Assembly: GCA_008632985.1 (NCBI GenBank)
Contig: QPGO01000019.1
Location: forward strand, 496,001-560,000
DNA from: Psammoneis japonica
Taxonomy: Eukaryota
DNA length: 64,000 bases
Direction of reading: 5' to 3'
Below, in pieces: positions 1 to 64,000 of the stretch. The position numbers and the translations under genes are program-made. The notes under the pieces were generated by a model. The model saw nothing but the letters and a program-made list of their open reading frames with translations. It had not been told where the DNA came from and made no database searches. Every line of letters starts with the position of its first letter. Positions within the stretch are counted from its first letter, which is position 1.

Positions 1-1760
1 GTTGTGGTGGCACACCAGGCAACTTGTGGCCAAAGTGATCAGCAAAGGTGATCCTCTTGGCAGTGGCACCACATTGAAGTGCCCCCCCCCCCCCCCNNNN
101 NNNCCCGCCAGTTCCTGGCAAGGCTGAGACAGATGGCATCCCCTCTTGTGTGAGGGGATGCACGCCATTTTGTCATGGTCCTTCTTCTTGTGGGTCTGAG
201 CGCTGGTGCCAAATTTAGGATGGGTGTGTTTCTTGTGGGTCCAGACAATGCTGGCAAAGGCACATCTTGGGGAGCACCTCCCATCCGCAGCTCCATGCAT
301 TGGGCCCCGCCCAAAGACTGCACTGATGATCGTTGGTTGTGTCGTGCATGGCAATGTGGCACTTGAGAGTCTGGCTGTTGTTGACAAGCTGGGAGCTGGC
401 CACATGAGACAGGCAAATTATGATGGATGTTCTGGGCAACACAAGCCTTGCCAGCAAATCAAGGTCCCTGCTCCATGCAGTGATCTCTCTGCTGCTGTTG
501 CACTGCTTGGAGAGGTTTGAAAGTGGCCTCCTTGTTTTGATGTGTGCCAGCCAGCAGTTTGGCAATCCCACTCCTTTCTTTGCTGTTTGCAAACCAAGTT
601 CTGAAAGCAATTGTCCTTTGCTGTTGTGGCATGGCAGCCATGTCTTCAGTCCATTCAAAAGCAATGAACTCCACAAAGTGTTGTCTTGTTTTCCCCAGGT
701 TGCCCCAGGTGGGCGCAGCTGCGATGTGGCGCCAACCTTGGCCAACCCTTGTTCCCTTCTGCCACACTTGACAGTGTGCTGGAAGCTGGAAGTGTGGGTT
801 AGCTGGCACCAGTCTGGCTGGCAAAGGAGTGACAGCACTTTAAAACAAGACTTTTTTGTGCCCCTGCACTGCACATTGCACTCAAGTCCAAAGTCAGGGG
901 CCTCATGTGCACCAGTGAGAAGCTCCTGTTGCTTGCAAAGCACACTGCAGAGCACCTGTTCAGAGAAGGACAAGCTGCTTGAGCTGACTGACAGTGGCTT
1001 GGGCAGTCTTTTGGTTGTGTGCTTGGTGTGTCTTGCATGTGTGTGGTGGTGGGGCAACAGTTGTCAAGCGATGCTTGCAAGCAGTGTTCGGCATTTTCTA
1101 GATTGCTGCCTGGAGCTTTAAAAAAATGGACCGCCAGCTCATCTTGATCAACTTGGCTCTTCATTTCATCACTCAGCTCAGCAGTGGACAGACAACAGAT
1201 GCAAGCACACAAAAGCTTTGCCTGCTCTCAAAAACTGCCTGCGTGCATCGTGTCTGTGCTGGCACAGCACAGTCCTTCCATTTGCCAGCTTTTGCCTGCA
1301 ATGTGTCACAGCTGTTTCATGTCATTTTGACAACAAGCAGGCAGCACTGGGCCGATCATTGCCAACAGCTCTTTGTTTCTTTGTTTGTTTGTTGTGGGTC
1401 ATTTGTTTGATGCACCGAGGTGCGCGGCCTCTCCAAGCAAGTGGCTTCACAACCCATCATTTCCCAGCTTGCTGGTGTCAAGCACATGTGTGATCTGTGT
1501 GTGGAAAAAGGGAGGGATTCAAGCCCTCAACCTTGACGCCTGTTGTTGCACCAGGTTGTGTGAGGAACAACACATGAGATTTGGGCTGGGGTTTCTGCCT
1601 GCCCACCCACCCATTTTTTTTTGCCTGGACAGGAGGTGGCTCAAAATTGTTTTGTTCTCAGCCAAGTTTTGTGAAAGACAAAAGACTTCTGATGCCAAAC
1701 AGTGGCACTCTGTTCATCTCTGCTTGTTGACTTGCCTGGCAAACCTTCTTGGACCTGACA
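1..1760. other. TpA/CpG-depleted degenerate block (repeat or pseudogene debris, identity not recognised)
   Basis: Very few TA or CG dinucleotides and an excess of TG/CA. Overlapping Cys/His/Trp-rich ORFs in several frames show no recognisable domain. CG and TA reappear from ~1760-1850. Confidence 0.7.
82..103. other. Poly-C run followed by a 7-N assembly gap
   Basis: C run at 82-96 and N at 97-103, seen directly. Confidence 0.95.
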
Positions 1761-2252
1761 TCGCCAGCAAATGTCTGTCGCCCGCTGTTGGCGACGACGA
1801 ACAGCGTAAATGTCATGCCTCGCATTTTTTATTGCCATCTACATACTGTGGCGCCACTTTATCAACATTGGGGTTAATGTTCCACGGTTCGTTAGCTTTT
1901 TATATTTTAAAATTGATGATTCTTTTTCTTCATTTTAATGTTTTTGAAGAACACTGAATTACTTGCAGTATCGTGAGATGACATATGCGTAGAATGTTCG
2001 CCTTCAACTACTACAGTGCTACCAACGCTAGCCGTTCGATTCCGTTATTGAAGCTGTCATTGCTTATCCCGTTTATTCATTATTTCACAAATCATGAAGA
2101 TCAAATGGCTTCACTCGCTGGCGCGATTATTCTTTGAGCGAGCATCATCGTGCGACGTTACCCGTATCCGTATCTATCATAACATGGGTGTCGTCTCACT
2201 TTCTTGCACATCGAGCACGAAAGCCGCATTGATCGATCAAACCTACTGAACG

Positions 2253-5200
2253 ATGAAGATTGTCTCTTTCACAGTCGTATGTGGCTGTGCACTGCTCGCA
2301 TCGCTTGCCCTCTCAGGAGTGAGAACGAGCTGCGCTTCCGAGGTCAAGCAGGATCACGACTCCTTTCAATTTCCCCAGGATGATGAAAAAGTCGCTAGCA
2401 CTGACGCGGGGAGTGGGGAAGCCAACACCGAGAATGGTCATGAGGTAGACTGGTCATGGCTGATGGAAGCAACAAACAGCGAAGATGCTGATCATTGGCT
2501 TCGTTTTCTCCAAGAAGCAGGTGGAGGAAAATCAATGAGTTTGTTTTCAGAAGCTCCGACACCTCCTCCTGCTACTGTCTCTCCCACGCGGACGTCTTTG
2601 GTAACTGTCTCCCCAGCTCCTTCATTTGCTCCAACCCAGCCTTCGACAGGGGAGTCGAGTCCTCCTGCCACGTCGCCAGCTCCATCCTTTGCTCCGACGC
2701 AGCCTGGCGACGAATCGAGTCCTCCCTCCACATCGCCCGCTCCCTCCGATGCTCCGTCTCCTTTGACTTCGATTCCTCCGACACCACAAAATGGCAGCTG
2801 TGTGGTGGATCTTGATGGTGTTCAGTCTGCTCTGCAGGCACTTTTTGACAGGGTCGCAGTCTTTCGGGAAAATGAAATTCTCAACAAGAATGTGCCCTTT
2901 TTGGGTTCCTCTATGAACACGTTGATTGGTGGAGAAGGTGGTGGTAGTATTGATGCCGTTCTCAATTTGACCACTTTTGTAGAGGAGACCTTCCAGGGAA
3001 AGGATATTGTCACGTGCGATGAGCTAGAAACAGAACTAGCCTCTTATCTTGAAAGAGATGGAATGATTTCGACACGCCCTTCAACATACTGTGACGGCAC
3101 GAATGGGCCAGTAACCGTAACCGTGCCGCCGGATGACCCCAATGGCAAACGACTGAACTTTTGCTCCGAAATCAAATTTGACAGAAAAACTACTCTCGAC
3201 GGCACCAACCTCTTTGCTGCCACTGGATCCTGCATCGAGCTCGAAACTGATGACGCCGAGGATATTACTTCCTCCCTTGTTTTCGGTGCTGAGCTTGTCA
3301 TTAATCGATTCTTCTCAGAGGATCGCGTTGCTCTTGATCCCATTGAAACATCCGTTAATCTCACGAACGGTACTCCTGATGTGTCTCTATTTTTGGGACT
3401 ACTGAATTTGGAGTGTACGAAGGACGTGACCGCGGATGCATTTGCAGCTTTCAAGCTTGCATACTGCGTGAGCGACTGTACGGGCGAAGGTATCCCAATC
3501 GAAGAGGCCGCCTCCTTTTATCTACAGTATGGTGGCGACTATAGTATCGAGGGCGTCTGCAGTATCGGCGACCCATTTCCAGGCGTAGAACTCACTGGGG
3601 AAGGCGGAACCACATTTGTTAACATAACAGAGGATGACATCTACTCTGGGACCGCCGAAATTGACGTGAGGGATTTGGAGAATCTCAAGGATTTCTTAAT
3701 ATTCTGTCCAGAGGACGCACTTTCTCTTCTTCGAAGGACAGATAGTACTTTGATTCGGACACAGCAAAACATCGCGACGGAGCTAAATCTTCCTCTGACG
3801 AACATCATGTACAGTGAAATGCTCAGTACGGGTTCTGCTATCGTTAGTCAGTTCTTTCCATTCTTCGTGAAATTCCAGGATTTTGACAAGCGTGCTGGTC
3901 GAAGCCTCTTTCTCTCCGCGCGGAATGTCTTCAACGCAACCAGCGGAAGCTTCAAACCCTCAAAGATGTTGGAATTATACATTGTAAGAGATGTAGCTGA
4001 AGACATGATGGTAAACCCTGATGATAGCGCCGCCGTTCGAGAACTTGCCGACCAAATGAATGGAGTTTGTACAATCAAACTGCCTGAAGCGCTCCCCCAA
4101 GACGCTGAAGCTTTTAGAGTCGCCCTAGCTACAGGAATCGACTCCTGTGGAATCAAGACATGTAGAAAAGATGATTGTACGTTTGATAACACAACGGCAG
4201 AAATCTATGGCTGCGAGTGTGACTTGGTGGTCGATCTAATTCCAGACGCCGCAGACGGACTGGACCGACTCACAATCGCTTCTGTGGTTTATCGAGGACA
4301 ACAGGGAGAAGATCCACAGGACGTGCAGTTGATTGGCTTGTATGAAGTCATGGAAGAATTGCAAGGTCCTACTTCACTCTTTGAGTTTCCGTTGAATCAG
4401 CCAGTCACACCGGGAACGGTTCCGCGCTTTCGCACTTCGCAAGAACTTGTAACAAGTACGGATACGGCGTTGACAAACAAGGCTTACACGAGTATCGGTG
4501 TTGGCTTCAGCTACGTACAAGAAACAGAAATGGATCCGAGTCGTTTCGAGTTCGAAGTGACGTTCGTCCGAACTGCAGATTTCCAGACCGGATTCGCTAC
4601 ACGTGCCAGGGTAGGTGACCTGGAGAACATTCGGCAAGTGGATAAAGACACCCAAGCAAATACCACCACCGCGTCCATTATCGAGGCAAATTACAGCGCA
4701 AGTCTTGGAGTAATTCTCGCACCAAACGAGAATGAACAGATAATTGTGTTGGGACGAAACTCCTGCGACAAAATTAAACCTGAAAATGCAACAGAGGAAC
4801 AGAAGCTCACGTGCCCTTCTAATGCGACGTCTCTAGTTATTGAGTATTTCATTGAAGAGACATCTTTTTCAGAAACTTTGAATCTTCCAGTTTATTTCGA
4901 GCAGTCCCCGACTGCTGTGTTAGCATCCTCCCTTGCATCGCTGGGCGACGACGTCGTGACTCTTAACACAACGATGACAGGTGCCTCGGGAAAATTGATG
5001 GTAATTAAGTTCGATTCGTCGATCAGCCGTGTGAAACTCTTTGTTCCAAAGGATTGCATTGATCTGAAGACGGAGGAGATCAAGAAAAATGTTCTTTTTT
5101 GTGATGTTGAGAGGGAGAAAGTTTTGGTTCGTTCCAACGTGTACGGCCTGCAAGATCAAGATCTGTCTCGAAGACCATTCCAGATTACTGTCAAACAGTC

Positions 5201-8200
5201 GTCAATCGATGCTGATGTTGAGGTTAAGGGGACAGAGAAACTGGTTGGAACCGCTGGACCCGGGTGTGTCGAGGTAGATGCAGGATTGGATTTTTTCCTT
5301 AGGGGAGACTTGAGTTTGTCGGTCGGTACGGGCGAGTACTTGCCCTTTAACGATTGGCTTATTGCAGTCTCTTCGTTGTTTCAACCGCTCAATGTTGGGC
5401 GGTACATCGAGGGTTTTCTTGACATTTCTTCCACTTTTCAACGTGAAAGGTTTTCCGCATCGGTGCAACTATTGCCACCCTTCAACGACTATCCAGGCTC
5501 TACCAACGACGACATAGAGTTCGAGAACCCTCCGTTCGAAGTCGACTTTGAAGGCAAAAACAGTGACCCAACATTTATTTTTGACATTGATCTCCCTGGG
5601 GGCATTACCAATTTGACTTTCTCAGATGCCGTTTCTAGCTTCTCGAAAGCAGTGTCATTTGTCGTCGGCGATCGTGACATCAATTCTACGTTGGAATCAT
5701 GCACAGGGGGGTTGCTGTCAAATAAGCTGGTTTCCTACCAGATTCCGCGTGAGTAGGAGATTTCATGATATTGCCAATGGGGGTGCGAAAACGAAGTTCT
5801 AAATCTTGGTCTTGTCTTTTTGTTCACAGTTATTGGGACCAGCGCATGCAGTGAAGTGGACTTTCTCCAAGTCCTTGTAAACGCGGCTGACGCACTGACC
5901 GCAGAGGTGGAAACAGAGGCTCGCGAAGCAGAAGAAGCGGCAGCCGCACAAGATGATGTAGCCGCAGCGGCAATTCTCACAAAGCGGACGCTGTCGTCTC
6001 TGCAGATTAAACTTGAGACTTTGCTCACCGACGACGTTGGAAAGCCTCCTGTTGTCGAATTGGGAGCTGACAATGATGGGCTGCTTTTGAAACTTGAACT
6101 AAGCTGGGAATTTGTTGAAGCAGAGGCATTGAACGTTGATTTGACCGACATCCTTAAAGAAAATCGTCCCGATAGCAATGCTACCGAAATTCTCGGCAAG
6201 GCTCTTATTCCTTCTGATGGAGCTGCTTTGATCGAAATCAAACGCGAATTGACCGTTCGACTAGACCTACGAGTGGAGAAGTCTGAGGCCGGCGAGGTGA
6301 ACGCTTTCATCAACAGCGGGCCGATTTTCACTGCGACGTTTCTCTCAAACGGTACAGATTGCTTTGAACCTGATCTTGGAGCTCTATGTGGCACTGCCGA
6401 TGTGGAGTTCTCTGTTGGGCAAAATGATTCTCCGCTGACGCTCATTATCGGCCTTACCGATGAGGAACTTATTCCTGACGATGCATCTGACCTTGTCAAC
6501 GAACTCAACGCATCCTTTTTTGGGTTGATCAACGCAGATATTGACGTTGAAGTACCATTAGTCGAACTAGTCGCCAAAGTCACTTATACAATCTCTAATT
6601 TGGAAGCATTTTCCGAAGATTCCATCATTCCGGAACAAGACTTTGTCCTTGATGTCACCAAGGGTCCGATTGAAAGACCTGATGTGTTTGAACTGTTGTA
6701 TGCACAACGAGTGCGATTCGTGGAAGCGTTGGACGTTGCGTTCCGAACAACAGAAGCCGCGCTATTCAGCCCCAAAGGTGCAATTACACGATACCGCGTG
6801 CCATTCATCCAAAACAGTGTTGGAAGTGTCTTGGGGGCAAGTACCGACAACAACATTCTTTCCCAAGTCCGTCGAAAGATTATACCAAAGGTCAGGGACT
6901 CACTTGCCGAAATCGATGTCGGTGAGACTGAAACTGTGAAGGATATCCTAAATGATGTCCTACAGGTCACTCTGTTGAGAAACGACTTTCTCCAGGCCAA
7001 CGGAGATGTATCGGTTGAATGCTTTGACCGTGGCATGGACAACAGTGTGGAATGTAATGGGACCGACCCAACGACTGTCATGTGGACTGTTCCATTAGGA
7101 CAAGACTTAGAAATCCAAGACTATCTTCTCAATTTTGTTCTTGTTGATGAGTTCCCGTTGGAGATACCACTTAACGGCGATTCCATGCAACCGCTGAACG
7201 TGTCGTGGGCGTTCAATCTAGCGTTTGGGTTTGATGACGAAGAAGGATTTTTTCTCTATACTTTTCCGGAAGAGAACAAGACAGAGCTTCTGATTGAGAC
7301 AAGGTTGAATGTTGGAAAGACAGAACTTGACGCGTCTTTGTACTTCTTATCTGCCAAAATGAAAAATGTTCGGTTGATTGTCGGCGCTGCCGTCTTTGTC
7401 GACGTTGTTAATCTGTATCCTAAGCCTCGTGGCGGTCTGTTGACTCGTGGTGATTTTCGAAAGACCATTGACAAGAGCAGCATGTTCAAGGTCAAGGCTC
7501 TTTCAATTTCGGGTCTTGAATCTGATGTTACAGTGGGGCTCGATGGAAGCATACCAACTGCGTCGTGGATTCCAACTCTAAATTTTTCGGTTGAGGCTAT
7601 ATTCCGCACAATAATCGGGGAAGTTAGCGAATCAGATATTGCGGACTTTTTTGTTGTCGAGCCAGGGCCCGATTATGCTCGCATCTCAGCCGTCCAGCTC
7701 GACCAGGGAAAAACTGCTGAATTGGTTTCTGGTATTCTTGAGAAATTCACAAATCAAGGAGGTGATGGGGTTTTTGATAGGGTTGTCGCGCCACTCGTAC
7801 CTCTCAACACGGCGCTACCAGGTATTTCAGATATTGCTGGTCGGGAGATTACGGTGTTGGATATTGCAGATATATATGTGGGAAAATCATCGGGCAGTGA
7901 CACAGTTCGGACAGTTCTTGATATCTATCAGGGTATGAAGAATTTAGCTACGAAATTTGCTCAGTTTACCGGAGGCCTTCTTCTAGCAGAAGAGTGTAAT
8001 CTGCTAGACGGCTTTAGTTGCACTGGAGGGCTTCCCGATGAAGCCGACGTCCTCCGAAGGAAATTGAAAGCATGCGATGATAATCCAAACAGCCTTGAAT
8101 GTACTGCCCAGTCAGTTTGCGGGCTTGATTTTCCAGTCTTGTCCAATCCACTGTCCGCCCTTGAACTATTGAAGGGAAGAGATATTGTGAGTTGTAGTAA

Positions 8201-11200
8201 TTCTCTGTGATTTGGTAGTTTTGCGTTTAGCAAGTGCCTGACATTTTCCTCTTCGGCTTCCACTACAGAGACTCGTGACGTTTGAATCTCCACTGGTAGA
8301 GTTGGCTTTTGAATTCGACTTCCAGACTGTTGTGTACGTGCTTGGGAGCATTGCTATGGTGTCACCTTCTGTGTTGCATAATGGCATCTTACCGCCCGTT
8401 TCCTCTGATCATACACAGCTACACGCCTCCAACGGTTAGGGTAGGGATTGAGTTCGAGTTCGTTGCCACTCTCCAGGTTCTCTTTGCTTTGGACTCGAAG
8501 GGTGTCCGTGAAGCGATAGAACAGGAAGCTCCCGGGAAGGCTATTAACAGTTTTGCTTTGATAGACACGTTCAAAGGAGTTGACATACCAATGATTACGC
8601 TGACTGGGCTTGTTGCTATTAGCGTCTCTGTTAGCGCTTTCTTTGTTGAGATCGGCGTTACTGGTGGTGTGCAATTCATTGCCGTCATTGACTTGTTTGA
8701 TCCCAAACCTGAGCAGTCTGGTGGACTCGTTCGCCCCTACGAACTGCTTTCTGCGGGAACGTCACCGTTAGAATGGTTCGAGTTCTCTCTGCAGATCAAT
8801 CTCTTTATCAAGTTCTACGTTAGGGTAATCATCGATTTGTTTTTTGGGAAGATAGAGATCTACAAGATTTCGGAAACATTCACGGTAGAACTGCTTCCTT
8901 CTCGAACCTGGACTCCAGAACTTCCTGGATCAGTAGCAGAAATGGACATTACCAGTGGACAGCTTCTGCTCAGAACCGCGGGTGTCGCAGCGCTTGACTG
9001 CACGAGCTTAGGGGGAAGCGTCGGGTCGGAGACAATTGAATGTTTTTCAGTTAGCGAACCGGCGGTGTTTAACTCGTTTCCTAACTTGAAGCAGATCGGT
9101 CTAGCTTCTTCAGGTGGAAATATTACACTGCGAGACGTTCAATCAGTGACCACATTTAGCTCCGGGCTGAATGCACTAGTACTTAACTACAGTGCGAGCG
9201 GCGCGGAATTGATGGGTTCGGTATTTGTCGGTGAATCGCAAGTCTTAGCTGGTGCAAATGCCGTGAACTTTGCGAGTCTTTCCAATGGAAAACTTATGTT
9301 CCCGCAACCCGAAGAACAACTGCTATTGACTACATTTGGCAATTGCAACAGCGAATGGAAACTGGAGGGGCATTCAAATCTGTTGGTGAACGCAAACGAA
9401 GTCAATGGTGGATGCAAAATTGTTGCTGATGGAGGCAATTTCAACGATGCGCAGCTGATTGTCGACTTTGGCTATGAGGGCTTTGCCGAGTGCCAGGACG
9501 GCAATGAAGTAATCCTGACTAGAGCCTCGGATGATCTTACTAGAGTGGTGATCACACGTCCAGATCTCAGTGGTGAGGTGATACTTGAAGTTAGCTCGAA
9601 GTTTACAGATTTGCAGATCAAAATGTCACAGTGCAACGACAAAGTTCTTGTAGAGGGAGTCGCTGGAGAGCGTATCGAGAAGATCATCCCCTGTGAGGAC
9701 TTCTGCAGTTGTCAATACTTTGAATTTCCGTGCCGATGTGATTTAGAAGTGTGTCCGGCTTGTAGAAACCTTACCAATCTGTGCGATTGCTACATCCCCC
9801 CGCCTAAATCTCTCCAAACAGTGAGCTCGACGCTTGAACCTAAAGATATTCTGGTTCCGACTACGAGACCTACATATCTGTTTACGAGTAGACCGTCCAT
9901 GGCTCCTTGCACCACTCCCGTGACGCTTCAACTGCTTGGACTCGGTTCTGTCTCAGTTTATGGCGGGGGCGGCAATGACACCATTGCTATCGGAAGTGCT
10001 TTTGTGGGTCTCGATGACATCCCCTTTCCTGTCATTGTCGACGGCGGTGACGAGGATGACTTTCTGATTGTGGAGGATTCTAAAGGATCAATTTCTATGA
10101 ACCCAAAAGGGCAACTCAATTCCGGTTCCTTAGCGGAACTTGACGCGGATCTCGGCGGCATTATTCGTCCCGACATTACCTATTTGGATTACGAGAACAT
10201 TGAGACTTTGAACGTTTTCCTGGGAACGAATACCGGAACCTTTGAAGTAACATCAACAGCACCGGGTTCCCGTCCGGTCGTAAAGATGAGTGCGGGTGTC
10301 AGCAATGTCTACGTTTCGAACACGCAAGGGGACATAGAAGTCTCTGGCGGTGATGGCGACGACAACTTTTTCGTTACCGGTTTGGCAGCAGGAGCGATTG
10401 CCACCGTGCTGGGTAGCGATGGAGACGATGTCTTGACATTGAGCAAATCGAGCGAGTCGACAGAGGGAGTTACAATGTTCGAATCCAATGTGGTGCGGTG
10501 GAGTGGAGGAGCTGGCAACGACCTTGTTCACGCATTCTTCAATACCCAAGGGCAGTACGATCTTGAATTGTATGACGATGTAGACGGGATCAACACAGCT
10601 CGTATCACTTGTGACAGCATAAAACCGTGTAATGTTTGGAGCAGAGAGAATTTTATTGCGAGTACGACTGATACGTCCGGTTCTATTGCTACCCCCGAGA
10701 AAATCACCATTGACCACCAATCTGCCTATGTCCATGCAGTAGCTCTGTTTTTGAGCGGTGGTGAGAATAAGGTCTTTTTTGATGACACGGTTGCCACGAT
10801 GGATGTTTTCGGTGGCCCTTATAGCGATGGTGAGTATGTCTTTCATTCCTCACTGTTCTCCCACATTATTATGGTTACTCACCTCCCTCCGCCGCGTCGT
10901 CTCCAGTTTTTTACATTGGACAAAAATACAGCTCACCGCAAAGTCCCGACGATGGTCCGTTGGATCTGATGGAGACAGCAGAAGGAGACTATCTCTCGAA
11001 GGGCAATTCCCATCCGGTCACAATCAATGGCGATTCGGGCATTGACACATTCAATGTTCTCCGGAATACACAGGTTCTTGATTTGAACGGCGACGCCGGT
11101 GACGACGTGTTGGTAGTTGAATCTTTCCTTGCTTCGCCTACCGAATCTGAGATTCCCGACTACGTTGTGAACTCGTTGATCGATTTCGATGGAGGCACCG

Positions 11201-12804
11201 GAGAGGACTCCGTTGATGTAATGGGAACCGACACCGAGGACTCATACGTTGTCACCGCTACCGAGGTTATTGGCGGAGGCCTATCGATCAAATACAAACA
11301 TGTTGAGGAGTTGGATGTGGGCGAGACAAACGATGAGCTGACATTGCTGTCCATAGACCCTGCTCTGGTGCTTGACCTGATTGGAGACAGTGGACACAAA
11401 CCAGATGTTATCAATCCACGACAAGTTGACGCCGTCGTCTCCAAGAATCTGAGGGGACACGTAGGAATCATTGAGCATCTGGTGTCGAGTGATGATGACA
11501 ATTACGATGGACTGTATGTTGAAGGAGTCGCCGTGAACGTTCTTGACGACGATGGCGATTATGCTTACATCGGCATCAAAAAAGATGAAGAGAAACATGT
11601 CCTATCCGAAGATGGATCGGGCGCGTTCGCCTTCGACATCTTTCCCGTTTCGGAGCCAAATGGCATTGTAGCTGTTGACATCATTGTGCCAGTAGATTTG
11701 GAGGGACTGCTTCTAAACGGTGCCTCGACGGCCGCAACAACACTGACATTTGACGGGCTTGAGCCTCAAACGGTGCAAGTGACTTATCAAAATAGCGGCA
11801 CTGGATTGGACATTACAGAGCGTGATTTCATGATCAAAGTTAATTTGAATATGGCACGGACCACCGATGAACGCTTCAGGAAAACTCGCCAATCGATCTT
11901 GCCCATTGACTTCACTGTTACACCCGGCGTAGAAAACAAGAAAGCCAAGTCTGTTACTGTTGCCAAGCAAGAGGAAACTATCTTTGTAGTCGGGGGAGGG
12001 CCGTCTGTTGAAGGACAAGTTACATCCTCTTATGACCTAGTCTTCCATCCGTGTCCTGCTGTTGACGACGGAAAGCCAAACATGACTCTAAGCATTCAGC
12101 AAATTCCCGCCGCAGATCAAGATCAGGTTGTTCTCACGTACGACACCACGGTTAGCAGCAACCAATGCGTAATAAGTGTAGATGTCGCAGCGGGAAACAA
12201 TGGGGCGGGTGGTGGCTTTGTCACTCTCCAGCACACGCTCACGGACCCCGCTGGTGAATGGACACTCTTGAGTGACAATTCTACGCTGCGTATTCCCGAT
12301 GTTACAGTCCGCATATATGATGCAGATAGGCCAGGTGTCCTAGTCGAGAAAACGCAGAAGTTCTCGAACATGAGAGAGTCTCGTGTCTCTCCTTACGGGA
12401 CTTTCGACACCTATTCGCTGCGTCTAACCAAGTCACCTGCTCCAGGCACATTTGTCAACATCTCTATTCAGTCAGTCCCCGTTGCAAGTGACTATCCGTC
12501 TCCAAATTTACTACCCAATAGGAACACCACCGCAAGGATCCAGACCATAAGTGCTGATTTTGCCATCTTTGACAATGAAACCTGGAATGAGCCAAAAAAC
12601 ATTTTTGTGTTCGCAGTCAATGATGAGATCGAGGAGGGCGTGGATTACTTCAGCTTCCCGCCTCTCCCTGAATTCGATCCAGGTGACGCCCGTCGGGCAT
12701 TGTCATCTGAGACGACTCATGAAGGGGAAGGGCGTCAAATGGTGGGACACGACAAGGAGGGGCATTCTCGGAATCCAACAGCATCGAATGAAGGTGCGCC
12801 ATAG
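2253..12804 (+). CDS. Giant secreted RTX-like Ca2+-binding/adhesin-type protein, ~3408 aa, 5 exons (2253-5748, 5830-8186, 8269-8333, 8419-10829, 10907-12804)
   Basis: Four GT-AG introns (5749-5829, 8187-8268, 8334-8418, 10830-10906) join the ORFs in frame; exons total 10,227 nt. The protein has an N-terminal signal peptide, an S/T/P-rich linker and an acidic beta-rich body. It carries many GGxGxD-like motifs (YGGGGND, DGGDEDD, SGGDGDD, LGSDGDD, SGGAGND, NGDSGID, NGDAGDD, DGGTGED). Confidence 0.85.
2560..2790 (+). repeat. Mucin-like SPAPSFAPTQP tandem repeats inside the giant protein
   Basis: SPAPSFAPTQP occurs twice plus SPAPSDAPS, a typical diatom P/S/T linker. Confidence 0.8.
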
Positions 12805-13154
12805 TGGCGTGACATCGTCGCATTCGTTGACAGAAACAGTTCAGATAATGATATAATTAATTGTGCCAGAGACGCCCCACACCATCAGGGATTATTTGTG
12901 TTTTAATTTTGGCCGTGTCATTCCTAACGAAACTGCGCTACTAGGGCAACATGGACACGTGGCGTGACCACACCATTGACGGCTTCGCTGCCTGGGTTCT
13001 GTGCTGCCGCTCTGCCTCCCGACGCTTGGCTAAACAGACCATCACCTCCAATCATGACCATGATGACTCTCTCTCTCTCTGCCCCATCCTCCAGATGCTA
13101 AGAGCACGTCGACAGAACTATAGAAATCTCAACAAAACGTGAAACTATCAAGAT

Positions 13155-13264
13155 TGTGAGAGGGTCCTCAAGCGGACCTTCTTGTGCTCTGCCAAAGACT
13201 CTAGAATGTCAAAGACATCATCCCAAAGTCACACTTTGAGCAAGGTGTGATGATGTCATCAACA
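13155..13264 (-). repeat. Candidate short 3' LTR of the minus-strand copia
   Basis: On the minus strand a short purine tract (GGAGG) is followed by TGTTG...CTCACA, directly after the truncated RT. No partner LTR was found in the window. Confidence 0.3.
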
Positions 13265-16200
13265 CCTCCAAAAGAAGACATCAACACATCCCAGCTGCAT
13301 CATCCAGCACAGTGCTCCAACCAGCTGTTGGCTGTGAGCCACATCTGCTGGAATCAATTCATTGCTTGCATCCACTTCAGGATGACATGAGCTGCTGAGT
13401 GGAGTGGGAGCCTTGGCTGGCAACTTCATGTCCTTGGAAGACAGGCAGGTTTCAACATTCTTGACTGCCACCTGCACATGCTGAGACAAACTGAACCCCC
13501 ACACCTTAACTCCATTCTTGAACTCCACACATTGCAAGCAGGTGCCAAGATGAAAACTGGGCAGTCCAATTGATGACTCCTTCCAGGGAAAGCACTTGCC
13601 ATTTTCCTTCCTGAGAATGTTCTCTGCATCATTGAAGCTACAGAGCACATTGTCAGTGTGCAACAACACATGCTCCCAGCATTCAGTTCCATCTATCTTG
13701 AGGAACTCACACATCCACATGTCTGGATCAGCCTTGCATGGCTTGAATCCAAGGTGTGACATGAATGCTTGCAGGTGATTCCAAAAATCACGTTCTGTTG
13801 ACTTGCCACCATGCAATGCACAACAAACAAGAGCACGCTTGCCAACATTCTCCAATCTCAGGGCCACAAATGAGTCAATGTTTCTGAAAAGATGGTGCTT
13901 GGAGATGGGCATTCTGCATGTCAGCTGCCATGACATCAACATCATTCAGTGCAGTGCCTCAGGGCAATGTTCAAAGAGTGATCCCAGACAGGAAAAAGGG
14001 CACAGCAACTTCCTCACATCCTTCCTTGCAGCTTCTTTGAGCAATCCAATGTAGAGTTTAGCCCAGGTTGATCATGGCACACCCTCTTCAAGCAGTTGCA
14101 GGCTTGCTCTGACAGAGTGCAGGAACTGACAGATCTTGCCAGACTTGTGAGCTGAGCTGCCTTGCAAATGATTGAGTTGAGAGCTCCTGTCTCTTTCAAG
14201 AACATCTTGAGGGCTTGAGGAATCTCCAATCAAGCCAACATCAGAATGGCACAAACAAAATCCTTGTTTGTCACAAACAGTTGCATGCATGAGCATCCTC
14301 TCATGGACTTGCTGGCTTTCTTGCTCACAAAGAAAGTGTCCATGAAGAAATGCTGATGAGTTCTCTATGACAATGCAACATCCGGTCATTTGCAGAGCAG
14401 TTCTGAGATGATGCAGGGTCTTCTGATTGTGGCATGGCAATGGAGTTGCATTGTCAACAGTCTGCTTGGCATCCTTGACACCAATCCTCCAGATCTTGGA
14501 CAAAAACTCTGGCAACACACCCACCAACTTGGGTGCTGTTGTGCCACCAATGTCAAGACTTGAGTCTGACTCAAAACACAAATAACGTCATTGAGAGGAG
14601 CATCCTTGAACAATGTCAAAGAAAAATGCCAAAGTCAAAACATCATCACCCAAGTCTGTGTGGCCCCCATGTTCTCCAATGGTCACAGAGGCAATTGATG
14701 CTGCAAAGATGCCAGCACCAAAATGATCCTGCAGAGACTCAGCAAGTGAGACAAGATCAAGAGCAGCAGAAATGTCCAAGATCACAACATGGGAGTCATC
14801 AGCTTCACGCGCAGCCCTCAGACATCTGCTCAAGTCATCATGAGCCTCAATCCAATCAATGGCAGACTGGGGTTGCAGTCAATGGCACATTTTCCTTGAT
14901 TTCATTTCTGGAGACACAAGAGCATGATCATCTGCAGTTGGTTCTGGCCCACGCACTTGAATCTTAAGAATGTTGTCAACAATGACCCCGGTTGCGGTCC
15001 ATTGCCAGGATGTGCAAGGCATTGTGCAGGACCAGTGGGTGCATTTTCAATGAGCATGGACAATCATGTGTCATGTGCAAGCAATCTGTCAATTGTCTTG
15101 ACATTCTTTCATTGACTTGCACTCCGGATTGAAGGGACTGACTTGTGCTGTGCATCCTGTGCCACTCAGAACACAGCATTTTTTGCCAACAACAACCACA
15201 TTGGCATGGGAATCAAGTTAAGAACATGTCTCAATCACTGCACCAGTCTCTTCATTTGTGTCCATTGTGGCATTGGATGCTGCACAGCAAGACTTGAATT
15301 TTAAAGCAGATGAGTTGGAAATCAGCGACCACAACACACATGCACAAACAGAACACATTGTCTCCCTCAAGCAAAGAGACACTGGAACAGAGTGCCATCC
15401 CTTCATTTCATTTCTGTTTCCCAGCACACCACAAGATCAACTGCAGCATGACTGGGGGAGGCTTGAACTGCACTGAGGCAGCCTGAGCCTGTTGCAGTGG
15501 TGGAGGTGGCAGCAGTGGAGGAGGGGGAGCAGAGGGTGCAGTGGAAGATGCAGCTTGAACAAGAGAGAGAGCAAGCATGCACCTGCTTTGGCATCCTCTG
15601 ATGCTGTCACAGCTTGCTCTTCCTTTTCTGTTTGAAAAGCTGGCTCAGAGGCGACGGCTTCTGAAATCATCTTCTTGATCTGCGCTTCTGTGACCCTTTT
15701 GCTGCCAGTTTGTCCTTCTTGCCTTTCTTTGCAGTCTTTGTAGAGCTGTCTGTCTCCTGCCATTCCTTGAGCTTGACCTTCTCATCAGCCTCCAGCTTGC
15801 AATGTTTGGTGTGAGTGTGGTGTTGCAGCTGAACATGGATCTTGCTGATGCCAGACTTGACAGTGCTGGAGTAAATTACATGAGGTTGCTCTGAGGCATG
15901 CTTCTTTGCCACAGGGTCATGGAGAAGAAGATGGGCAGTGGCTGCTTCAAAGTTGCTCTGTTTTCCATTTGGTGCAGTGTCATTGCAAATGAGAGCTTCT
16001 GACATTTCAGTTTTGCATCTGGCAGATGTGTGACCCAAGTGCATTTATTTGGGAGAGCTGATGGGTGACATGCTCAGCACGTTGCTGCATTGAGATGAAT
16101 GCATTCCAGTGTTGAGCAATGAATCAGTCCAGAGAGAAATTTGATTGGGCTTTCCACTTGTCAGTGCAGATGAGCTCCTCCTGCTTCTTGAGTTCAGTGG

Positions 16201-16700
16201 CTCACTTGTCCTCACCAGTGCAGCACTGTGCCATCAGAGCAACCCATGCTTCACATCCATCTTCCCTGTGCTGGAATGGCTTGATCAAAGCTGCACAGGA
16301 GGGAACACGAGCAGCTTCTTCCAGTGCATGACAAAGAGGGAAATCTTCATCATGGAAAAAAGCATGAGTGTGGCCAGGCCAAGCAATTGGCTCATCTTCA
16401 AGGGATCCGTGTTGCTCTGAAAAGGGCTGATTTGTGACCAGAGCATGTTGTGTGTTTTTGCCAGAGCTGTCTCTTCTTCTCAAGCAACACATGACAGTGG
16501 AGTTGTCCAAGCATCAATTGCACACTGCAAGTGATCTTGGAAAGCCTTGGTCCACTTCATGTTGGCAGGGACTTGGAGATCCTTGGGACATCAGGGTCAT
16601 CCTTGTCATTCCAACCCTTGAGAGCCTTCCATGCTTCTTGAAAGTTCTTGAGAGTCCTTTGAGGAAACTCCTCCTCTTTGAGTTGCTTTGCTCCATCCCT
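13155..16700 (-). mobile_element. Degenerate Ty1/copia (CoDi-type) LTR retrotransposon: gag-protease-integrase-RT remnants
   Basis: Copia domain order on the minus strand. gag: NFQEAWKALK..DDPDVPRISK and IKPFQHREDGCEAWVAL. Protease: LDSHANVVVVG (~15185-15217). Integrase: FFMDTFF..CMQLFVTNKDFV..EIPQALKMFLKETGA (~14000-14350). RT: ALHGGKS..KADPDMWM..HVLLHTDNVL..SQHVQVAVKNVE (13280-13830). Many stops, frameshifts and internal deletions. The 5' boundary is approximate. Confidence 0.9.
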
Positions 16701-19700
16701 GCCCCAAGCACTCTGGTCCTGTGCTCCCACTCCCTGCCCTGCCCTCACAACTCAGTGTGCCTCTTGCTCTTTCACAAGATGGCTCCATTTGTTTTTTGCA
16801 CAATTCCTTCCATGCCCACCCCCCCATGAACAATCTCTCTCATCTTCTTGGAAGTTGCTGTGAATGAAACCACCTGCAAGGTCTGTTGTCTGTGCAATGG
16901 GTCCCCTTCCTGGAACTCTGCACAGTGCTCTCTGCCTCTCACTGCTCCCATCTCCAAGGCAATGCTCTCTCCCTGATCTCAAGAACAACTCAGCTCCATT
17001 TGCTGACTCTCTGTCAATCTCCTCAAATCCCGTGCTCTCCATTTTTGCTCTGCCCCAGCTGGCACACCTTCTCTTTCAAATTTCTCCCAAACTTTGTCCT
17101 CACCTCCACCATCCACCCCATTGTCAGCTCAGCCCCTTTTTGATGCCAGCTGCTTTCTCACCCTTCACATAAATGCCTCAGACCTTTCCAAGCTGTGTTC
17201 AGTGCAGGTGCCACTCTTCATCAAATCACCTGTGCCCCAGTTGTGTTTTTCTTTGCTGTTGCCTTTGCTGCTGATCTCCTCCCTTCTAGCCAACTGCAGT
17301 GTCAGAGTGGACTTTCTAGCACCCATGCTGTCCACACCAATGTAAAATGTGTGCTGCGTCTCCCAGGCACCATTCTGTCCATCAAGGCTGTGGCTCTTCT
17401 TGACCTCACCAACTTTTCAACAAAGTTTTCCATGATGCCTGTCACCACACACTGCCCTCCTCCAACTCCTGCTGACCCCCTCTTCTTTCCTTCTTTGACC
17501 TTGTCCATCAACAACCCAGCCTTTATGTCAGGCTGTGATTGCTGGTTTTAGTGGTGCTCCTTTCTTCAACATGAAGGCTTTGCTCAAAGCTGATCTCTTT
17601 GTGCCCTGCCTTTTCCAGCCTTGTCCTCTCAATCAAGTTCTTGCCTGCTCTCTCAACTGAGATCCACACCATTGGTGTCTCCCACCCCACTCCAAGTGCA
17701 CTGCCTCTTCTCATCTTGATGACATGCATGCTTCTCTTCACTCACTCAGCCATCCCCTGGCTCCTGTCTCAGGGCCTCCCCTTGGCATCTGCACCCTCAA
17801 CCTACCAAGCTTCTTGCCTCCATCTCTGGCTCCTGCTCTTCTTTCTTCTTGGCCCCTGGCAATGCTGCTGATCTTGCTGCTGCACTTTGTTTGTCAACTC
17901 CTTGGCTGATCCCACTGTTCACTCCCCAAAATTGCTGTTGGCACTTGCTTCCTTGGCCAAACCATTGGCTCATCTCTGACTTTGCTTCCAATTTCCTCAC
18001 CACCAAAGCTGCCTTCTTTGCCTTGCCACTCATCTCTGTGACAAACAAAAACCAAAGAAATCTCTTAAACAAACATCCCAGCAACACTTTGCAATTGCAG
18101 CATGTTGTTTGTTCTGTGTTCAACAACACGACATGTTGATGTGTCAGAAAGGTGATTGGGTGATGCACTCAAGCAAATGGACAAGTGACAAAAGCAAGGC
18201 TGAAAGTCTCAGTCATGATTGTCAAATGTCACTTGGTGTGGTGCTTGATCAAGTTCATTGCAACTGCAAGCTCATGCACATTTGAACTTTTTCACACTTG
18301 GTGCTGCTGCACACCTCCTTGTTTCTGCCAATGCATGCTTCAACTTCCAACCCTTTGTTTCAACCCCCGACCTCTTCTGTTGGGCTTGCCTTCTGCAGGT
18401 GCACTTGTCAGGCACTTCCTCCATTTCCTTTTCCATCTGAATGTGAGACTTCATTGCATCTCCCAACTGTTTTGCAAAATGTTTGTTAGAAACAGAAATT
18501 GCTTCATGATTGCAAACACGCATTTGATGCTTCGCACAGCAAACAAGCTAATTTTTGCAAAACAGTTTGACAGAAAAGTCTTTGCCAACTGCAAATGCTG
18601 TCTTTTGGTCATTTTTGCAGCCTTCTTCTTTTGTTCCACCACCTCCTCCAAATCTGCTCAAGGCCAATTTTTGCACCTTTCCAGTTCCCATCCTTCTGCT
18701 TCAGCTTGTCAAACTTTTTTACAACCTTCTTGCCCAAGCAAACACAGCTGGAGACAACTCAACATCCTCTGCTTCAGCTTCTCTCATCACTCAGCCACTC
18801 CCCAATCTCAGGCTTCTCAACTGACTTTGGCTTCACCCTCTGATCATCAAGCTGCTTGTCAGTCTTCCCTGTGTTGCCACCCCGCAGCTGCCACTGCTTG
18901 AGCCTCTCTCCCATGACCACCAGTCTGTCTGCACTGCTGGTGGCCCTGCCTCTTTGCTGCACTGCTCCTTTCCTCTTTCTTGATTCATCATTGGAGTGGA
19001 TTTAGCATGTGGGTGTGATCTATGTCTTCTTTGAGAAGAAAAGAATGTTGCCTGCTTTTCTTGCCACCCCCCCCCCAGCATGTCTTGATGAATGACTGGG
19101 GTGCCAAGTTTGTCGAAAGCCGCGCACCTGTCCAGACACTCTGCCAGCCAAGTTAGACTGACAAAATGTTTTAAAATCAATCCATCTCTCCTGAATCAGT
19201 TGACTCTCACCTGAATGAGAGTGGCACCAAAACCCATCACATTGTGGGCTCCCAGAGTCTCTCGCATTTTTGCAAAAGTGTTTTTCAGAGCAACGGCAAT
19301 TTGGCAAAATTGCTGCATGATCTGATGGTGCCTTGTGCCCAGAAATGGTTGGCATTGCTGGGATGCCTGTTTGCCAGATGTTTTCTTGTGGGTTGCTTTT
19401 CTCTTGAGATTGCTCACACGTGCTGCTTTGGTGTGTGGAAGCATGGCACAATGCTGTGGTGTGGGTTCAGAGGCAAATGGATGTGGAGCCCAGCACAATG
19501 GACAGGATTGGTGGCATGGCATGGCATCTGAGTGGATGGAATCTTTGCAGGCAATGACAGAAATGGTGCTGGTGCTTGCAGCAGAGCTGTGACTCTGGCA
19601 GAATCGGCGGAGATGTTTGTGCTGGCTGAAGCGCCAGCCACAGAGATGCACGCCATCATTTTTGAGTGGAGTCATTTGGTGGAATTGGGAATTGGGGTGG

Positions 19701-19850
19701 GACTGTGTTATAGATCAAAATGGCATTGGCATTTCATCTCATCCCCACATCAAAATTCAGTCCAAACGAACCACAATTCTCAAAAACAGAGCAAACAAGA
19801 CCTGCATTTTTTCTGCATGCGCGTGTGCCCAAAAATGCGAGCTGCCAGGC
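16700..19850. other. TpA/CpG-depleted degenerate block containing unidentified decayed coding sequence (K/E/Q-rich, coiled-coil-like remnants on the minus strand)
   Basis: Same dinucleotide signature as the adjacent copia. Fragments such as MEEVVEQKKKAAKMTKRQ and HIQMEKEMEEV; no family recognised. Confidence 0.55.
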
Positions 19851-19959
19851 ATGCCAAAACAGCACGCGACAGAATGCGCGAAACCCCGTCAATCCCGCAG
19901 AAGAAATTTAAGTGTCGAACAATACGAAGCTGTCAACAATGATGCAAGCAGCGCAAACA

Positions 19960-20646
19960 ATGAAGTTGATCTTTTTGACGCTCGCCTTAATGGTCAGTGG
20001 AAGACGACTAACAGATGCCTTTGTGGTTTGTCCCAGTCATGTTGCGAGACAACAACAGCTCCAAGAGGACAAGCCCGGCGCGAGGACAACGGGTTCGCAT
20101 CTTGTGGTTCTGAATGCTTCCAACGACAAGAACATCTTGGCAAGGGCAGCTAACAAAATTGGCTCTTGGTTTGCGAAAAATAAAAAGGAAAATGATGATG
20201 ACACGGCCGTTGAACTACTCTCTCGCCATGACGATGGTGTGGCGCTTGCCAATGAAATGAAACAAGCACTCGAATCCTTTCCGTGGCCCTTGCGCGAAAC
20301 GACGGAATCCGTGACGCGTTCCGTCAGCCGTGGGCTCTTGCGAGAAGAACGAAAAGCCAAGCCCTTGTTGCACCAAGCCCAAAAGCTCATTCAGTCCGAC
20401 GCTGAAGTATGTGACGTTTTGGGTACGCCAATCAAGTTTGGTGATATCGTCAGTCAGAGTTCGGAAACGACCGTGTCTGTGATTAACAACAAGAGGACCA
20501 AAGTGATACGGATCGTTGATACCTTTCAAGTAGAAGGGTCCAAACAGAATGGAATCGCCATTTTGGCAGCTGACAAGTATGCCAAAGGACATCTTCAAAA
20601 GCTACGAGTCAATGTCAAGGGAATTCACTACGACATTGATGTTTGA
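19960..20646 (+). CDS. Probable plastid-targeted protein with a Coa1/Tim21-like C-terminal domain
   Basis: Signal peptide ending TDA|FVV, resembling the diatom ASAFAP cleavage motif. C-terminal LLHQAQKLIQSDAEVCDVLGTPIKFG...FQVEGSKQNG resembles the Coa1/Tim21 fold. Alternative ATGs at 19939 and 19942. Confidence 0.6.
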   Translation: MKLIFLTLALMVSGRRLTDAFVVCPSHVARQQQLQEDKPGARTTGSHLVVLNASNDKNILARAANKIGSWFAKNKKENDDDTAVELLSRHDDGVALANEMKQALESFPWPLRETTESVTRSVSRGLLREERKAKPLLHQAQKLIQSDAEVCDVLGTPIKFGDIVSQSSETTVSVINNKRTKVIRIVDTFQVEGSKQNGIAILAADKYAKGHLQKLRVNVKGIHYDIDV

Positions 20647-21212
20647 TCCCGCGGTGTCATTCTGGGTAGTATGAAATTAAAGAATAGTGTTGTCACTAAA
20701 AGATCACCAATGTATGTAGCCACAAGATAGCCACATTCGTGTTTGATGTGCCTTTGTCGTCGTCTCCGAAAAAAGACCCTCGATGGATCTTTGTAGAGTT
20801 TTTGCGTGTCAGTCAGGTGTCACACCATGGGACGGGGAGAAGTGCATCCACAAGTCGGCTTCTGTGCTTTCCAAGTTTTATGAGAATTACTACGTTATAA
20901 CATAACGTGCATAAACAACAACCGACTCAAAAGTGCCGACAAGACGAAATTGGACGAGGAACACGCCTTTTTAGTCGGATCCTTTACTTCGTTAGTTGCA
21001 AGTAGCAAGGAACGGTTTCAGCACGACATGAGGTTGAGTCTTGGATTGGGTGGAGTTTTTGAGTGAGTCATGGATGTCAACTACCGGTAGTCCGAAAGTC
21101 AGTTGTCACACCAGCATCATCGACAAGGAACCCGCCCATCGTGACCGCATCGCAGGCGCTGATTTCCAGCTTCATGCATAGTTGGAATCGATTTAATGCA
21201 CGGACATAGACC

Positions 21213-21884
21213 ATGCCCTCTTCGACAGGGAAACGTCGCCTGCTTTTCTTGCACGGCATGTGGGTCCCTCCCGAATGTTACAAGTCCAAAGAAGCAGTTG
21301 ACTTTTTGAATGTCTTGAACGATTGGGACGTTGAGTTTGTTGAAAGCCCTCGCCCCTGTCCAGACACTCCACCGAGTTGGATCGACGAAATGTTTCCTAA
21401 TCGATCCACCTCTCCTGAGTGGGTCAACTCACATTCGAATGAGGACGGCACCAAGACCTATCACGGGCTACCAGAGTCTCTTGCGTTCTTGCAAAAGTAT
21501 CTTTCAGAGCAACCACGATTCGATATAATTGCTGGACATTCCAACGGTGCCTTGATGGCATCCATCTTGTCACTCAAGATAGAGTCGGATGATAATTGGC
21601 TGGACCACAGTAAACACTGGAAAGGAGTTTTGTTGTTCAACGCGCCAGGATCCTATGAAAATGAAACGCACTTGTCGGAAGTTGTGCAAAAGCATGGAGC
21701 CATGAAAATGCCTTCGATTCACGTGTGGGGCGGCCCATCCGACATTACGTTTGAGGGAGAACAGCGCCTTCAGAAAGTGCATTATCCAAATAATGCTACA
21801 ATCATACAGCACAATGATGGACACTTGTTTCCCAAAGACAAAAAGTATTACAATGAGATCGCAGCGGCTCTCAACGAAATCTAG
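21213..21884 (+). CDS. FSH1/OVCA2-family serine hydrolase
   Basis: RLLFLHG, nucleophile motif GHSNG, PSIHVWG..D and GHLFP (Ser-Asp-His triad pattern). Intact single-exon ORF of 223 aa. Confidence 0.85.
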   Translation: MPSSTGKRRLLFLHGMWVPPECYKSKEAVDFLNVLNDWDVEFVESPRPCPDTPPSWIDEMFPNRSTSPEWVNSHSNEDGTKTYHGLPESLAFLQKYLSEQPRFDIIAGHSNGALMASILSLKIESDDNWLDHSKHWKGVLLFNAPGSYENETHLSEVVQKHGAMKMPSIHVWGGPSDITFEGEQRLQKVHYPNNATIIQHNDGHLFPKDKKYYNEIAAALNEI

Positions 21885-22204
21885 ATTCAGGAAAGGCACT
21901 GTTGCCATCCATAACGTCATCAATTTGCGTAATCAAATGATAGAGTACGCCAAACTAGCCAAACTCTTTCTGCAATGGAACTAGGTTGAATAGGAGTCAA
22001 TCAATCGGGGAGTACCTATCCGAATGTCTTCCATACTACACATTTCTCGAGCTGCATTACAGGCTTACTGTGATGTGCAATTTCGGCATCTTGATTTCTC
22101 TCGGTTCGAAAAGGATGCAAGAACGTATTATGTACAAAATTGATCTAACTGAGTAATGACGCGGCATTCGCAGTCAAAGAGCTGTGCACCGGAAAGCATG
22201 AGAT

Positions 22205-24648
22205 CTATCCGTACTTGTGGTACTTGATATCTATTTGTTGCCCCCCAAATGCATACCCATCGGTACGTTTGATTTCATAAATCAGTCCTGGCTTCTGGAA
22301 AGACAAGTACATATATTTGTTGTTGGGGGAGAAAGCCAAGCCAGTAACTTCGCCCGTCAGCTGACGCATCGAACCGTTGTTTTCAAGAATGGTAAAGTAA
22401 TTTCCTTTTATGTCCCTGCCAAACACCCCACAGTCCGTGGCACTCGAGCCCTTGGCTTCACAAAAATAGAGGATATCGTCTGACTCTTTTCCGCCGAGCA
22501 CTCTTGCGACTTGGTCGGGGTTTCCGTTAAAAGCGCCTGATTTTATCGACTCTTTGGTATAGGTGCCATGATTTGTATCCAGAATGAACAATTCAGCACG
22601 ACGTTTGCAAGTGAAGTACACAATGCCATATCTCACGTCAATGCCTGTGGATATATCCGAAGAATAGCCAACGAGCTTCAGTATAGCACCGGAAACACAC
22701 ACACGTTCGCATGCACACAACACACCTTCGCAGTTTGGATAAACATCTTTTGCACTCTTTCGGGCAATCCATATTTTCTCGGTCCAGAAAAAGGTTCCTT
22801 CGCTTCCTGACTTCTTCTTGTTGGGTTGAAGAACGAGAAACTCGGTCTTTGCGGTGCCGGTTTCATTCGAGTGCAACAAACGAGAAAAATTGTTGCTCTT
22901 CAAGGCTTTCGATATTGCCGCTGCATCTGGTGAGAACTTGAGTACGGGACCATCTTCGTCATCGGTTGTGATGTAAAAGACTGGTTTTCTTGGGTTGCGG
23001 TTATCGTATGCAGCCGACTCATACATGTCACCACCTTTGATTCCCATTATTGTTTTTCTTGGTGGATACCTTCCAAAGGGGTCCACCTCCCAAATCTGAC
23101 CGTTTTCGTATTCTTCACAGGATAGCCAAGTTTTCCAAAAAGTGGCGCCTGCCAAAGCAAGGGGTTAATAATTTTTCGTTGTTGCGTGGCGATCAATAAG
23201 CTAGAAAATGTCAAATCAAAGATACAAACACGAACCAACATACCTCCACCGCAATTCCTCCGACTACCAGAAAGTAATCTTTCGTAACCAATTACTTGGC
23301 CTCGAGCATTGAACTCAATTGCGCCGACGCCGCCCTGGGAGCTGCTTTCTGCATTGGACACGTACCTCCACCCGCCCGTCTTTTTGTTTTCAAACACGGC
23401 TGCGCCATCCGGATCCACATGCATTCTGTCTTTGGATTTTTGCCCATTGTGTTCCAGTTTGACATGCTGGCCCTGAGTGGCAATGATACGAGCCGTTAGC
23501 CCCTTGCTAAGCAGCAGTCCAGCCTCAACCTTTAACAGGTCACCGGGTGAATACTTGATCGGTTTTCCGGATGAGGGGATTGAGCAATAGTCAACACCGG
23601 GTATCAACCCCTTTCCTGCACAAAAGGGTACCCCATTGTGGCTCGTCTTGGAAAAGCAAACCAACCCAGCCTTGCAATTGCTGTTGCGCCCTGCGCAGTG
23701 GCTTTGACACATGGAGCACGGAGAAGAAGGAGTACATCGTTTTTGGGTTACAGGATTGTTTGAGCCTGCTTTCTTGTTCTCTTTATCGCTTGTAGCTTCC
23801 GTATTGTCTGGTTCATAGCAATAGGAAGCCTTCTCGATTCCATAACCAAAACACCGGACCACCTTTTCATTGTGTTTGCGTTCGTAGCATTTCAATCCTG
23901 GTTTGCATTGGTGGTGTGTTCTGCATTCTCCCTCACACGCGCCCAATAAGAATGAACGCTTCTGGTGCTTTTTGACCTTTCTCACCAGAGTAGACGAGCT
24001 GGGAGGGACAGTGCAGTAGTTCTTCCCATCAATCCCCCCTCCGAGACATCCATGGATAGCCTGAGAGTTCTTACGACGATAGCATATTAGTCCTAAGCCG
24101 CAATCTGAATCTCCTCTGCATTCCCCTTGGCACATCCCCAATGGATATGCATAAGCTGGTTGCCCCTTGATGCCTTTGCGCACCAATACTTTTGGTGCTG
24201 GCTTGAAGCAAAAACGTTTGAACCCGGGGTGTCGGCCGCTGCAACCTTGCACTTCACCATTTCTGTTGAAGCGGTGGCAATTCAAACCCAACCCACAATC
24301 CGTGTGATCAAAGCAAGGACCTTCGCAACGACCTAAAGGTCTTTTCTTACTGTCTACAATTGTCAAGGCTTTTTGAGGTGGCACCAATGAAATCATGCGG
24401 CTATGTAGAGACGACAAGCAGTATTTCTGTTCCAAACTGTTCTTCTTCTCCACACTACATCCATTTATTTCTTGATCGTTGTAAATTTGGCATGTAAATC
24501 CATTTTGGCAGTCCTCATTCGATCTGCAGCGTTGGCACTGCCTAACCAAGTCCACTGTTGACTCTTCTGAAAGAACGGCAAGAACAATTGTTGAAAATAG
24601 GGAAGCCACAACAAGGAAATTCAGCAGTCCTGTTGAGCCAGCCATCAT
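22205..24648 (-). CDS. Secreted protein: frustulin-type Cys-rich repeats fused to a PhoX/DUF839-like alkaline phosphatase domain (3 exons)
   Basis: Hydrophobic N-terminus and about five C(E/Q)GxC-type repeats. PhoX-type motifs: HVDPDGAAVF, YVSNAE, NCGGG|ATFWKTWLSCEE across intron 23243-23149, YESAAYD, NCEG|ID across in-frame intron 22725-22645, NPDQ and EVTGLAFSP. Confidence 0.85.
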
Positions 24649-25506
24649 GTCTTTTGCATCGGATCGAAAGAAAGCAGCTTTGTGAACATCGTTGTTGCGG
24701 GGGAATCCGTCTGGCGGATGTTTTTTCTGCACCCGATAGATCTCGAAATCGCGTTCTGCATGCACCGGTTCACGATCTTCTGATGACAGTAATTTATGTC
24801 TGCGGACAGAACCGTTTTGTCCGAAAATCGGGAGGAGCGACGGAAGGCAGGACTGACGCGTCTTTGCATAGAGCTTCTTGTTCGAGCTTCCCTTTTTCGG
24901 AGCTCGTCAATCGATCAGTCACAAACCAGAACACTTATGAGAATATTGTTAAATAAGGAGAAAGCGTCAGTCCCTTGTCGCAAATTACAATTTTAACAAT
25001 CGATTGAGTTCGCAATCCTGTAGGGCGTGAAAGACAATGCAGAGGGCAATATATACATTTAAAATGAACCTAACAATTATGTATGCAAATTTTTATTACT
25101 CCTTGATCTCATCTTCGTAGGCCTAAAATAAAGTAACGGGCGGGCTAACACAAGTACTGAACTGTCGCATTGCGTCGAAGGAAAACTTGAGACTTGCGTC
25201 GAGCATGAGTAGACGACGGTATAGTTGCAACAGCATAAATACTTATTTTCGTCTCGCATGACACGACTCAATTCGAGTAGTGATTGAGCGTTGAAATCTG
25301 TGTCGAGCAGACGATTGATGCGATGCGAAGCCGACGTCAAGAGTTTAGTATGGGCGAGAGAGAAAGAAATGAGAGCTCGAAGACTCCGTGTAATCATGTA
25401 CCTTGTATGAGGGAAAGGCATAAGAGCACACAACATTTATTGACGACGGCATTGCCATAAAAAATCAAATTGACATCAAGAAGAGTAACTACCGGTTTCA
25501 ACCAAC

Positions 25507-27516
25507 ATGCGCTTCAAAGCCTGCGTTTTGGCGTCTCTTGCCACTGTTGTGTGGGCACAAGGTGAGCTGCTCATGACACTCTGCTCGGGTGACTTTTGGT
25601 TATGATAAGCACTTCACCAGAGATCTGGCTAAATGCCTTGTGACTGCCAAATCCTCTTTAGGGACAAACAAAGACGAGGGTCATGCCCATTTGCGTTTCA
25701 CTGTAAGTCCAAATACAAAACTGGGCTTTCTGTGCTCTAGCTCGTCATTGCAACTCACGCTCTTCATCTTTGACCGCAGTCCCTTCGCAGTGAAGCTATC
25801 CAGAATGAGAAGCCATCTCCGGGCGATGAGAAGCCCACTGAGCGGAAGCTTACGAGGCCTTCTCTTCCTGTTGAGTTCCCTTACGGCAGTCCTTGTATCA
25901 ATCTTCCTAGCGACCGTTACCCCCATGATCGGCACGCCAACGACGGGTGGAAACTGGTCAACTTTTGTCTTGCTGGCGCCACCGGAAACCGTCCAGCAGA
26001 GTCACCAGACTGTCACCACAATGATGACGATTCATCTGTCCACACGCTCAAGTTTCTGTTCAACTTTTATGGAAGTGACTTTTCTCGAGTCTTTATCAAC
26101 AACAATGGCAATCTGTCATTCGATCGTCGTTACAGCGAATACACCTCCACTGGTTTTCCGGTGGAAGGATATCCCATGATTGCTCCTTTTTGGGCAGATG
26201 TCGATACAGGAAACAAGGGTGGCACGACTTATCTTGGTCACGTGTGGATGAAAGAACTGCAGAACAACAAATTCGCAGTTACGTGGGAAGAGGTGGGCTT
26301 CTACGAGAAGGATAATTCTCGCCTCAACTCGTTCCAAGTTATCCTCTCGGACGGTTCGGATCCTGCTATGGGCTTGGGCAATAACGTGTAAGTGCTCGAA
26401 ACATTATTGTGTTTCGGCTCTTTGCATGCCTTTTCGCTCATGAAGCTTTCTTGTTCTCTTAACAGCTGCTTTTGTTATGCAAACATGGAGTGGACTACAG
26501 GAGATGCTTCGGAAGGCGACGAAGGTCTTGGAGGAATTCCTGCTACGGTGGGAACGAACAGGGGGGACGGGAAAACGGCGTTCGAGCTTGGCCGCTTCGA
26601 CTCGGAAGGATACTACTACGGTCCTCCAGACGTAAACTATCTCGATGGCAAAGGCTTCTGTTTCGATGCTGCTGGGAGAAAGAACATCCCTCCCATTGCC
26701 TTCGACTTTCCGTCGGGCGAAACGATCAACCTGGAGAATTGTGCTAAGCTTGACACAAAGGTCAGCTTTCTCAGTCCAGAGAATAATCAGTGGACCGAAA
26801 TTAAGGTTTTTGGTGTCCCTGACGCGATGACCGTCAAAGTACAGAATGGGTATTCTGCTACTGCTCATCTCAGAATGACTCCAATCTCTAATACGCAGTA
26901 CCAGTTGTACTTCAAGGCCAAAGACAACAAGGGAGGTGTTACCGACAAGAAGCTACGTGTAATCGTATCTGGCTGCAAACACCCAAAGGCGCCAATAATG
27001 CGCTGCAAGAATCGAGAAAAGCCGGCCAGTGGAAAATGCTATGTTTGGACTACTATTGATGTCGGCTCCACATCCTTCAGCGGTGGGAGTGTCCGCTTGA
27101 CACAAGATCCTCCTCCACCTTACTACGTTGGTGCTACGGAAGTGACTCTGACAGCCACCGATAACCAAGGGAGATCAAACACATGCACGCGGACTGTGAC
27201 TATTAATCAGCCTAAGCGAGGTTACTGTCCCTTGAACAAGGCGCCCGTCATGCGCTGCAAGAACCAGGATGGAAAATCCCGAGCCTACCCGCAGTGCAAC
27301 TTGTGGACAACGATTGATAGCGGTTCTTATGACCCCAACGGTGATGACTTGACCTACGACCTGTATCCTCCACCTCCCTACGGCATTGGCAATAGGACAG
27401 TGACGCTAACAGTCACGGATAGCAATGGCGCATCCTCAACATGCAGAAGATTTATAAACGTTCGACCCAACGACAACTTATGTCAACGTACAACCAAGGA
27501 CCCCAATGACGATTAG
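25507..27516 (+). CDS. Secreted NIDO (nidogen-like) domain protein with two C-terminal HYR/Ig-like repeats (4 exons)
   Basis: Signal peptide MRFKACVLASLATVVWAQ. Introns 25562-25661, 25703-25779 and 26388-26465 restore the frame. NIDO motifs: FNFYG..VFINNNGNLSF..MIAPFWADVDT..NSFQVIL..FCYANMEWTTGDAS. Two repeats of APxMRCKN..WTTID..PPPYxxG..VTLTxTD..TC. Confidence 0.85.
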
Positions 27517-28380
27517 GATGCTGCTGCAAATTAGGACCTGGACTGGAATGCTATCAAGAACACGTCCTTCAGTTCGAAAGAGCCAGTATTGGACCATACT
27601 TGTTTAGATATACACGTCTGAAAGGGAGTAAGGTTGATGGCGTTGCATGTGGATACATTTTGCACGATTTGTGCATCACTTGGATGTAGTCGTGGTGGTT
27701 TAGCACCCACGTTGAACCAAGGATGATGCAGGAGCCTCTACCAACACGAGGTTGCAAGCTTGCTTGATCCATAGAGTTAATAACATTAGATGAACCTCGT
27801 GAGTTATTGGTTAGCCTTTACTAGAAAATAGGAGTCAGTCGCTGTTCCGTATGTGTAGTCGCGCTTGATCCATGACAGCTCTTTTACATAGTATTTGAGA
27901 AAGCTAGACGTACTAGTTCTAGTCAAAGGAATGGTTGCTTTGTATCCATAGTTTTGGGATCGAAAATTGCGTTCGCTGCTGATTTGCGACTTATCAATCT
28001 CGTTTCCAGCAAATGTTTTACGTGTTCCCGATTTTCGAAGATTTGTTATTCAACCCTCGACCAGTTTTTCATAATATTGAACTTGTTGGGCGTTTGTATA
28101 AGTGACGAATCCAAATCATGAGACTTGTGGAATTGAATACAAGCCCATTCACAATACCGAGCGCCGCAGTCGCTTAGTCGTACTGAAATTAAAGTTCCAA
28201 ATCATTCGCAACGAAGCGACGAGGCTTCATCCCCAAGATATGACCGAGTCCGTTCCCGTGTCCACCCATGACGTAGCTATAGCTAGAGTAGAGAACGTTG
28301 TCTAGCAGATTTTGTGTGTGCCAAAGTCATCGAGCATCACATGCACTGGGCAATGCTCTGCGTTGTTATGTGCCAGCCGA

Positions 28381-29928
28381 TTATGGACTGCTCGCACGAG
28401 CTCCCAAAAAGCTGAAGTGATGTTCAACACCCATGACATACACGAACAGTGCAATAAACAACATGGCAGCAGCGAATAAAGGAGTCCGGAAAGCTCGTTA
28501 GCGCCTTGTGCTTATAGCTACATCTTCCGTTTTTCTTGCAACCCCAGCAGCAATCCATGTGCTTCTTGATGGGTCGGCAGCTGGAGTCATGGAAAGGACC
28601 GGGACCAAAAGCACCTATGAAGGGACTGGTTTTTCAGCTGTCGCATTGATTTCAACCGAAAATCGGCGACTTGCACTTAGTAATTCCCCCAGCCCACATA
28701 GTGTGCACATGCTACGAGCATCCTGTTGGCGGACGTCTTGTGGTGTGATCGTGGGTGCTTCCGATGGAAAATCAGATGGAACGCTTGAAGGAAACGAGCT
28801 AAGTGTAGGTGACAAAGACGTCGAGACACTGTAATCCGGACAAGCATTGGTATTGTGACCAAAGAGGAGCGCGAGCCCGCAAGCCGATCGAATCATGCCA
28901 GAGCCCGAATGTGCAATACCGGGGACAACCTTGACAGTGATTGGTAGGCCGAATTCCTCCAGCGCATGGTAGTAGAACGCAATGCCACGTTCCAATCGAT
29001 TGTCACCCTGAAGATCGGCTTCACAGGACTTGTCGAGACTTCCGGACCGGGATGTGTCGTCTTCTCCAAGAAACACAACAACGTTGCGACTTTGATAATT
29101 CTGCTTGAGCGTATCCACTCCAACAGATCTCATGTAATTGTTTAAGCCATCAAGCCCGTATTTGTAGTCATTGTACTGGTCACATTCGGTGATACCGTAA
29201 GCATGTGTGCTTTCATCCGGGAAGGAGAAGACGGTCCCGCTACTGTTTTGTTCAGCTCGAAGGTTTGAAAAGTAAAGATAGGAAGATGGATTCGCAACAA
29301 TGTACTGAAAGGTGATAGTAGTAGCAGAAGATGATGCCAAGTCTTCAGCACTTCCACCAGCCGCATAGCGATGAACAAACTGCCCGCCCGCCGAATGTCC
29401 CACCAGGGTAATTTGAGTGAGATTGGGATACAAACCACCGGCACCAGCCAAGCGGTCAATCATCTAATCCACAATGGCAAAGGAAGAGACAGCAAATGGT
29501 CGACTATAGGGATTGCGGTTGGACGTGTTTCCCTTTTTCCAGCCGCTGCTGGACCAATACAAGTTGGATGAATCATTGTCCAGGTTCAATGCTTCAATGT
29601 CGTCGTCCGTGATAAACTGAGGAGCGACAATCACCGTTTGGGCATAAACGGTTCGGTCCACCAATTCTCCCGCTCGTTCCACGTAACTCAAATAATCATC
29701 CGCGTTTCTTGTATTACCGTGAATCACAAGGATTGCGTTGGTAATGGCACTGGCGCTGTTGGGCGGCGACGACGAGCCAAAGAGGTCGTCCACGTTGGAA
29801 CAGTATCTTGCATCGAGAGTATCAGATCCCTCAGTGACGCTAAATCTATTGGCACACAAGACATCAATCGCAGCATAACAGGGAGTTACTGCGAGCCACA
29901 GCTTGAGCGCGTACTTTACGAACTTCAT
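28381..29928 (-). pseudogene. Secreted alpha/beta-hydrolase-like gene interrupted by in-frame stop codons
   Basis: Signal peptide, ILVIHGNTRNADDY, VIVAPQF, GHSAGGQFVHRYA, YIVANPSSYLY, QGDNRLERG and VVPGIAH. TAG at 29466-29464 splits the domain. Further in-frame TAG (28617-28615) and TAA (28500-28498) precede a hydrophobic segment. Confidence 0.7.
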
Positions 29929-30474
29929 TGTCGCCGAAAGCAGCTGCCTCCTTCGATGAAAGAGAGATCGAAGAAAGAAAAGTGACCTTGAAACCTGCCG
30001 TTTTTGTTTCTCAAGTCATCCATCTTACTGTACGAAATTTGTATGACGTCAGCGAAACAACTCATATAAGTATACCGACGTGAAATATTGGAATTGACGA
30101 TCTGACGAAAGTACAAGCGCCTGAGATGGAAGAGGACAGTAGTGGCTGTGAATGAGGTGATGCGTTTGCTACTGCAGCAATGATTCCGAAATGAAAACTG
30201 CCTTATAAGCAAATGCGTGCTATGGGCGTTTACAATGTGGTATTCACTAATCGTCGCTGTGTTTGATTTGGCGACGAGAAACACGTCAACGAACGCCGTA
30301 ACGCTCGTGTTGTTGACAGCACACTACTCTTCCGGGTCCCGATTTTGGAAAACCGCGCGAGCTAGCTTTTCGATTTTTTCATTTTTGTTCCCCGTCGTTG
30401 CGTTGTTCAAAGCTCAAAGCTGCGAGGCGAATAATTCAGACATCCTACAGTGGTATATTGCAACAGGCAGAATC

Positions 30475-31604
30475 ATGTCAGACTCCAAGGATGGTACGAG
30501 TAGTAGTATTCCAGTCATTACAGACAAGGACGAACTGCTAAAATACGGTCTTGTCCGTGCCGCCATTCCCGCCGAAATTGATTCACAGAAATGGGCGTCG
30601 GAACTTTCTCAAGTAACACCGCTCATCATGACTGCCGAAGACGGCGAGTATTCCTTTTATCGAAACATTATGGAAGAACCGGGGTTTCCGTTTGATGCCT
30701 TGTTGAAAGAATCATCGGAAATTGGAAAGGCAATATCAGAACACTTTGGAATCAAGACGGACGAAATCCGATTGGACGATGCCTTTTGTATTCATTACAA
30801 TACCTCGCAGGATGACACGTCGGGTGCAAAACACATGGATCCGAGTGATATTACAGTCAACATGTAAGAAAGATGCTTTTCATAACTTCGAGTGTCTTGC
30901 GTGCAAAAGGTGAGACCACGTATTGCGGAGAAGCTGAATCGTTTTAGGCACCACGATTGTTCGAATCTGTCTCAACGGGTAGTTTTGTTTGTTGCTTTGC
31001 AATGATATAGAAATGTACATTGTTCTGTGTCGAATCGTTGGAGCTCTTGGCAAATTCAGATATTTTCGACTTTTGTGTGTCTAATGTCTCGTGCCCGAGT
31101 GGGTGTTGGCAGGATTCACTCCAATCACATTGTGATGGTAGTGACTGTATTGTGATACTGTTCAGTTTCCATCCTGGAATAGCTGCGAAAGAAAGACTGT
31201 CGCTTGTCTCTGCGTTTCTGGTGGGAAGCGCTTGTCGTTCTCTTTGTGACTGTTCTAGTGTTGCGCGCACTCACAACACTTGTGGCATCACTGCTATCTT
31301 CAGGTGTTTGGAGAGCGACAATGTACTCGGAAGTCAAGTTTTATTTTACGGAACTCAGCCACTTGCAGGAGTGACAAGCGAGAACGTGGAAAACAACACA
31401 AATTTTAAATTTCTTGTCCCGCAGCAACAAGGCTTTGCCACGATTCATTGGGGGCATCATCCGCATGAAACCATGCCATTGGCAAGAGGAAGAAGGACGA
31501 ATGTTGTCTTGACGTATTGCTACAAGGATACAAGAAGAAGTGATGTGCAAATGAGAACGTGCTATGAGACTACCTCTAGCAGCCCATCTTGTAACGCTGT
31601 CTAG
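30475..31604 (+). CDS. 2OG-Fe(II) dioxygenase (PLOD/P4H-like), 2 exons
   Basis: AFCIHY..KHMDPSDITVNM|CL joined across intron 30864-31303 gives the HxD motif. HPHETMPL gives the distal His and GRRTNVVL the 2OG-binding Arg. Confidence 0.85.
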
Positions 31605-31780
31605 AGCGCCGTGTGTTGGTACCATACGCAGGAACAAAGGCAACATGATTCATTCATCTAGTTGATAGTGACATTTATCAAATCTTTATGACGGCTTGCA
31701 ATACACGGCATCACTGAAGTCACCTGTAGAATAGCTTCCAAGGTATGCAGTATCTTCGATTCTAATTGTGTTATCGAAAA

Positions 31781-33199
31781 CTAAGGGGCCGTTTTCGAGT
31801 CAGAGGTTTGAGCTGCAGCTAGGCGCTCCTGTCTCTTCTTTTCTTTCAGAGCGTCTTGAACAATGTCAATCTTTTCCTTATTTAGGGATTGGAAGAAATC
31901 CTTCCATTCCTCTTGTTGAATGGTTTCTTGTACGTGGACCGAACAGAACTTGCCCTTTTCCGTATCCGCCTTGAACTTGGATCGTAAGGCCTCTTCGTCT
32001 GCATCTGAACCCAACATGTCGTGCTCGTAGTTTATCGCGAGTGACAACATCTTTTCCACTTGCTCTTCTGACAAACAGTGTAAACGAGGAAAGTCCGTGA
32101 GGGAATGGTATCCAAGTTCTTGGGCGTGGGCTTCCACAGCGTCCGTGACCTCGGGTCGGTATAGCGTCTTGTCGACCCATCCTTTACGATACGCTGCCAC
32201 GCCCAGCATGTCGAAATGTAATGTTTTCTTCTCAGAGGGGTTCTGGACTGCTACAGCTTCCTTGGCTTCATCACTTCCGAGGTAGTCGCACATGGACTTG
32301 GCCTCTGGGATAACTTGACAGTAAAAGTTCTTGAGGAAATCGCCGTCTTGATGCATATTGAAAATGTCAAGTTCAATGTTCTGTAGACCCTTATCCTCAA
32401 ATCGTTGCGACCACCTTTGCTTAACAACATGCGGGTATTCGAATCGATCCTTTTTGAATTTGCTGTCAAAGTATAACGGGAAGGGTTGGATAATTCTTCC
32501 TCCAGTCGTCGGCGAATTCTGATCTACCTTTCCGTCGGGATCTGGCCAGTTCGTACGAATAGGCTTTGTCCTCAAAGGTCCGTTTGGATTGAATCCTTGA
32601 TGGTACTTGCTGGGGATCCATTCCGTGTATCGGCGGTAAGTGAAAATGATGCGTACATTCCATTTTGCCAGGATTGGATCTAAATGCTTCCACAGATTCT
32701 CGTCTTCCACTTCTGCTGAAGGGAATTGAGACAGCATTTCTTCTGAAAGAAGCACAGTATGATTCTGAGAGTAGTGAAAGTCCAGTTGCTCTTTCAGCCG
32801 ACCCCACTTTGTTGCGCATTCGGGATTGATCTTTACTTCTTGACAAATGCGGTTGAATTCGTGCATATCTCGTCCATTTTTTGATTTGTCAACGTGCCCG
32901 AGATAATAGATGTTATCCTGTTGCAGCAGTTCTTCTTTATGCGTTGCGATCCATTGAACTGTTGTTGTCGCTGTTTTGCCAGGACCGGCGTGGATGATTA
33001 GCAACGGAGCGCCGTTGTTATTAGCTGTTGAACCGATGATCTTCGAGCCACCGCGAATCATCGGAGGAGCGCCTGAAACGGCATTACGTGATGAGTTCAC
33101 CACGTCACAGACATTGGCATGTAGGATTTCTTCTGACCATAAGAAAAGACCAAACACAACAAAGATAGATATCTTGAGAAGCCGTCTATTGGACGACAT
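31781..33199 (-). CDS. Type II membrane protein, P-loop sulfotransferase-like
   Basis: Short basic N-terminus plus a TM helix (ISIFVVFGLFLW), followed by IIHAGPGKTATTTVQ, LLSEEML and IIFTYRRYTEWIPSKY. Intact ORF. Confidence 0.7.
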   Translation of the reverse strand: MSSNRRLLKISIFVVFGLFLWSEEILHANVCDVVNSSRNAVSGAPPMIRGGSKIIGSTANNNGAPLLIIHAGPGKTATTTVQWIATHKEELLQQDNIYYLGHVDKSKNGRDMHEFNRICQEVKINPECATKWGRLKEQLDFHYSQNHTVLLSEEMLSQFPSAEVEDENLWKHLDPILAKWNVRIIFTYRRYTEWIPSKYHQGFNPNGPLRTKPIRTNWPDPDGKVDQNSPTTGGRIIQPFPLYFDSKFKKDRFEYPHVVKQRWSQRFEDKGLQNIELDIFNMHQDGDFLKNFYCQVIPEAKSMCDYLGSDEAKEAVAVQNPSEKKTLHFDMLGVAAYRKGWVDKTLYRPEVTDAVEAHAQELGYHSLTDFPRLHCLSEEQVEKMLSLAINYEHDMLGSDADEEALRSKFKADTEKGKFCSVHVQETIQQEEWKDFFQSLNKEKIDIVQDALKEKKRQERLAAAQTSDSKTAP

Positions 33200-34347
33200 G
33201 GTTTTGTGGAGACTGTTGCTATGCAATACAATACAACAGCTTAGAACTAGAGGCTTTCGACGGAGCGAAAGAATACAAGTCGCCTGTCCTGAAACTGGCC
33301 TCTCAATTGAAATGAGATAGGTCTTCGATTGCGCGAGCCTTTGCGAAGTGATAGTATTGCAAAATGGCACTGGTCTTGAGGCGCAAATTGAAACGATGCG
33401 GGCAAAATTGTGAAAACAACTTTTGAAATTTTGTTTCAATCCCAAATATTCGTTAAGTGAAGATGTCTGCTTTCTGATCTTATAATGGAGTTATCTGTAC
33501 AAAAATAACGGCTCCACGATATTTCCTTATGTAAAATACATATGGACATTGCCGAACCGAATCATCTTCTCCTGGGTGGACTCCATTTTGTTTGCCCACG
33601 TCACATCACTCTCTCAAAACACCCGACGCAACGATGAAACCCTGTTCACGAGATGCCATGCCTTCATCCCCACTTTCCATCGCCTTTCGCAAGGCAGCAT
33701 GAAAAACAGAATGTTTTGCTTTCAATCAACCAGAATTACAGTTTTGCGGCGCCTGCGATGACATCAACGGAATCGGGTGCAGTGAAAAGACTGTTTCTTT
33801 CTAATCGAGACGGAATGATTTCTCGGATGAAACAGGTGAATCTAGGTCTCGCCTGCTTCTGGCTAAAAGAGCATTTTGACACTGCCGCCAACAACGCAGA
33901 TGCGTTTTGTAGCCTATTCACCGAGGGCTTCAAGGATGAAAGAAAGTCTAATGATACGAGGAACTTGCAGGAGGCTCCTTAATATCTGTTGTATAGCACG
34001 CCGTCCAGAAGGCGCTCAATGATCAGAAAACTGAAACAACAACAATGTCGGATGCGAAACCAGATTTCACAAGAAACCTGCTATCCGACATGGGCTGTTC
34101 ACTGTCCATGAAACCTAGAAAAAAGTAAGGGAACGTGCAGCAGCACATATTTAATTGGGAAGCCAGCTAGGAGCCGAAGAAAGACTCGCTGACCTTCTCA
34201 AGCCACGCGACATGTAAGAAGCGCTTGAGATTGTGCCTCTGATAGGTCATTTGCTTTAGGACATCAAAAGGATTAGGGATCAAAGGGAAAAGCGGCGACC
34301 TAAGAGGTGAAGCGAATAGGCCTGATTCTGGTACGGTCTCTCAGACC

Positions 34348-34836
34348 TTGCTTACAACTGCCGACTTTCTATCGCCAGCCTGGATTGACATTGATGTCCC
34401 TGACCATGTCAACAGCGTGCTGGCAGCTGGGCACCAATTGATGTCTCTTAATACCCAAGGGCGCGATCATCCAGATCATATAAAGGATGCGCAGGTCTAT
34501 AATATTGAATCCAATGAAGCAAGTAACGCTGAGCACCTGGTGCTCTATCTCGACGAATCGGTGGTCGCGGCGCCATCCGAACCCAGCAGCCTCTCCGCCG
34601 CTGTTCGAAGTATCAACATCGCGTTGAGTTGGGGTCCGACTGCCACCTACACTGTTTACTGCGATGACGGTTCTGGGGTGTATTTCAGGAAAGCCATTGG
34701 TTTGACAAATGCCGACTACATCGACTACGTCGTTGAAACTGGCACCACCTACATGTACGTCGTCACAGTGGCGTATTGGAACGACTTTCATTTTTCAGCT
34801 GCAGTAATCAATCGAACGGTAGGAATAGTTCGCTAG
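34348..34836 (+). pseudogene. Gene fragment resembling a CBM96/DNRLRE tail plus a fibronectin type III domain
   Basis: WIDIDVPDHV..ESNEASN..LVL followed by APSEPSSLSA..IALSW..YTVY..YIDYVVETGTTYMYVVTV (FN3 pattern). No ATG upstream of the domain and no signal peptide. Confidence 0.45.
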
Positions 34837-35033
34837 GCAGGATGAAAGTAATCGATCGAATGTATTGATCTTTTCTCTCTGTTGTCACTCGTGTTGTCGA
34901 GTACTTCTACTTGGAGAGAGTCAGTCTCGCCTCCACCTATTTTTAGTGCTGGGAGAAACACTACAAAAGAAGCGCATCAACGGGTCATCGTCTCTGTGCA
35001 CAAGCGTAGTATTTACTAAAATCTTATCCATTA

Positions 35034-37197
35034 CTAATCACGGTTGAAACAGCTCTTGTCACAGTTCTTAGCAGGTGCCGACACCTCATACGGAGAATCC
35101 ATGGAGTTTAAGAATTGCTTTAGCTGCCCTCTCCATATAATAGTAGAGTCGCAGCAGTGTGGCCACTTTATCTCAAGCCTTTCAGGAATTCCATTCTTGC
35201 CTAGACCAAAGACTACGCGATCGTCGCTTCCTCCCTAACAAGAGTGCAAGCAGCACGCAACAAGTAGGACGTGAGATGGCGATTCCAGTAATCGCGAAAC
35301 AAAAAAGGACAGAAGAAAATCAACAAACCTCCGCATCTGTTTCATGGAGCAGCACGCAACAAGTAGGAGTGAGAGGGAGATTCCAGTCACCGCGAAACAA
35401 AAAAGGAGAGAAGAAAATCTACACACCTGTTTCGTGGCTTTGTGTGCTGACGACACGGAGCTGCGTCACTGTTCCGTTATTTTTCGGGCCCATTCCTGAT
35501 GAAGTGAGCTGCAAAATTGCTCCAATCGAAGCAGAAGGACTTGCTTTCTTGGCAAAGCTTATCGCAAAGAATCTGTTTCTGTTCTGTTTCATGTCCCCCA
35601 GTGTGTTGCGGAAAATCACAATAGACCCAGGCGTATAGGCGAGAATCACGTCACGATAACCATCGTTATCAAGGTCAGCAACCGTAGGAGCAAGAGCACG
35701 GATATAGTCCCTTTGATGTTTGAATATGCTGCAAATGGCGACTTGATTCTTGTTCTTCAGCCCTCTGCAGACACTCGCCGGCAGATAAGACTCGCACGAA
35801 ATATTTTTCGTCGTATCTTTTCTGGTTGTTGGAATACCTTTGCAATAGTTCTTGGGTCCAAAGCCATAATTGAGAGAGTTCAAGTCTCCATAGTTCATAT
35901 TCTTTCCATTGAAATCCTTCAGCCGTCGCCAAGTATTCTTTGACTCAAGCTCATATATGCCATGGCGTCCTGGACGGTTAGAACAAACCACAAGCATGTC
36001 TATCTTTCCGTTCAGATTGAAGTCGGCAAATCGAAAACCAGCGGCACCCTCCTTTCCACACATGGGACTAAGATCCAGATGCGAGTCCGCGTCTCCCATG
36101 AATAGTAAGCAAAACCGACGCTCGTCATCGTCCAAGAATCTCTTACACCTCCCTTGGCGAGTAGATGAAAGGTAGAAATCTACCCGTGTCTTATAGAGGA
36201 TCGCAACATCGGGCAAGCCGTCCAAATCAAAGTCTTGACTGCCAATGCCATTTGCGCGGTAGTAGTCCCTTACACCATTAGGAACTTCCTGTGCAAGAGT
36301 ACGGCGCTGCAAGTTGTCTTCCTTCGAATCAAACTCGTAGACACTGCGACTGAGCCTTGGGAAATTGTTGCAAATACGGTTTTTGGAATCAGGTTTGCAT
36401 TGCGATGATACAATCAGCTCCTTGGCATAGCCATCCCCATCCAAATCTGTCAACAGTGCTACTCCTGCAAATTCTTGAAAGTTGCGGGTGGGACTGCTAG
36501 TGGCGTTGAATACGCGGCCATTAATATTTCGGTAGAACAATCCTGGGATTACTTTGTCATCCTTTCGTTCAACGGTAAGGGTTACAACATCAAGGAGTCC
36601 ATCTCCGTCGGCGTCAAACCAATAATGATGACGTCCTCGCTGATTTCCATCTCTGTTCCTTCCGTGTAGTCCGGCTTTGAACGCAGCATCTCTTCCGCCG
36701 ACAAGGCGATACCCGAGTTCCGAGTTCTTGTCCTTTTGTCCCCAATAAAGAATGTTATCAAAATCCTTGCTGTTGCCCACTCCGTGTCCTCCACCTGTCA
36801 CCTGAAAGAAGTCTTTTATACCATCACCATCAATGTCAAGAAATGCAGACGAATGTGAATCGAAGCATTGAGCATCATTGGAATAAACTGAATCGGACAT
36901 CTTCATGAAACCTTTGCCCTTGTTGACGGGATAGTATGTGCCGTTGCTACCACTACGAATCGCAGCATCCCAATCAGCCATACAACCACCAGGTTTATCA
37001 CCAACGGCGGACATGCTTGGATTTGACCAACGATTCGTTTCATAATGGAAACTAAGAAAGTGATTGTGGTGGTACAAGTCCATTACACCATCGTTGTTCA
37101 AGTCTGGCACCAAAGGTGGTCCATATCTGAAACTTGGGATTTGTATTGCGAGCTTCGACATGGGTGCTTCATCATATCCAGGGAGTAGCTCAAACAT
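35034..37197 (-). CDS. FG-GAP repeat / ASPIC-UnbV (CRTAC1-like) protein; exons 37197-35427, 35336-35329, 35234-35034
   Basis: Seven DxDxDG-type loops (DLNNDG, DIDGDG, DADGDG, DLDGDG, DFDLDG, DFNLNG, DLDNDG). The ASPIC-type C-terminus SIGAIL..TQLRVV..HETDAEGGSDDRVVFGLG..LEIKWP is completed by splicing. The start codon is uncertain because no signal peptide is seen. Confidence 0.8.
35249..35438. repeat. Imperfect ~99-bp tandem duplication forming two homologous introns
   Basis: agcagcacgcaacaagtagga...gattccagt...cgcgaaacaaaaaagga.agaagaaaatc begins at both 35249 and 35348. Confidence 0.9.
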
Positions 37198-38319
37198 GGC
37201 TTCTGCTATTGAAGGGCGGACTATGATGAAGCTTTGTTTGTGGCTTCGATCGCTGTGGGAGCTGCGATCCGCGATCCATCACAGGAGGCAGGCTCCGGTA
37301 TTTGTACCAGTATTTATTGTGCGTTGTGATCTGTCTTTTGTGTGACGTGGAGGAAGGGCTCGAATGTCTTTTCAGAATACACTTATTGCCATATCAATTT
37401 AAAAAGGGCTCTATCGTTAAATAGCTTATATCTAAATATTTTGTTTGTTAAATGTTATTGCTATTAACTGTACTTTGCTTAATATTTCTTAGGTATGTCG
37501 AAGACAAACTAAAGATAAAACTAAATATTTAAAAATTATCTTTTTGTTTAAGGAGACTATTTGGCAATAAATATATTTCAATAATTGGGAATATTTGTTA
37601 AGATATGTCATATAGCTTGATATTTTCTATTATTTTGATGACATTTCTGCTTTATGACAGGCGGAAAACAAAAAATCAAAACATGCAAGATGTCAGCGGC
37701 AACGTGAGCTAGCTGCTTCCAGCTAGCTATAGACCCTAGTAGAAGTAGATAGATTAGCTAGAGCCCTACAGTAGAGAGAGGGCTACCTACGGTAGAACGG
37801 AGGCAAAACAGAGGGACTGAGGAGATGATGCGAGCTATTCGCATTGATGGAACGAGAGGGTTTTGAGCAAACGAAGAAAAGTGGTGTCAAACTCTCTCTC
37901 TTGGGGGCAGGATCGCCCAACGCTGTTTTGCGCGTTCTATTCGCTCCTGGCATTCCCGTTTCATTCCCGATCGATGATTCAAACACCATCATGGATCTTG
38001 GTAAGAGAATGAAGATCAAGGAGTATATCAAGTGTCCAAAAGAGTAATAATGCTGGAACCATGCTTAGAAAGTCCATCACCATCTGCTCGCTGGAAGTGT
38101 GAACTGGGCGGAAATATGTAGTAGGAAGGGCTGAGGGTGTGCCGTAGCAAAGATTAGGAATAAAGAAATCGAGTTGTTGGTAGGCTGAAAAGGAATATGG
38201 CCGCAGTAGAGGCTCTTTGAAACTCTAACTGCTATAAGATCTGGAATGATCTAGTTATAGACAGAATACATTCCTGCACCCTCCACAAATGCAAAACATG
38301 AACTTCAATTATATATCTA

Positions 38320-40940
38320 CTATGAAGCTGGCTCCGCAAAGAGCAAAGCAAGCAACTCCTGTGTGATGGATCCCAACGCTCCATTTGTCCCCGGGCAATC
38401 CGTCATGACGCAATGAAAACACCTTTTACGAGGGTCCTCATCCGTCATGAGAGTCACCGTCATGTAGAGAGGTTTGGGGTGACGATTGGCAGGAAAGGAA
38501 ATGCAGGGCAAGGTCAAGGCCGCGTAATCCCCGACGCGACTGCTTGCTGTAGAAGAAGAAGAAGCTTTGCTTTCCGTGTCTGTGCTTGGGGTTCTCGTGG
38601 ACGACGAATCTTCCGTCGTTTCCTTGGCGCCATCCCTTTCGGACGAGTCGCGTTTGAGAGCCCGGCCAATCATTTCGAACAGGTTGGAGAGATTGTCGGC
38701 CTCCACGATACTAAAGATCGTCATGCCTTCCGCCTCCTCTTTGGTGAGTCCCGTTGCCTTGAGGAAGAATTCGTTGCCTGTAGTGTTGAGATATAAGAAA
38801 AGAGTCCGTTATTTTCAGTCTGCAACTGAAATGATTTCTGGAACAAGAACGACAACAAAACCCACGAAACTTACACACAACAATCTTTCCAGTTGGCGTG
38901 GCAATAAACTGCGGCACATTGGACGTCAGGAATACCTCTTTGTAATCTAGATGAAAGTTGGGTTCCAAGGAGTTGCGCTCCTGTCGTTTTCGTTTCTTCT
39001 TCCCCTTGACGACAACGTCAGCGTGTCCGTGAGGAGGATCCACAATCCCCTCTCCTCGAACCACCGGCACGGTGGACGAGATGCTTGCGTCCGCCGCTTT
39101 TTTGTCGTCGCTGCCGCCGGCCGACGACCCCTTGTTGCTGTCTGTCATTTCTGAAACACTGGAACTCATCTTGTCTAGTGAAATATTCTGTCCACCAGGT
39201 CCTTCTTCGCCACTCGATGAGTCAGGCGATTCTCCATCGATGCGTCTCTTCTTATTACACGAACAATTATCTTGGTTTTTGTCCTCGTCACTGCCGGACG
39301 ACGCCGACACCTTGGCTGCTGCGGGTGCACTGCCATCGGTGAGGCTCGACACGACGCTCTCGGGATCCGACCGTGCTTCCTGGAGTGCCTTGTCTTCAGC
39401 CAGCTTGCACTCCTTGACGGTAAGGTCCAGCTTGGCCTGTTCGACAGCGGCTTCCTTTTCTTGTGTCGTCTTGATGAGGTGCTTGACGTAGTCAGCACAA
39501 CTGTGATGTAAATAAGCGGCGGCAAAGTGGTAAGACAACATAATATACAAAATACCAATCAAATCCAAAATCAATAGACATGATAACTCACGTTGTCAGT
39601 GTATGATACTTGCTCTTGAGTTCTACTCTCCATCCCCCCTTTTCAATACTGACGCGCAGCTTTTCAATCAATTCCGTAATTTTTTGCGCCCGCTTTTGTT
39701 CTCGTTCGTTGCGTTCTTTTGCGCTACCCCGTTTGCTGCCGTGATGCCGTCCATCCACCAATTGAACATTGCTTGGTGGAAGAGAGTTTGATGAGAGTGG
39801 TAGAATGGGATTGCTCAAAGCATTAACTTGCGGATGAAAGCCATTCACGGCCATGCCGTAATGGTACGAGTTGTTATCTTGCGTAATGGGAATGCCGTGC
39901 ATGCGTTGTGACTGAATAAAGTTGGTGCGCAATTCACAGGGTGCGTCAAACAAGAGAAAGGGCGGAGCAGCGGCAGCCTCTGTGTTCGACTTGTTGCTAG
40001 GAGACTTGACCTTTTTGTTGGTGGTTTGTACTTGTGGCGGTGGGGGTGCCAGTGGAGCTGGCTGGGCGGCAGCTGCCGGTGTTGCTCCCATTTGTTGTTG
40101 CAGCATGGACATGAAGCTGTTGCTCGCCGCAACGGTTTGAGTGACGTGAAGTAATGGATTAAACATCATGGGTTGGCCACCATTTGCTTGGTAAGGCGCC
40201 GACGATGGCATGGCAAGGGGATGGAGCTGTTGATGATTCGTAGCTTGTTGAGGTGCAAAAGATGACGAGGCTTGCTGCTGCTGTTGATGTGACTGTAGTG
40301 CTGCTTGGTACTGTGTGAGTTGCGGTTGCTGTGCAGTCGCAGCGTCGGATGGTTGTGCTGTTGCGGATACCGCAGCGGTCTTTGCTGCGGGAGCAGCAAC
40401 GGCTCCCAAGTACGCGTAGTCCTGAGGAAGGACAGTGTTTGCTTGAGCCACAACCGGCGCATACGCCTGAGCTGTTAGATGCTGAGGAAGGACCGCTGGC
40501 GAAGGACCAGACGAAGCTTGCTGTAGCTGTGTCAATACTGCAGGAGACTGCTGCGTCTTTGATACAAGCTGCTGGTACAAATGAGGTGGGAGAGTGAAGT
40601 GGTTGTTTGCCCATGCCGCTGCTGTTGTCGGATCTGGTATTGGGGCAGTCGGTGCTGCTGTATTCGCGGCTAGAGCCTGGACTGCTACAGGAGCCGGTGC
40701 AGTTCCCTCGCAAGCCGCTGCGGTTGTTGGTATACTTGTTGACTTTGGCTGTACTCCTTCCACTTGGAACGACGGCAATCGCATAAACCCCGGGCGAGCT
40801 GTTGTTTCCGTGTTTGGTTTGGCCGCTTTTCGTGTCCCCGCTGTTGCCGCCGACATTTCCGCCACGTCTTCTTGCCAATTCAAGAGCGACGAATCAAAGT
40901 CTGCGTTCAGCGTCAGGTCCATCTTTTCGTTTTCTTCCAT
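38320..40940 (-). CDS. bHLH-PAS transcription factor (diatom type), 3 exons
   Basis: Q/P/A-rich N-terminus. bHLH: RNEREQKRAQKITELIEKLR..KSKYHTLT|TCADYVKHL across intron 39591-39501. PAS-like: LDYKEVFLTSNVPQFIATPTGKIVV|CNEFFLKATGLT..MTIFSIV across intron 38874-38778. Confidence 0.88.
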
Positions 40941-43900
40941 GCTATTATTGTACTGTTGGATCCAGAATCTGTCAGAACTGTCTTACGATGTATCCATCAC
41001 CGATAAACCGAATGCGTGCCGTAACGAGAACTCTGAACAGTCAAAATAAGTCAATGACGAGGCTGAAGGGTGAGAAACAGTCTCGGAGCTTGATGATTCG
41101 CTGTAGTAGTGCAGCAGATTGTTTAGATCAGGCGTGCAAGAAAAAGTGATGTTGGTACCGGTATTGGAAAGTGCTTTCGCATCAATCAACAGAAAACGCA
41201 GATGCTCGTGATGTGTGGAGATTCAAAATGACAGATGTTTTGTGGGTGACCCACACCACTCGCAAGTCCCTTGACCTCACAATCAACAAAACAGCTGTTT
41301 CCTTCAACAAAACGAGAAAACAGGTGGCGGTTTTAACACGAATGACCGCACTCCGAGTCCGAAACAGCGAAATAAATCGCATACTCGGAAAACGAGAAGC
41401 ACGTGACGCATGACGTGTCTCTGACCAGCTGGCGAGTGCCACCGACACGACAGGAAAAAACGAAGAAAACATCAACAACCGTCGAGTCCAAAACACGCGT
41501 CTCTCACGATGAACACAAATTATTGTCATGCACAAATAACATACCTCTGTGTGTGTGATGAGTGCGCTTGTCAAAGTGATGCAATCTGCAACAGCAATAA
41601 GAGGAGAGCTTAGAGCTTGTAGATTGTGGTTCTTTTGTGTGGGTCGGGTCGTGAGTTGATTTATGGGCAGATGGCGATTGTTGAAGTGGCGCAGGAGTTC
41701 TGCTTATCATAGTACGCAAAAAATCGTATGTAGAATCTACGTGATTTTCGGTATGTTCATTCTGTTGAGAAGCAGTGACGTAAGCATTGCGAAATAAATA
41801 TAAAATATACATAATCGCATAAGTAAGTCGCAGAAGCAGCATGATGTGGCTTTGTCAGTGCAAGATTCAGCGTTGCAATCGTGAGGGCAACTCACCCATG
41901 CCTCAGAGGCTCGCGAGTTCCCTCATCTCAGTTTAGCTCCAAACGTCCACGCTGGAAGGATGACACTGGTCTGTCCCTGTGCCGATGCTAAAATCGACAC
42001 TCATGGTCCTGCTCCAATGGCACAAAAGCAGAGAAAAACACTCAGTGCTGTCGACTCGGCTGAAGACATCACCCGGTGTGCACGAGCTGGCTGTGCAATG
42101 CCTTGATGAGAAGATCAACTTGGTGCCAGCTGCAGCATGATTCAAGTTCTGCTTGCTGATTTTGTTGAAATTCATCCACGAAACTCAGCTCTGCATTTTT
42201 CGCACATGTGTGTTCACAAAACTGCACAAAATTTCCCTTTTCGGCACACCTTTGTGCCCGCACATGAATTGTCGCCAAAACAAAATGTTGGAGAGAGCCA
42301 CTGTGCAGTGCATCAGCACAAGTGCCTTGCACAACCTCTTTTTGATGGATTGCCTGTCACACACTGCAGGTGCCGGCGCACCTGCTGTGCGGCCCTTCTC
42401 CTGCTGCTTTGCTTTTGTGCTGACTTCAGGAAGTCTTGGCTGCACCACATGGTTGGCGTGAGAAAATCACATGATGTCATGCCACTGCAGCACTCTTCTT
42501 CTTTCTTGACATTGGCGCAAGTGTCAATGTGATGACTCGCTGTTGCTCTTCTGAGAAAGCTTTCCTCTTTGCCACAAATGCAAAAGACAAGGAGAGGCTT
42601 GACTCTCTCCTCAAAAAGGCAGAAAGCTTTTCCACATCCGGTGCACTGCTGAAAGTTTTTGTCAAGAACAAAATTGCAGGAGAAGAGACAGAGATTGAGG
42701 TTGACATTTGCAATCCTCACGTTGGGTGCAGCATGAACAGCCCCGATGATCGCAAATGTGAAAGCAACTTCTTCAGGAGGAGTTGTCATCAGAGAAAAGG
42801 AGGCATGGAAAGGCTCCACTTGTCCAGCGAGTTCAATTCCAACACTCCACTAGAAGGCCATCAGACAGTGGTGGAGCATGTCACCAAGGCTTTCAATGCA
42901 TCTGGTGGCTGGTGGTGGCATCATTGCCACTGGCAGCTTTTCAGCCAAATTGTTGGATGTTGTCTTGAGATGCAAGAACCGCCACAGGATTGGCAAGACA
43001 AAGGACAATGATGGAAGGGAAGAAGAAGGGTCCAGCCCCTTGGCAAAGAAAATGACAATGGCAAGGCCACCAGCTGATGACGACACATGTGACTGGAGAA
43101 GCCAACTGCATTTTGAGCCATCGGAAACAAACACACTTGTTGGTGGATGGCTCTTTTTCAAGAACGGTGCTGGCAATTTCAAAAAGATGTGCAAGAGCAC
43201 ACCAGCAAGAAATGGTCAGAAGAGCCACCCCCCACCTTGATGAAAAACAAGCTCAAAACAGTCAATGATGACACAGATGTCAATTTGGGCTCCCAGTTGA
43301 TGGCGATGACATTCCAGCAGCACACTGGCCTTGCCATCATTGCACCAGGATGTTGAAGAACTGCCACCCCCCTCTGTTGGCCACGTCACATGGAACAATG
43401 TCGCTGACAGAGCAAGTTGTTGCCAAACATGTCAGCAACAGCAGTGCATCTGTTTTGTGCTTGATTGTTTCCATGTGTGTGTCTTGGACTGCACCCCGCC
43501 AAAGCCACTGCACTCGGGCAATTTCTGGTGCTGGAATGCAAAGAATCAAAGCCGTCATTCACAAAGCACCATCAACATCTCATCCACAAATGCACAATTG
43601 TCGCAACCAGAAAATGTGTGTGTGGGCGGTGAGTGAAAGTGACTTTGTGAAAACATTGAGAGCATGAGAACAGCAGACCAATGAAGTTCTGCAGCAAACT
43701 TGCTTGGTCACAGAGCATCAGGGATGAGCTCAACAGGGATCACAGTGGCAACAATGGCGAAGATGATGTTGAGAACATGCTGGCAGAACTTGGCAGAGGC
43801 ACCTTTGTCACAGTTCTTGTCACTGGAGCCTTCAAGATGGCCACACGCACCACTGGTTGCTGTGCCAGTTGCATCATGGTGTGCCCTTTCTGTCTGTGGC

Positions 43901-44510
43901 ACAAGATGACAAAGAACTGCTTTGGCCGACCATTGGCTGATGGTCTGCAGCAAGCCCAAGAGGCAAGGTCATTGAGACAGGGACATTCTGCAAGGACGAA
44001 ATGAGGAATTCCTTGAAGTCCTCCTTCACAATGCATCTGTGATTCAAAACAAAAACAGAAAATGCTTTCAAAGAGAACAGTGACCTGAATTTTTTTGACA
44101 CAATGAGAAAGGAAAAGAACAAACAACACAACAATGTGCCAAACAAAAATCACAGCCACTGCAAGAACACATCCAAATGAGAAAATGGCAACATCATCAT
44201 GTCCAGCACCCTTTGCAGCAGAACAATGTGACTTGTCAAAATTGCACACTGGGGGCAGGGACACACGGACAGGTGGTGACACAGTGGCTCTCGTGATTGC
44301 ATGCTGGTCACAATCATGTTGTGTCCCCAGCTTCACGATTTTTCTCTTATTTCATTGCTCATTGCTGCAACTGACATTTGGAGCTGGGTTCCAGCAGAGA
44401 ACCAGGAAGGCCATTTTGCATTGTGGAGTGCTGCTTTGCAGCCCTGAAGAAATGAAGACTGTTTGGGACACACTGAATGTGAGTCCATCCAAAATCAAGC
44501 ATGAGAATGA

Positions 44511-44755
44511 TGACAGGATTTGAACAAGATTTTAGTTCATCACACACAATTGTGTGTGCTCTCAGCTCCACTCGCATCACGCGATGTAGTTTGCTTTTGA
44601 GCCACATGGCTCACAAGAACAATGACAGCAGCACCAACATCATGACACCAGTCTTTTGGCTCCTGCAACGGTCTCTGCACAGAGACTCATCTGCTGTTTA
44701 GACAGCAGTGAGGAGATGTTGTTTTCTTCCACCCAGTCATCTTCAACTTCTGTCA
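44511..44755 (+). repeat. 5' LTR (245 bp)
   Basis: TG...CA termini; aligns end to end with 48592-48835. Confidence 0.93.
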
Positions 44756-47700
44756 GATTGACAGTCTGCTCATCTTCATCCATTGAGCGTTCATCATTGT
44801 CATCAAGAAAAATTTTGACAACGCACACCGTTGGTGGTGGAAGCACACACCTGCCTTCTCACTGCTGGATGTTGGATTGAATCTGCACATTTGGACTTGT
44901 CCAACACCTTGTGTCGTTGGACACATTTGTTCAACGGATGTTTGTTTGGTCAGGAATTCCCAAACTCTTGGACATCCAAGATTCCGGATTCCCTGCAGCA
45001 GATTCTACCCTGGTTGGCAGACAGACAAATCCATCCGCTCGCGTTCACGCGCACACGACACAAACCCTTGACTCTGGCCCTGCTTCGTGCATGCCAAGTC
45101 TACGCCTCTTATCTGCGCCGGATTGCTGGTCTTCTACAGTCCCACAAGGTCCACAAGGACAACTGTGAGAGGAAGCAGTTCGTGATTGCAGCCTGCATTG
45201 GGGCAAGGGTGCATTTCCCACGTTTTTTCATCCATCCACAGCGCCAAATTTGGCCGCCTGATCGGGTTGTCCAACCGACACAAAATGAGAACGGTTCGGA
45301 GGTCTTGTCCACCTCCAGCTGGCTTGTCAGCGGGGGTTTTTAACCCATTGCTCCGCTCTCAGGCAACCCAAGGCGTCACCAGCTGCGGGTTTGGACATGC
45401 CGGCACAACTCTGCGGACCGGATGGGAAGCTTGGCACTTGACTGCAAACGGGATGTCACAGCCTGGTGGCTTCTGACTCATGAGATGGTCTCCAAGACTT
45501 CAAATCAAGATTCAAGTCAAGTTTCAAGTCATTTCAAGTTCACCCTCGACTCCATCCAGCCCCAACACCCACCCAGTTGCAACATGGTTCTCACCAGGCA
45601 GCAACAAATCGATGGCCTTGAGCACATTCTAGGCACTGTTCTGGATCAAGCCGCAGACAGTCCATTGCACAATGCCCTCAACATTGATGGAACTGACTCG
45701 CACCAGGATCTCTTCACTTTTACTCCGACGCAACTGGATGCCCTGTTTCACAATGACGGCGCCAATCAGATGCCCTTGCCGCATGGTTACAAAGCACAGA
45801 CAGCTGCGCTGATTTGCCTGCACATGGTGAAAGCGCGCAGCGGTGCCAATGTTGGCAATGACCCTCACTTGTTCACACATGCTGAGTTCACTGACTGTCA
45901 TCTTAGCCCTGAGCACGCAGCATCCCTTTCCATGGGTGCAGCACCATCTGCTCCCACTCCTGGCTTGTTGCCACCCAAACCATGTGATCCCACGTGTGAC
46001 TTTAAACAAGGCATCAAACGTGACCCCCTCACCTTTGCAACTCTCAAGTCTGACAAACAGTGGCACACATGGCACACCTCCATCATCGCACAGGCCCGCT
46101 CCCAAGATGTCGACCACATGCTCGATCCAACGTACAAGCCCTCCACAGCTGAGGACAAGGCCCTGTTTGATGAACAACAGAAATGCATGTTCGTCACATT
46201 CAAATGCACCTTGCAGAACAACAAAGGCAAGGCACTTGTTTGTGAACATGTTGGCTCCTCTGATGCCCAAGCAGTGCATCGTGACCTGTCCAAGTGTGCC
46301 CTTGCATCTGCTCGCGCATCCCTGGAGTCCTTGACTCTTCTCACGCATCTCACCACTGCTCGCCTTGGTGATGGCACCTGGAAAGATCCACCCATGCCTT
46401 CATGCTTCACTGGCAGGACCAGCTTTGCAAGTGTGAAGCTCTTGTTCTGAGTGCAGACCACTTCTCTGCTGGCCAGAAATGCGCCATGGTTGAGAACGCC
46501 GTTCATCCTGTCAAAGAACTTCGTTTGGTGAAGAATCAAGCCGATCAGTTTCGCGCGCAGAATGGCAGAGGCCTCTTGTGCGAACAGTGCTGTGGGCTCC
46601 CACTTTCAGCAGTGGCACAGCACGACAGCACGTTCACCCCCAAGATGGCTCCACCCATCCCTCACCTTGTCATCTACAAACATGACCTGGCACCCAACAA
46701 CCATGATGATGATGCATTCTTCAACATTGACAGTGACGTTGACATCATTCAGGCTTGTGCTGCTCAAACCTGCAGCTCTTTTCTCATCAGGGAACAGTGG
46801 CACCACATTTTGCCAGACCACCAGTGCATTTGGGGCAGCCCACCGCAGTCCACCAAGGCCATCATCCTTGGATTGCGCAACCCCTGTTCCGGCAACTGCC
46901 ACGAGTTGGAAGGTGTCAGCCTCCATGAGGACCTCCATCTTGGAAGTGATGGCGACATTGATTTGTGTGTCAACACTCATGATCTTGCCTTGACCGCTGC
47001 ACCACCCACTGATGCACATGACAGGATGGACAACAACCTCATCCTGGCACATCTCATGAAGTGCAAGCCTCTGCTGCCCAGCAATCTGCAGCATCTTCTC
47101 TTGCCTGACAAACTGCTCCTACGCTTTCAATGGCGGGAACCCGTGCACTGCCACCTTGACTGTTCTGACTGGCCGTCTGAATCCTGCAAGTTGCATGGTC
47201 ACTTCGTTGGCATTGCCGAGCATGTCAGTCATCAGATGACATTCAAGATCCTCTCTGATGACACTCAGAATGTTCCCTGTTGCTCGAACATGCATTCCGC
47301 CCACAATCCGTCTGCCCCTGACCTGCGTCTTGACCCTCCTGACAAGGAATCAGCTGAACCTGTCATTAAATCCCGACATGACCCCAACTGATTCAATGGA
47401 TTCACCCAATGGGGAGGTGATCAGGATGCCCAAAATGCCGGTCGTTGCCCCCGAGGATGTCATTGGACGCACCTTCCTTGTGAAGCCACAAGAGGACAGA
47501 CAACACCACAGAGCTTGTGTCGTCAAAGCCGTTGAGGACCATGACTGGAAAATTGGAGACAATCCCAAACTGGTCAAGTTCATTTGCTCCATCAACAATG
47601 ATGAGTGCGAGGAAGTCCCAGCCTGCAACAACATCATGCACCACATCAATCAAGAAGACAAGGACACCACCCTCTGGAAGTTCCGATGCATCGCATCACA

Positions 47701-48591
47701 CAAAGGACCATTGTGACCCCACCATGATCCCTCTTGGAAAGGCTCAAGCTACAACGTCATGCTTGAATGGGAGAATGGGGAGATCACGTCCAAACCCCTT
47801 GCCATCATTGCCAAGGACAATCCCATCACCTGTGCCATCTGCGCACATGAGCACGGCCTCCTTGAAACTGAAAGATGGAGACATTTCCGCAAGACAGCTC
47901 TGCATCAGAAGAAGCCATTCTGCATGGCCAATTGAGCCAAGTTGCGCTCCTTTCATGCTGTGCCACAATGCAAGCATGAGCATGAAGTGCCCCGGGGCCA
48001 CAAGCATGCCTTGGCCCTTGATGAGCACAATGGCAAGCACAAGTGGGGAGATGCAACAGACCTTGAGATGACTCAGCTGGGTGAGTGCCATGTTCTCTAC
48101 AACTGTGGACACTGCAAGGACTCCAGTGCCCAAGCAGGACACAAGAAGATTGGGGTGCATCTCATCTGTGACATCAAACATGACGGACGGAACAAGATGC
48201 GACTTGTTGCTGATGGACACCTCACAGAGGCACCTGTTGACAGTCTGCGCATCACTTCACGTCACCTTGGCGTCCCCATTCATGAAACATGTCACATGTT
48301 TGGGGACAACAAGTTGGTTGTGGATGGTGCTGCCATCCCACACTCCAAGTTACACAAGCAACACACCACCCTCTCATTCCATCGTGCACGTGAGGCAATT
48401 GCCTCCGGTTTCCTTGAGTTTCATTTCATTGAAGGCTCCCGCAACCCAGCTGACATCCTCAGCAAGCATTGGGGTTGCTCTCAAGTCTGGAACCTCCTTC
48501 ATCCTAAAATGTTTTGGAGCTTCAATCCCAAGGCTTTCAACCAATCTGACTTTGAATCTGTCACTGTTGACCCCTCAAGCAAACTGGGGAG

Positions 48592-48835
48592 TGACAGGAT
48601 TTGAACAAGATTTTAGTTTGTCACACACAATTGTGTGCGCTCTTGGTTCTGCATGCGTCACCGATGCAGTTTGCTTTCAAGCCACATGGCTCACAAGAAT
48701 GACAACAGCAGTGCCAATGTCACGACACCAGTCTTTCGGCTCCTGTGATGGTCTCTGCATGGAGACTCATCTGCCATTTAGACAGCAGTGAGGAGTTGTT
48801 GTTTTCTTCCACCCAGTCATCTTCAATTTCTGTCA
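48592..48835 (+). repeat. 3' LTR (244 bp)
   Basis: Follows the purine tract, has TG...CA termini and is followed by the TSD. Confidence 0.93.
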
Positions 48836-50712
48836 AATGAGGCAGCCATGGGTCAGGGAAAGGGCTCAACTGGGTGGGCTGCTTGTTCCTGTGCTCCCAT
48901 TTTGGTTGTTGAGTGGAAGGGCTTTGACAGTTTGGCAGCTGCAGAGGGAAACCGTGACTGAAACCAGCAACTCGTCAACTTCAATTTGACCACCAGGTTT
49001 GAAATGGATCTAGATTCTTTTTTGAGCAAGGAGCGTGCAATGGCCACCATTGCTTTGTTCCTGAGCAAGCTCTCCATTCTATGCTGCAATCTTGTGGATG
49101 GCATCTGTTTTCCTCAGAGAAATTCTGAGCTGACCGCAAAGCCTGACATTGTGGCTGTGTGAGCAAGGATGACACAAGACTTCATGTTGGGACTTCCGAA
49201 GATGACTGTCTCCATCCCCACAACCTGGCAAGAGGGTGCAAACTCAATGAGAAAATGCTCAGTTGATTCAATCATTGTGTGGGTTCCCTCTTGAAACCAT
49301 GCCAGATTAGAAACTCTGGTTTTTGAAGCAAATGATGATGTGAATGGCTTGAACAGCAGCGCCAAGGCTCACAACATCATTGTCAATCACTGGGAGGTCT
49401 CACAAGACTTTGATGCAGAGAAACAGCAAAAGCAAGAGCCACTCTCTGCACAATGGCCCATTGCAAAGAGAAAGATCTTTCATCTTGTTTGTCAAATGCA
49501 TGGTCACATGGTTGCTGATGAGTGCTGATGCGGAGTTTTTCACACTGGTGACAGGAGGTGGATCTTTTGCAGGCGGATGAGCAATGGTGCACTCTTGTTG
49601 TCTCAAGCACTGTTTGGTGGGATGAAACCTCTCCATCTGTCCTCTAAGCTGCAAAGACTCTCACTGGATTTGATGACCATTGTTTGGGAGCCACTGTTGG
49701 CATTCATCCTTGTTCATTGGCATCCAAAGCACCTGCCAAAAAAGAGCTGAAATCATCACCCAAACCTCCCCCGATGCCCCCAAGCTGAAAGGACGACCAT
49801 GGTGGCAGGGAGCCAACAGGGAGAGGGAAAGACAACAAGACAAATGACACTCTAAATCTGGCAGCAACCCTGTTGTCCTGGGAGTGCGATGCATTTGACA
49901 AGACAGACAAAGTTCTGCTGCTGATGATGCCAAAGTGTCCTCATGTCTTGGCAAAAATGATGCAACAGAACCCGAGCTTGTGCCATGTTGCCCAGGAAAT
50001 GGCACACAAAGCAGAGTTTTACAAAGGGTTGCAGGGTTGGAAGGATGCAGAACAAGTCCTTCCTGGGTTTCACGGTCACAACACTCACTTGGTGGCTGTG
50101 GCCGTTGAGCTGCTTTGAGCTTGAGTCGGATGATTTTGATGACATTGCCATCAAAAACGTGTCAGTGGCACCAAAGCATCCAGCAGCACATGCAGTTGAG
50201 TTAGAGAAGTCTTTGCTTCTTCATTGACTGTGAGCCATCTTCATCCGCAAATCAAAGAATGGACAAGAAGCAGCAAGTGTTCGTGATTTGCGATCGCGAG
50301 TCACGTGCAGCAGGTCAGAGTGTTCTTGCTCGACACATCAAATGCGCGTGCATGCACCATGTTCAGTTGCCTGTGTGCTTTGTTTGCTCGTGAGTGTTGC
50401 ACATGATGCTGCGATCATGTAGAATGCACAGCGTTGCACATGAAATTGACACCTTTTAGAAGTGGTGGACATGGCATTGTGAATTGCACGTTCGGTCATG
50501 AATGTGGTCCAATGCACCAAAACTCCTCGAGCAGAAAAACGCCAAATTAAAAGCACCCATGCAATTTTGCCCACGTGTTCTCAGTTTTCACTTTGCTGTT
50601 GCAGCTCAGCCAGCAGAGGCCTGCAGTGCTTTGCTTCTCGTGCGGCCGCATTGACTGTCTGCCAGTGCCATGCTTTCTCAAACTTGCTTGTCTTGCAGGT
50701 TGTTGATGCACC

Positions 50713-52270
50713 ATGGGCCGCATCACTGTCTTTTCTCTTGACTCATGTCCACACTGCAAGTGAGCTGAGGGTGCTTGGAGTGCAAGAAAGATCCCCTTTG
50801 CGGAAATCAATCTCTTGAGTCATCCTCAAAAACGAAATGACATGCTGTCCCTTGCAGATCGCCTCTTGGTGCCGCAGGTTTTCTGGAATGAACAACACAT
50901 TAGAGGTGCAGATGAAACGATTGCTCAATTGACAGGATGGGACAAGAACACTGAAAAGAGTGCATTGCAACGACACAAAGATGAAATTGAATCCAAACCC
51001 AATCTGTTGGACCCGCATTTGGCCCTTCCCACAAGTCCGGCCGTCGTTGAAAAAGAACCTCCACCGTGTGACAATGAAAACAGCACGCTCTTTCAGATGG
51101 AACAATGGCTGCAGTTCTGGATGTCATGCAGAAACTCATCAAGGTGCTTCCACGCGACAACCTTTCCTGCAAGGTTCACATGTGCAAGGACTGTTTTTCA
51201 TTGGAGCCAAGGGAGTTTCCATGCTCATGGAGCATTTTGAACGGATTGCCACTCGTGATGAGGCTGTTGTGTTTGGATGACAACTGCAAGATGCCAAACT
51301 GCTCCATCATGTTTGTGAAGAACACAAATTCAAAGACAAAACATTGCTGTTGACTGCAGTGTTTTCATCAACCTGACGTTGTCAGTTCCCATCGTGTTTG
51401 GACCAAACGAGTCAATCCAAATGCCATGGCATTGCTCAAGCGATTGAAAAAGTTGTTGAGCAAGGTGGAGTCATCCATCACGGACAAAAAAGGTCCAGTG
51501 GACTGCATTGGTGCCCACGAGAGTGAACATTGCAATGTGTTTGAAGAAGCCGTCTGCAAACTGCAAGGAGTGGACATGGGAAAAATGAATGAGGAGGAGA
51601 GGCTCATCTTTGGAATGAACTTGTACAATCTTATGATCAAGTGCGTGCTCACAAAGGTTGGCATGCCATCATCTAACTTGACACAAGCTTCCTTCTTTTC
51701 AGGTGTCAAACTCAACATTGGTGGGGACGTTTTGTCATTTTATGACTTGGAGAATGGAGTGCTTCGGTCAAACTCGAAACCACCCTGCAGTTTCAGCACA
51801 CCATTTTCGTCGTCCAACCCCCGATGACATCTTGCCTTGAGTCCAGTGGATTGTCGGATTCATTTTGCTCTCAATTGCGGCACCAAGAGTCACCCGCCCG
51901 TCAAGGACTTTGCTGTTGAAAGCATGGAAGAGGAGTTGAGAATTGCTGCTCTTTCGTTTTGCGAAGAGGACAAGAATGTCGCTCTTGATGAAGCCAAGAA
52001 TGAAATCAAGCTCACCATGATTGTGAATTGGCGCCAAAGCGATTTTGCGGAATCCAAGGAAAAACTGCCAGAGAGCTCATTGTAATTCTTGAGGGGCGAA
52101 AAAGCAGAAACATTGGAATGCATGACTCAATCGGGCATTCCAATCAAGGTCAAATTTCACCAACACGATTGGAGCACAAATGCAAGTCATTTGACGTCTA
52201 CGAGAGCAGCAAACTCAAGGCAAACGAGTTCAGTCTGACACCACTGTTGAGTTTTGACAGTTGCAGAGAC
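50713..52270 (+). pseudogene. Glutaredoxin-DEP-DUF547 gene, decayed
   Basis: Glutaredoxin with CPHC: MGRITVFSLDSCPHCK*..IPFAEINL..VPQVFWNEQHIRGAD. DEP-like: CKDCF..TRDEAVVFG. DUF547: FGMNLYNLMI..NIGG..SFYDLENGVLR..DCRIHFALNCG. TGA stops at 50761 and 51825 plus frameshifts. The 3' end is approximate. Confidence 0.88.
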
Positions 52271-55059
52271 CCAATGGAATGAACAGCACAATGCATCAAT
52301 CACCCATGCACTGTTTTTTCATTCAGCATAGCTTTTGAAATTCCGGCATCCATTTCTTGTTTCTCATTGCATTTCATTGCGTTCATTTGCCACTTTGTTT
52401 CAAGTGTCACAGACCTCACAATGTGCTCCAGTTGGACATTGTCACTGCAAGCAGCCAGCATCAATGGAACAAGAGACGACATTTTGCTGCTGTGGGGCAG
52501 CATGAACATGGAAGCAGGGTCACTCACAAGGACTTGGTCAGATGTGGCACTCAGCTTTGTAACCTGAGACTGCCTCTTGTCAATTGTCCAGACTAAAAGC
52601 AGCAACACAAACTCACAGTGCAGAGTTTTGGGGCTGTGGGATCACCTGTGTTGGGCCGGCACCATGAGTGGATGCAAAGGCTTCAGCCTCTCATCAATTG
52701 CTCATGGTCACACAGCAATGGCACAAAAGCTCACAAGCATGTCCAGCAGTTGGAAGAAGAACAAACTTTGCCACAAACCAAGAGCGAACATCAGGTGGTG
52801 CTGCCCAGTGTGGCATCAGTGGACAGAGCGACATCAGCCTCTGCCAATCATCATGAAGCCGTGGAGCACAACATTTGTAGATGATTTTACCAAGGGAGGC
52901 ATTGCATCAGTTGTGGAATTGCTCAGTGGGGTCACCTGTGTGGCAGTCTTAAAGCAGAAGCAAAGGCTCACCAAATGCCCCCAAATGTTCCACCAACAAG
53001 TCCCTCCAAGATGCATTTGCTGTGCATGGTTGAGACAATTGGCAAGAAAACATCAAAGAGCCACACATTCATCTGTCAACCTGCTGTGACAGACAATGAT
53101 GGTGATGATGATGACAAAAAGTTTGCTGTTGCTGGCCTCCAGAAGTTGCTGCAACATCAACAATGTGGTGCTCAACATGTGGCCAAAGGCTGTGGCATGT
53201 TGTTCATGGAAGCAGAGGATGCAAACAAGTGCCAATTTTTCTGGCATTGATTGGTGAGACCCTGGCTGATGATGACCAGAGAATCGCTTGTCTGCCCTCC
53301 CAACAAAATTTGCAGAGCTGTTCACCCCTCATCCAATGCTGCCCATGGTGCACAACTGCAAAGCAAGTGCTCTCATGTGCTCACACATGATTGATGATTT
53401 GCCTTGCAACATTCTGGCTTTTCTTCACCTTGGCAGTCCACAAGGACAAACATGTGAAGTGAAGTGCAGGAAGATGCCCAGTGAGAAAAAATGTGCAAGG
53501 GACCGCCTCAAATTGGTCCTCAGGACCCTGCTCAATGATAAGGCCTGAGCTGTTGGAAGCAATGCTAAGACACTAGAGTGTGGCTGCCAGCTCTCTGCAA
53601 GTGCCAAATGGCAAAGAGCTCTCATGCCAAGAGCTCCACAATGTGCTCATCATGCAGGCCAGTGTGGCATGACTCTGCCTGATTTGCCTGAGTGTTGCAA
53701 TGGATGTGGGCATGCAGCAAACTCTCCTGGATTTTCCATTCAGTGTCAAAGCCACACTTCACAATGCCATCCACAACAACCTCCCCAACCAAGAGAGCCA
53801 AAATCTCTTCACATTGTTGGAAGTGGTGCCAGGCTCGCTCAAGTCACAAATGCAAAATGGAAAATTGCATGTGCAAAATCTCACCACTTGTTCATGTGAC
53901 CACTGCATTGGCCACACACAGAACCCTGTTTCTCTGTTTTTTGCTGGCAGCTGCTGCTGCACCCATGCACTCTTGCAAACACCATCTTTTTCGTCAGTGT
54001 TGCATTGTCAATCCAACAGCAGCACAGTGGCTGCAAGGGGTTGATGCTCATGATGTTTTTGCTGTGTCAGGCATCTGGCTGTCACATGTGACCAGACTCA
54101 ATCCTGGGCACTGGCGCTGGCAGAGGCTTGCTGCAAGACTTGCCACTCTGATGCAAGTGGGCCAGAAACTGAGGTGAAAAGAGGTCAGCATGTTTGCACT
54201 TTGCGCAGCTTCTTCCGTGCAAGAAGGCGCCTGCTCCAACTTCCGTTCTGTCTGTCAGCACCCAGTGCCCACTTGAGACTGTCTCAGTTTCAAAAGTTCT
54301 GTTTGAAGTGCTTGTGGCACAACCACATGTTTGAAAGTGCTCCAAGATGAAAAAAAAATGATGCATCAACACACACACAGAATGTCAGCAGCCAGCAAAG
54401 TGCACCCACTGCCTCTGAAAAAGTCCCATGTGCAGCCACAGCCCCCCACAGCTCACTCCTGAAGAATCAACAGGTGTCGCTCTTCTTGGGATGTGGCGCT
54501 CCTTCTTGACTCTAACAGGCTGGTGGGGTCTTCATTGCCCAGTGTGCCCACACTGCTCTTGTGGGACGAGTCTCTTTTGTTGTCAACCCACGCGTGCTTC
54601 TTGGCTGCTGAAAGCTGCAGTTTTCCAGACCCCCTTGAAAACCACAATCAGGAGGGAGGCTGTGGGGGTCACAGTGTCATCAAGTGTCAAACAGCTTGGG
54701 CAGAATTGTCTGTGTCCTCGAGACAGTGTGAGCTTGCCTGGCCCACAGCACATTTTGGGATGACGACCCCCACAAGACAGTTTGATGGAGGGATTGTTGC
54801 ATCCAAGTGTCAGAGTTGACATGCGAGCAGCTGCACTTGCATTTTTTACAACACATTTTGAAAGAAAGGTGAAAGGTGATGGAGATGATGGCATCGGCAT
54901 TCACACAACCTGGCCACCGTGTGGCTGCCAATGCAGAAGTGCGCAGGAGGAAAAGCCACACCAACCCTGCGAGGTTTCGATTTTTCGAAATGGACAGATG
55001 GTGCGTTTGCAGTGCAAGTAAATTCCGTGTTTTGGTTTCCTGTCAACTAACTCAGCGCT

Positions 55060-55302
55060 CTGGGTGTCGCCACTTAAAGCGAGAATCGCAGTGGCAGTCT
55101 GTCTGTACGACAGTTTCTACATGTGCTTTGCACTGTCGTCCGTCCCTACCGTACGGTACCACCTCCCGCCCGAGACAATTGGAGTCGGGTTGGTCGGCGC
55201 GAGCGGGAGGTGGCAGGGACGGACGAAAGTATAAAATATGCGTAGAAATCATCGTACAGACAGACCGCCACTGCGAATTTCCTTGCATGTGGCGAGACCC
55301 AG
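55060..55302. repeat. Foldback/MITE-like long imperfect inverted repeat (arms ~55060-55169 and 55203-55302)
   Basis: Left arm tcgcagtggcagtctgtctgtacga...tcgtccgtccct..ccacctcccgc is the reverse complement of gcgggaggtgg.agggacggacga...tcgtacagacagaccgccactgcga. Confidence 0.85.
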
Positions 55303-55514
55303 CTCAGCAGCGGCGTTTATCGGTGTCCTACCTCGCTCTTTAGCGTCATAAAACTACTCTCTAGCTAGAGTAGTAGGGCCCTACCGTAGCGTGCTACTAC
55401 CTACTCTAGGACTACTGTACTTTCTTTGTGGAAACAAACCTGCAGTCTGCCATAGAAAACTGCGTTATCATTTCGTTGCCAATTTAATTCAATTCAATCA
55501 TGCGACGACTAGGT

Positions 55515-57181
55515 ATGAAGAAATTTCCAATGGCGGCACTTCTCGTGCTTGTCACAATCTTGCGAGAGTCTGTTAGTGGCTGGACTGTTGGACACACTCC
55601 ACTAAGCATGGCAGTCACAACCAGTAGACAAGCAGCTTCCACCTCGCCAGCACTGAGTCGCTCCGGTCACGACCAAAAAGCATGGGCGAGAAGGTACACA
55701 ACGTGTCCCAAAGAGATACCACTAACAGTCATTGATTGTCCGGATCTGCCCAAAGATTTTCCTTAAGGGACTTACTAGCGGAATGGCCACGGACGATTTG
55801 AGTCTGACGATGGGGTTTGTGCTCATCACATGTTTGATGGAGATGGCCTCGTTTCAGCCATGACGTTTGATCCTCGTCAGAAGAAGCTCTTGTTTCGGAA
55901 CAGATTTGTGCGCACCGAAGGATATCGATCTGATTCAGAAACCGGGAAAATGAGTCAGCCGGGTATCTTTGGAACACGAGGTTCTGGTGGGTTCTTCTCA
56001 AACCTCTTTAGAACCGATTTCAAGAACGTGGCCAATACCCATGTGCTGTACGGCGGAGAAAAGTTGTACGCCCTTTGGGAAGGTGGATGGCCATATCTTC
56101 TCGATCCACTGACATTGGAAAACGACGTTGAAAAGGAACCAAAGGGACACGACCTAAACGGCCTCTTGAAGGATCAAGACAAGTTTGCGGCACACTACCG
56201 ATACGATTCCCATTCTGGTCACATAGTCAATTTCGGTTCGAGCCTCGATCCTGTGAAGGGAGAAAGCAAGATCAACCTTTTTGAATTTGACAAGGATATG
56301 AAACCAATCCGAACGGATGAAGTATCCTTTGTATTTGATGGTGCCGCTGTTGTTCATGATTACGTTCTTACTGAGAACTGGCATATCTTTTGCATGCCTC
56401 CCGCCGGCATTGACAACCAAAAGGCTCTCATGGCCTTGTTGGGGCAAGCGGCTTTTGCGGAGGTTGTGGACTTTGATTCTCAAGCTACCGAACCGACTGT
56501 CTTTCTGGTGCCACGCATTACACGGCTCGAAGAGGGAACGGCTGCAGATATGCGTGCAAGACATGACAACCGAATAAAAGTAATCAAGGTTCCCTATCAT
56601 TTCAATTTTCACTTTGCCAATGCCTTTGAGGACGAAGACGGCAACGTTGTGTTTGATTCTGTAATGACGGAAGAAGCAGAGGTAAGGCCGGTTCCAGGTG
56701 ATTTTCATGATTATTTTGTATCTCATCTGGAAACTCACTGGGTCGCGCATTCTTGCGGTAGCTTGGAGCTGGTTTTTCCAAGGACATTCCGTTATGGGAC
56801 CAGATTGACTGGGACGACCTCGTTCCCAACAAGTACGTACGAATTTCGGTGTCTCCCGAGCTGGACAGCATCACGCCAGGAACTCGCTTTGACGTGATTT
56901 CCGCACGCTCCAATGAATTTCCGTCCATTCCAATGGCACTGTCAGGCAAGACGCATCGATGCACGTGCACTGTCGGTGCCCATCAGCCGCATGCAACCAT
57001 GCCCAATGGTCGTGGTGGTGCCCCGGGCGGTGCCACACTCAAACTTGACACGGCACAACCAGAAAAGTGCGAGTCATTTTCTTTTGCGCCTTGCGAATTC
57101 CCCGGCGAAGTTGTGTTTTGCCCGAAACAGGGAGCAGACGTGACCAATCCAAACTTTTTGCGTGCACCACATTCAAAGTAG
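55515..57181 (+). pseudogene. Carotenoid cleavage oxygenase (RPE65/ACO family) pseudogene with a plastid-type targeting signal
   Basis: DLPKDFP*GTY*RNGHG, HMFDGDG, FRNRFVRT, KNVANT, LWEGG, FAAHY, VHDY, FHFANAFE, EFP and GEVVFCP. Stops at 55764-55766 and 55776-55778; intron 56682-56761. Similarity ends near 57150, before the expected last blades and fourth His. Confidence 0.88.
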
Positions 57182-57255
57182 CCGAATGGCAGCATCGTCC
57201 TGCCCTGCACCGCACACAAGAGTCCCCTTTACCATCCCGATACCAAAGACACCGG

Positions 57256-58638
57256 CTAATGCACAGACGAAAGCAGAAAGGTCTGAATGAAGTGATGGCC
57301 TCCAAAACCTCCCGAAATCGCAATGAAGAGTTCTCCACATTCAGGATTGCCCAGAACACACGCCACTTGATGACCTTCTCTTGGCACGCCCGTCTCTGGG
57401 GTGCGCAGTTTTTTGCCACTCTCCAGGTCACATTCATCAAGCGTGATAAATTCGCGATCGTCAATGTGGGCAAACACACTGTTTGGTGTGGACAAAAACA
57501 CCCTGGTGGGACACATAAAGCCATCCTCTAAAGAGGCCTTGTCGGTGGCACCATTGAATGAGATCTTCTTGCAAAGAGCAGAGCATTCCTCGCAGAGGAT
57601 GCAGTGGCTGGCTCGTCCGCTCCTGTCATGGTTGAGGCGCATTTCGCCATCTTCAAAGCACGGAGAGAAGTCGGTCTGTGACAATGTGAAACGGCAAAAG
57701 GTGTAGATGCCCAACCCAATGCCGGGAAAAGGACCTTCTTGTTCAAGATTGCGAATCATCAAGAGGTGGCTTCCAGTCACAATAAGATGTACAGTCGTGT
57801 AACGCGGTAGTCTCGCATTCGCATCATCAGGCTCGGGCATGCGAATCGTCTTGCTGCAGCGTTTTTCACCCGTTGCAATTGCAAGGGACTCAATCGTGTA
57901 GGAGACTTCTCGGTTGCCTTGCTCTGTTCGCCATAGTAGATACATTGTTGAGTCACCAGCAGCAACGGCTACATCTTGAATTGCGTCGTCGTCGGAGGCA
58001 CTCAATGTTTTGGTGTACAGGAACTGCAAGTCTGTTTGTCCCTCCAATTTCCATACATGGATAAATTCTGTGTCAGCCATATGGGGACACCGGCGCAGCA
58101 CCAAATAGCCATTGGAATAGATGAGATCGTCCGTAATCCAACAGATGGGGTCCATCAGCGGGCCAGGGATGACTGGGACGAAGCCCAGTTCTGCTTCCCA
58201 GACAATTGTCATCGTTTGTGTGTCAAGAATCCGAATCATATTGTCCGGTTCAGAACATGCCGTCACGACATTCCCATTTGGAAGCACGGCACTCGGTCCG
58301 TTGAGTCTAGTCGCGCGCTGTTTCAAAGGAATTCTGTCCATGCACAGAGACAAGAGGCGAGGGTGAATCATCCTCTCATCATTGGGGCGTTCTAAGCCAC
58401 TTGAAACCTTTGTCACCAATCGAGTCCTAAAGTCGTCATCCACAGCATAATTTGCAATCACTGACGACAACAGAGACTGTGCCGGTTCTTCAGCAGCCGC
58501 CAGAAACTCCGGCGAAACCAAGGCGCTTTCGGCAACGTCCATGAAGGATGCGATTTTTCGAAGACACCCATTATCCAGCTCAGGAAGAAAACCCGGCTGC
58601 ATGCTCTCCTCAGCAGTGTTCGTCTCACGATCGTTCAT
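57256..58638 (-). CDS. F-box-like protein with a beta-rich (propeller-like) C-terminus
   Basis: Open ~460-aa frame. LPELDNGCLRKIASFM..ALVSPEF resembles an F-box, and IRILD and IHVWKL resemble WD-like strands. The 3' part is Cys/His-enriched and may be decaying. Confidence 0.55.
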   Translation of the reverse strand: MNDRETNTAEESMQPGFLPELDNGCLRKIASFMDVAESALVSPEFLAAAEEPAQSLLSSVIANYAVDDDFRTRLVTKVSSGLERPNDERMIHPRLLSLCMDRIPLKQRATRLNGPSAVLPNGNVVTACSEPDNMIRILDTQTMTIVWEAELGFVPVIPGPLMDPICWITDDLIYSNGYLVLRRCPHMADTEFIHVWKLEGQTDLQFLYTKTLSASDDDAIQDVAVAAGDSTMYLLWRTEQGNREVSYTIESLAIATGEKRCSKTIRMPEPDDANARLPRYTTVHLIVTGSHLLMIRNLEQEGPFPGIGLGIYTFCRFTLSQTDFSPCFEDGEMRLNHDRSGRASHCILCEECSALCKKISFNGATDKASLEDGFMCPTRVFLSTPNSVFAHIDDREFITLDECDLESGKKLRTPETGVPREGHQVACVLGNPECGELFIAISGGFGGHHFIQTFLLSSVH

Positions 58639-58849
58639 TCTCTCGCAGCAAAGACAACAGCAACGGCACAGTACGGAGCTTTTCTTGTTTGTTGTTGTTT
58701 TTGGCAGGCATGCACTATCTGCCCAAGTTCGAGGTACAGGTATGATATGATAAGTACAAGTACACGGCACCGTAGGTCGCCGTACAAGCTCTGCGTAGAA
58801 CCAAGGTGCGAACTCTGTCCTCGCGAAGTCGAAGCATCATGCGAGCTCA

Positions 58850-60070
58850 GGACCCGTTGAAGCTCGTGCGTGCGTTGAACGTGCTGCAGATTGTTACAAC
58901 ATGAGTTCGTTGCCGCCTCTCGTTTTCCTCCCTCATTCTTCCGAAGAATGAAGGAAAACAGAGACGACGTTGTAGACAGTCAATTCGCTATTGTCGTCGT
59001 TGCGAAGGACACCTTCGCCGTTTTCTTTCGATCGCAGGAAGACTTGTCTGAGAAGCACATCAGAACAGTCTCCAAGCAACGTCGTGTCCACGATGATGGT
59101 TTGTTTGTCTCAAACTCGTGGACTCTTGGCTCTCGGCCATCTGCAGCATGGGGCTTGCAGATGAGTCTCAGGGTTGGGAACTTCCAATGTTTCAGCTCAT
59201 GCTCCCACCAGTGGTGTGTTTCTTGTTCTTTCATCAAAGTTGAGCCGACTGGGTGCCGCATTTGCACCACACCACAACAGCGACCGCAGAACAGCCCAAA
59301 TCTCAACTTGATGCATCTCTGTTTGTTGAAGCCAACAATGGGCCAACAAGAGGGAAAAAGTGACCCAACTCTCCAGCAATGAGTTTGAGGAAGCTTCTGG
59401 AAAACAAAGCAAGTTTGGGACGATGTCCTCTTGGGAATGTTGGCACGGGTTCCTGGCACTGAGAGAAAGGAGAGCAAGTTTTACATTCGCACATGGCATG
59501 ACTTGTTGCACACTCTTGGTCCCATCCCTCTAAGATTGCACAAATCTTTGCCGCTTGTGTGTTGCACAAGCAAAATTGAGCATGAACTTTCTGCTCAAAT
59601 GATGTGCCGCCCGATGCAAATTGTGTCTTTCTGCCCAGATCTGCTCTTCCGTGGTTCTTTGAGCATTTCTCCACCCTTGGTGCTCCTTGTGGTGGCATCA
59701 CCCTCAACCTTTAAAAAACTGGGATTGTCATCTCCATCACCAGCACCAGCAGCCCCATCCCCACTCGTCTTCCTCCATCTCAGGCTGGCCCTTTTCCACT
59801 GAATTGATTGAGAAAAAGCACACAGTGCGCCACCACCAAGATGATGGTGGTGGCTGGAGTCATGCGGCAGCAGTGACGGACTCCCCCTTCTGCACCCCTT
59901 TCTTCTTGCCAGCAAAGAACCATCTCATCAAGCACGCCTCCATGCTGTTTTTGTTGTGCCAGCACACGCATCAGATGGATGAATTGTTTGTGATTTTGGA
60001 AAAAAGGACTTTTTACTCTGACGAAAAAAGTTCAAATTTCAAAAAATGACACCAATTTGCGTTGTGACGT
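58850..60070. other. TpA-depleted degenerate patch with unidentified decayed coding sequence
   Basis: Few TA dinucleotides, CpG only partly lost, and overlapping Cys/His-rich ORFs. Confidence 0.6.
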
Positions 60071-60210
60071 CATGAATGAACTCACAAATGAACCAAAAAG
60101 ACGAAAAAGAAAGCGCGCCAAACCATCACACTGATAAGACACTGCAACATCAACACGTACGGTACGCGACACCAGCACACAGCACAGCACAAATCCATCG
60201 CATCCACACC

Positions 60211-61223
60211 ATTGGAAAGAAAAGCCGCCGCACCAAAGTCGGCAGAAGAATCAAGTCGGTGACAAGCAGCACTGCTGCTCAAGAAAAGGAAAAAGACAAT
60301 AATGCGAGCCGCATGCAGCAACTGCTTGCAAAATTGCGAGGCGACTTTGAAGACGTAGATTCTGCGACTCGTGTCTTGAACGAGCTCGGTCAAGTCTTCA
60401 ACAACACCCACAATATGGATCGTGCAATTCGGAACTTTGTCGAGGCTCGTGGCATTGACAGTATGCTTGTCTTTATGCGCAAGAATCCATATGGTCTATC
60501 AAGCTTGTGCGCATGCTGTGCCACTCTTTCTGCAGTAGCTGCATGCCCCGCCGTACCAAACACTATAACTCACGCCGCGATGGTACGGAGCGGCGGAATC
60601 CCGATTATCATTCAAGTCATTCGCACCGTGATTCAAGTTGGAATTCCGACCGATATCGAACGCATAAATATGAATTGTATCAGTCGTGCCATGGAGCTTT
60701 TGGCGGCATTGGCGGGCATCAACATGTCTTCTGTACAAAGCTCTGGTGGCAAGTTGCGCTCGGCCGTGCGCTGGCGGATATGACGAGTCGTGGCGGAATC
60801 CCGTGCCTTTTGGATTGTCTCCTGCAGTATCCGGACGATGCCGATATTCAAGCACCGGGATGTGCCATTACGGCGGTGCTTGCCAATCCAGATATTGGTG
60901 GCAATCCATCTGCGGTCCTTGCCGCTGGAGGAGACTGCGTCATGAAGACAAGTCTTGCACTGTATGAGGGAAATAACAACGACATTGAAACGTGCGCATC
61001 CGATGCGCTCTTTTACATGATGAAGGTGGTTCCGAAATGCAAGTGTTGTGGAAAGGAATCCGTGGATGGCATGATGGTATGCAACCGGTGTGATACAACT
61101 TGGTATTGCAATAACGATTGCCTCAAGAGGGATTGGCAGAATCACAAAAAGGCGTGCAACAAGGCGAGGTGGAAACCTCTTCACCAAGCAAAGACGCCTT
61201 GCTGGGAAAGGTCCACCTTGTAG
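60211..61223 (+). pseudogene. ARM-like repeat + MYND zinc-finger gene, frameshifted paralog
   Basis: Paralogous to 62036-63124. The homologous start codon reads ATT (in-frame ATGs exist upstream). It is 118 nt shorter between GG(60750) and GGIP(60792), causing a frameshift. The MYND motif CKCC..CNRC..YCNNDC..DW.NHKKAC is retained. Confidence 0.8.
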
Positions 61224-62035
61224 AGAGATCTGTTGTTTTTTGTGGCATTTCAAGACAATGGTGTAGTGCTTTCTTGTGGACAAATCGTTTCCACTGCTTG
61301 GAGCCGTGAAGCGTGACGGTAGAGTGCAAATTATTTGAATGACGACGTTCACGATCGTCTCTCGTGCACTCCTGTTTCACAAAAGCCCGAGGCCTCTAGT
61401 CAATATCAAATCGTTTCGCTTGTTTGGAGCAGTGAAACGTACAGTAGTATATGTGATTGCTCTCTAGCATATGGTAGTAGCTTTTAGCTTATGTATCCTT
61501 TTTAGATTCAACTAGACATTTCTAGAGCATTCGAATTAATCGCAGAGGTAGCGCTGATAGATGCCAGGACGCCTCTCCCCTTTTAACTTCAACAAGAATG
61601 TCAAATAAAAGATGCGTCTTGTCCATTCACACGTCGTTTCGCAAATGATATCAACAATGGATGGTCGCACTGGTAGTACTGGTAAGACTATTAAAACATG
61701 AAATTGAGCTTGACGCTCGTCTACAGTTGCAATTCAGATTAGTAGATACGGGACAAGTAGAACGGAAAACCCTCTACTCTAGGTGCTGAATTACGAATTA
61801 CTGTACGAAACTGCAGGTAGAGTGACACTGACATCAGGTACTAGAGTGTAAAGTAGAGGTCGCGATTCATATTGAGAGCCATTGTGGAGAAGCTGTGCTC
61901 CAAGTACAGCAAACAATAATGGCAGTCTCATTGCTTTCTGTCAATTTTACGAAGGAAAACACCAAAAAAAACGCCAAAACGATGGCCCACATGGACCGGA
62001 CACAACACAGACCACAGACACACAACACAGCCACC

Positions 62036-63124
62036 ATGGGAAAGAAAAGCCGTCGTAACCGAGTCAAAGGCAAGATCAAGTCGGTGGCAAATGTGCCTTT
62101 AGCTCGAGAAGAAGACGACGAGCAGATCGTTGGCTGCATGCAGGCTGTGGTCGCGAAACTGCGAAGCGACTTTGTGAAGAACGCTTCGAAAATCATGTTG
62201 GAGCTCCTTGGTGAATTCAAAAAGGACAGGACTCGTGCAGCTTCGGCATTTGTCGAGGCTGGAGGCATTGAAAGTATTCTTGTCTTTATGCGAAAACATC
62301 AGAATGACCCATCTGGTATGTGTTTCTGCTGTGCTGCTCTTTCTGTGGTTGCCGATAGCTTGCCGAGCAATGCCTGCGCCGTCGCGATTGCTCAGAGCGG
62401 CGGAATTCCAACTATTGTTCAAACTATCCACCATGTAATCAAAGCTGGCATTCCAGCAGGTTGGAGAAACACCAGCACCTACCTGAAATGTATGAGTTGC
62501 AGTATGGATCTTTTGGGCGAGTTGGCGAATATCAATGTTACGGACGTACAATGCGCTGGAGGCGTACCGGCCATAGTCGAAGTCCTGCAGTGTCCTTTTA
62601 CAGATGATGAAGAAACGACGAAAAGGCACTTGTATTGCAATGCCATCTGTTCGCTAATCTCGATCCTTTTTGCGACGAGTGTTGTTGACTCTCCGCTTGT
62701 GTTTGCGGAGATAACCAATTGTGGTGGAATCCCCTCCCTACTTTCTTGCATGAATCAGCATCCCGACGATGCGGATATTCAAGCATCCGGATGCGCCATC
62801 ACGGCGATGCTTGCCAGTCAAGAAGTCGGTGGTTATCCATCTGCAGTCCTTGCTGCAGGAGGTGACTGTGTCATGGAGCAAGCTCTAGTATCTCACCCAG
62901 GGAAACGCGGTATTCAGATTAGTGTAACCAATGCGATCCGCTACATGAACGCGGTTGTTCCTAAATGCAAATGTTGCGGAAAGGAATCAGCGGATATGAT
63001 GGTGTGCAATCGTTGTGACATTGTATGGTATTGCAATGGCGATTGCAACACAAAGGATTGGCCGAATCACAAGGAGGCGTGCAACAAGGCTCGTTGGAAA
63101 CCCCGCAACAACGCTCGTTCTTGA
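62036..63124 (+). CDS. ARM-like repeat protein with a C-terminal MYND zinc finger
   Basis: MGKKSRR start. Repeated GGI..I/L motifs (AGGIESIL, SGGIPTIV, AGGVPAIV, CGGIPSLL). C-terminal CKCCGK..CNRCDIVWYCNGDC..DWPNHKEAC. Confidence 0.85.
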   Translation: MGKKSRRNRVKGKIKSVANVPLAREEDDEQIVGCMQAVVAKLRSDFVKNASKIMLELLGEFKKDRTRAASAFVEAGGIESILVFMRKHQNDPSGMCFCCAALSVVADSLPSNACAVAIAQSGGIPTIVQTIHHVIKAGIPAGWRNTSTYLKCMSCSMDLLGELANINVTDVQCAGGVPAIVEVLQCPFTDDEETTKRHLYCNAICSLISILFATSVVDSPLVFAEITNCGGIPSLLSCMNQHPDDADIQASGCAITAMLASQEVGGYPSAVLAAGGDCVMEQALVSHPGKRGIQISVTNAIRYMNAVVPKCKCCGKESADMMVCNRCDIVWYCNGDCNTKDWPNHKEACNKARWKPRNNARS

Positions 63125-63809
63125 GATACCTCGTGCGTTGCTCTTTGGAAAGTTCATTTGTCAAGCTCTCATTCTGGGATGCATCCAACATTGTCATGAA
63201 CTGTTTTGCTTGCTTGGAGTAAGGAAACGTCATTGCAGCGTGCGTGCTTTGGATATATCTGTTTCCAAAATGCCGCCACGCCTTTTCTTCCAATGTGAAA
63301 AATCGATTCGTTGGCTTGTAGCCAACGAGACGTCAAGTAGTGTAATTTGCTTATACCGTTTAGGGCTTTGAAACATGAATAGTTGTGATCCATGCTGTAT
63401 AGAGAAGTAGCTCTTGAGTTTTTGTATCACTTTGTGACGTGTCTAGTTTTCATGCAGCATCCTTTTCCAAGAGCTTCCGAGCTCTCAGCGTTATCACGGC
63501 GGCAGGCAAAAATCGAAAACAACGGAAGAGAGAATATGACGCCAAGAAGATATATTTCTAGAGTTTCACTAGACTTTGCGCCATATCCAGTATGCCATTC
63601 TATGAGACCTACTCTGGGTTCATGCAATGAACACACGACGGGATAGAAGAGAAACTAGCAGGAATCGAAATTACAAGAGTGCTGCCGATCCATAGAACGT
63701 AACAAAATAGCGACACGTGACTTTCTGTTCTTGTGCCGCTCAGACGTTTCTCGCCATGTGGCACCGGCTCCAACACAGCAAATGAATCAGCAGCACACAA
63801 CACATCTGA

Positions 63810-63862
63810 AAAGCAGCACACCGACGATGTGGAAATTCAAGCACATGCTGGGTGTGCCATCC
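63810..63862 (+). pseudogene. Short remnant of a third ARM-MYND paralog
   Basis: Encodes KQHTDDVEIQAHAGCAI, compared with NQHPDDADIQASGCAI in the intact copy. Confidence 0.5.
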
Positions 63863-64000
63863 ATCTACAGACCTTGCTGTCAGTGTGCGGGTGGGGTACC
63901 CTGCAAGTGACCCTTCCTGTAACCCAGAGCTCACCTCTGGTGTCCACTTGCTTGGTCAGCCCCTCAGCTCCCGTGACTTTGCCAACTCCTTCCTCTCCAC

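Follow-up and report, generated by a model that had tools for sequence, protein, structure and literature searches.

A candidate new intron copied from its neighbour, with a predicted 8-nt micro-exon between the sister introns, in an FG-GAP/UnbV_ASPIC gene of Psammoneis japonica

To our knowledge, intron gains for which both the source and the mechanism can be identified are very few. In the potato RdRp gene, a tandem duplication across an intron-exon boundary made an intron that was detected in transcripts (Ma, Lan & Niu 2016, PMC4974935). The AGGT tandem genomic duplication model was re-enacted for vertebrate ATP2A1 (Hellsten et al. 2011, PMC3265369), and the Rogers-type form of this model has been reviewed (Yenerall & Zhou 2012, PMC3443670). 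Some introners carry a 5' splice site and take the 3' splice site from a target-site duplication (2022, PMC9860276), as the preliminary description of the locus reported here correctly stated. Tandem duplication of an intron within the same gene represents less than 1% of the single intron gains in Zymoseptoria (PMC4457414), and tandem duplication is one proposed source of the "novel intron position" pairs of Drosophila (PMC2891723). In the latter work, two introns separated by 32 nt or less were considered very unlikely to occur together in the same gene (Lehmann et al. 2010, PMC2891723).

In a 64-kb stretch of P. japonica DNA (64,000 nt; hereafter, the window), we found two adjacent and similar segments within a conserved gene. 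Our analysis of the sequence and its homologs shows a local intron copy at the DNA level that very probably made a new intron in this gene and left an 8-nt micro-exon between two sister introns; we hold this explanation as a whole with moderate confidence. The features are as follows, in the direction of transcription; slashes in the motifs given below mark splice sites.

35427..37197, minus strand: exon 1 of the FG-GAP/UnbV_ASPIC gene, identified from its open frame, Pfam and tblastn.
35427..35437, minus strand: A1, the exon-end copy of an 11-nt direct repeat, CCACGAAACAG, which codes for part of S-H-E-T and is identical to A2 at 10 of 11 positions.
35337..35426, minus strand: candidate new intron of 90 nt, phase 1, proposed from repeat and frame evidence.
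35337..35347, minus strand: A2, the intronic copy of the 11-nt direct repeat, CCATGAAACAG, the last three bases of which are the putative acceptor CAG.
35329..35336, minus strand: predicted 8-nt micro-exon, ATGCGGAG, whose residues are present in homologs.
35235..35328, minus strand: older intron of 94 nt, phase 0, removal of which joins the conserved tail in frame.
35034..35234, minus strand: last exon, 66 codons (GGSDDRVVFGLG...IKWPHCC...) and a stop codon, identified from its open frame and the tails of homologs.

Exon 1 is 1771 nt long; it starts with the ATG at 37197, contains 590 codons and the first base of an Asp codon, and its 3' end reads ...AGC CAC GAA ACA G. The Pfam search gave a match to FG-GAP_3 of 65 bits (cutoff, 26.9), and tblastn aligned residues 1-586 of P0001, the closest homolog (48% identity, 96% coverage), with positions 37197-35428 at 47.5% identity (E 4e-171). 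The start Met is common to P0001 and exon 1. The last exon begins with GGAGGAAGC at 35234 and ends with the stop codon TAG at 35036-35034. When searched alone, it matched UnbV_ASPIC with 21.8 bits, slightly below the Pfam cutoff of 23.4 and at profile positions 28-51 only; it was alignable with the tails of P0001-P0003, of which P0003 is a homolog with PF07593. The nearest Atlas clusters are also FG-GAP/UnbV_ASPIC proteins, and the host gene has both the FG-GAP repeats and the C-terminal UnbV_ASPIC region of this family.

A search of a set of 5.8 billion proteins with exon 1 as the query (lengths 339-1080) returned no protein of the same species. With the 66-aa tail (lengths 117-2000) and with residues 440-617 (lengths 30-338) as queries, 17 and 51 candidates, respectively, were obtained, none of them significant. 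A metagenome scan for orthologous DNA gave a single locus (L001), which was dropped; its identity was 31% over residues 18-136, its GC content was 31%, and its tail was unmatched.

The preliminary description, made from the sequence alone, had claimed that the two intron segments are homologous, and blastn supported this with an alignment of 73 nt at 91.8% identity (E 5e-21). The candidate new intron is composed of B1 (35426-35348), a 79-nt copy of the 5' part of the older intron, and A2 (35347-35337); the older intron is composed of B2 (35328-35249, 80 nt) and a unique 14-nt 3' end (35248-35235). The core copies B1 and B2 are 91% identical, with 72 of 79 aligned bases the same, and differ by seven substitutions and one 1-nt indel. 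Six of the seven substitutions are transversions, and an origin of these differences in TpA hypermutation was rejected on this ground. The identity between A1 and A2 has a chance probability of approximately 8e-6 per register. All of the coordinates and motifs claimed in the preliminary description, including the TAG at 35421-35419, are present in the sequence. The copy of the exon end at the end of the first intron is also real and gives the CAG acceptor, although it measures 11 nt and not 10 nt as first reported. The phrase "caught in the act", however, went too far: the copies are approximately 9-10% different, so the event need not be very recent.

Tandem Repeats Finder reported the sister-intron repeat with a period of 98, 1.8 copies, 90% matches and a score of 304, and this was the only array scoring at least 60 in the window. 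The core copies are spaced by 98 nt and the exon-end copies by 90 nt, and these unequal spacings of the two parts ruled out a simple tandem duplication of either 98 or 90 nt. As in a local or tandem duplication, the candidate new intron sits at a direct duplication, and both of its splice sites come from duplicated material; strict head-to-tail contiguity is lacking, since the upstream copy is without the 8 nt ATGCGGAG. The two spacings and the missing ATGCGGAG together mean that a second breakpoint or a template switch is needed. The same details bear on the idea that the 90-nt insert is an artefact of the assembly and absent from the organism, which we consider highly improbable. The copies differ by the seven substitutions and the indel, their 3' ends differ, and spacings of 90 and 98 are unlike what collapsed or duplicated reads, or juxtaposed alleles, would give at a 98-nt scale.

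Two minor similarities observed in this region were given no weight. The exon end and an intron segment form a 10-nt inverted pair (I4) that is 90% complementary, no stronger than the four other inverted pairs in 371 nt. The sequence ATGCGGAG matches the first 8 nt of the new intron at five of eight positions (family D3), which we treated as chance.

In our explanation, a 90-nt piece was placed into the coding sequence between ...ACAG and ATGCGGAG, so that 8 nt separate it from the donor site of the existing 94-nt intron downstream. Two parts make up the piece: the initial 79 nt of the older intron, in copy, and an 11-nt repeat of the exon sequence that directly precedes the insertion point; in this respect, the earlier suggestion that an existing intron was copied locally 8 nt upstream agrees with our results. 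With the intron copy came a GT donor, a pyrimidine-rich stretch and the CTCAC branch-like motif, which occurs in both introns. The copied exon sequence, which ends in CAG, provides an acceptor at a parent-like distance from the branch motif (33 nt from its A to the 3' end in the new intron and 37 nt in the older one). Excision of exactly 90 nt and of the old 94-nt intron would restore ...SHET-DAE-GGSDDRVVFGLG.... Both introns would be spliced; with no more than 8 nt between the two sites, their removal would probably be sequential. As for polarity, a copy of exon sequence stands at the end of the upstream segment alone, from which it follows that the upstream segment is the new one and the downstream segment the old one.

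The route may have been templated repair of a staggered break or two template switches during replication; in the latter case, synthesis would have moved forward by 8 nt over an AG microhomology and then back by 98 nt. We infer that a transposon or reverse splicing is less likely than templated repair or template switching. Reverse splicing was ruled out as a candidate, since the last 14 nt of the parent (35248-35235) were not copied and an 11-nt exon repeat flanks the copy; the insert is not a full-length intron copy bounded by its own GT and AG without a flanking duplication.

The flanking repeat also raises the question of whether both segments are mobile copies of the introner type with a target-site duplication, the older intron being an earlier insertion. 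The 11-nt direct repeat flanks the insert, ends in CAG and would supply one splice site in the manner of a target-site duplication; the insert brings the 5' splice site and the repeat gives the 3' site, as described for introners of Chrysochromulina (PMC9860276). However, each segment matched only the other in blastn searches of the window, in which all remaining matches were at most 15 nt long (E at least 0.26). Terminal inverted repeats are absent from the ends of the 79-nt insert, where none of the five inverted pairs is located, and the RNA fold is unremarkable (z -0.39), a value that likewise ruled out an RNA structure element. The 11-nt repeat is longer than the 3-9 bp given for introner target-site duplications (PMC9860276), and the absence of the last 14 nt of a parent located 8 nt away fits local templated copying. 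Mobile copies are accordingly a very unlikely explanation, and the analogy with transposons in the preliminary description was overstated with respect to the copies in the window, the inverted repeats and the length of the duplication.

To define the possible products, we enumerated all GT/GC...AG solutions with one or two introns in 35480-35200. The in-frame solutions comprised 11 single and 134 double ones, and only one of them, the combination of 35426-35337 and 35328-35235, reproduced SHETDAEGG. Double splicing in silico restored the ancestral coding sequence, with SHETDAEGG as in P0001; the predicted double-spliced junction is ...CACGAAACAG-ATGCGGAG-GGAGGAAGC..., and the product, ...SHETDAEGGSDDRVVFGLG...WP..., ends at the stop codon at 35036-35034. 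It had been noted earlier that inclusion of the 8-nt exon gives an in-frame tail and that skipping it shifts the frame. Both points held: joining 35427 straight to 35234 caused a frameshift with a stop after 17 codons. When 35426-35337 was retained, translation met the in-frame TAG within it. A homolog-profile HMM (77 segments) gave the highest score, 118.4 bits, to the two-intron product; the in-frame single-intron products scored 111.4 and 106.3 bits (7-12 bits lower), the frameshifted product 64.4 bits and the intron-retained product 62.8 bits. These results show that the conserved protein tail would be obtained by double splicing only.

The micro-exon would code for bases 2-3 of the Asp codon, followed by Ala and Glu (D-A-E). 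At this site, P0001 reads SHETDAEGGNED, in which D-A-E is identical, and P0003 reads SHETDWWGSKDD. Our homolog set consisted of 77 sequences spanning the micro-exon site. All four residue positions lost if the 8 nt are skipped (D-A-E-G) are present in 65 of these, with Asp (49/77) and Gly (61/77) each the most frequent residue of its column. Counted from the T column to the F of FGLG, the spacing is 11 in 55 homologs, as in the two-intron model; 10 homologs have a spacing of 12, 11 have 8 and one has 3. Because D-A-E is found in P0001 and the positions are kept in 65 of the 77 homologs, the 8 nt between the intron copies are ancestral coding sequence, and approximately 90 nt thus entered an exon at a point 8 nt before an existing intron. 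That the 8 nt arose as filler at the junction of a duplication was ruled out, since they encode the D-A-E of P0001. The segment has two features of a coding micro-exon (at most 15 nt): its context is CAG/ATGCGGAG/GT, with canonical AG...GT on both sides, and its residues are conserved. The DNA would retain the 8 nt even after they had fallen out of use, a consideration that counts against the micro-exon reading.

These comparisons also bear on the possibility that the micro-exon is gone and that the duplication merely lies inside one larger intron. This could pair the donor at 35426 with a GAG acceptor at 35231 (196 nt; product HET-GSDD, with four residues lost) or the donor at 35424 with the acceptor at 35235 (190 nt; product HET-GGGSDD, with two residues lost). 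Both options are in frame and keep the tail, and their products still score 106.3 and 111.4 bits against the homolog profile. However, the T-to-FGLG spacings that they produce, 7 and 9, occur in none of the 77 homologs, and the lost Asp and Gly are those commonest in their columns. The acceptor at 35231 is a GAG located 4 nt beyond a better TAG. The donor at 35424 reads GTGTAG, has a T at -1 and an A at +5, and overlaps the much better ACAG/GTGTGT, and the stronger sites give an out-of-frame single-intron product. We therefore regard a single larger intron as improbable.

With regard to the splice signals of the two-intron model, both acceptors, AAACAG/ in the candidate new intron and TTGTTAG/ in the older one, are the first AG past the CTCAC motif. 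The candidate new donor, ACAG/GTGTGT, is no weaker than the older donor, GGAG/GTTTGT, and the older donor must work because the gene needs the older intron removed to have its tail. Both sister donors depart from GTGAGT, the donor of four other likely or candidate introns in the window; this context consists of one intron with a conserved bHLH join (39591-39501) and three candidates, as the joining of open reading frames was too noisy for a consensus. The context of the new acceptor is purine-rich, with a pyrimidine fraction of 0.53 compared with 0.71 in the parent intron. The lengths of 90 and 94 nt are comparable to those of the homology-supported intron of the window (91 nt, 39591-39501) and of a 113-nt candidate. 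The very small size of the exon (8 nt) weighs against the two-intron model, as does the judgement on closely spaced introns in Drosophila (PMC2891723).

A rival reading for which these signals matter is that the 90-nt insert is disabling, being either unspliced or mis-spliced from the donor at 35426 to the acceptor at 35235, with loss of the UnbV_ASPIC tail. The product would be cut after SHET-GV, or would consist of SHET and 17 wrong residues, or the mRNA would be degraded. Retention leads to the TAG at 35421-35419, and the 192-nt skip leads to a frameshift and an early stop. The donors lie off the local GTGAGT pattern, the new acceptor is purine-rich, an 8-nt exon is hard to define, and the full-length product is matched by no same-species protein in the 5.8-billion-protein set. 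However, nearly all the signals of a working intron are found in the insert, whose acceptor is the first AG past the branch motif, and neither the 1771 nt of exon 1 nor the 201-nt tail contains a stop or frameshift. The DDR..FGLG and WP residues are intact despite the copy divergence of approximately 9-10%. By a rough estimate, which is weak evidence, a neutral 209-nt tail would remain intact over that divergence in approximately one-fifth of cases; the estimate is void if the differences arose by error-prone synthesis at the event. On balance, we consider a disabling insert unlikely, although less so than the other rivals.

If the preferred reading, a spliced intron made by local duplication, is correct, the locus is informative in several respects. 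The donor sequence, the insertion point, the 11-nt flanking repeat and the origin of each splice signal are all readable here, and the exon bases that existed before the event are fixed by conserved codons. If splicing occurs, then copying no more than the 5' four-fifths of another intron, with an AG taken from duplicated exon sequence, would be enough to make a working intron in one step, and two introns 8 nt apart could coexist in one gene. The cause of at least this gain would then be errors of repair or replication at the DNA level and not reverse splicing or transposons. The locus would also be a natural substrate for studies on the recognition of 8-nt exons.

More speculatively, the copying of an intron into a nearby exon, with a short repeat giving the missing splice site, may be a recurrent process, perhaps typical of diatoms; we hold this to be doubtful. 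It would yield sister introns separated by functional micro-exons. If such events are recurrent and spliced, local copying would be a regular source of introns whose DNA junctions are still readable, and the spliceosomes concerned would routinely handle exons of 1-8 nt. In a literature search, none of the best 10 of 47 papers, as ranked by title and abstract, dealt with diatom intron duplication with micro-exons; publication elsewhere is possible.

Among the described systems, the potato RdRp intron resembles the candidate intron in that a local duplication spans an existing intron/exon border and the new intron adjoins its parent; most splicing signals come from the parent, and one splice site was formerly exonic. 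Potato is the mirror image, however: the 3' border was duplicated, the parent contributed the branch site and acceptor, and the donor was exonic in origin. In our gene, it is the 5' border that was duplicated, the donor and branch motif are parental, and the acceptor would derive from the exonic repeat. The duplication at the present locus is, in addition, non-contiguous, with a skip of 8 nt, an 8-nt exon is left between the copies, and splicing is predicted.

The AGGT model shares with our proposal the one-step origin of an intron from a local duplication, the unchanged coding sequence ("precise" gain) and the AG/GT junctions. The classic model has a duplicated piece of exon turn into the intron, whereas here the intron body is a copy of the neighbouring intron, only 11 nt are exonic, and the spacings are 90 and 98. 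The fill-in of a staggered break is similar in that a short direct repeat (11 nt here) flanks the inserted DNA that becomes an intron. In the present case, the source of the filler can be identified as the intron 8 nt downstream, and the repair pathway is our interpretation.

With introners, the candidate intron has in common that the insert gives the GT, that the flanking duplication gives the AG, and that the mRNA would be unchanged after splicing. Introners form many-copy families spread over unrelated genes; their duplications measure 3-9 bp, and terminal inverted repeats are often present, whereas here one copy lies beside its parent in the 64-kb window, with an 11-nt repeat and without inverted repeats. 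Where new introns have arisen as duplicates of an earlier intron of the same gene, the new intron is, as in our case, recognisable as a copy of that intron; our copy differs in that it is partial, is separated from its parent by only 8 nt and is flanked by a repeat that records the junctions at the DNA level. Finally, the Drosophila pairs, like the sister introns described here, have two intron positions at most 32 nt apart in a conserved coding region. In contrast to those pairs, both introns of the P. japonica gene would need to be used in the same transcript.

The host gene lies on the minus strand and belongs to the FG-GAP/UnbV_ASPIC family, as do its nearest Atlas clusters. Exon 1 (1771 nt, ATG at 37197) encodes FG-GAP repeats (Pfam FG-GAP_3, 65 bits vs a cutoff of 26.9), and the last exon (66 codons) matches UnbV_ASPIC over the second half of the domain; scored as a lone fragment, it reaches 21.8 bits, just below the 23.4 cutoff. 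P0001 (654 aa), the nearest protein detected (48% identity, 96% coverage), shares the start Met of the gene model and has a similar C-terminal tail; no same-species protein or fragment was found in the protein collection searched. Two intron-like segments around 8 nt separate the two exons, and a reading of the minus strand confirmed all coordinates and motifs of the preliminary description.

Layout of the locus, read from the sequence
ends 35427, minus strand: end of exon 1, ...AGC CAC GAA ACA G
35426-35337, minus strand: upstream segment, 90 nt, GTGTGT...CTCAC...CCATGAAACAG
35336-35329, minus strand: 8 nt, ATGCGGAG
35328-35235, minus strand: downstream segment, 94 nt, GTTTGT...CTCAC...TGCACTCTTGTTAG
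to the stop at 35036-35034, minus strand: last open frame, GGA GGA AGC GAC GAT...

Tandem Repeats Finder reported one array at the locus (period 98, 1.8 copies, 90% matches, score 304), which was the sole array with a score of at least 60 across the full 64-kb window. The only real blastn match of each segment was the other segment (73 nt, 91.8%, E 5e-21); no further copies of either were found in the window, where the other matches were at most 15 nt long and at chance level. We consider an assembly artefact highly improbable. The two copies of the shared core (79 and 80 nt; 35348-35426 vs 35249-35328) were aligned globally and differed by 7 substitutions, 6 transversions and 1 transition, and one 1-nt indel. 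This spectrum is unusual for neutral drift, and the excess of transversions might stem from error-prone synthesis during copying.

Removal of both segments yields ...VSTQSHET-DAE-GGSDDRVVFGLG...IKWPHCC..., and the same region reads ...LSSLSHETDAEGGNEDRLIFGLG...VMWPHCC... in P0001 and SHETDWWGSKDDRIVFGLG in P0003, another homologous protein. Of 153 family members, 78 had a match to the final 150 residues of the model, and 77 covered the junction. A MAFFT alignment of these 77 homologs showed that all four D-A-E-G columns were filled in 65, three in 1 and one in 11; 49 homologs carried D itself and 61 carried G. The T column and the F of FGLG were spaced by 11 residues in 55 homologs, as in the two-intron model, by 12 in 10, by 8 in 11 and by 3 in 1. 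Since most homologs keep these columns, filler made by the duplication is ruled out as the source of ATGCGGAG; these 8 nt already belonged to the exon when the event occurred and directly followed ...ACAG.

A repeat search resolved the similarity into two parts with unequal spacing: the core (B1 and B2) at 98 nt and the exon end (A1 and A2) at 90 nt. The A copies were identical at 10 of 11 positions, with a chance of approximately 8e-6 per register.

Copies of the exon end
35437-35427, minus strand: A1, exon-end copy, CCACGAAACAG
35347-35337, minus strand: A2, intronic copy, CCATGAAACAG

The present layout is A1-B1-A2-E-B2-T, with E standing for the 8 nt and T for the 14 nt found only at the 3' end of the old intron. 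Because the 8 nt are old exon, the ancestral order was A-E-B-T, and the change is a 90-nt insertion of B1 and A2 or, equivalently, of A1 and B1. The upstream segment is the new one, as it alone closes with duplicated exon sequence. Its donor, T-rich stretch and CTCAC motif come from the parent, the downstream intron, and the duplicated exon end provides its acceptor CAG. In both segments the acceptor is the first AG past the CTCAC motif, 33 nt from the A of the motif in the candidate new intron vs 37 nt in the parent.

Plain tandem duplication was rejected, as A and B were non-adjacent in the ancestor and a second breakpoint skipping E would be needed. A reverse-spliced intron copy was also rejected, the last 14 nt of the parent, including its acceptor, being absent and a flanking repeat present. 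The insert is a partial intron copy plus an 11-nt repeat, the product of neither process. The earlier interpretation at the DNA level, a local copy of an existing intron, is well supported, although the spacings of 90 and 98 nt do not fit simple tandem duplication; the proposed exon-end copy is present and supplies the acceptor, but it is 11 nt long (10/11 identical) rather than 10.

Several other similarities were seen here. The spacing-90 similarity extends 8 nt beyond the 11-nt repeat (35415-35437 vs 35325-35347). Compared with the first 8 nt of the new intron, GTGTGTAG, ATGCGGAG agrees at 5 of 8 positions, which we took as chance; with the old donor, GTTTGTTG, it agrees at 6 of 8. The exon end CCACGAAACA (35428-35437) is 90% complementary to TGTTTCGCGG in the intron copies (35390-35399, also 35292-35302). 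Base pairing of the two close to the insertion point, in DNA or in pre-mRNA, is conceivable; however, the complementarity is probably due to chance, since it is no stronger than that of four other inverted pairs in 371 nt.

Two DNA-level routes, staggered break repair and replication template switching, would fit the insertion. In the former, the direct repeat of 11 nt would result from fill-in of a staggered double-strand break at ...ACAG^ATGC; the upstream 3' end would prime on the AG before the old donor (GGAG/GT) and copy approximately 79 nt, and the copied end would then be joined to the other break end. In the latter, the fork would switch twice: an 8-nt forward step at the AG microhomology, followed by a backward step of 98 nt. 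Templated insertions copied from flanking DNA have been linked to polymerase-theta end joining. In Daphnia, break-repair intron gains have been proposed to leave short direct repeats on both sides of the new intron, according to a review (PMC3443670). An introner, or transposon, origin would match in that the insert brings GT and the duplication brings AG, as described for Chrysochromulina introners (PMC9860276); however, it is very unlikely, given that the window contains no further copy, terminal inverted repeats are absent, the RNA fold is not unusual (z -0.39) and the repeat, at 11 nt, exceeds the range of 3-9 bp described in introners.

Every GT/GC...AG pair, and every pair of such pairs, from 35480 to 35200 was enumerated for stop-free passage from the exon-1 frame to the tail frame, which gave 11 single-intron and 134 two-intron solutions. 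Among these, SHETDAEGG was obtained solely from 35426-35337 plus 35328-35235. Joining the best-looking sites as one intron, 35426 to 35235, caused a frameshift with a stop after 17 codons, and retention of the upstream segment led to an immediate stop; the in-frame TAG previously placed at 35421-35419 is indeed there. Products were scored with a profile HMM derived from the segments of the 77 homologs.

Profile HMM scores of the predicted products
two introns with the 8-nt exon: 118.4 bits
single intron, 35424 to 35235: 111.4 bits
single intron, 35426 to 35231: 106.3 bits
frameshifted product, 35426 to 35235: 64.4 bits
upstream segment retained: 62.8 bits

That one larger intron is removed and the protein shortened is unlikely. 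Two in-frame single-intron solutions kept SHET intact, from 35426 to the GAG at 35231 (HETGSDD, spacing 7) and from 35424, a weak donor that overlaps the first, to 35235 (HETGGGSDD, spacing 9), but these spacings were found in 0 of the 77 homologs.

The parent intron must be spliced if the gene is to have its conserved tail. Several points suggest that the candidate new intron is in use: it is a near-copy of the parent; its donor GTGTGT is, if anything, nearer the GTGAGT of other introns in the window than is the parent's GTTTGT; its 90 nt are typical here; and there is no sign of decay in the gene, both exon 1 and the tail being open and the motif residues intact despite 9-10% divergence between the intron copies. 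Two window features were compared for size.

Other features of the window
39501-39591, minus strand: 91-nt intron, GTGAGT...CAG, joining two open frames and restoring ...KYHTLTT-CADYVKHL...
2250-5754, 5769-8208 and 8300-10967, plus strand: three very long open frames
8187-8299, plus strand: candidate intron, 113 nt, GTGAGT...TAG, joining the last two long frames

The 91-nt intron, which belongs to a glutamine-rich bHLH-like gene (38711-40982, minus strand), served solely to illustrate how large local introns are and which signals they carry. The frames at 2250-10967 look like exons of one giant gene.

Against splicing, the sequence around the new acceptor is rich in purines (pyrimidine fraction 0.53, compared with 0.71 in the parent) and the exon is just 8 nt long. 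Given spliceosome footprints, and because the 3' and 5' sites are 8 nt apart, the two introns would be expected to be removed one after the other. Lehmann et al. (PMC2891723) regarded the coexistence of introns at most 32 nt apart as very unlikely. A disabling or mis-spliced insertion is rather unlikely; on balance, we favor a local copy that splicing removes as a new intron, leaving an 8-nt exon.

Same-gene intron duplication is reportedly rare in fungi (PMC4457414), and the titles and abstracts among the matches listed in our literature search included no diatom case. The closest published case found is the potato RdRp gene (PMC4974935), in which a tandem duplication over an intron-exon border created a new intron with most signals from the parent. 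Both cases involve duplication at an intron-exon border and inherited signals, whereas the present one is a mirror image at the 5' border, where the duplication is non-contiguous and a micro-exon is left. The wider tandem-duplication model, which has been re-enacted experimentally (PMC3265369), also accommodates it.

What the first reader, a model, noticed from the sequence alone, without database searches (positions are those of the whole stretch)
41850..55050. Candidate new genome-defence system: domain-wide 'reverse-RIP' hypermutation converting TpA (and CpG) to TpG/CpA
Seen: several kb-scale domains (1-1760, ~13150-19850, ~41850-55050, smaller patches later) have almost no TA and few CG, and are rich in TG/CA. 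My hand count for 16081-17160 (1080 bp) is 0 TpA and 3 CpG, versus roughly 3-4 of each per 60 bp in lines I sampled from the intact gene near 3 kb. Recognisable proteins inside these domains have Tyr (TAY) replaced by His (CAY) or Cys (TGY), and Arg (CGN) replaced by Cys/His/Gln/Trp/TGA. Established: diatoms methylate TE CpGs (DNMT5), and 5mC deamination explains CpG->TpG/CpA. Fungal RIP makes C->T changes and creates TpA. Neither removes TpA. Inference: a second, strand-symmetric T:A->C:G process acts at TpA and is confined to repeat-rich or silenced domains. Possible causes are a targeted adenine deaminase, a modified A or T, or error-prone repair linked to methylated chromatin. It inactivates TEs while keeping GC content roughly balanced. 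I know of no description of this, but could not check the literature.
Basis: partly seen in the sequence, partly recalled or inferred. Interest (0 to 1): 0.93.

Follow-up and report, generated by a model that had tools for sequence, protein, structure and literature searches.

The report
TpA-erasing hypermutation domains in a diatom
Several sharply bounded stretches of this diatom-like genome have had nearly every TA, and many CG, dinucleotides changed in place to TG or CA; the same kind of targeted mutation was first reported in 2026 in an unrelated alga, and here it has run almost to completion.

Summary
In 41850-55050 there are 57 TpA, against 847 +/- 21 in shuffles, and 285 CpG, against 800 +/- 21. 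TpG and CpA are enriched by the amount lost, and G+C is unchanged.

Short-read-like contigs of a DNA run cover the domain at the same depth as its flanks and agree at 99% or more, so a sequencing artefact is unlikely.

Three comparisons give the direction of change:
- The LTRs of one retrotransposon with an intact target-site duplication differ by 31 transitions and 2 transversions. Eleven of the differences are CA-versus-TG doublets.
- A dead glutaredoxin-DEP-DUF547 gene copy has lost 7 of 8 conserved Tyr, to His, Cys or Arg.
- A partial copy of the neighbouring FSH1 gene has 12 of 13 CpG converted.

The process therefore acts on DNA in place. The strand is chosen at random per site, and RTAY sites are hit hardest.

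It is not undescribed. A 2026 preprint measured TpA-only A:T>G:C hypermutation in integrated viruses of Bigelowiella natans. I read this window as the same kind of process in a diatom, layered on CpG decay. The enzyme is unknown.

The parts
41830..55050 (.). Main hypermutated domain: TpA nearly absent, CpG reduced, TpG and CpA enriched. It lies between an expressed gene (39001-41213, minus strand) and an RPE65-like gene (55779-56894).
   Evidence: 57 TpA against 847 in shuffles; boundaries; read support; flanking genes
44511..44755 (+). 5' LTR of an LTR retrotransposon, with termini TGACAG...CTGTCA
   Evidence: 98.8% identical to the 3' LTR in purine/pyrimidine coding but about 86% in four letters
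48592..48835 (+). 3' LTR of the same element
   Evidence: 211 identical positions, 31 transitions, 2 transversions against the 5' LTR; 11 CA/TG doublets
44506..44510 (+). 5-bp target-site duplication AATGA, left copy. The right copy is at 48836-48840.
   Evidence: the same five letters flank both LTR ends, so the two LTRs belong to one insertion
44756..48591 (+). Internal region of the LTR element. It belongs to a high-copy family and has no recognisable gag or pol domain.
   Evidence: word depth 820-15,470 in the bins wholly inside it, against about 60 in single-copy DNA; Pfam found nothing above its cut-offs; ORF 45344-46447 has one distant relative, P0092; atlas search uninformative
50713..52229 (+). 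Full-length dead copy of a glutaredoxin-DEP-DUF547 gene. It has one frameshift near 51082 and in-frame stops at 50761, 51351, 51825 (TGA) and 52083 (TAA).
   Evidence: an expressed paralog differing at 144 of about 1,590 letters is seen in run X2
13150..19900 (.). Second hypermutated domain: TpA survival 0.125 and CpG survival 0.10 over 13200-19800
19080..19335 (+). Mutated partial copy of the neighbouring FSH1 serine-hydrolase gene. The intact copy is at 21210-21881.
   Evidence: 74% identity in four letters, 91.5% in purine/pyrimidine coding; 12 of 13 CpG converted
1..1760 (.). Third hypermutated domain, cut by the window edge
   Evidence: 6 TpA and 20 CpG
58990..60014 (.). Small 1-kb patch with the same signature: TpA survival 0.075, CpG survival 0.52

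Best explanation
These domains are silent junk DNA between genes: an LTR retrotransposon, dead gene copies and unidentifiable sequence. A localized, DNA-level hypermutation has converted TpA to TpG or CpA in them, that is, A:T to G:C at TpA. It is the same kind of process that was measured directly in integrated viral DNA of Bigelowiella natans in 2026.

How it behaves:
- It acts after insertion, on double-stranded chromosomal DNA.
- It works site by site, with either strand hit at random.
- It prefers RTAY over YTAR.
- It stops within tens of bases at the domain edges.

A second, slower and age-graded process, ordinary deamination of methylated CpG, removes CpG in the same domains and yields the same products. 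As a result G+C stays flat.

The most likely chemistry for the TpA step is enzymatic deamination of adenine to hypoxanthine in the context 5'-T-A-(T>C>G>A). The enzyme would be recruited by the silent chromatin state rather than by sequence homology.

Shown: the signature, its polarity, its in-place timing, strand randomness, the context preference, and TpA loss being faster than CpG loss.

Inferred: the enzyme, the chromatin targeting, CpG methylation in this organism, and a defence role.
For: 1. Polarity
- Relic gene against 80 diatom-type homologs, at columns at least 75% conserved: 132 of 174 residues are kept overall, but only 1 of 8 Tyr. The others are His (2), Cys (4) and Arg (1). Arg is kept at 8 of 12; the rest are His, Cys, Gln and stop.
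- Of the 42 changes at those columns, 11 fit TA>TG/CA. Eight are plain single steps, two are Ile>Met that fit if the codon was ATA, and one is Tyr>Arg needing both changes. Eleven more fit CG>TG/CA as single steps, and two in part.
- At 51891 the window has CAC where the read contigs of X1 and X2 have TAC.

2. In place, after insertion
- The two LTRs share a 5-bp target-site duplication, yet differ at 33 positions: 31 transitions and 2 transversions.
- Over a slightly longer alignment that runs past the LTR ends (260 columns, 37 mismatches), 29 mismatched positions lie in YpR dinucleotides. These include 11 CA-versus-TG doublets, the mark of one ancestral TA or CG mutated on opposite strands in the two copies.
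- In purine/pyrimidine coding the LTRs are 98.8% identical.

3. Speed
- TpA survival is 4-14% in all eight blocks measured, while CpG survival ranges from 10% to 57%.
- In the youngest blocks (LTR element, relic, patch) the log-loss of TpA is 3-4 times that of CpG.

4. Strand choice
- TG and CA alternate at random in the domains (runs test z = +0.47 and +0.48).

5. Context
- Survivors against expectation from the outside density: RTAY 2 of 249, mixed contexts 45 of 469, YTAR 48 of 145.
- Chi-square is 79, p = 7e-18. All four domains show the same ranking of contexts.

6. Targeting is not symmetrical between copies
- The intact FSH1 gene 2 kb away keeps 6 TA and 13 CG in the 245 aligned columns of the duplicated stretch, while its partial copy is mutated.
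- The expressed paralog of the relic shows TA at 2 of the 4 sites listed for it (50653, 51891), where the window has TG or CA.

7. Precedent
- In B. natans mutation-accumulation lines, 231 of 302 new single-nucleotide mutations fell in two integrated viral regions.
- All but one were A>G or T>C, and all of those lay on TpA. The rate was about 6e-7 against 3.5e-10 elsewhere.
- There were 124 TpA-poor, CpA+TpG-rich clusters genome-wide. An ADAT2-like adenine deaminase was proposed (I read the Results and Discussion).

8. Reads
- X1 contigs support the bases at equal depth inside and outside the domain.
Against: - No enzyme, no modified base, no methylation data and no mutation rate could be examined, because no genome is held for this window.
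- In B. natans the hypermutation left G:C pairs almost untouched and CpG was not discussed. Here CpG falls too, so one machinery hitting both dinucleotides cannot be excluded.
- 18 of the 42 changes at conserved columns of the relic, and 28 non-CpG, non-TpA transitions in the FSH1 pair, do not fit the two contexts. Some of these must be ordinary divergence.
- At 50902 the window has TA where the paralog has TG.
- Survivors in YTAR contexts could partly be TpA newly made from the abundant TG and CA, rather than protected sites. The context preference therefore rests on the outside-of-domain TpA spectrum as a stand-in for the ancestor.
- No viral gene was found in the domains, unlike the B. natans targets.
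- 546 kb of environmental contigs around homologs of the relic gene showed no domain of this strength. Such contigs are gene-rich, so this is a poor sample.
Confidence: 0.7

Rival explanations
1. Passive by-product of silent chromatin, not a dedicated system. A base modification or repair bias confined to heterochromatin makes TpA mispair, with no evolved defence role and no adenine deaminase. Examples would be oxidation of thymine to 5-hydroxymethyl- or 5-formyl-uracil, which can pair with G, or over-zealous T:G mismatch correction.
For: - Strand-random, site-by-site changes at a self-complementary dinucleotide fit a mark carried on both strands.
- The domain edges and the co-occurring CpG decay fit a chromatin state.
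- The preferred context can equally be read as 5'-(A>G>C>T)-T-A, with T as the target.
- Thymine hydroxylation that silences transposons exists in dinoflagellates (titles and abstracts of PMC11572971 and PMC11071213 in the listing; I did not read the texts).
Against: - The loss is near-complete and 3-4 times faster than CpG decay in young blocks, which is a lot for a side effect.
- In B. natans the process switched on in only 11 of 15 lines, which its authors read as regulated.
- In the E. coli precedent for repair-driven TA loss (recalled, not checked here) the hit context is CTAG. Here CTAG is among the best survivors.
- No such modification is known to me in diatoms (recalled).
Confidence: 0.17
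2. A RIP-like, homology-triggered process. Duplicated sequence is sensed, as in fungal repeat-induced point mutation, and that triggers mutation of the repeats. The agent might be the RID-related DNMT4 found in many diatoms.
For: - Everything identifiable in the domains is a duplicate. The LTR family has depth up to 56,608 against about 60. The relic has a transcribed paralog. The FSH1 fragment has an intact copy 2 kb away.
- Diatom DNMT4 groups with fungal RID and has no known function (PMC9998398; I read passages).
Against: - The partner copies are not mutated. The intact FSH1 gene keeps its TA and CG, and the expressed paralog shows TA at 2 of its 4 listed sites where the window has TG or CA.
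- Most of the domain is at single-copy depth and has no purine/pyrimidine-level repeat in the window above shuffle noise.
- The B. natans giant-virus region is single copy.
- A cytosine methyltransferase homolog does not explain A:T>G:C.
- Old repeats may have diverged beyond detection, so this rival is weakened rather than excluded.
Confidence: 0.08
3. Editing before integration. RNA or cDNA of retroelements was edited by an ADAR- or APOBEC-type enzyme, and the edited copies were then inserted.
For: One block is an LTR retrotransposon. ADAR-type enzymes favour a U before the edited A (as stated in the preprint).
Against: - The two LTRs of one insertion must be identical at integration, yet they carry opposite-strand products at the same 11 sites.
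- The signature also covers gene relics and unidentifiable DNA and ends at common domain edges.
- There is no strand coherence.
- TAG contexts, which are ADAR's best by recall, are among the best survivors.
Confidence: 0.02
4. Artefact of sequencing, base-calling or assembly, for example modified bases misread in long reads.
For: - The window carries single-base indels, and some TG or CA where X1 contigs read CG, inside the domain. Among the differences listed, 12 are of the CG type.
- This looks like residual long-read error at methylated CpG, or heterozygosity.
Against: - X1 contigs at word depth 53-81 reproduce the TpA-free sequence over 8,010 bp of single-copy domain with 30 letter differences (records 2-7).
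- A misread base could not give CA in one LTR and TG in the other, nor Tyr>His/Cys in a coding relic.
- X1 may be the same sample as the assembly, so independence is not proven.
Confidence: 0.02
5. Native composition of foreign DNA: the domains come from a virus or element that is naturally poor in TpA and CpG.
For: Many RNA viruses are poor in UpA and CpG and rich in UpG and CpA (recalled, not checked here). The B. natans targets are viral.
Against: - The relic is a diatom-type host gene whose conserved Tyr and Arg codons were lost.
- Less mutated LTR variants with TA and CG exist in the reads (tables 5c and 7).
- The LTR doublets need change in place.
- No viral domain was found.
Confidence: 0.01

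Closest known systems
TpA-targeted hypermutation of integrated giant-virus and virophage DNA in Bigelowiella natans (Mettrop et al., bioRxiv 10.64898/2026.01.13.699255, 2026)
   Same: - TpA>TpG and TpA>CpA, on either strand.
- Confined to kb-scale regions of foreign, largely silent DNA.
- The long-term footprint is clusters of TpA-poor, CpA+TpG-rich windows, whose coding sequences are enriched for reverse-transcriptase and DDE domains.
- Against the usual GC>AT bias.
   Different: - The lineage is a diatom-type stramenopile, not a chlorarachniophyte.
- The footprint here is near saturation. TpA o/e is 0.07, against 0.45 for their giant-virus region.
- The targets seen here are an LTR retrotransposon and dead copies of host genes, not viruses.
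- CpG is lost in the same domains.
- A wider context preference (RTAY over YTAR) is seen here and is not discussed there.
- No rate was measured here.
Fungal repeat-induced point mutation (RIP; RID and DIM-2 dependent)
   Same: In-place, DNA-level transition hypermutation with a dinucleotide context. It destroys repeated DNA and leaves sharply bounded compositional domains.
   Different: - RIP makes C:G>T:A, mostly at CpA. It creates TpA and AT-rich isochores, and it hits both copies of a duplication before meiosis (background statements in the abstracts listed, plus general knowledge).
- Here TpA is destroyed, G+C is unchanged and partner copies are spared.
Decay of methylated CpG in silenced transposons (5-methylcytosine deamination; DNMT5-dependent methylation of transposons in diatoms, PMC9998398)
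   Same: The CpG>TpG/CpA part. It is graded with the apparent age of each block, is strand-symmetric and is confined to silent DNA.
   Different: It does not touch TpA. Methylation in this organism was not measured.
APOBEC3 and ADAR hypermutation of retroelements and viruses
   Same: Deaminase-driven transition hypermutation used against mobile or foreign nucleic acid. There is a 5' T/U preference for the adenine editors.
   Different: Those enzymes act on single-stranded DNA or on RNA intermediates and give strand-coherent clusters. Here the changes came after integration and the strand is chosen at random.
Very-short-patch repair shaping CTAG scarcity in E. coli (recalled from memory, not checked here)
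   Same: A repair bias can turn TA into CA or TG.
   Different: That effect is specific to CTAG. Here CTAG is among the contexts that survive best.

Membership tests
TpA-targeted A:T>G:C hypermutation (B. natans type) | Changes are A>G or T>C on TpA, giving TpG or CpA | tested here: met
   Tyr kept at 1 of 8 conserved columns, the rest His, Cys or Arg. 11 of 42 changes fit TA>TG/CA. TA loss equals part of the TG+CA gain. Read variants are consistent.
TpA-targeted A:T>G:C hypermutation (B. natans type) | Confined to discrete kb-scale regions while the rest of the genome is normal | tested here: met
   Four domains with edges sharp to tens of bases. TpA o/e is 0.07 inside and 0.56 outside.
TpA-targeted A:T>G:C hypermutation (B. 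natans type) | Rate orders of magnitude above background, measured in mutation-accumulation lines | not testable with these tools
   There is only an indirect hint. TpA is 86-96% lost in blocks whose LTRs differ by 2 transversions in 244 positions.
TpA-targeted A:T>G:C hypermutation (B. natans type) | Targets are integrated foreign DNA (viruses, transposons), transcriptionally silent | tested here: inconclusive
   One LTR retrotransposon is present. No viral domain was found. Two targets are copies of host genes. Expression could not be judged from the runs.
TpA-targeted A:T>G:C hypermutation (B. natans type) | G:C pairs are essentially untouched | tested here: not met
   CpG o/e is 0.27 in the domains, and 12 of 13 CpG are converted in the FSH1 copy. 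This may be a separate, superimposed process, because CpG loss is graded while TpA loss is uniform.
Fungal RIP | C:G>T:A transitions that create TpA and lower G+C | tested here: not met
   TpA is destroyed, and G+C is 0.48 inside and outside.
Fungal RIP | Both copies of a duplication are mutated | tested here: not met
   The intact FSH1 gene keeps 13 CG and 6 TA in the 245 aligned columns of the duplicated stretch. The expressed paralog of the relic has TA at 2 of its 4 listed sites where the window has TG or CA.
Fungal RIP | RID or DNMT4-type methyltransferase present | not testable with these tools
   No genome is held. DNMT4 is reported in 31 of 60 diatom species (PMC9998398).
Methylated-CpG decay | CpG>TpG/CpA, strand-symmetric, in silent DNA | tested here: met
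Methylated-CpG decay | 5-methylcytosine present on the remaining CpG of the domain | not testable with these tools
   No modification data were available. There is only an indirect hint: 12 of the listed window-versus-read differences are TG or CA against CG.
Pre-integration editing (ADAR or APOBEC type) | Strand-coherent clusters, with identical LTRs at insertion | tested here: not met
   Runs test z = +0.47 and +0.48. There are 11 CA/TG doublets between the LTRs of one insertion.

The most novel reading that the evidence does not exclude
Diatoms and chlorarachniophytes share an undescribed enzyme system, most simply a natural adenine deaminase that works on double-stranded chromosomal DNA. 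It would have the motif 5'-T-A-Y. It would be recruited to silent chromatin, rewrite every TpA of newly silenced DNA within a short time, and act as a G+C-neutral counterpart of fungal RIP across the stramenopile-alveolate-rhizarian algae. Comparing genomes that show the footprint with genomes that lack it would then point to the gene.
Probability: 0.35. Interest if true: 0.92.

Novelty: new member of a known kind. Interest (0 to 1): 0.74.

Why it matters
Until a 2026 preprint, no process was known that removes TpA from chromosomal DNA. That preprint caught the mutations as they arose in one chlorarachniophyte. This window shows the end state in a diatom-type genome:
- TpA is about 90% erased over at least four domains.
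- The changes were made in place after insertion.
- TpA loss is faster than methyl-CpG decay.
- There is a wider motif preference, RTAY over YTAR, that can be checked against the published de novo mutations.

If the two cases share a mechanism, it is old or widespread among major marine algae. It would bias how transposons, pseudogenes and integrated viruses are detected in these genomes, because stop codons TAA and TAG vanish and long false ORFs appear. It would also give two distant lineages for finding the enzyme by comparison. A natural adenine deaminase acting on double-stranded DNA would also interest base-editing work.

Tried and rejected
- Whole-genome analysis: no genome is held, so no genome-wide map and no search for deaminase, DNMT4 or TET/JBP genes was possible.
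- Pfam on domain ORFs: about 190 stop-to-stop open frames from the domains were scanned. Only the glutaredoxin and DUF547 pieces scored above Pfam's cut-offs. Long ORFs in these domains are expected by chance, because only TGA stops remain.
- Homolog search for the LTR-element ORF 45344-46447: one distant unnamed hit (P0092, 36% identity). The protein atlas gave only unnamed clusters. Neither was any use for polarity.
- Search for other copies of the LTR in metagenomes with a degenerate 26-letter pattern: 0 hits.
- Breadth across other diatoms: 79 metagenome loci (546 kb, 975 windows of 1 kb) around homologs of the relic gene. None had both TpA o/e below 0.1 and TG/CA above 1.6. Two loci (L017 1-3000, L025 6500-9500) are mildly TpA-poor at 0.1-0.3, which may just be coding bias. 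These contigs are gene-rich, so this does not test breadth.
- Strand-run test for processive single-strand editing: negative.
- Periodicity of surviving CpG, as a test for nucleosome-linker methylation: no signal.
- Trinucleotide mass balance, to tell T>C from A>G: not clean enough to decide.
- Hidden repeats in purine/pyrimidine coding: only the LTR pair, the FSH1 pair and the MYND-gene paralogs rose above shuffle noise.
- Expression: no RNA holder is listed for the domain. X2 behaves like RNA, since a 91-base skip with intron-like ends lies in the flanking gene. It has almost no cover inside the domain. I do not use this absence as evidence.
- Earlier findings of this scan: nothing for this genome and nothing related.
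- Literature: ten searches. None found a report of TpA loss in diatoms. The Phaeodactylum mutation-accumulation paper (PMC6604790, passages read) mentions no TpA hot spot. They would allow a direct test of the RTAY preference.

Full report
**1.

Sliding 1-kb windows show four stretches: 1 to about 1700, about 13150-19900, about 41830-55050, and about 58990-60014. In them TpA observed/expected is 0.00-0.19 and CpG is 0.04-0.70, in windows that lie fully inside a stretch. TpG and CpA are at 1.6-2.0. Elsewhere TpA is mostly 0.4-0.8, CpG about 1.0 and TpG/CpA 1.0-1.4.

- Pooled, the domains hold 95 TpA in 22.3 kb, against 1575 in 40.6 kb outside. They hold 360 CpG against 2222.
- The loss of TA (3.45% of dinucleotides) plus CG (3.86%) matches the gain of TG+CA (7.1%). 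G+C is the same inside and outside.
- The edges are sharp. TpA is dense up to 41824 and again from about 55019-55106.

**2. It is not a sequencing artefact, as far as can be tested**

One DNA run (X1) holds 68% of the sampled words of the domain.

- Its contigs cover the single-copy parts of the domain at word depth 53-81, against 58 in the flanking gene.
- They differ from the window by 0-13 letters per piece (tables 2 and 8).
- The differences that do exist inside the domain are mostly TG or CA in the window against CG in the contig. A few involve TA.
- This fits heterozygosity, or residual long-read error at methylated CpG, and it does not touch the main signal.
- X1 may be the sample the assembly came from, and its platform is not on record.

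**3. What lies in the main domain**

- Organism. The named relatives among the top hits of the one recognisable gene are all diatoms. The best identity is 62%, so I call the organism diatom-like.
- Position. The domain fills the space between an expressed gene (39001-41213, minus strand, with a 91-base intron-like skip in run X2) and an RPE65-like gene.
- LTR retrotransposon. It has LTRs at 44511-44755 and 48592-48835, termini TGACAG...CTGTCA, and a 5-bp target-site duplication AATGA. Its family is highly repeated, with depth up to 56,608 against about 60.
- Dead gene copy. A full-length glutaredoxin-DEP-DUF547 copy lies at 50713-52229, with one frameshift and four in-frame stops. A transcribed paralog differs at 144 of about 1,590 letters.
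- The other three blocks have no recognisable content and sit at single-copy depth.
- No transposon or viral protein domain was found in any domain of the window.
- The second domain ends in a mutated partial copy (19080-19335) of the intact FSH1 hydrolase gene at 21210-21881.

**4. Polarity: the ancestors had TpA and CpG**

- Relic gene. Against 80 homologs, at columns at least 75% conserved, 132 of 174 residues are kept.
  - Tyr is kept at only 1 of 8 columns. The others are His (2), Cys (4) and Arg (1).
  - Phe is kept at 13 of 18, Leu at 23 of 25 and Trp at 4 of 4.
  - Arg is kept at 8 of 12, the rest being His, Cys, Gln and a TGA stop. Ile>Met occurs twice and Asp>Asn three times.
- Codon changes. 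Of the 42 changes:
  - 11 fit TA>TG/CA: 8 plain single steps, 2 Ile>Met if the codon was ATA, and 1 Tyr>Arg needing both changes.
  - 11 fit CG>TG/CA as single steps, and 2 more in part.
  - 18 do not fit.
- One apparent Cys>His (51891) is explained by the read contigs of X1 and X2, which have TAC there.
- The CPHC motif of the glutaredoxin domain is normal in the homologs and is not a Tyr>His change.
- FSH1 pair. Of the 13 CpG in the intact copy, 12 are TG (7) or CA (5) in the mutated copy. Of its 6 TpA, 3 are CA or TG.
- LTR variants seen in the reads keep TA and CG where the window's LTRs have TG or CA (tables 5c and 7).

**5. Timing and mode**

- The two LTRs of one insertion were identical when it integrated. 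They now show 211 identical positions, 31 transitions and 2 transversions.
- Over a slightly longer alignment that runs past the LTR ends (260 columns, 37 mismatches), 29 mismatched positions lie in YpR dinucleotides. There are 11 CA-versus-TG doublets, 5 CG/TG, 1 CG/CA and 1 TA/CA.
- A CA/TG doublet is what one ancestral TA or CG gives when it mutates on opposite strands in the two copies. The changes were therefore made on the integrated DNA, independently in each LTR.
- In purine/pyrimidine coding, which hides transitions, the LTRs are 98.8% identical and the FSH1 pair 91.5%. In four letters they are about 86% and 74%.
- TG and CA alternate at random along the domains (runs test z = +0.47 and +0.48). 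There is thus no sign of processive editing of one strand.

**6. TpA loss is the faster, uniform process; CpG loss is graded**

- In eight blocks, TpA survival relative to the outside density is 4-14% throughout. CpG survival runs from 10% to 57%.
- In the LTR element, the relic and the 1-kb patch, the log-loss of TpA is 3.0-3.9 times that of CpG.
- CpG level steps up and down at the borders of the inserted blocks while TpA stays near zero.
- I read this as ordinary age-dependent decay of methylated CpG, overlaid by a quicker TpA-specific process. One machinery doing both is not excluded.

**7. A wider motif**

- Surviving TpA are not a random sample. RTAY contexts have 2 survivors where 249 are expected from the outside density. 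Mixed contexts have 45 of 469, and YTAR 48 of 145.
- Chi-square is 79, p = 7e-18. All four domains show the same ranking of contexts.
- A model in which each strand is hit independently, fast when T is preceded by a purine (equally, when A is followed by a pyrimidine), predicts 2.8% survival for RTAY. The observed value is 0.8%.
- Caveats: the outside spectrum stands in for the ancestor, and some survivors may be TpA newly made from TG or CA.
- Surviving CpG are enriched for GCGC and depleted for TCGA.

**8. Comparison with what is known**

- Ten literature searches found no report of TpA loss in diatoms.
- They did find a 2026 preprint on Bigelowiella natans. I read its abstract, Results and Discussion.
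  - In mutation-accumulation lines, 231 of 302 new single-nucleotide mutations fell in an integrated giant-virus region (about 186 kb) and a virophage region (about 25 kb).
  - All but one were A>G or T>C, and all of those lay on TpA. The rates were about 6e-7, against 3.5e-10 elsewhere.
  - The genome holds 124 TpA-poor, CpA+TpG-rich clusters. TpA-poor coding sequences are enriched for reverse-transcriptase and DDE domains.
  - Only 11 of 15 lines showed the process.
  - The authors propose an ADAT2-like adenine deaminase.
  - The preprint does not mention diatoms, CpG or a wider context.
- The Phaeodactylum mutation-accumulation study reports the usual GC>AT bias and no TpA hot spot (passages read).
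- Diatom DNMT4 is related to the fungal RIP enzyme RID and has no known function (passages read). It is a lead for the CpG part only.
- Fungal RIP runs the other way, since it creates TpA and lowers G+C, and it hits both copies. Here the partner copies are spared.

**9. Verdict**

The core inference, a strand-symmetric T:A>C:G process at TpA confined to domains, is supported by polarised evidence.

It is no longer without precedent. I file it as a new member, in a diatom-type genome, of the TpA-targeted hypermutation just described in a chlorarachniophyte.

It differs from that case in four ways:
- The erasure is near-complete.
- Its targets include a retrotransposon and dead copies of host genes.
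- CpG decays alongside.
- It shows an RTAY preference.

The enzyme, the targeting signal and the defence role are inferred, not shown.

Noticed in passing
window 2250-12801 (+): Four very long open frames in a row (1168, 813, 889 and 656 aa) with no Pfam match. They may be one giant gene of unknown function next to the second domain.
   Followed up: partly
window 44580-44694 and 48568-48774: The tiny run X3 (0.16 million letters, contigs of 42-81 letters) lies only on the two LTRs. Its loose ends carry CG-rich, TA-containing variants. This could be a small-RNA-like library reading less mutated copies of the LTR family.
   Followed up: no
window 42790-44533, 48818-50092 and 52349-55050: Against X1 contigs, the window lacks single bases at several places (for example behind 43650, 44042, 44346, 44424) and has 5-21 gap positions per piece. 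This looks like residual indel error of a long-read assembly.
   Followed up: no
window 19850-20400: At the right edge of the second domain CpG is back to normal from about 19820, but TpA stays sparse until about 20150-20400, reaching into the ORF 19912-20643. The TpA-poor zone therefore extends about 0.5 kb beyond the CpG-poor zone. At the left edge of the main domain it is the reverse: TpA stops abruptly at 41824 and CpG thins out gradually.
   Followed up: partly
window 60076-61220 and 61832-63121: Tandem paralogs of a gene with a MYND zinc finger; armadillo repeats were detected in the downstream copy only. They are 67-74% identical in DNA, and the 1-kb hypermutated patch lies just upstream of the first copy.
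   Followed up: no
window 51300 and 51891: Two codons of the relic differ from the conserved residue by a CA<->TG double change (His>Cys and Cys>His). The second is explained by a Tyr codon in the species' own paralog. The first may be explained the same way but could not be checked.
   Followed up: partly
L017 1-3000; L025 6500-9500: Two environmental contigs that carry homologs of the relic gene have stretches with TpA o/e 0.10-0.30 and TG/CA 1.4-1.7. This is much weaker than in the window and may be coding bias.
   Followed up: partly
window 44811 joined to 55061: One X1 contig joins a place just inside the LTR element to the first bases outside the right edge of the domain, with 36 other letters between. 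The shorter side is only 25 letters. It may reflect another copy or another haplotype structure.
   Followed up: no
window 97-103: A run of 7 N lies in the first domain.
   Followed up: no

What the first reader, a model, noticed from the sequence alone, without database searches (positions are those of the whole stretch)
50713..52270. A conserved host gene (glutaredoxin-DEP-DUF547) destroyed by the same signature
Seen: the complete Grx(CPHC)-DEP-DUF547 architecture lies ~1.9 kb from the copia 3' LTR. It has TGA stops where Arg (CGA) is plausible (CPHCK*, NPR*) and Cys/His where Tyr is plausible (VDC, EHCNVF, KPPCSF). Inference: the process is not limited to TEs. It either recognises duplicated sequence, as RIP does, or spreads in cis from silenced TEs. 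Either way it would shape the fate of gene duplicates. Other unidentified gene-like debris at 42500-44000 and 52600-53550 suggests a whole gene-bearing segment was hit.
Basis: partly seen in the sequence, partly recalled or inferred. Interest (0 to 1): 0.72.

Follow-up and report, generated by a model that had tools for sequence, protein, structure and literature searches.

The report
Diatom gene copy erased by hypermutation
A dead copy of an ordinary diatom gene has lost about nine in ten of its TA steps and half of its CG steps, while the working gene elsewhere in the genome is nearly untouched, which shows that a little-known TA-specific mutator also hits the alga's own genes and probably chooses them for being silent rather than for being duplicated.

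Summary
Confirmed. Window 50713-52282 is a dead copy of an intact 523-aa glutaredoxin-DEP-DUF547 gene held on contigs C27 and C334 (90% identical). It lost 38 of 42 TpA (to TG or CA) and 48 of 90 CpG, against 2-4% change elsewhere. Homologs show that the copy changed, not the donor.

The 13-kb island is a mosaic of unrelated pieces, not one segmental duplication. The donor keeps normal TpA, ten 87-97% identical repeats elsewhere keep theirs, and loss is flat across the gene. The copia landed in a more decayed neighbour.

Best reading (0.6): silent chromatin receives 5mC deamination plus a strict TpA A:T-to-G:C mutator, probably adenine deamination (inferred). Active genes are spared.

The closest known case is TpA hypermutation of integrated viruses in Bigelowiella (bioRxiv 10.64898/2026.01.13.699255). 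Here a host gene is hit and CpG is lost too. The scan noted this signature before on other DNA of this genome. This locus adds a full-length before/after pair and tests of targeting.

The parts
50713..52282 (+). Dead glutaredoxin(CPHC)-DEP-DUF547 coding sequence with 5 premature stops and 4 frameshifts in the donor's frame. Grx about 50722-50901, DEP about 51156-51356, DUF547 about 51582-51959.
50664..52455 (+). Duplicated segment, 89.7% identical to G000:C334:20062-21846 (and C27:66786-68454). 5 of 54 donor TpA and 43 of 98 donor CpG kept; 57 of 1463 other sites differ. The donor's ~710-base upstream spacer is replaced by 127 bases that do not match it.
50213..50536 (+). Upstream element shared with the donor locus (71%), TpA-poor in both places
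41990..55018 (.). Sharply bounded TpA- and CpG-poor island (TpA o/e 0.06, CpG 0.35; window 20-41.9 kb outside it: 0.59 and 0.95)
44511..48835 (+). Copia-type LTR retrotransposon relic (TG...CA ends, 5-base target duplication at 44506-44510 and 48836-48840), inserted into the kinase-like gene copy.
48836..50203 (+). Dead copy of a kinase-like gene whose TpA-normal relative is at G000:C12:722251-723665; its 5' end lies at window 44450-44510. 72% identical, 3 of 46 TpA and 6 of 69 CpG kept.
   Evidence: weak Pkinase hit, below cut-off
52482..53019 (+). Mutated piece of a multicopy family (14 near-full matches on C10, C11, C49, C83); 0 of 24 TpA and 1 of 34 CpG kept. It abuts the gene copy.
53130..53716 (+). 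Fragment of a dispersed element whose other copies encode a YADD motif; read as a non-LTR reverse transcriptase from recall, no Pfam hit
54093..54880 (+). Mutated copy of DNA at G000:C10:525.7-526.5 kb; 0 of 15 TpA and 0 of 20 CpG kept in the longest piece
41844..42129 (+). Left-edge repeat matching C13:580689-580959 and many dispersed copies; 1 of 15 TpA kept
43531..43895 (+). Two pieces matching DNA between genes at G000:C3:628.6-629.9 kb; 0 of 9 TpA kept
55456..57155 (.). Control outside the island: a 91% identical duplicate of C172/C66 DNA with partial TpA loss, 6 of 44 on the island side and 10 of 14 at the far end

Best explanation
A DNA-level copy of a working host gene came to lie, without its proximal upstream region, in a block of silent junk DNA built from transposon and gene fragments. 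Two context-specific processes then acted on it on both strands. One is C-to-T at CpG, most likely deamination of 5-methylcytosine. The other is a faster, strict TpA-to-TpG/CpA change, most simply deamination of the A of TpA in DNA, read as G. The target is chosen by the silent state of the block, not by pairing of duplicates and not by distance from one transposon, and expressed genes are spared up to sharp edges. SHOWN: the two spectra, their direction, strand symmetry, strict TpA context, no detectable selection on these changes, a donor with normal TpA, untouched multicopy DNA, a flat profile, and the mosaic build. INFERRED: methylation and silencing of the block, expression of the donor, order of arrival of the pieces, and adenine deamination as the chemistry (about even odds alone; enzyme unknown).
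For: Spectrum and context. A>G by 5' neighbour: TA 33 of 80, AA 11 of 275, GA 7 of 241, CA 6 of 220. Both strands: 19 TG against 16 CA. Direction from 60 homologs: the donor residue is favoured at 17 of 19 TpA-only and 25 of 28 CpG-only replacements. No detectable purifying selection on target changes: TpA 24 of 61 non-synonymous against 12 of 23 synonymous, CpG 32 of 118 against 17 of 67. Estimated hits per base: TpA 1.19, CpG 0.41, against 0.021-0.039 at other sites, about 30-57 fold and 11-20 fold. Donor CDS TpA o/e is 0.40, inside the 0.39-0.56 range of 9 other ORFs. 9 of 11 pairs with a copy in TpA-poor DNA are one-sided. Ten repeats 87-97% identical over 1.5-2.0 kb keep 40-47 TpA per kb. 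No trend along the gene (Spearman p 0.28 and 0.46). CA/TG swaps (5 in the gene, 32 in an island flank, 1 in a control repeat pair) and TpA/CpG differences between run X1 and the assembly (12 of 24 positions) fit a process that keeps acting. In P. tricornutum, loss of DNMT5a depletes methylation, and the hypomethylated regions overlap H3K9me/H3K27me3 marks (PMC9998398, passages). In Bigelowiella the TpA target is single-copy and transcriptionally silent. The genome encodes several C5 methyltransferases, one next to a chromodomain ORF, and TadA- and ADAT2-like deaminases.
Against: No methylation, chromatin or expression data were available, so 'silent' and 'expressed' are inferred from sequence. 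The two intact alleles differ at 6 of 51 TpA and 10 of 102 CpG sites among 25 differences. The allele nearer a copia lacks 7 CpG that the other has, against 1 the other way, so a weak leak into the working gene is not excluded. Pairs with both copies mutated exist (upstream element, copia relics, C3:365.9 kb), and searches favour intact donors. The multicopy control has no known function and may be under selection. The duplicate at 55456-57155 loses TpA outside the big island and keeps most CpG, so TpA loss may not need prior CpG methylation. The deaminases found look like ordinary tRNA enzymes; nothing ties them to DNA.
Confidence: 0.6

Rival explanations
1. One-sided homology guidance: small RNAs or aberrant transcripts from the extra copy mark homologous DNA for silencing and mutation, and the active gene resists. 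Duplication is the trigger although only one copy suffers.
For: 10.1 of the island's 13.0 kb has a match elsewhere in the genome. An inverted copy of the donor's promoter 7 kb from it lost 22 of 23 TpA. The duplicate at 55456-57155 shows TpA loss outside the island.
Against: Ten 87-97% identical repeats are untouched. Island DNA with no match found (42130-43530) is as TpA-free as the rest. The Bigelowiella target is single-copy.
Confidence: 0.14
2. RIP-like pairing that hits both copies in a few intense rounds. Mutated donor alleles were then removed by selection and sex, while the unlinked dead copy drifted on.
For: The copy (1.8 kb, 90% identical) meets the size and identity thresholds stated for RIP (PMC3017866, passages). 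It lies on a different contig from the donor. Diatoms carry RID-related DNMT4 enzymes of unknown function (PMC9998398, passages).
Against: The chemistry is the reverse of RIP: TpA is removed, and CpA>TpA is seen at 5 of 228 bases. Mutation runs past both duplication limits. The multicopy family and non-coding donors keep TpA. CpG retention falls with divergence across the pieces (44% at 3.9% background, 0-9% at 12-20% for four pieces, 33% at 10.5% for one), which looks more like a clock than a burst.
Confidence: 0.1
3. Cis-spreading from a silenced transposon, here the copia 1.9 kb away, engulfed a gene that was already in place.
For: The copy is near the copia and other mobile fragments. Non-target changes show past purifying selection (pN/pS 0.23), so the copy or its source allele worked for a time. 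One intact allele shows a weak CpG deficit next to a copia.
Against: No gradient along the gene. The copia inserted into a copy with heavier CpG loss than the Grx copy. TpA loss in the neighbouring duplicate is lowest beside the island (6 of 44 against 10 of 14, p 9e-5). A copia whose LTRs differ at 19 of 276 positions, 18 of them TpA, CpG or CA/TG swaps, lies 3 kb from the intact ATG, yet the promoter alleles differ at 1 of 38 TpA. Spreading from the island as a whole, to saturation, is not excluded.
Confidence: 0.1
4. Same targeting as the best reading but different chemistry: an error-prone polymerase working during repair of 5mC-derived T:G mismatches makes the A:T-to-G:C changes. From recall, polymerase eta favours both TA and AA.
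For: TpA and CpG loss coincide in the island. T>C outside TpA (25 of 760) is somewhat commoner than C>T outside CpG (10 of 539).
Against: AA is not hit more than CA or GA (11 of 275 against 13 of 461, p 0.40) and about ten-fold less than TA in raw counts. TpA loss occurs without CpG loss in the C334 copia (TpA o/e 0.22, CpG 0.92).
Confidence: 0.15
5. Ordinary pseudogene drift or a sequencing artefact.
For: Two of the four frameshifts may be long-read errors.
Against: 86 of 134 differences are the two context classes (p 1e-24 and 3e-22). Separately assembled contigs of run X1 carry the mutated sequence. Control duplicates of similar divergence lack the pattern.
Confidence: 0.01

Closest known systems
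TpA-specific hypermutation of integrated NCLDV and virophage DNA in Bigelowiella natans (Mettrop et al., bioRxiv 10.64898/2026.01.13.699255; I read parts 1-3 of 5: abstract to conclusion, not methods; supplements closed)
   Same: TpA to TpG/CpA on both strands, strict context, localised regions; the larger target is transcriptionally silent and single-copy; the paper proposes adenine deamination, with no enzyme shown.
   Different: Here the organism is a diatom, the target is a copy of a conserved host gene, loss is near saturation (90% of sites), and CpG is lost as well. In Bigelowiella 210 of 211 changes in the NCLDV region were A:T to G:C. That paper measured de novo rates; mine are inferred from paralogs. 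It notes host-type Pfam domains among TpA-poor coding sequences but, in the parts read, shows no intact donor and dead copy pair.
Repeat-induced point mutation (RIP) of filamentous fungi (PMC3017866, passages)
   Same: Dense, context-specific transitions that kill a duplicated gene and nearby transposons.
   Different: RIP makes TpA from CpA, hits both copies, needs at least 400 bp at 80% identity and acts before meiosis. Here TpA is erased, the donor keeps normal TpA, and qualifying repeats are untouched.
DNMT5-dependent methylation of diatom transposons (PMC9998398, passages), with passive 5mC deamination (established knowledge)
   Same: Explains the CpG to TpG/CpA half and its confinement to repeat-rich blocks.
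   Different: Cannot produce TpA loss, which is about three times faster per base here and also occurs where CpG is kept.

Membership tests
Fungal RIP | C:G to T:A transitions, mostly CpA to TpA | tested here: not met
   CpA C>T at 5 of 228 bases; 38 of 42 TpA lost
Fungal RIP | Both copies of a duplication are mutated | tested here: not met
   Branch counts TpA/CpG/other: window 36/49/47; the two donor alleles together 2/3/18, p 2e-4. Purging of hit donor alleles by selection is not excluded.
Fungal RIP | Repeats of at least 400 bp and 80% identity are targets | tested here: not met
   10 of 10 family copies compared (87-97%, 1.5-2.0 kb) keep 40-47 TpA per kb
Fungal RIP | Acts before meiosis; linked to RID/DNMT4-type enzymes | not testable with these tools
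   C5 methyltransferases are present, one next to a chromodomain ORF; a homolog search did not assign a class
Bigelowiella-type TpA hypermutation | TpA to TpG and CpA on both strands | tested here: met
   19 TG and 16 CA among 38 lost sites
Bigelowiella-type TpA hypermutation | Restricted to the TpA context | tested here: met
   A>G at 33 of 80 TA against 24 of 736 other A/T bases
Bigelowiella-type TpA hypermutation | Confined to discrete regions | tested here: met
   TpA falls to near zero at 41990 and returns at 55019
Bigelowiella-type TpA hypermutation | Target is DNA of viral or foreign origin | tested here: not met
   The named best homologs are mostly diatom proteins, and the best hits are 55-61% identical; an intact host copy exists
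Bigelowiella-type TpA hypermutation | Almost only A:T to G:C changes | tested here: not met
   49 CpG transitions beside 37 TpA transitions; read as a second, overlapping process
Bigelowiella-type TpA hypermutation | De novo rate about 1000-fold above background in vegetative lines | not testable with these tools
   Long-term average here is about 30-57 fold; the instantaneous rate is unknown
Bigelowiella-type TpA hypermutation | ADAT2-like candidate DNA adenine deaminase | tested here: inconclusive
   ADAT2-like gene at C26:119.7-120.6 kb with HAE and EPC motifs and a downstream exon with Asn. TadA-like ORF at C38 with Asp where E. coli TadA has Asp. Such genes are near universal (12 of 14 control genomes).
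5mC-deamination CpG decay | CpG to TpG/CpA on both strands | tested here: met
   29 CA and 16 TG of 90 sites; strand difference p 0.07
5mC-deamination CpG decay | The DNA carries 5mC at CpG | not testable with these tools
   No methylation data available

The most novel reading that the evidence does not exclude
Diatoms have an active DNA adenine-editing pathway, a natural TpA-specific base editor, that reads silent chromatin rather than foreign origin or homology. Together with 5mC decay it makes silencing irreversible: any gene copy that stops being transcribed loses its Tyr codons and gains stops within roughly the time that separates two alleles of the species. This would set the fate of gene duplicates in the lineage.
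Probability: 0.3. Interest if true: 0.88.

Novelty: new variant of a known kind. Interest (0 to 1): 0.66.

Why it matters
Mutational genome defence is known from fungi (RIP), and a TpA-specific form has been proposed once, for integrated viruses in an unrelated alga. This locus gives a full-length before/after pair for a host gene: two intact alleles, one dead copy at 90% identity, and direction fixed by homologs. It shows that foreign origin is not required, and it makes the targeting rule testable: silent state, homology, or distance from a transposon. If silent state is the cue, diatom duplicates have a short window to stay expressed, old repeats become hard to recognise, and an unknown enzyme edits A in DNA in a strict TA context.

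Tried and rejected
One 13-kb segmental duplication: rejected, the pieces map to C12, C334/C27, C10, C13, C3 and dispersed repeats.

Retrocopy origin: disfavoured, since there is no poly(A) at 52455 and an upstream element is shared.

One mobile unit with terminal repeats or a target duplication around the gene copy: none seen at the junctions. Helitron-style capture is a recalled possibility and was not tested.

Allelic or empty version of the island: the flank searches found none.

Source of 42130-43530: no match by DNA or by one 178-aa frame.

Identity of the C10 family: no Pfam hit for the one frame of it scanned and no Rfam hit.

Expression: no RNA holder listed. Run X2 laid nothing, and X3 and X4 laid 2 contigs each; these are no evidence either way.

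The polarity table was off by one residue and was discarded; one search replaces it and uses 60 of the 120 homologs then held.

Classing a methyltransferase as DNMT4/RID: not resolved.

Sequence look-up among earlier findings: nothing returned.

Literature: searches returned 0 papers and one search returned the Bigelowiella preprint. The listings (25 of 70 shown; 15 of 37 shown) showed no report of TpA erasure in diatoms. The library lacks most subscription papers, and bioRxiv supplements were closed, so the preprint's gene tables may hold host-gene cases that I could not see.

Full report
OBSERVATION. The window is G000:C16:496001-560000. Bases 50713-52282 (+) are a broken glutaredoxin-DEP-DUF547 gene. 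Two intact 523-codon copies exist, at C27:66836-68404 and C334:20228-21796. They are 99.1% alike over 4.7 kb and 99.6% over a further 6 kb, and differ by a copia-type insertion with a 5-base target duplication, so I read them as alleles. Pfam finds Glutaredoxin, DEP and DUF547 in the intact protein. Its named best homologs are mostly diatom proteins, so the host is very probably a diatom.

SPECTRUM. At 1570 of 1600 aligned columns (dropping 24 where the alleles differ, and gaps) the window copy has 134 differences. T>C at TpA: 37 of 86 bases, against 25 of 760 elsewhere (p 1e-24). C>T at CpG: 49 of 185, against 10 of 539 (p 3e-22). By site, 38 of 42 TpA are gone (19 TG, 16 CA, 3 other) and 48 of 90 CpG (29 CA, 16 TG, 3 other). 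Twelve of 14 Tyr codons changed. Stops: CGA>TGA at 50761, 51278 and 51351, CGA>TAA at 52083, and AGA>TGA at 51825. There are four frameshifts. Contigs of run X1 match the dead copy without a difference over three stretches that hold two stops and two frameshifts; the two single-base deletions may be long-read errors. X1 may be the assembly's own sample and is not independent support for anything else.

DIRECTION AND RATE. Among 60 homologs the donor residue is the commoner one at 17 of 19 TpA-only replacements (1 window, 1 tie) and 25 of 28 CpG-only replacements (2 window, 1 tie). Target changes show no detectable purifying selection (TpA 24 of 61 non-synonymous against 12 of 23 synonymous, p 0.33; CpG 32 of 118 against 17 of 67, p 0.86). 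Non-target changes do (pS 0.094, pN 0.021). So the copy, or the allele it came from, worked for part of the time since the split, and its neutral period was short. Survival of 5 of 54 TpA and 43 of 98 CpG gives 1.19 and 0.41 hits per base, about 30-57 and 11-20 times the background of 0.021-0.039. The context is strict: A>G at 33 of 80 TA, 11 of 275 AA, 7 of 241 GA and 6 of 220 CA. CA/TG swaps (5 in this gene, 32 in an island flank, 11 between the window's LTRs, 1 in a control repeat pair) fit either a TpA or CpG ancestor resolved two ways or a new TpA removed again. X1 differs from the assembly at 24 positions in 4.6 kb of the island: 9 CpG transitions, 3 TpA transitions, one swap (2 positions) and 10 others, although only about 22 TpA remain. 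The process is therefore recent or continuing (inference).

THE ISLAND IS A MOSAIC. TpA drops out at 41990 and returns at 55019. The gene's duplication covers only 50664-52455, plus 50213-50536. The donor's 710-base upstream spacer is replaced by 127 bases that do not match it. The other pieces match a kinase-like gene on C12 (44450-44510 and 48836-50203, split by the copia with a 5-base target duplication), a family with 14 near-full matches (52482-53019), a dispersed element with a YADD motif (53130-53716), and DNA on C10, C13 and C3. 10.1 of 13.0 kb is assigned; 42130-43530 is not. CpG kept: 44% in the Grx copy, 33% in the C13 piece and 0-9% in four other pieces, with backgrounds of 3.9%, 10.5% and 12-20%. 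I infer pieces of different age, with the Grx copy among the youngest; some donors found may be distant paralogs.

HOMOLOGY SENSING. RIP makes TpA from CpA, hits both copies and needs 400 bp at 80% identity (PMC3017866, passages). Here the donor CDS has TpA o/e 0.40, within the 0.39-0.56 of 9 other ORFs. Branch counts are 36 TpA, 49 CpG and 47 other for the window copy, against 2, 3 and 18 for both alleles together. Nine of 11 pairs with a copy in TpA-poor DNA are one-sided and 2 are uninformative. Ten of 10 family copies compared, 87-97% identical over 1.5-2.0 kb, keep 40-47 TpA per kb. Against this: searches favour intact donors, pairs with both copies mutated exist, the family's function is unknown, and selection with sex could purge hit donor alleles.

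SPREADING. Loss does not change along the gene (Spearman p 0.28 and 0.46). The copia sits inside a copy with heavier CpG loss than the Grx copy, so it did not found the island (inference). The duplicate just outside the right edge loses 6 of 44 TpA near the island and 10 of 14 at its far end. At the donor locus the intact gene occupies about 2.5-2.9 kb of TpA-normal DNA between TpA-poor blocks. On C334 a copia lies 3 kb upstream whose LTRs differ at 19 of 276 positions, all transitions and 18 of them TpA, CpG or swaps, yet the promoter alleles differ at 1 of 38 TpA and 0 of 43 CpG. Against this: within the gene the alleles differ at 6 of 51 TpA and 10 of 102 CpG sites, and the allele nearer the copia lacks 7 CpG against 1, so a weak leak is possible.

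MECHANISM. The reading that fits most results is targeting by silent chromatin, with two chemistries. CpG decay fits 5mC deamination. In P. tricornutum loss of DNMT5a depletes methylation and de-represses young transposons, and the affected regions overlap repressive histone marks (PMC9998398, passages). This genome has several C5 methyltransferases, one next to a chromodomain ORF. TpA loss fits deamination of A in DNA. It is separable from CpG loss (C334 copia: TpA o/e 0.22, CpG 0.92) and too strict for a polymerase that also favours AA (preference recalled). TadA-like and ADAT2-like genes are present but unremarkable. Methylation, silence, donor expression and the enzyme are all inferred.

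KNOWN SYSTEMS AND NOVELTY. It works like the TpA hypermutation measured in Bigelowiella natans (bioRxiv 10.64898/2026.01.13.699255; parts 1-3 of 5 read): same context, both strands, discrete regions, and a silent single-copy main target. It fails two of that system's stated features, foreign origin and near-absence of C>T, so I call it a variant and not a member. It is not RIP. My searches found no paper on TpA erasure in diatoms, within a library that lacks most subscription journals. The scan has noted the signature many times on other DNA of this genome, twice with partial gene duplicates. Those notes gave me the preprint; the counts above are my own.

VERDICT. Interest 0.66; new variant of a known kind. 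The boldest reading not excluded, a natural TpA-specific DNA adenine editor that makes silencing of gene duplicates irreversible, I put at 0.3.

Noticed in passing
G000:C334:24841-31947 (L007/L008): A copia-type element present on one haplotype only (empty site on C27, 5-base target duplication) has a stop-free frame of 1546 codons with only 7 Tyr; TpA o/e 0.22 but CpG 0.92. TpA loss erodes proteins without making stops and can precede CpG loss.
   Followed up: partly
G000:C27:60939-61455: An inverted copy of the intact gene's promoter region, 7 kb from it, lost 22 of 23 TpA and 20 of 28 CpG.
   Followed up: partly
G000:C126:89912-90134 (L004/L005): A third, fragmentary copy of the gene's 3' part, about 550 bases from the end of a related copia in the same relative orientation as in the window; it kept 3 of 5 TpA.
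   Followed up: partly
G000:C10, C11, C49, C83 (L023-L033): An unidentified family of about 2-3.5 kb with 14 near-full matches, 11 on one contig, 85-97% alike, normal TpA in the core, no Pfam hit for the one frame scanned and no Rfam hit.
   Followed up: partly
window 41105-41659: TpA-normal DNA whose copy at C288:23702-24224 kept 2 of 13 TpA and 1 of 31 CpG: the same one-sided pattern with the window as donor.
   Followed up: partly
window about 19000-19900 and 21000-22200: A local duplicate straddling an island edge; the copy inside kept 0 of 6 TpA and 1 of 13 CpG.
   Followed up: partly
window 55060-55302: A palindromic element of about 240 bases (91-base arms) just outside the island's right edge, with dozens of copies and normal TpA; MITE-like by shape.
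   Followed up: no
G000:C297, C301, C34, C10, C59 (L080-L088): C5-methyltransferase genes are many (27 matches). Copies on C297 and C301 lie in TpA-poor DNA and some carry stops; one on C34 lies next to a chromodomain ORF.
   Followed up: partly
window 49093, 49332, 52777, 53447, 53835, 54078, 54629, 55019: Run X1 has extra bases at these places, mostly single, so the assembly may carry small deletion errors or the island is heterozygous.
   Followed up: no
window 1-2000, 13000-20000, 59000-60000: Further TpA/CpG-poor islands in the same window.
   Followed up: no
P0031, P0052, P0087: Three full-length homologs of this gene are listed with the same 54-kb contig length in Seminavis robusta, so duplicates of it can survive in another diatom.
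   Followed up: no

Follow-up and report, generated by a model that had tools for sequence, protein, structure and literature searches.

A TpA-depleted island where two duplicated diatom genes meet tail to tail, probably left by regional TpA-targeted mutation

The window analysed here, a stretch of 64,000 nucleotides from the diatom Psammoneis japonica (contig QPGO01000019.1, positions 496,001 to 560,000), contains two genes that converge tail to tail between two blocks of DNA erased of both TpA and CpG (Table 1). The forward-strand gene is a copy of a carotenoid cleavage oxygenase (RPE65 family). Its exon 1 matches the Pfam profile from 55779 to 56681 (E = 2.5e-56, profile positions 31-290), is 63-65% identical to diatom orthologs and carries the HMFDGDG, HDY and HFNFH motifs; carotenoid oxygenases have four iron-binding His, and which His act as ligands is here our assumption. 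The two in-frame stops fall within the conserved DFPxGTYYRNGH motif, which translates as DFP-stop-GTY-stop-RNGH, the TAG standing where 16 of 18 orthologs have Tyr. A contig of the public run X2, a run that we class as RNA-like only from this spliced joint (its record reads 'DNA?'), connects 56679 to 56760 and omits 80 bases with GT..AG ends. Exon 2 is only 44-49% identical to the orthologs and matches positions 323-415 of the 469 of the RPE65 profile (E = 3.1e-07); positions 416-469 are missing, and a tblastn search with four orthologs found their last ~75 residues, including the C-terminal LHG motif, nowhere in the window. We rejected a functional RPE65 member on the two in-frame stops, the incomplete domain and the missing LHG motif. 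Judged from its sequence, the oxygenase copy is a pseudogene and belongs to the family by descent; being a pseudogene and flanked by two erased blocks, it is not the ordinary genic DNA of the initial annotation.

The gene on the opposite strand belongs to an uncharacterised diatom family, with six homologs (E from 8e-53 to 2e-38). None of the Pfam families matched its 526-residue frame at E ≤ 0.1, the six homologs have no precomputed Pfam domain, and an 81-residue antisense frame gave no Pfam match; the 'F-box-like' label first given to this gene was therefore dropped. Its C-terminal 147 residues contain 0 Tyr, 10 Cys and 7 His, versus 2-4, 3-8 and 2-6, respectively, in the homologs, and its Cys codons TGC 57592-57594 and TGT 57430-57432 stand where four of the six homologs have Tyr.

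Table 1. Coordinates of the features at the gene junction and in its surroundings (positions in the window).
Feature	Position	Strand	Remarks or evidence
Flanking erased block	42001..54950		low TpA and CpG; holds Copia-type element remnant
Exon 1 of carotenoid cleavage oxygenase (RPE65 family) pseudogene	55500..56681	+	Pfam PF03055, orthologs
Two in-frame stops	55764..55778	+	TAA 55764-55766, TAG 55776-55778
80-bp GT..AG intron, phase 0	56682..56761	+	sequence; splice-joint contig
Exon 2, ends early at TAG	56762..57181	+	Pfam, orthologs
TA-free core	56840..57178		most of oxygenase pseudogene exon 2
Two Cys codons at the invariant Tyr positions of HRYxY	TGC 56960-56962, 56966-56968	+	orthologs
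Six derived CA/TG sites in the window	56990..57093	+	paralog and window-like allele contigs
Homology breakpoint with paralogous copies	57154..57161		run contigs
TA-poor extension	57179..57700		74-bp spacer between stop codons and 3' end of convergent gene
Convergent gene, uncharacterised diatom family	57256..58638	-	intact ORF, 460 codons plus stop
Second flanking erased block	59001..60000		200-bp windows: TA o/e 0-0.13, CG o/e 0.31-0.77

We counted dinucleotides across the junction and compared them with expectation (o/e). The TA-free core (339 bp, GC 0.549) contains exactly 0 TpA and 26 CpG, as an approximate hand count in the initial annotation had indicated, and it lies in a TA-free gap of 341 bp bounded by TAs at 56838 and 57179. 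Its o/e ratios are 0.00 for TA, 1.03 for CG and 1.52 for CA+TG (36 CA and 28 TG). In the adjoining extension, 7 TpA persist in 522 bp and the ratios are 0.23, 0.71 and 1.40, respectively. Core and extension form an island of 861 bp (56840-57700) with 7 TpA and 51 CpG, whose TA o/e of 0.15 compares with 0.40-0.44 in its flanks; the depletion is thus sharply regional. It covers synonymous sites and codon boundaries too, beyond Tyr codons. The window's normal DNA has a TA o/e of 0.56, and these two genes one of 0.40-0.44; the non-focal parts of both genes are somewhat TA-poor (codon-aware observed/expected 0.56-0.67 versus 0.85-0.88 in two other ORFs), and part of the TA deficit may be gene-specific. 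Exon 1 itself has ratios of 0.44 (TA), 0.91 (CG) and 1.19 (CA+TG): the initial description of this upstream exon holds for its Tyr codons, kept in 8 of 10 conserved columns, but omits its two stops.

In the whole window, the 341-bp gap is the 21st longest TA-free gap, and the 20 longer ones all lie inside blocks erased of both TpA and CpG. Outside these blocks, in 41.7 kb of normal DNA, it ranks longest of 1589 gaps, and TpA-free tracts of about 340 bp are accordingly not common there. The next-longest (310 bp, 2602-2912) is a Pro/Ser/Thr/Ala repeat in low-complexity coding DNA, the third (228 bp, 38948-39176) is Ser/Gly/Asp/Glu-rich low-complexity coding, and the 6th and 8th lie inside 57179-57700. 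By exact transfer-matrix calculation, the probability of finding no TA in 339 bp is 4.0e-5 under a first-order Markov null trained on the flanks of both genes themselves, and 5.6e-5 (9.4 TA expected) under a Markov null with the composition of the segment and the normal dinucleotide bias. For the 861-bp island, 26.1 TA are expected and 7 observed (Poisson P = 1e-5). Taking the window's Tyr-free proteins as they stand, with local codon usage, a codon-aware expectation gives 8.0 TA in the core versus 0 seen (P = 3e-4) and 10.7 in the coding part 57259-57699 versus 3 seen (P = 6e-3); the 3' end of the convergent gene is indeed TA-poor and, from its residue counts, Cys/His-rich, as initially noted. 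Among 638 windows of 300 bp, 15 are TA-low with normal CpG versus 1 CpG-low with normal TA, which agrees with the earlier suggestion that TpA loss acts first or faster. The island contains no substantial inverted repeat, merely a 27-nt palindrome (56935-56980) and a 14-nt pair.

The erased blocks total 22 kb. All four, pooled, have o/e ratios of 0.07 (TA), 0.27 (CG), 1.72 (CA) and 1.79 (TG), and within them TA followed by a pyrimidine is the most completely lost, on both strands. The block to the left of the genes has sharp edges at 42001 and 54950. In the erased block with the Copia-type remnant, a gag-like ORF has His or Cys at 4 of 7 conserved Tyr, and CA/TG doublets make up most of the differences between the LTR-like repeats. 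A Pfam search of 67 erased-block ORFs (at least 110 residues) gave only Glutaredoxin and DUF547 above the cut-offs, and a separate set of 15 erased-block ORFs gave no match above cut-off; the neighbouring block also holds the remnant of a glutaredoxin/DUF547 gene. The erased flanks are at single-copy depth. A multi-copy inverted-repeat element at 55060-55302 is unaffected, with TA o/e near 1.

The polarity of the changes was read from orthologs, a paralog and an allele. Both Tyr columns of HRYxY hold Tyr in 18 of 18 orthologs and Cys (TGC) in the window, so that the orthologs do not share the Cys residues of HRCTCTVG, which, like APCEF, the initial annotation had read correctly. The focal part of the oxygenase has 0 Tyr and 5 Cys, versus 2-7 Tyr and 0-3 Cys among the 18 orthologs. 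Inside the island, Tyr is kept in none of six ortholog-conserved Tyr columns (four are Cys TGY and two, in mixed Tyr/Phe columns, are Phe); outside it, 15 of 18 conserved columns keep Tyr (Fisher P = 6.2e-4). At the places of PCEF and HQPH in the window, run contigs have Tyr codons as well. Together, the Tyr of orthologs and run contigs support the view that the TpA loss is mutational and TA-targeted.

Public-run contigs carry a paralog of ~90% identity, intact and spliced; it was not found as a protein in the database, where the best match is a 77% relative ending at the exon 1 boundary. This paralog (X2 record 10) differs from the window at 38 positions in 395 bp of exon 2 and 30 in 431 bp of exon 1, and has TA at 56990, 57036, 57093 and 57508. 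A second contig, X2 record 11, is a near-identical allele that spans the junction (56979-57323) and, among the differences listed, differs at six sites, all shared with the paralog: three are TA in paralog and allele and CA/TG in the window (56990, 57036 and 57093), three are CG there and TG/CA in the window (56992, 57046 and 57076), and there is no other kind. The binomial probability of at least 3 of 6 changes on TA sites is 1.2e-3. A fourth CG to CA change lies at 57339. For the whole of 56840-57700, the 10 best-supported differences, beyond which there are 429 further ones between window and contigs, comprise four with TA in the reads and CA or TG in the window, four with CG in the reads and TG or CA in the window, one reverse and one other. 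Both strands are affected, with TAC to TGC at 56960, 56966 and 57093 and TA to CA at 56990 and 57036 on the plus-strand reading, and TAY to TGY at 57430 and 57592 in the minus-strand gene. Note that run X1 may be the source sample of the window's assembly, and that no contig has the window's letter at 57339, 57508, 57542 and 57808; run X3 contributed no contig. The locus looks heterozygous, with an erased and a less-erased allele. Since the near-identical allele retains three of the lost TAs, the lesion appears young, as had been proposed. By contrast, 'without CpG loss' is unsupported: half of the six derived changes turn CG into TG/CA, another such change lies at 57339, and CG o/e is 0.71 in the extension. 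The notion of two separable processes stands insofar as TpA has disappeared far more completely than CpG, but their full independence is unsupported, both lesions being active.

Summed contig depth is ~150-340 over 55.4-58.6 kb, compared with 53-70 in the flanks, and this depth indicates that the segment is present in several copies. Self-BLAST found no second copy of 56601-57900 within the window, so that the duplication first raised as a possibility is borne out by contig depth but not by a copy in the window. After 57154, paralog contigs diverge from the window and read on in frame with QEDKG(Y/H)LVTY, which is the expected oxygenase sequence, and contigs of the neighbour's paralog align from 57161 onward. 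A DNA contig variant has His in EDKGY where the expressed copy (from X2, RNA-like by its spliced joint) has Tyr. The loss of the oxygenase 3' end leaves 74 bp between the stop codons, and the two transcripts should therefore overlap.

We propose that the ~0.86-kb island at the tail-to-tail junction of these two duplicated genes probably records regional TpA-targeted mutation. From the comparisons of letters above, a regional process has turned 5'-TpA-3' into TpG or CpA on both strands, reaching Tyr codons, other TA-bearing codons and codon boundaries. By the same comparisons, CpG to TpG/CpA proceeds in the same tract at a several-fold lower per-site rate, and TpA has therefore been exhausted while CpG density looks normal. 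It is quite likely that the island represents an early stage of the regime that stripped the neighbouring, TE-remnant-bearing blocks of both dinucleotides; it would then be the early-stage erasure of a decaying multi-copy gene pair lying between two erased blocks. Tentatively, the chemistry might be enzymatic adenine deamination in DNA by an ADAT2/TadA-like deaminase acting in a T-A-pyrimidine context, in which A would become inosine and be read as G; this reading draws on the Bigelowiella precedent (below) and on the context bias seen here. More speculatively, the process could be aimed at silenced or antisense-transcribed chromatin.

Several other explanations would place the cause elsewhere. 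Drift in a TA-poor genome that by chance emptied one 341-bp stretch of a pseudogene is unlikely. It would suit a broken gene with two stops and a lost C-terminus, a TA o/e that is already low in normal DNA and lower in these genes, and a gap that is only 21st in the window, and would assume relaxed constraint on the convergent gene; however, the composition-matched nulls (P = 4-6e-5) and the rank of the gap outside the blocks argue against it, as do the Tyr retained in this pseudogene's TA-rich exon 1 and the restriction of all six derived changes versus the allele, among the differences listed, to TA or CG, with CA+TG at 1.52. Selection or composition, that is, avoidance of TA for codon usage, for UA-dependent decay of RNA where 3' ends overlap or for several open frames, is very unlikely: the portion of the oxygenase encoded here is globular and conserved, with invariant Tyr now Cys, the paralog in RNA-like X2 has TA at the same sites, and functional selection would not yield a truncated gene with stops, even if low-complexity coding accounts for the remaining long TA-free gaps of normal DNA and the TA-free tract gives long ORFs in several frames. 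The several copies and their differing TA state (His or Tyr in EDKGY) would fit an erasure that happened elsewhere, the locus having received its sequence by conversion from a more-erased paralog, or the allele having been patched from an intact one, without being targeted itself. We hold this quite unlikely, and disfavour the six-site allele as a short conversion patch from a paralog, because the allele has only six differences in 345 bp (among those listed), all TA or CG, where a tract from a 10% divergent copy predicts ~11 mixed differences in 104 bp; moreover, a TA-targeted process would merely be relocated and still be needed.

RNA editing fixed via cDNA, in which double-stranded RNA from the convergent transcripts would undergo ADAR-like edits of A after U and be copied back, is highly improbable, although the tail-to-tail junction with its short spacer lies at the centre of the island, the X2 contig (record 11) spans that junction, changes occur on both strands and ADARs have a 5'-U preference (cited in 10.64898/2026.01.13.699255). 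It leaves unexplained both the CG to TG/CA changes and the 22 kb of erased blocks with their identical signature, and no reverse-transcription footprint was seen, the intron 80 bp upstream being retained. Finally, the window differs from all run contigs at some sites (e.g. 57339 and 57508), as might result if modified TpA sites had been misassembled or miscalled and the true genome had TA there. This is extremely improbable and was rejected on k-mer contig support: the window's letters at 56990-57093 occur in X1 k-mer contigs at a depth (total minus other-letter) of ~40-57, versus 52.8 in the single-copy flank, and the erased flanks are reproduced with 6 differences over 1051 bp and 8 over 1595 bp.

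Among known systems, fungal RIP shares with the island and blocks the regional, heritable and dinucleotide-specific transitions, the degradation of repeats and the leakage into neighbouring or duplicated genes. RIP converts CpA to TpA, so that TpA rises. Here A to G and T to C transitions remove TpA, and RIP was rejected since it would run in the opposite direction (TpA depleted, not enriched); in addition, high copy number alone is insufficient here, as the multi-copy element at 55060-55302 keeps its TA. Decay of 5-methylcytosine at CpG is compatible with the CG to TG/CA changes at 56992, 57046, 57076 and 57339 and with the strong CG deficit of the blocks, but it cannot remove TpA, and the core still has its CpG. 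Polynucleotide adenosine deaminases (ADAR, ADAT2/TadA) share the A to G outcome with a 5' T or U. The TadA substrate is the U33-A34-C35 anticodon loop, which would resemble the T-A-pyrimidine context; ADAR has RNA as its substrate, and its edits are not heritable. ADAT2/TadA enzymes have been reported to edit DNA, and ADAR to hyper-edit double-stranded RNA (cited in 10.64898/2026.01.13.699255).

The closest case is that of Bigelowiella natans, where TpA-specific A:T to G:C hypermutation affects integrated giant-virus and virophage DNA, with de novo TpA to TpG/CpA changes at about 1000 times background, according to the preprint (Mettrop et al., 10.64898/2026.01.13.699255). The two cases have in common the products TpG and CpA on the two strands, the regional confinement, a long-term footprint in which TpA is scarce and CpA+TpG abundant, and the lack of a tie to copy number, the viral region there being single-copy and the erased flanks here being at single-copy depth. 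The host lineage is a diatom here and a chlorarachniophyte there, the targets are a pair of host genes plus a Copia-type element rather than integrated viruses, and the process is deduced from comparisons here whereas it was measured de novo there; for an elevated rate, the polymorphism of the near-identical alleles is suggestive here. The footprint is far stronger here, with a TA o/e of 0.07 for the blocks and 0 for the core versus 0.45 for the B. natans region; decay of CpG to TpG/CpA accompanies it, on which the preprint text is silent ('CpG' occurs in it 0 times), and a flanking-base preference is seen, where that text gives no flanking bases. Neither a viral target nor a TA-only spectrum is present: the whole length of the island has homology to diatom host genes, CG became TG/CA in 3 of the 6 derived changes, and the erased blocks are depleted in CG as well.

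A joint reading, which we advance only as a conjecture, is that diatoms have an active TpA-directed DNA editing (T-A-pyrimidine, ADAT2/TadA-like), shared within SAR by diatoms and Bigelowiella, as a first silencing lesion. Its target would be silenced or antisense-transcribed chromatin and not foreign sequence as such, and with chromatin state as the target, host gene duplicates would therefore be struck too, starting at the convergent transcript overlap. TpA editing would outpace the 5-methylcytosine-driven CpG decay and, rather than cytosine methylation, would be the first irreversible lesion.

In the literature we found no report of TpA loss or hypermutation in a diatom, the B. natans preprint being the closest; TpA-targeted hypermutation dates as a described phenomenon from 2026, with one chlorarachniophyte as its only reported case so far (10.64898/2026.01.13.699255). 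For annotation, Tyr to Cys/His changes and missing TAA/TAG stops make long spurious ORFs and mask pseudogenes and TEs, as exemplified by the 22 kb of erased DNA with only two Pfam matches above the curated cut-off. The small, apparently heterozygous locus would make rate, strand, chromatin state and small-RNA guidance directly measurable. A diatom case would bring stramenopiles into the range of the phenomenon, its footprint being much deeper there, and would supply a target rule, TA followed by a pyrimidine being the preferred context; it would also indicate that host genes can be struck and that this process coexists with CpG decay.

The island, a TA-poor tract of 861 bp (56840-57700) spanning the tail-to-tail junction between a carotenoid oxygenase copy and a convergent gene, contains 7 TpA and 51 CpG, and its core (56840-57178) contains 0 TpA and 26 CpG, which makes exact the hand count (zero TpA, about 26 CpG) of the initial annotation. 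Observed/expected dinucleotide ratios (o/e) for TA, CG and CA+TG are 0.00, 1.03 and 1.52 in the core, 0.23, 0.71 and 1.40 in 57179-57700, and 0.44, 0.91 and 1.19 in the upstream oxygenase exon. TpA is exhausted in the island while CpG density still appears normal. Ranked by length, the 341-bp TA-free gap is 21st in the full window but 1st among the 1589 that lie outside the erased blocks (stretches stripped of both TpA and CpG; see table), and the island also contains the 6th and 8th of the latter ranking. The gaps that come next in normal DNA consist of low-complexity coding sequence (a Pro/Ser/Thr/Ala repeat and a Ser/Gly/Asp/Glu-rich stretch), unlike the core tract, which codes for a globular region that is conserved. 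In exact first-order Markov calculations, the absence of TA in 339 bp (9.4 expected) has P = 4.0e-5 and 5.6e-5, and the 861-bp island has 7 TA for 26.1 expected (P = 1e-5). With a codon-aware null built from the Tyr-free protein of each segment and the codon usage around it, and scaled on four control ORFs (mean observed/expected 0.74), the two island coding segments display 0 TA versus 8.0 expected and 3 versus 10.7 (P = 3e-4 and 6e-3), and thus synonymous and codon-boundary TA are depleted too. The TA deficit of the island is not due to chance.

Features of the window considered in the analysis
Feature	Coordinates	Strand	Properties
Carotenoid cleavage oxygenase, RPE65 family		+	PF03055, E = 2.5e-56
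Oxygenase intron	56682-56761	+	80-bp, GT..AG
Convergent gene	ends 74 bp from oxygenase stop	-	intact, 460 codons; six homologs
Erased blocks	1-1500, 13001-19800, 42001-54950, 59001-60000		22,250 bp in total
Direct repeats	44511-44758 and 48592-48838		248-bp, 86% identical, ~4.1 kb apart
Gag-like ORF	45344-46447		between the 248-bp repeats; 1677 homologs
Host-type gene remnant	50764-51824	+	Glutaredoxin (E = 6e-6), DUF547 (E = 4e-12), weak DEP match between
Inverted repeat	55060-55302		91-nt arms, 77% complementary, 61 nt apart; edge of erased block

The window is eukaryotic and, judging by the sources of its best protein matches (Asterionellopsis, Odontella, Coscinodiscus, Cylindrotheca, Ditylum), derives from a diatom. 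In the oxygenase, the conserved motif DFPxGTYYRNGH reads DFP*GTY*RNGH (TAA at 55764, TAG at 55776), exon 2 reaches a stop at 57181, past profile position 415 of 469, and the orthologs' final ~75 residues, with the C-terminal LHG motif, are absent from the entire window. By these in-frame stops and the lost C-terminus, the copy is a pseudogene. Its identity to the four orthologs tested is 63-65% in exon 1 and 44-49% in exon 2; mean pairwise identity among 16 orthologs shows little contrast between the two regions (57.0 and 52.3%). The label ‘F-box-like’ initially given to the convergent gene is unsupported, as neither this gene nor any of its six homologs has a Pfam domain.

The direction of change was read from columns with Tyr in at least half of the orthologs. 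Outside the island, Tyr is kept in 15 of 18 such columns, the other three holding the TAG stop, a Phe and, at 57766, a His, versus none of six inside (Fisher P = 6.2e-4), where four are Cys (TGY) and two Phe. The Cys codons at 56960 and 56966 stand for both Tyr of HRYxY, present in 18/18 orthologs; in the convergent gene, those at 57592 and 57430 stand for Tyr found in 4/6 homologs. Both Phe fall in mixed Tyr/Phe columns. The focal part of the oxygenase has 0 Tyr, 5 Cys and 3 His, compared to 2-7, 0-3 and 2-4 in 18 orthologs, and the last 147 residues of the convergent gene have 0 Tyr, 10 Cys and 7 His, compared to 2-4, 3-8 and 2-6 in its six homologs. As the orthologs do not share the Cys and His of the window, the reading of TpA loss as mutational stands.

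Contigs from three sequencing runs of one sample were aligned to the window; the differences used are the best-supported ones, with 429 others beyond them. Contigs of run X1, which may be the assembly's own sample, cover genes and intergenic DNA alike. Those of run X2 cover mainly genic bins and one skips exactly the 80-bp intron, and we therefore treated X2 as RNA-like, its run record stating ‘DNA?’. A ~90% identical spliced paralog of the oxygenase (X2 record 10) has 30 differences over 431 bp of exon 1 and 38 over 395 bp of exon 2. Past 57154, it runs on in frame as QEDKGYLVTY, matching the expectation from orthologs, which places the loss of the window copy's 3′ end at 57154/57155; the alignment of the neighbour's paralog contigs starts at 57161. 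At the Tyr position of EDKGY, the consensus of X1 loose ends (agreement 0.93 across 2 contigs) has His and the X2 contig Tyr, so that other oxygenase copies or alleles also vary between TA and CA. The window triplets CAT (56990-92), ACA (57035-37) and TGC (57092-94) correspond to TAC, ATA and TAC in the paralog, which bears out the PYEF-type ancestor initially proposed. Along with this paralog, a summed contig depth of ~150-340 over 55.4-58.6 kb, versus 53-70 in the flanks, indicates that the segment is duplicated elsewhere, a possibility raised at the outset.

A second X2 contig (record 11; 346 nt, 56979-57323) tracks the window through the junction; the two differ at six sites exactly, taken from the listed differences at which both X2 contigs depart from the window's letter (45.3 + 4.8 = 50.1 depth). 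The paralog shares the alternative letter at all six, which is therefore ancestral. The changes derived in the window are TA to CA/TG at 56990, 57036 and 57093, and CG to TG/CA at 56992, 57046 and 57076; between record 11 and the window there is no seventh difference and no change private to the record 11 allele. Given the 7 TA in these 345 bp, TA sites would receive at least three of six changes with a probability of 1.2e-3, and over the span of record 11 the per-site changes are 3/7 for TA versus 3/~29 for CG. A brief tract of gene conversion from the paralog could mimic record 11, but such a tract would bring ~11 differences, not 6, in the 104 bp concerned. An allele of the window copy is consistent with the X1 contig depths which, although crude, fit a heterozygous locus plus a paralog (~40 for window letters, ~31 for alternative letters on a second contig, ~75 for the paralog, 52.8 in the single-copy flank). 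As three of the six derived changes affect CpG, the differences listed include another CG to CA change, at 57339, and CG is lowered in the right-hand part of the island (57179-57700), the claim of TpA erasure ‘without CpG loss’ is not supported.

The window is made up of two dinucleotide compartments, the four erased blocks (o/e of TA 0.07, CG 0.27, CA 1.72, TG 1.79, base composition almost unchanged) and the remaining 41,750 bp (TA 0.56, CG 0.96), in which the island sits, flanked by the last two blocks. The longest TA-free run in the erased blocks is 1497 bp (42851-44348). X1 contigs match two erased-block stretches at single-copy depth, with 6 differences in 1051 bp and 8 in 1595 bp. A 7-N run lies at 97-103. 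At block margins (19600-20400, 58800-59200, 59900-60200), TA o/e is 0.11-0.17 with CG at 0.77-1.37, TpA depletion extending 100-400 bp past CpG depletion; low TA with normal CG occurs in 15 of 638 300-bp windows, several of them at block margins, versus 1 of 638 for the reverse pattern. TA survival in the erased blocks depends on the flanks: 0-3.5% of normal density for purine-TA-pyrimidine, 5-17% for mixed contexts, with a strand bias (33 versus 15), and 21-44% for pyrimidine-TA-purine, from which TA followed by a pyrimidine, on either strand, is the preferred target. For CpG, depletion is strongest in TCGA and weakest in GCGC. Two repeated pieces were also observed: 19080-19335, in an erased block, is 74% identical to 21310-21554 in normal DNA, the normal copy often having CG or TA where the erased one has CA or TG; and 60207-61177 and 62032-63102, adjacent in normal DNA, 67-74% identical and in the same order, look like a tandem gene duplication.

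Within the third block, the direct repeats differ mostly as CA versus TG at one and the same dinucleotide, the pattern that independent mutation of an ancestral CG or TA on one strand or the other would leave. One homolog of the gag-like ORF (P0146, 1881 aa) has a Copia-type RVT_2 domain, and 4/7 conserved Tyr of the ORF are now His or Cys; together, repeats and ORF look like a degenerate LTR retrotransposon. The host-type gene remnant, with TA o/e of 0-0.11 yet CG of 0.46-0.86, is a second example of genic DNA in which TpA is gone while CpG is partly kept. The inverted repeat has a summed X1 contig depth of ~470-500 versus 53 in the flank, roughly nine-fold, with contigs joining opposite strands, and looks like a high-copy MITE-like element; its TA o/e is 0.8-1.6, with CG about 1.1, and copy number alone is thus not the trigger of erasure.

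Overall, these data demonstrate a regional conversion of TpA to TpG/CpA on both strands with slower CpG decay alongside, and a TA-targeted mutational process probably made the island. The initial interpretation is partly supported: TA-targeted mutation in genic DNA stands and looks recent, although the oxygenase copy is a pseudogene; and TpA mutagenesis acts faster or reaches further, judging from per-site changes and 300-bp windows, but its mechanistic independence at this locus is not supported. The island is probably an early phase of the same erasure that stripped the flanking blocks, acting here on a multi-copy, decaying gene pair. As to the chemistry, our best guess would be an ADAT2/TadA-like enzyme deaminating adenine in DNA; the T-A-pyrimidine preference in the erased blocks would resemble the anticodon-loop substrate of this family. 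More speculatively, overlapping convergent transcripts might guide the process, given the 74-bp spacer, the centring of the island on the junction and the X2 contig that runs across this junction.

Since its mutations run in the opposite direction, fungal RIP is excluded. The closest known system is that of Bigelowiella natans, in which integrated giant-virus and virophage DNA undergoes TpA-only hypermutation; there, ADAT2/TadA-like adenine deamination in DNA is proposed and TpA hypermutation can occur alone (bioRxiv 10.64898/2026.01.13.699255). The two are alike in products, strand symmetry and regional confinement, and differ in lineage, in footprint depth, in the CpG decay coupled to TpA loss in the window, and in target, viruses there versus host genes and a retroelement here. 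Given these differences, and as the literature searched held no report of TpA loss or hypermutation in diatoms, we class the diatom island as a variant, new to that literature, of a kind of hypermutation described only very recently.
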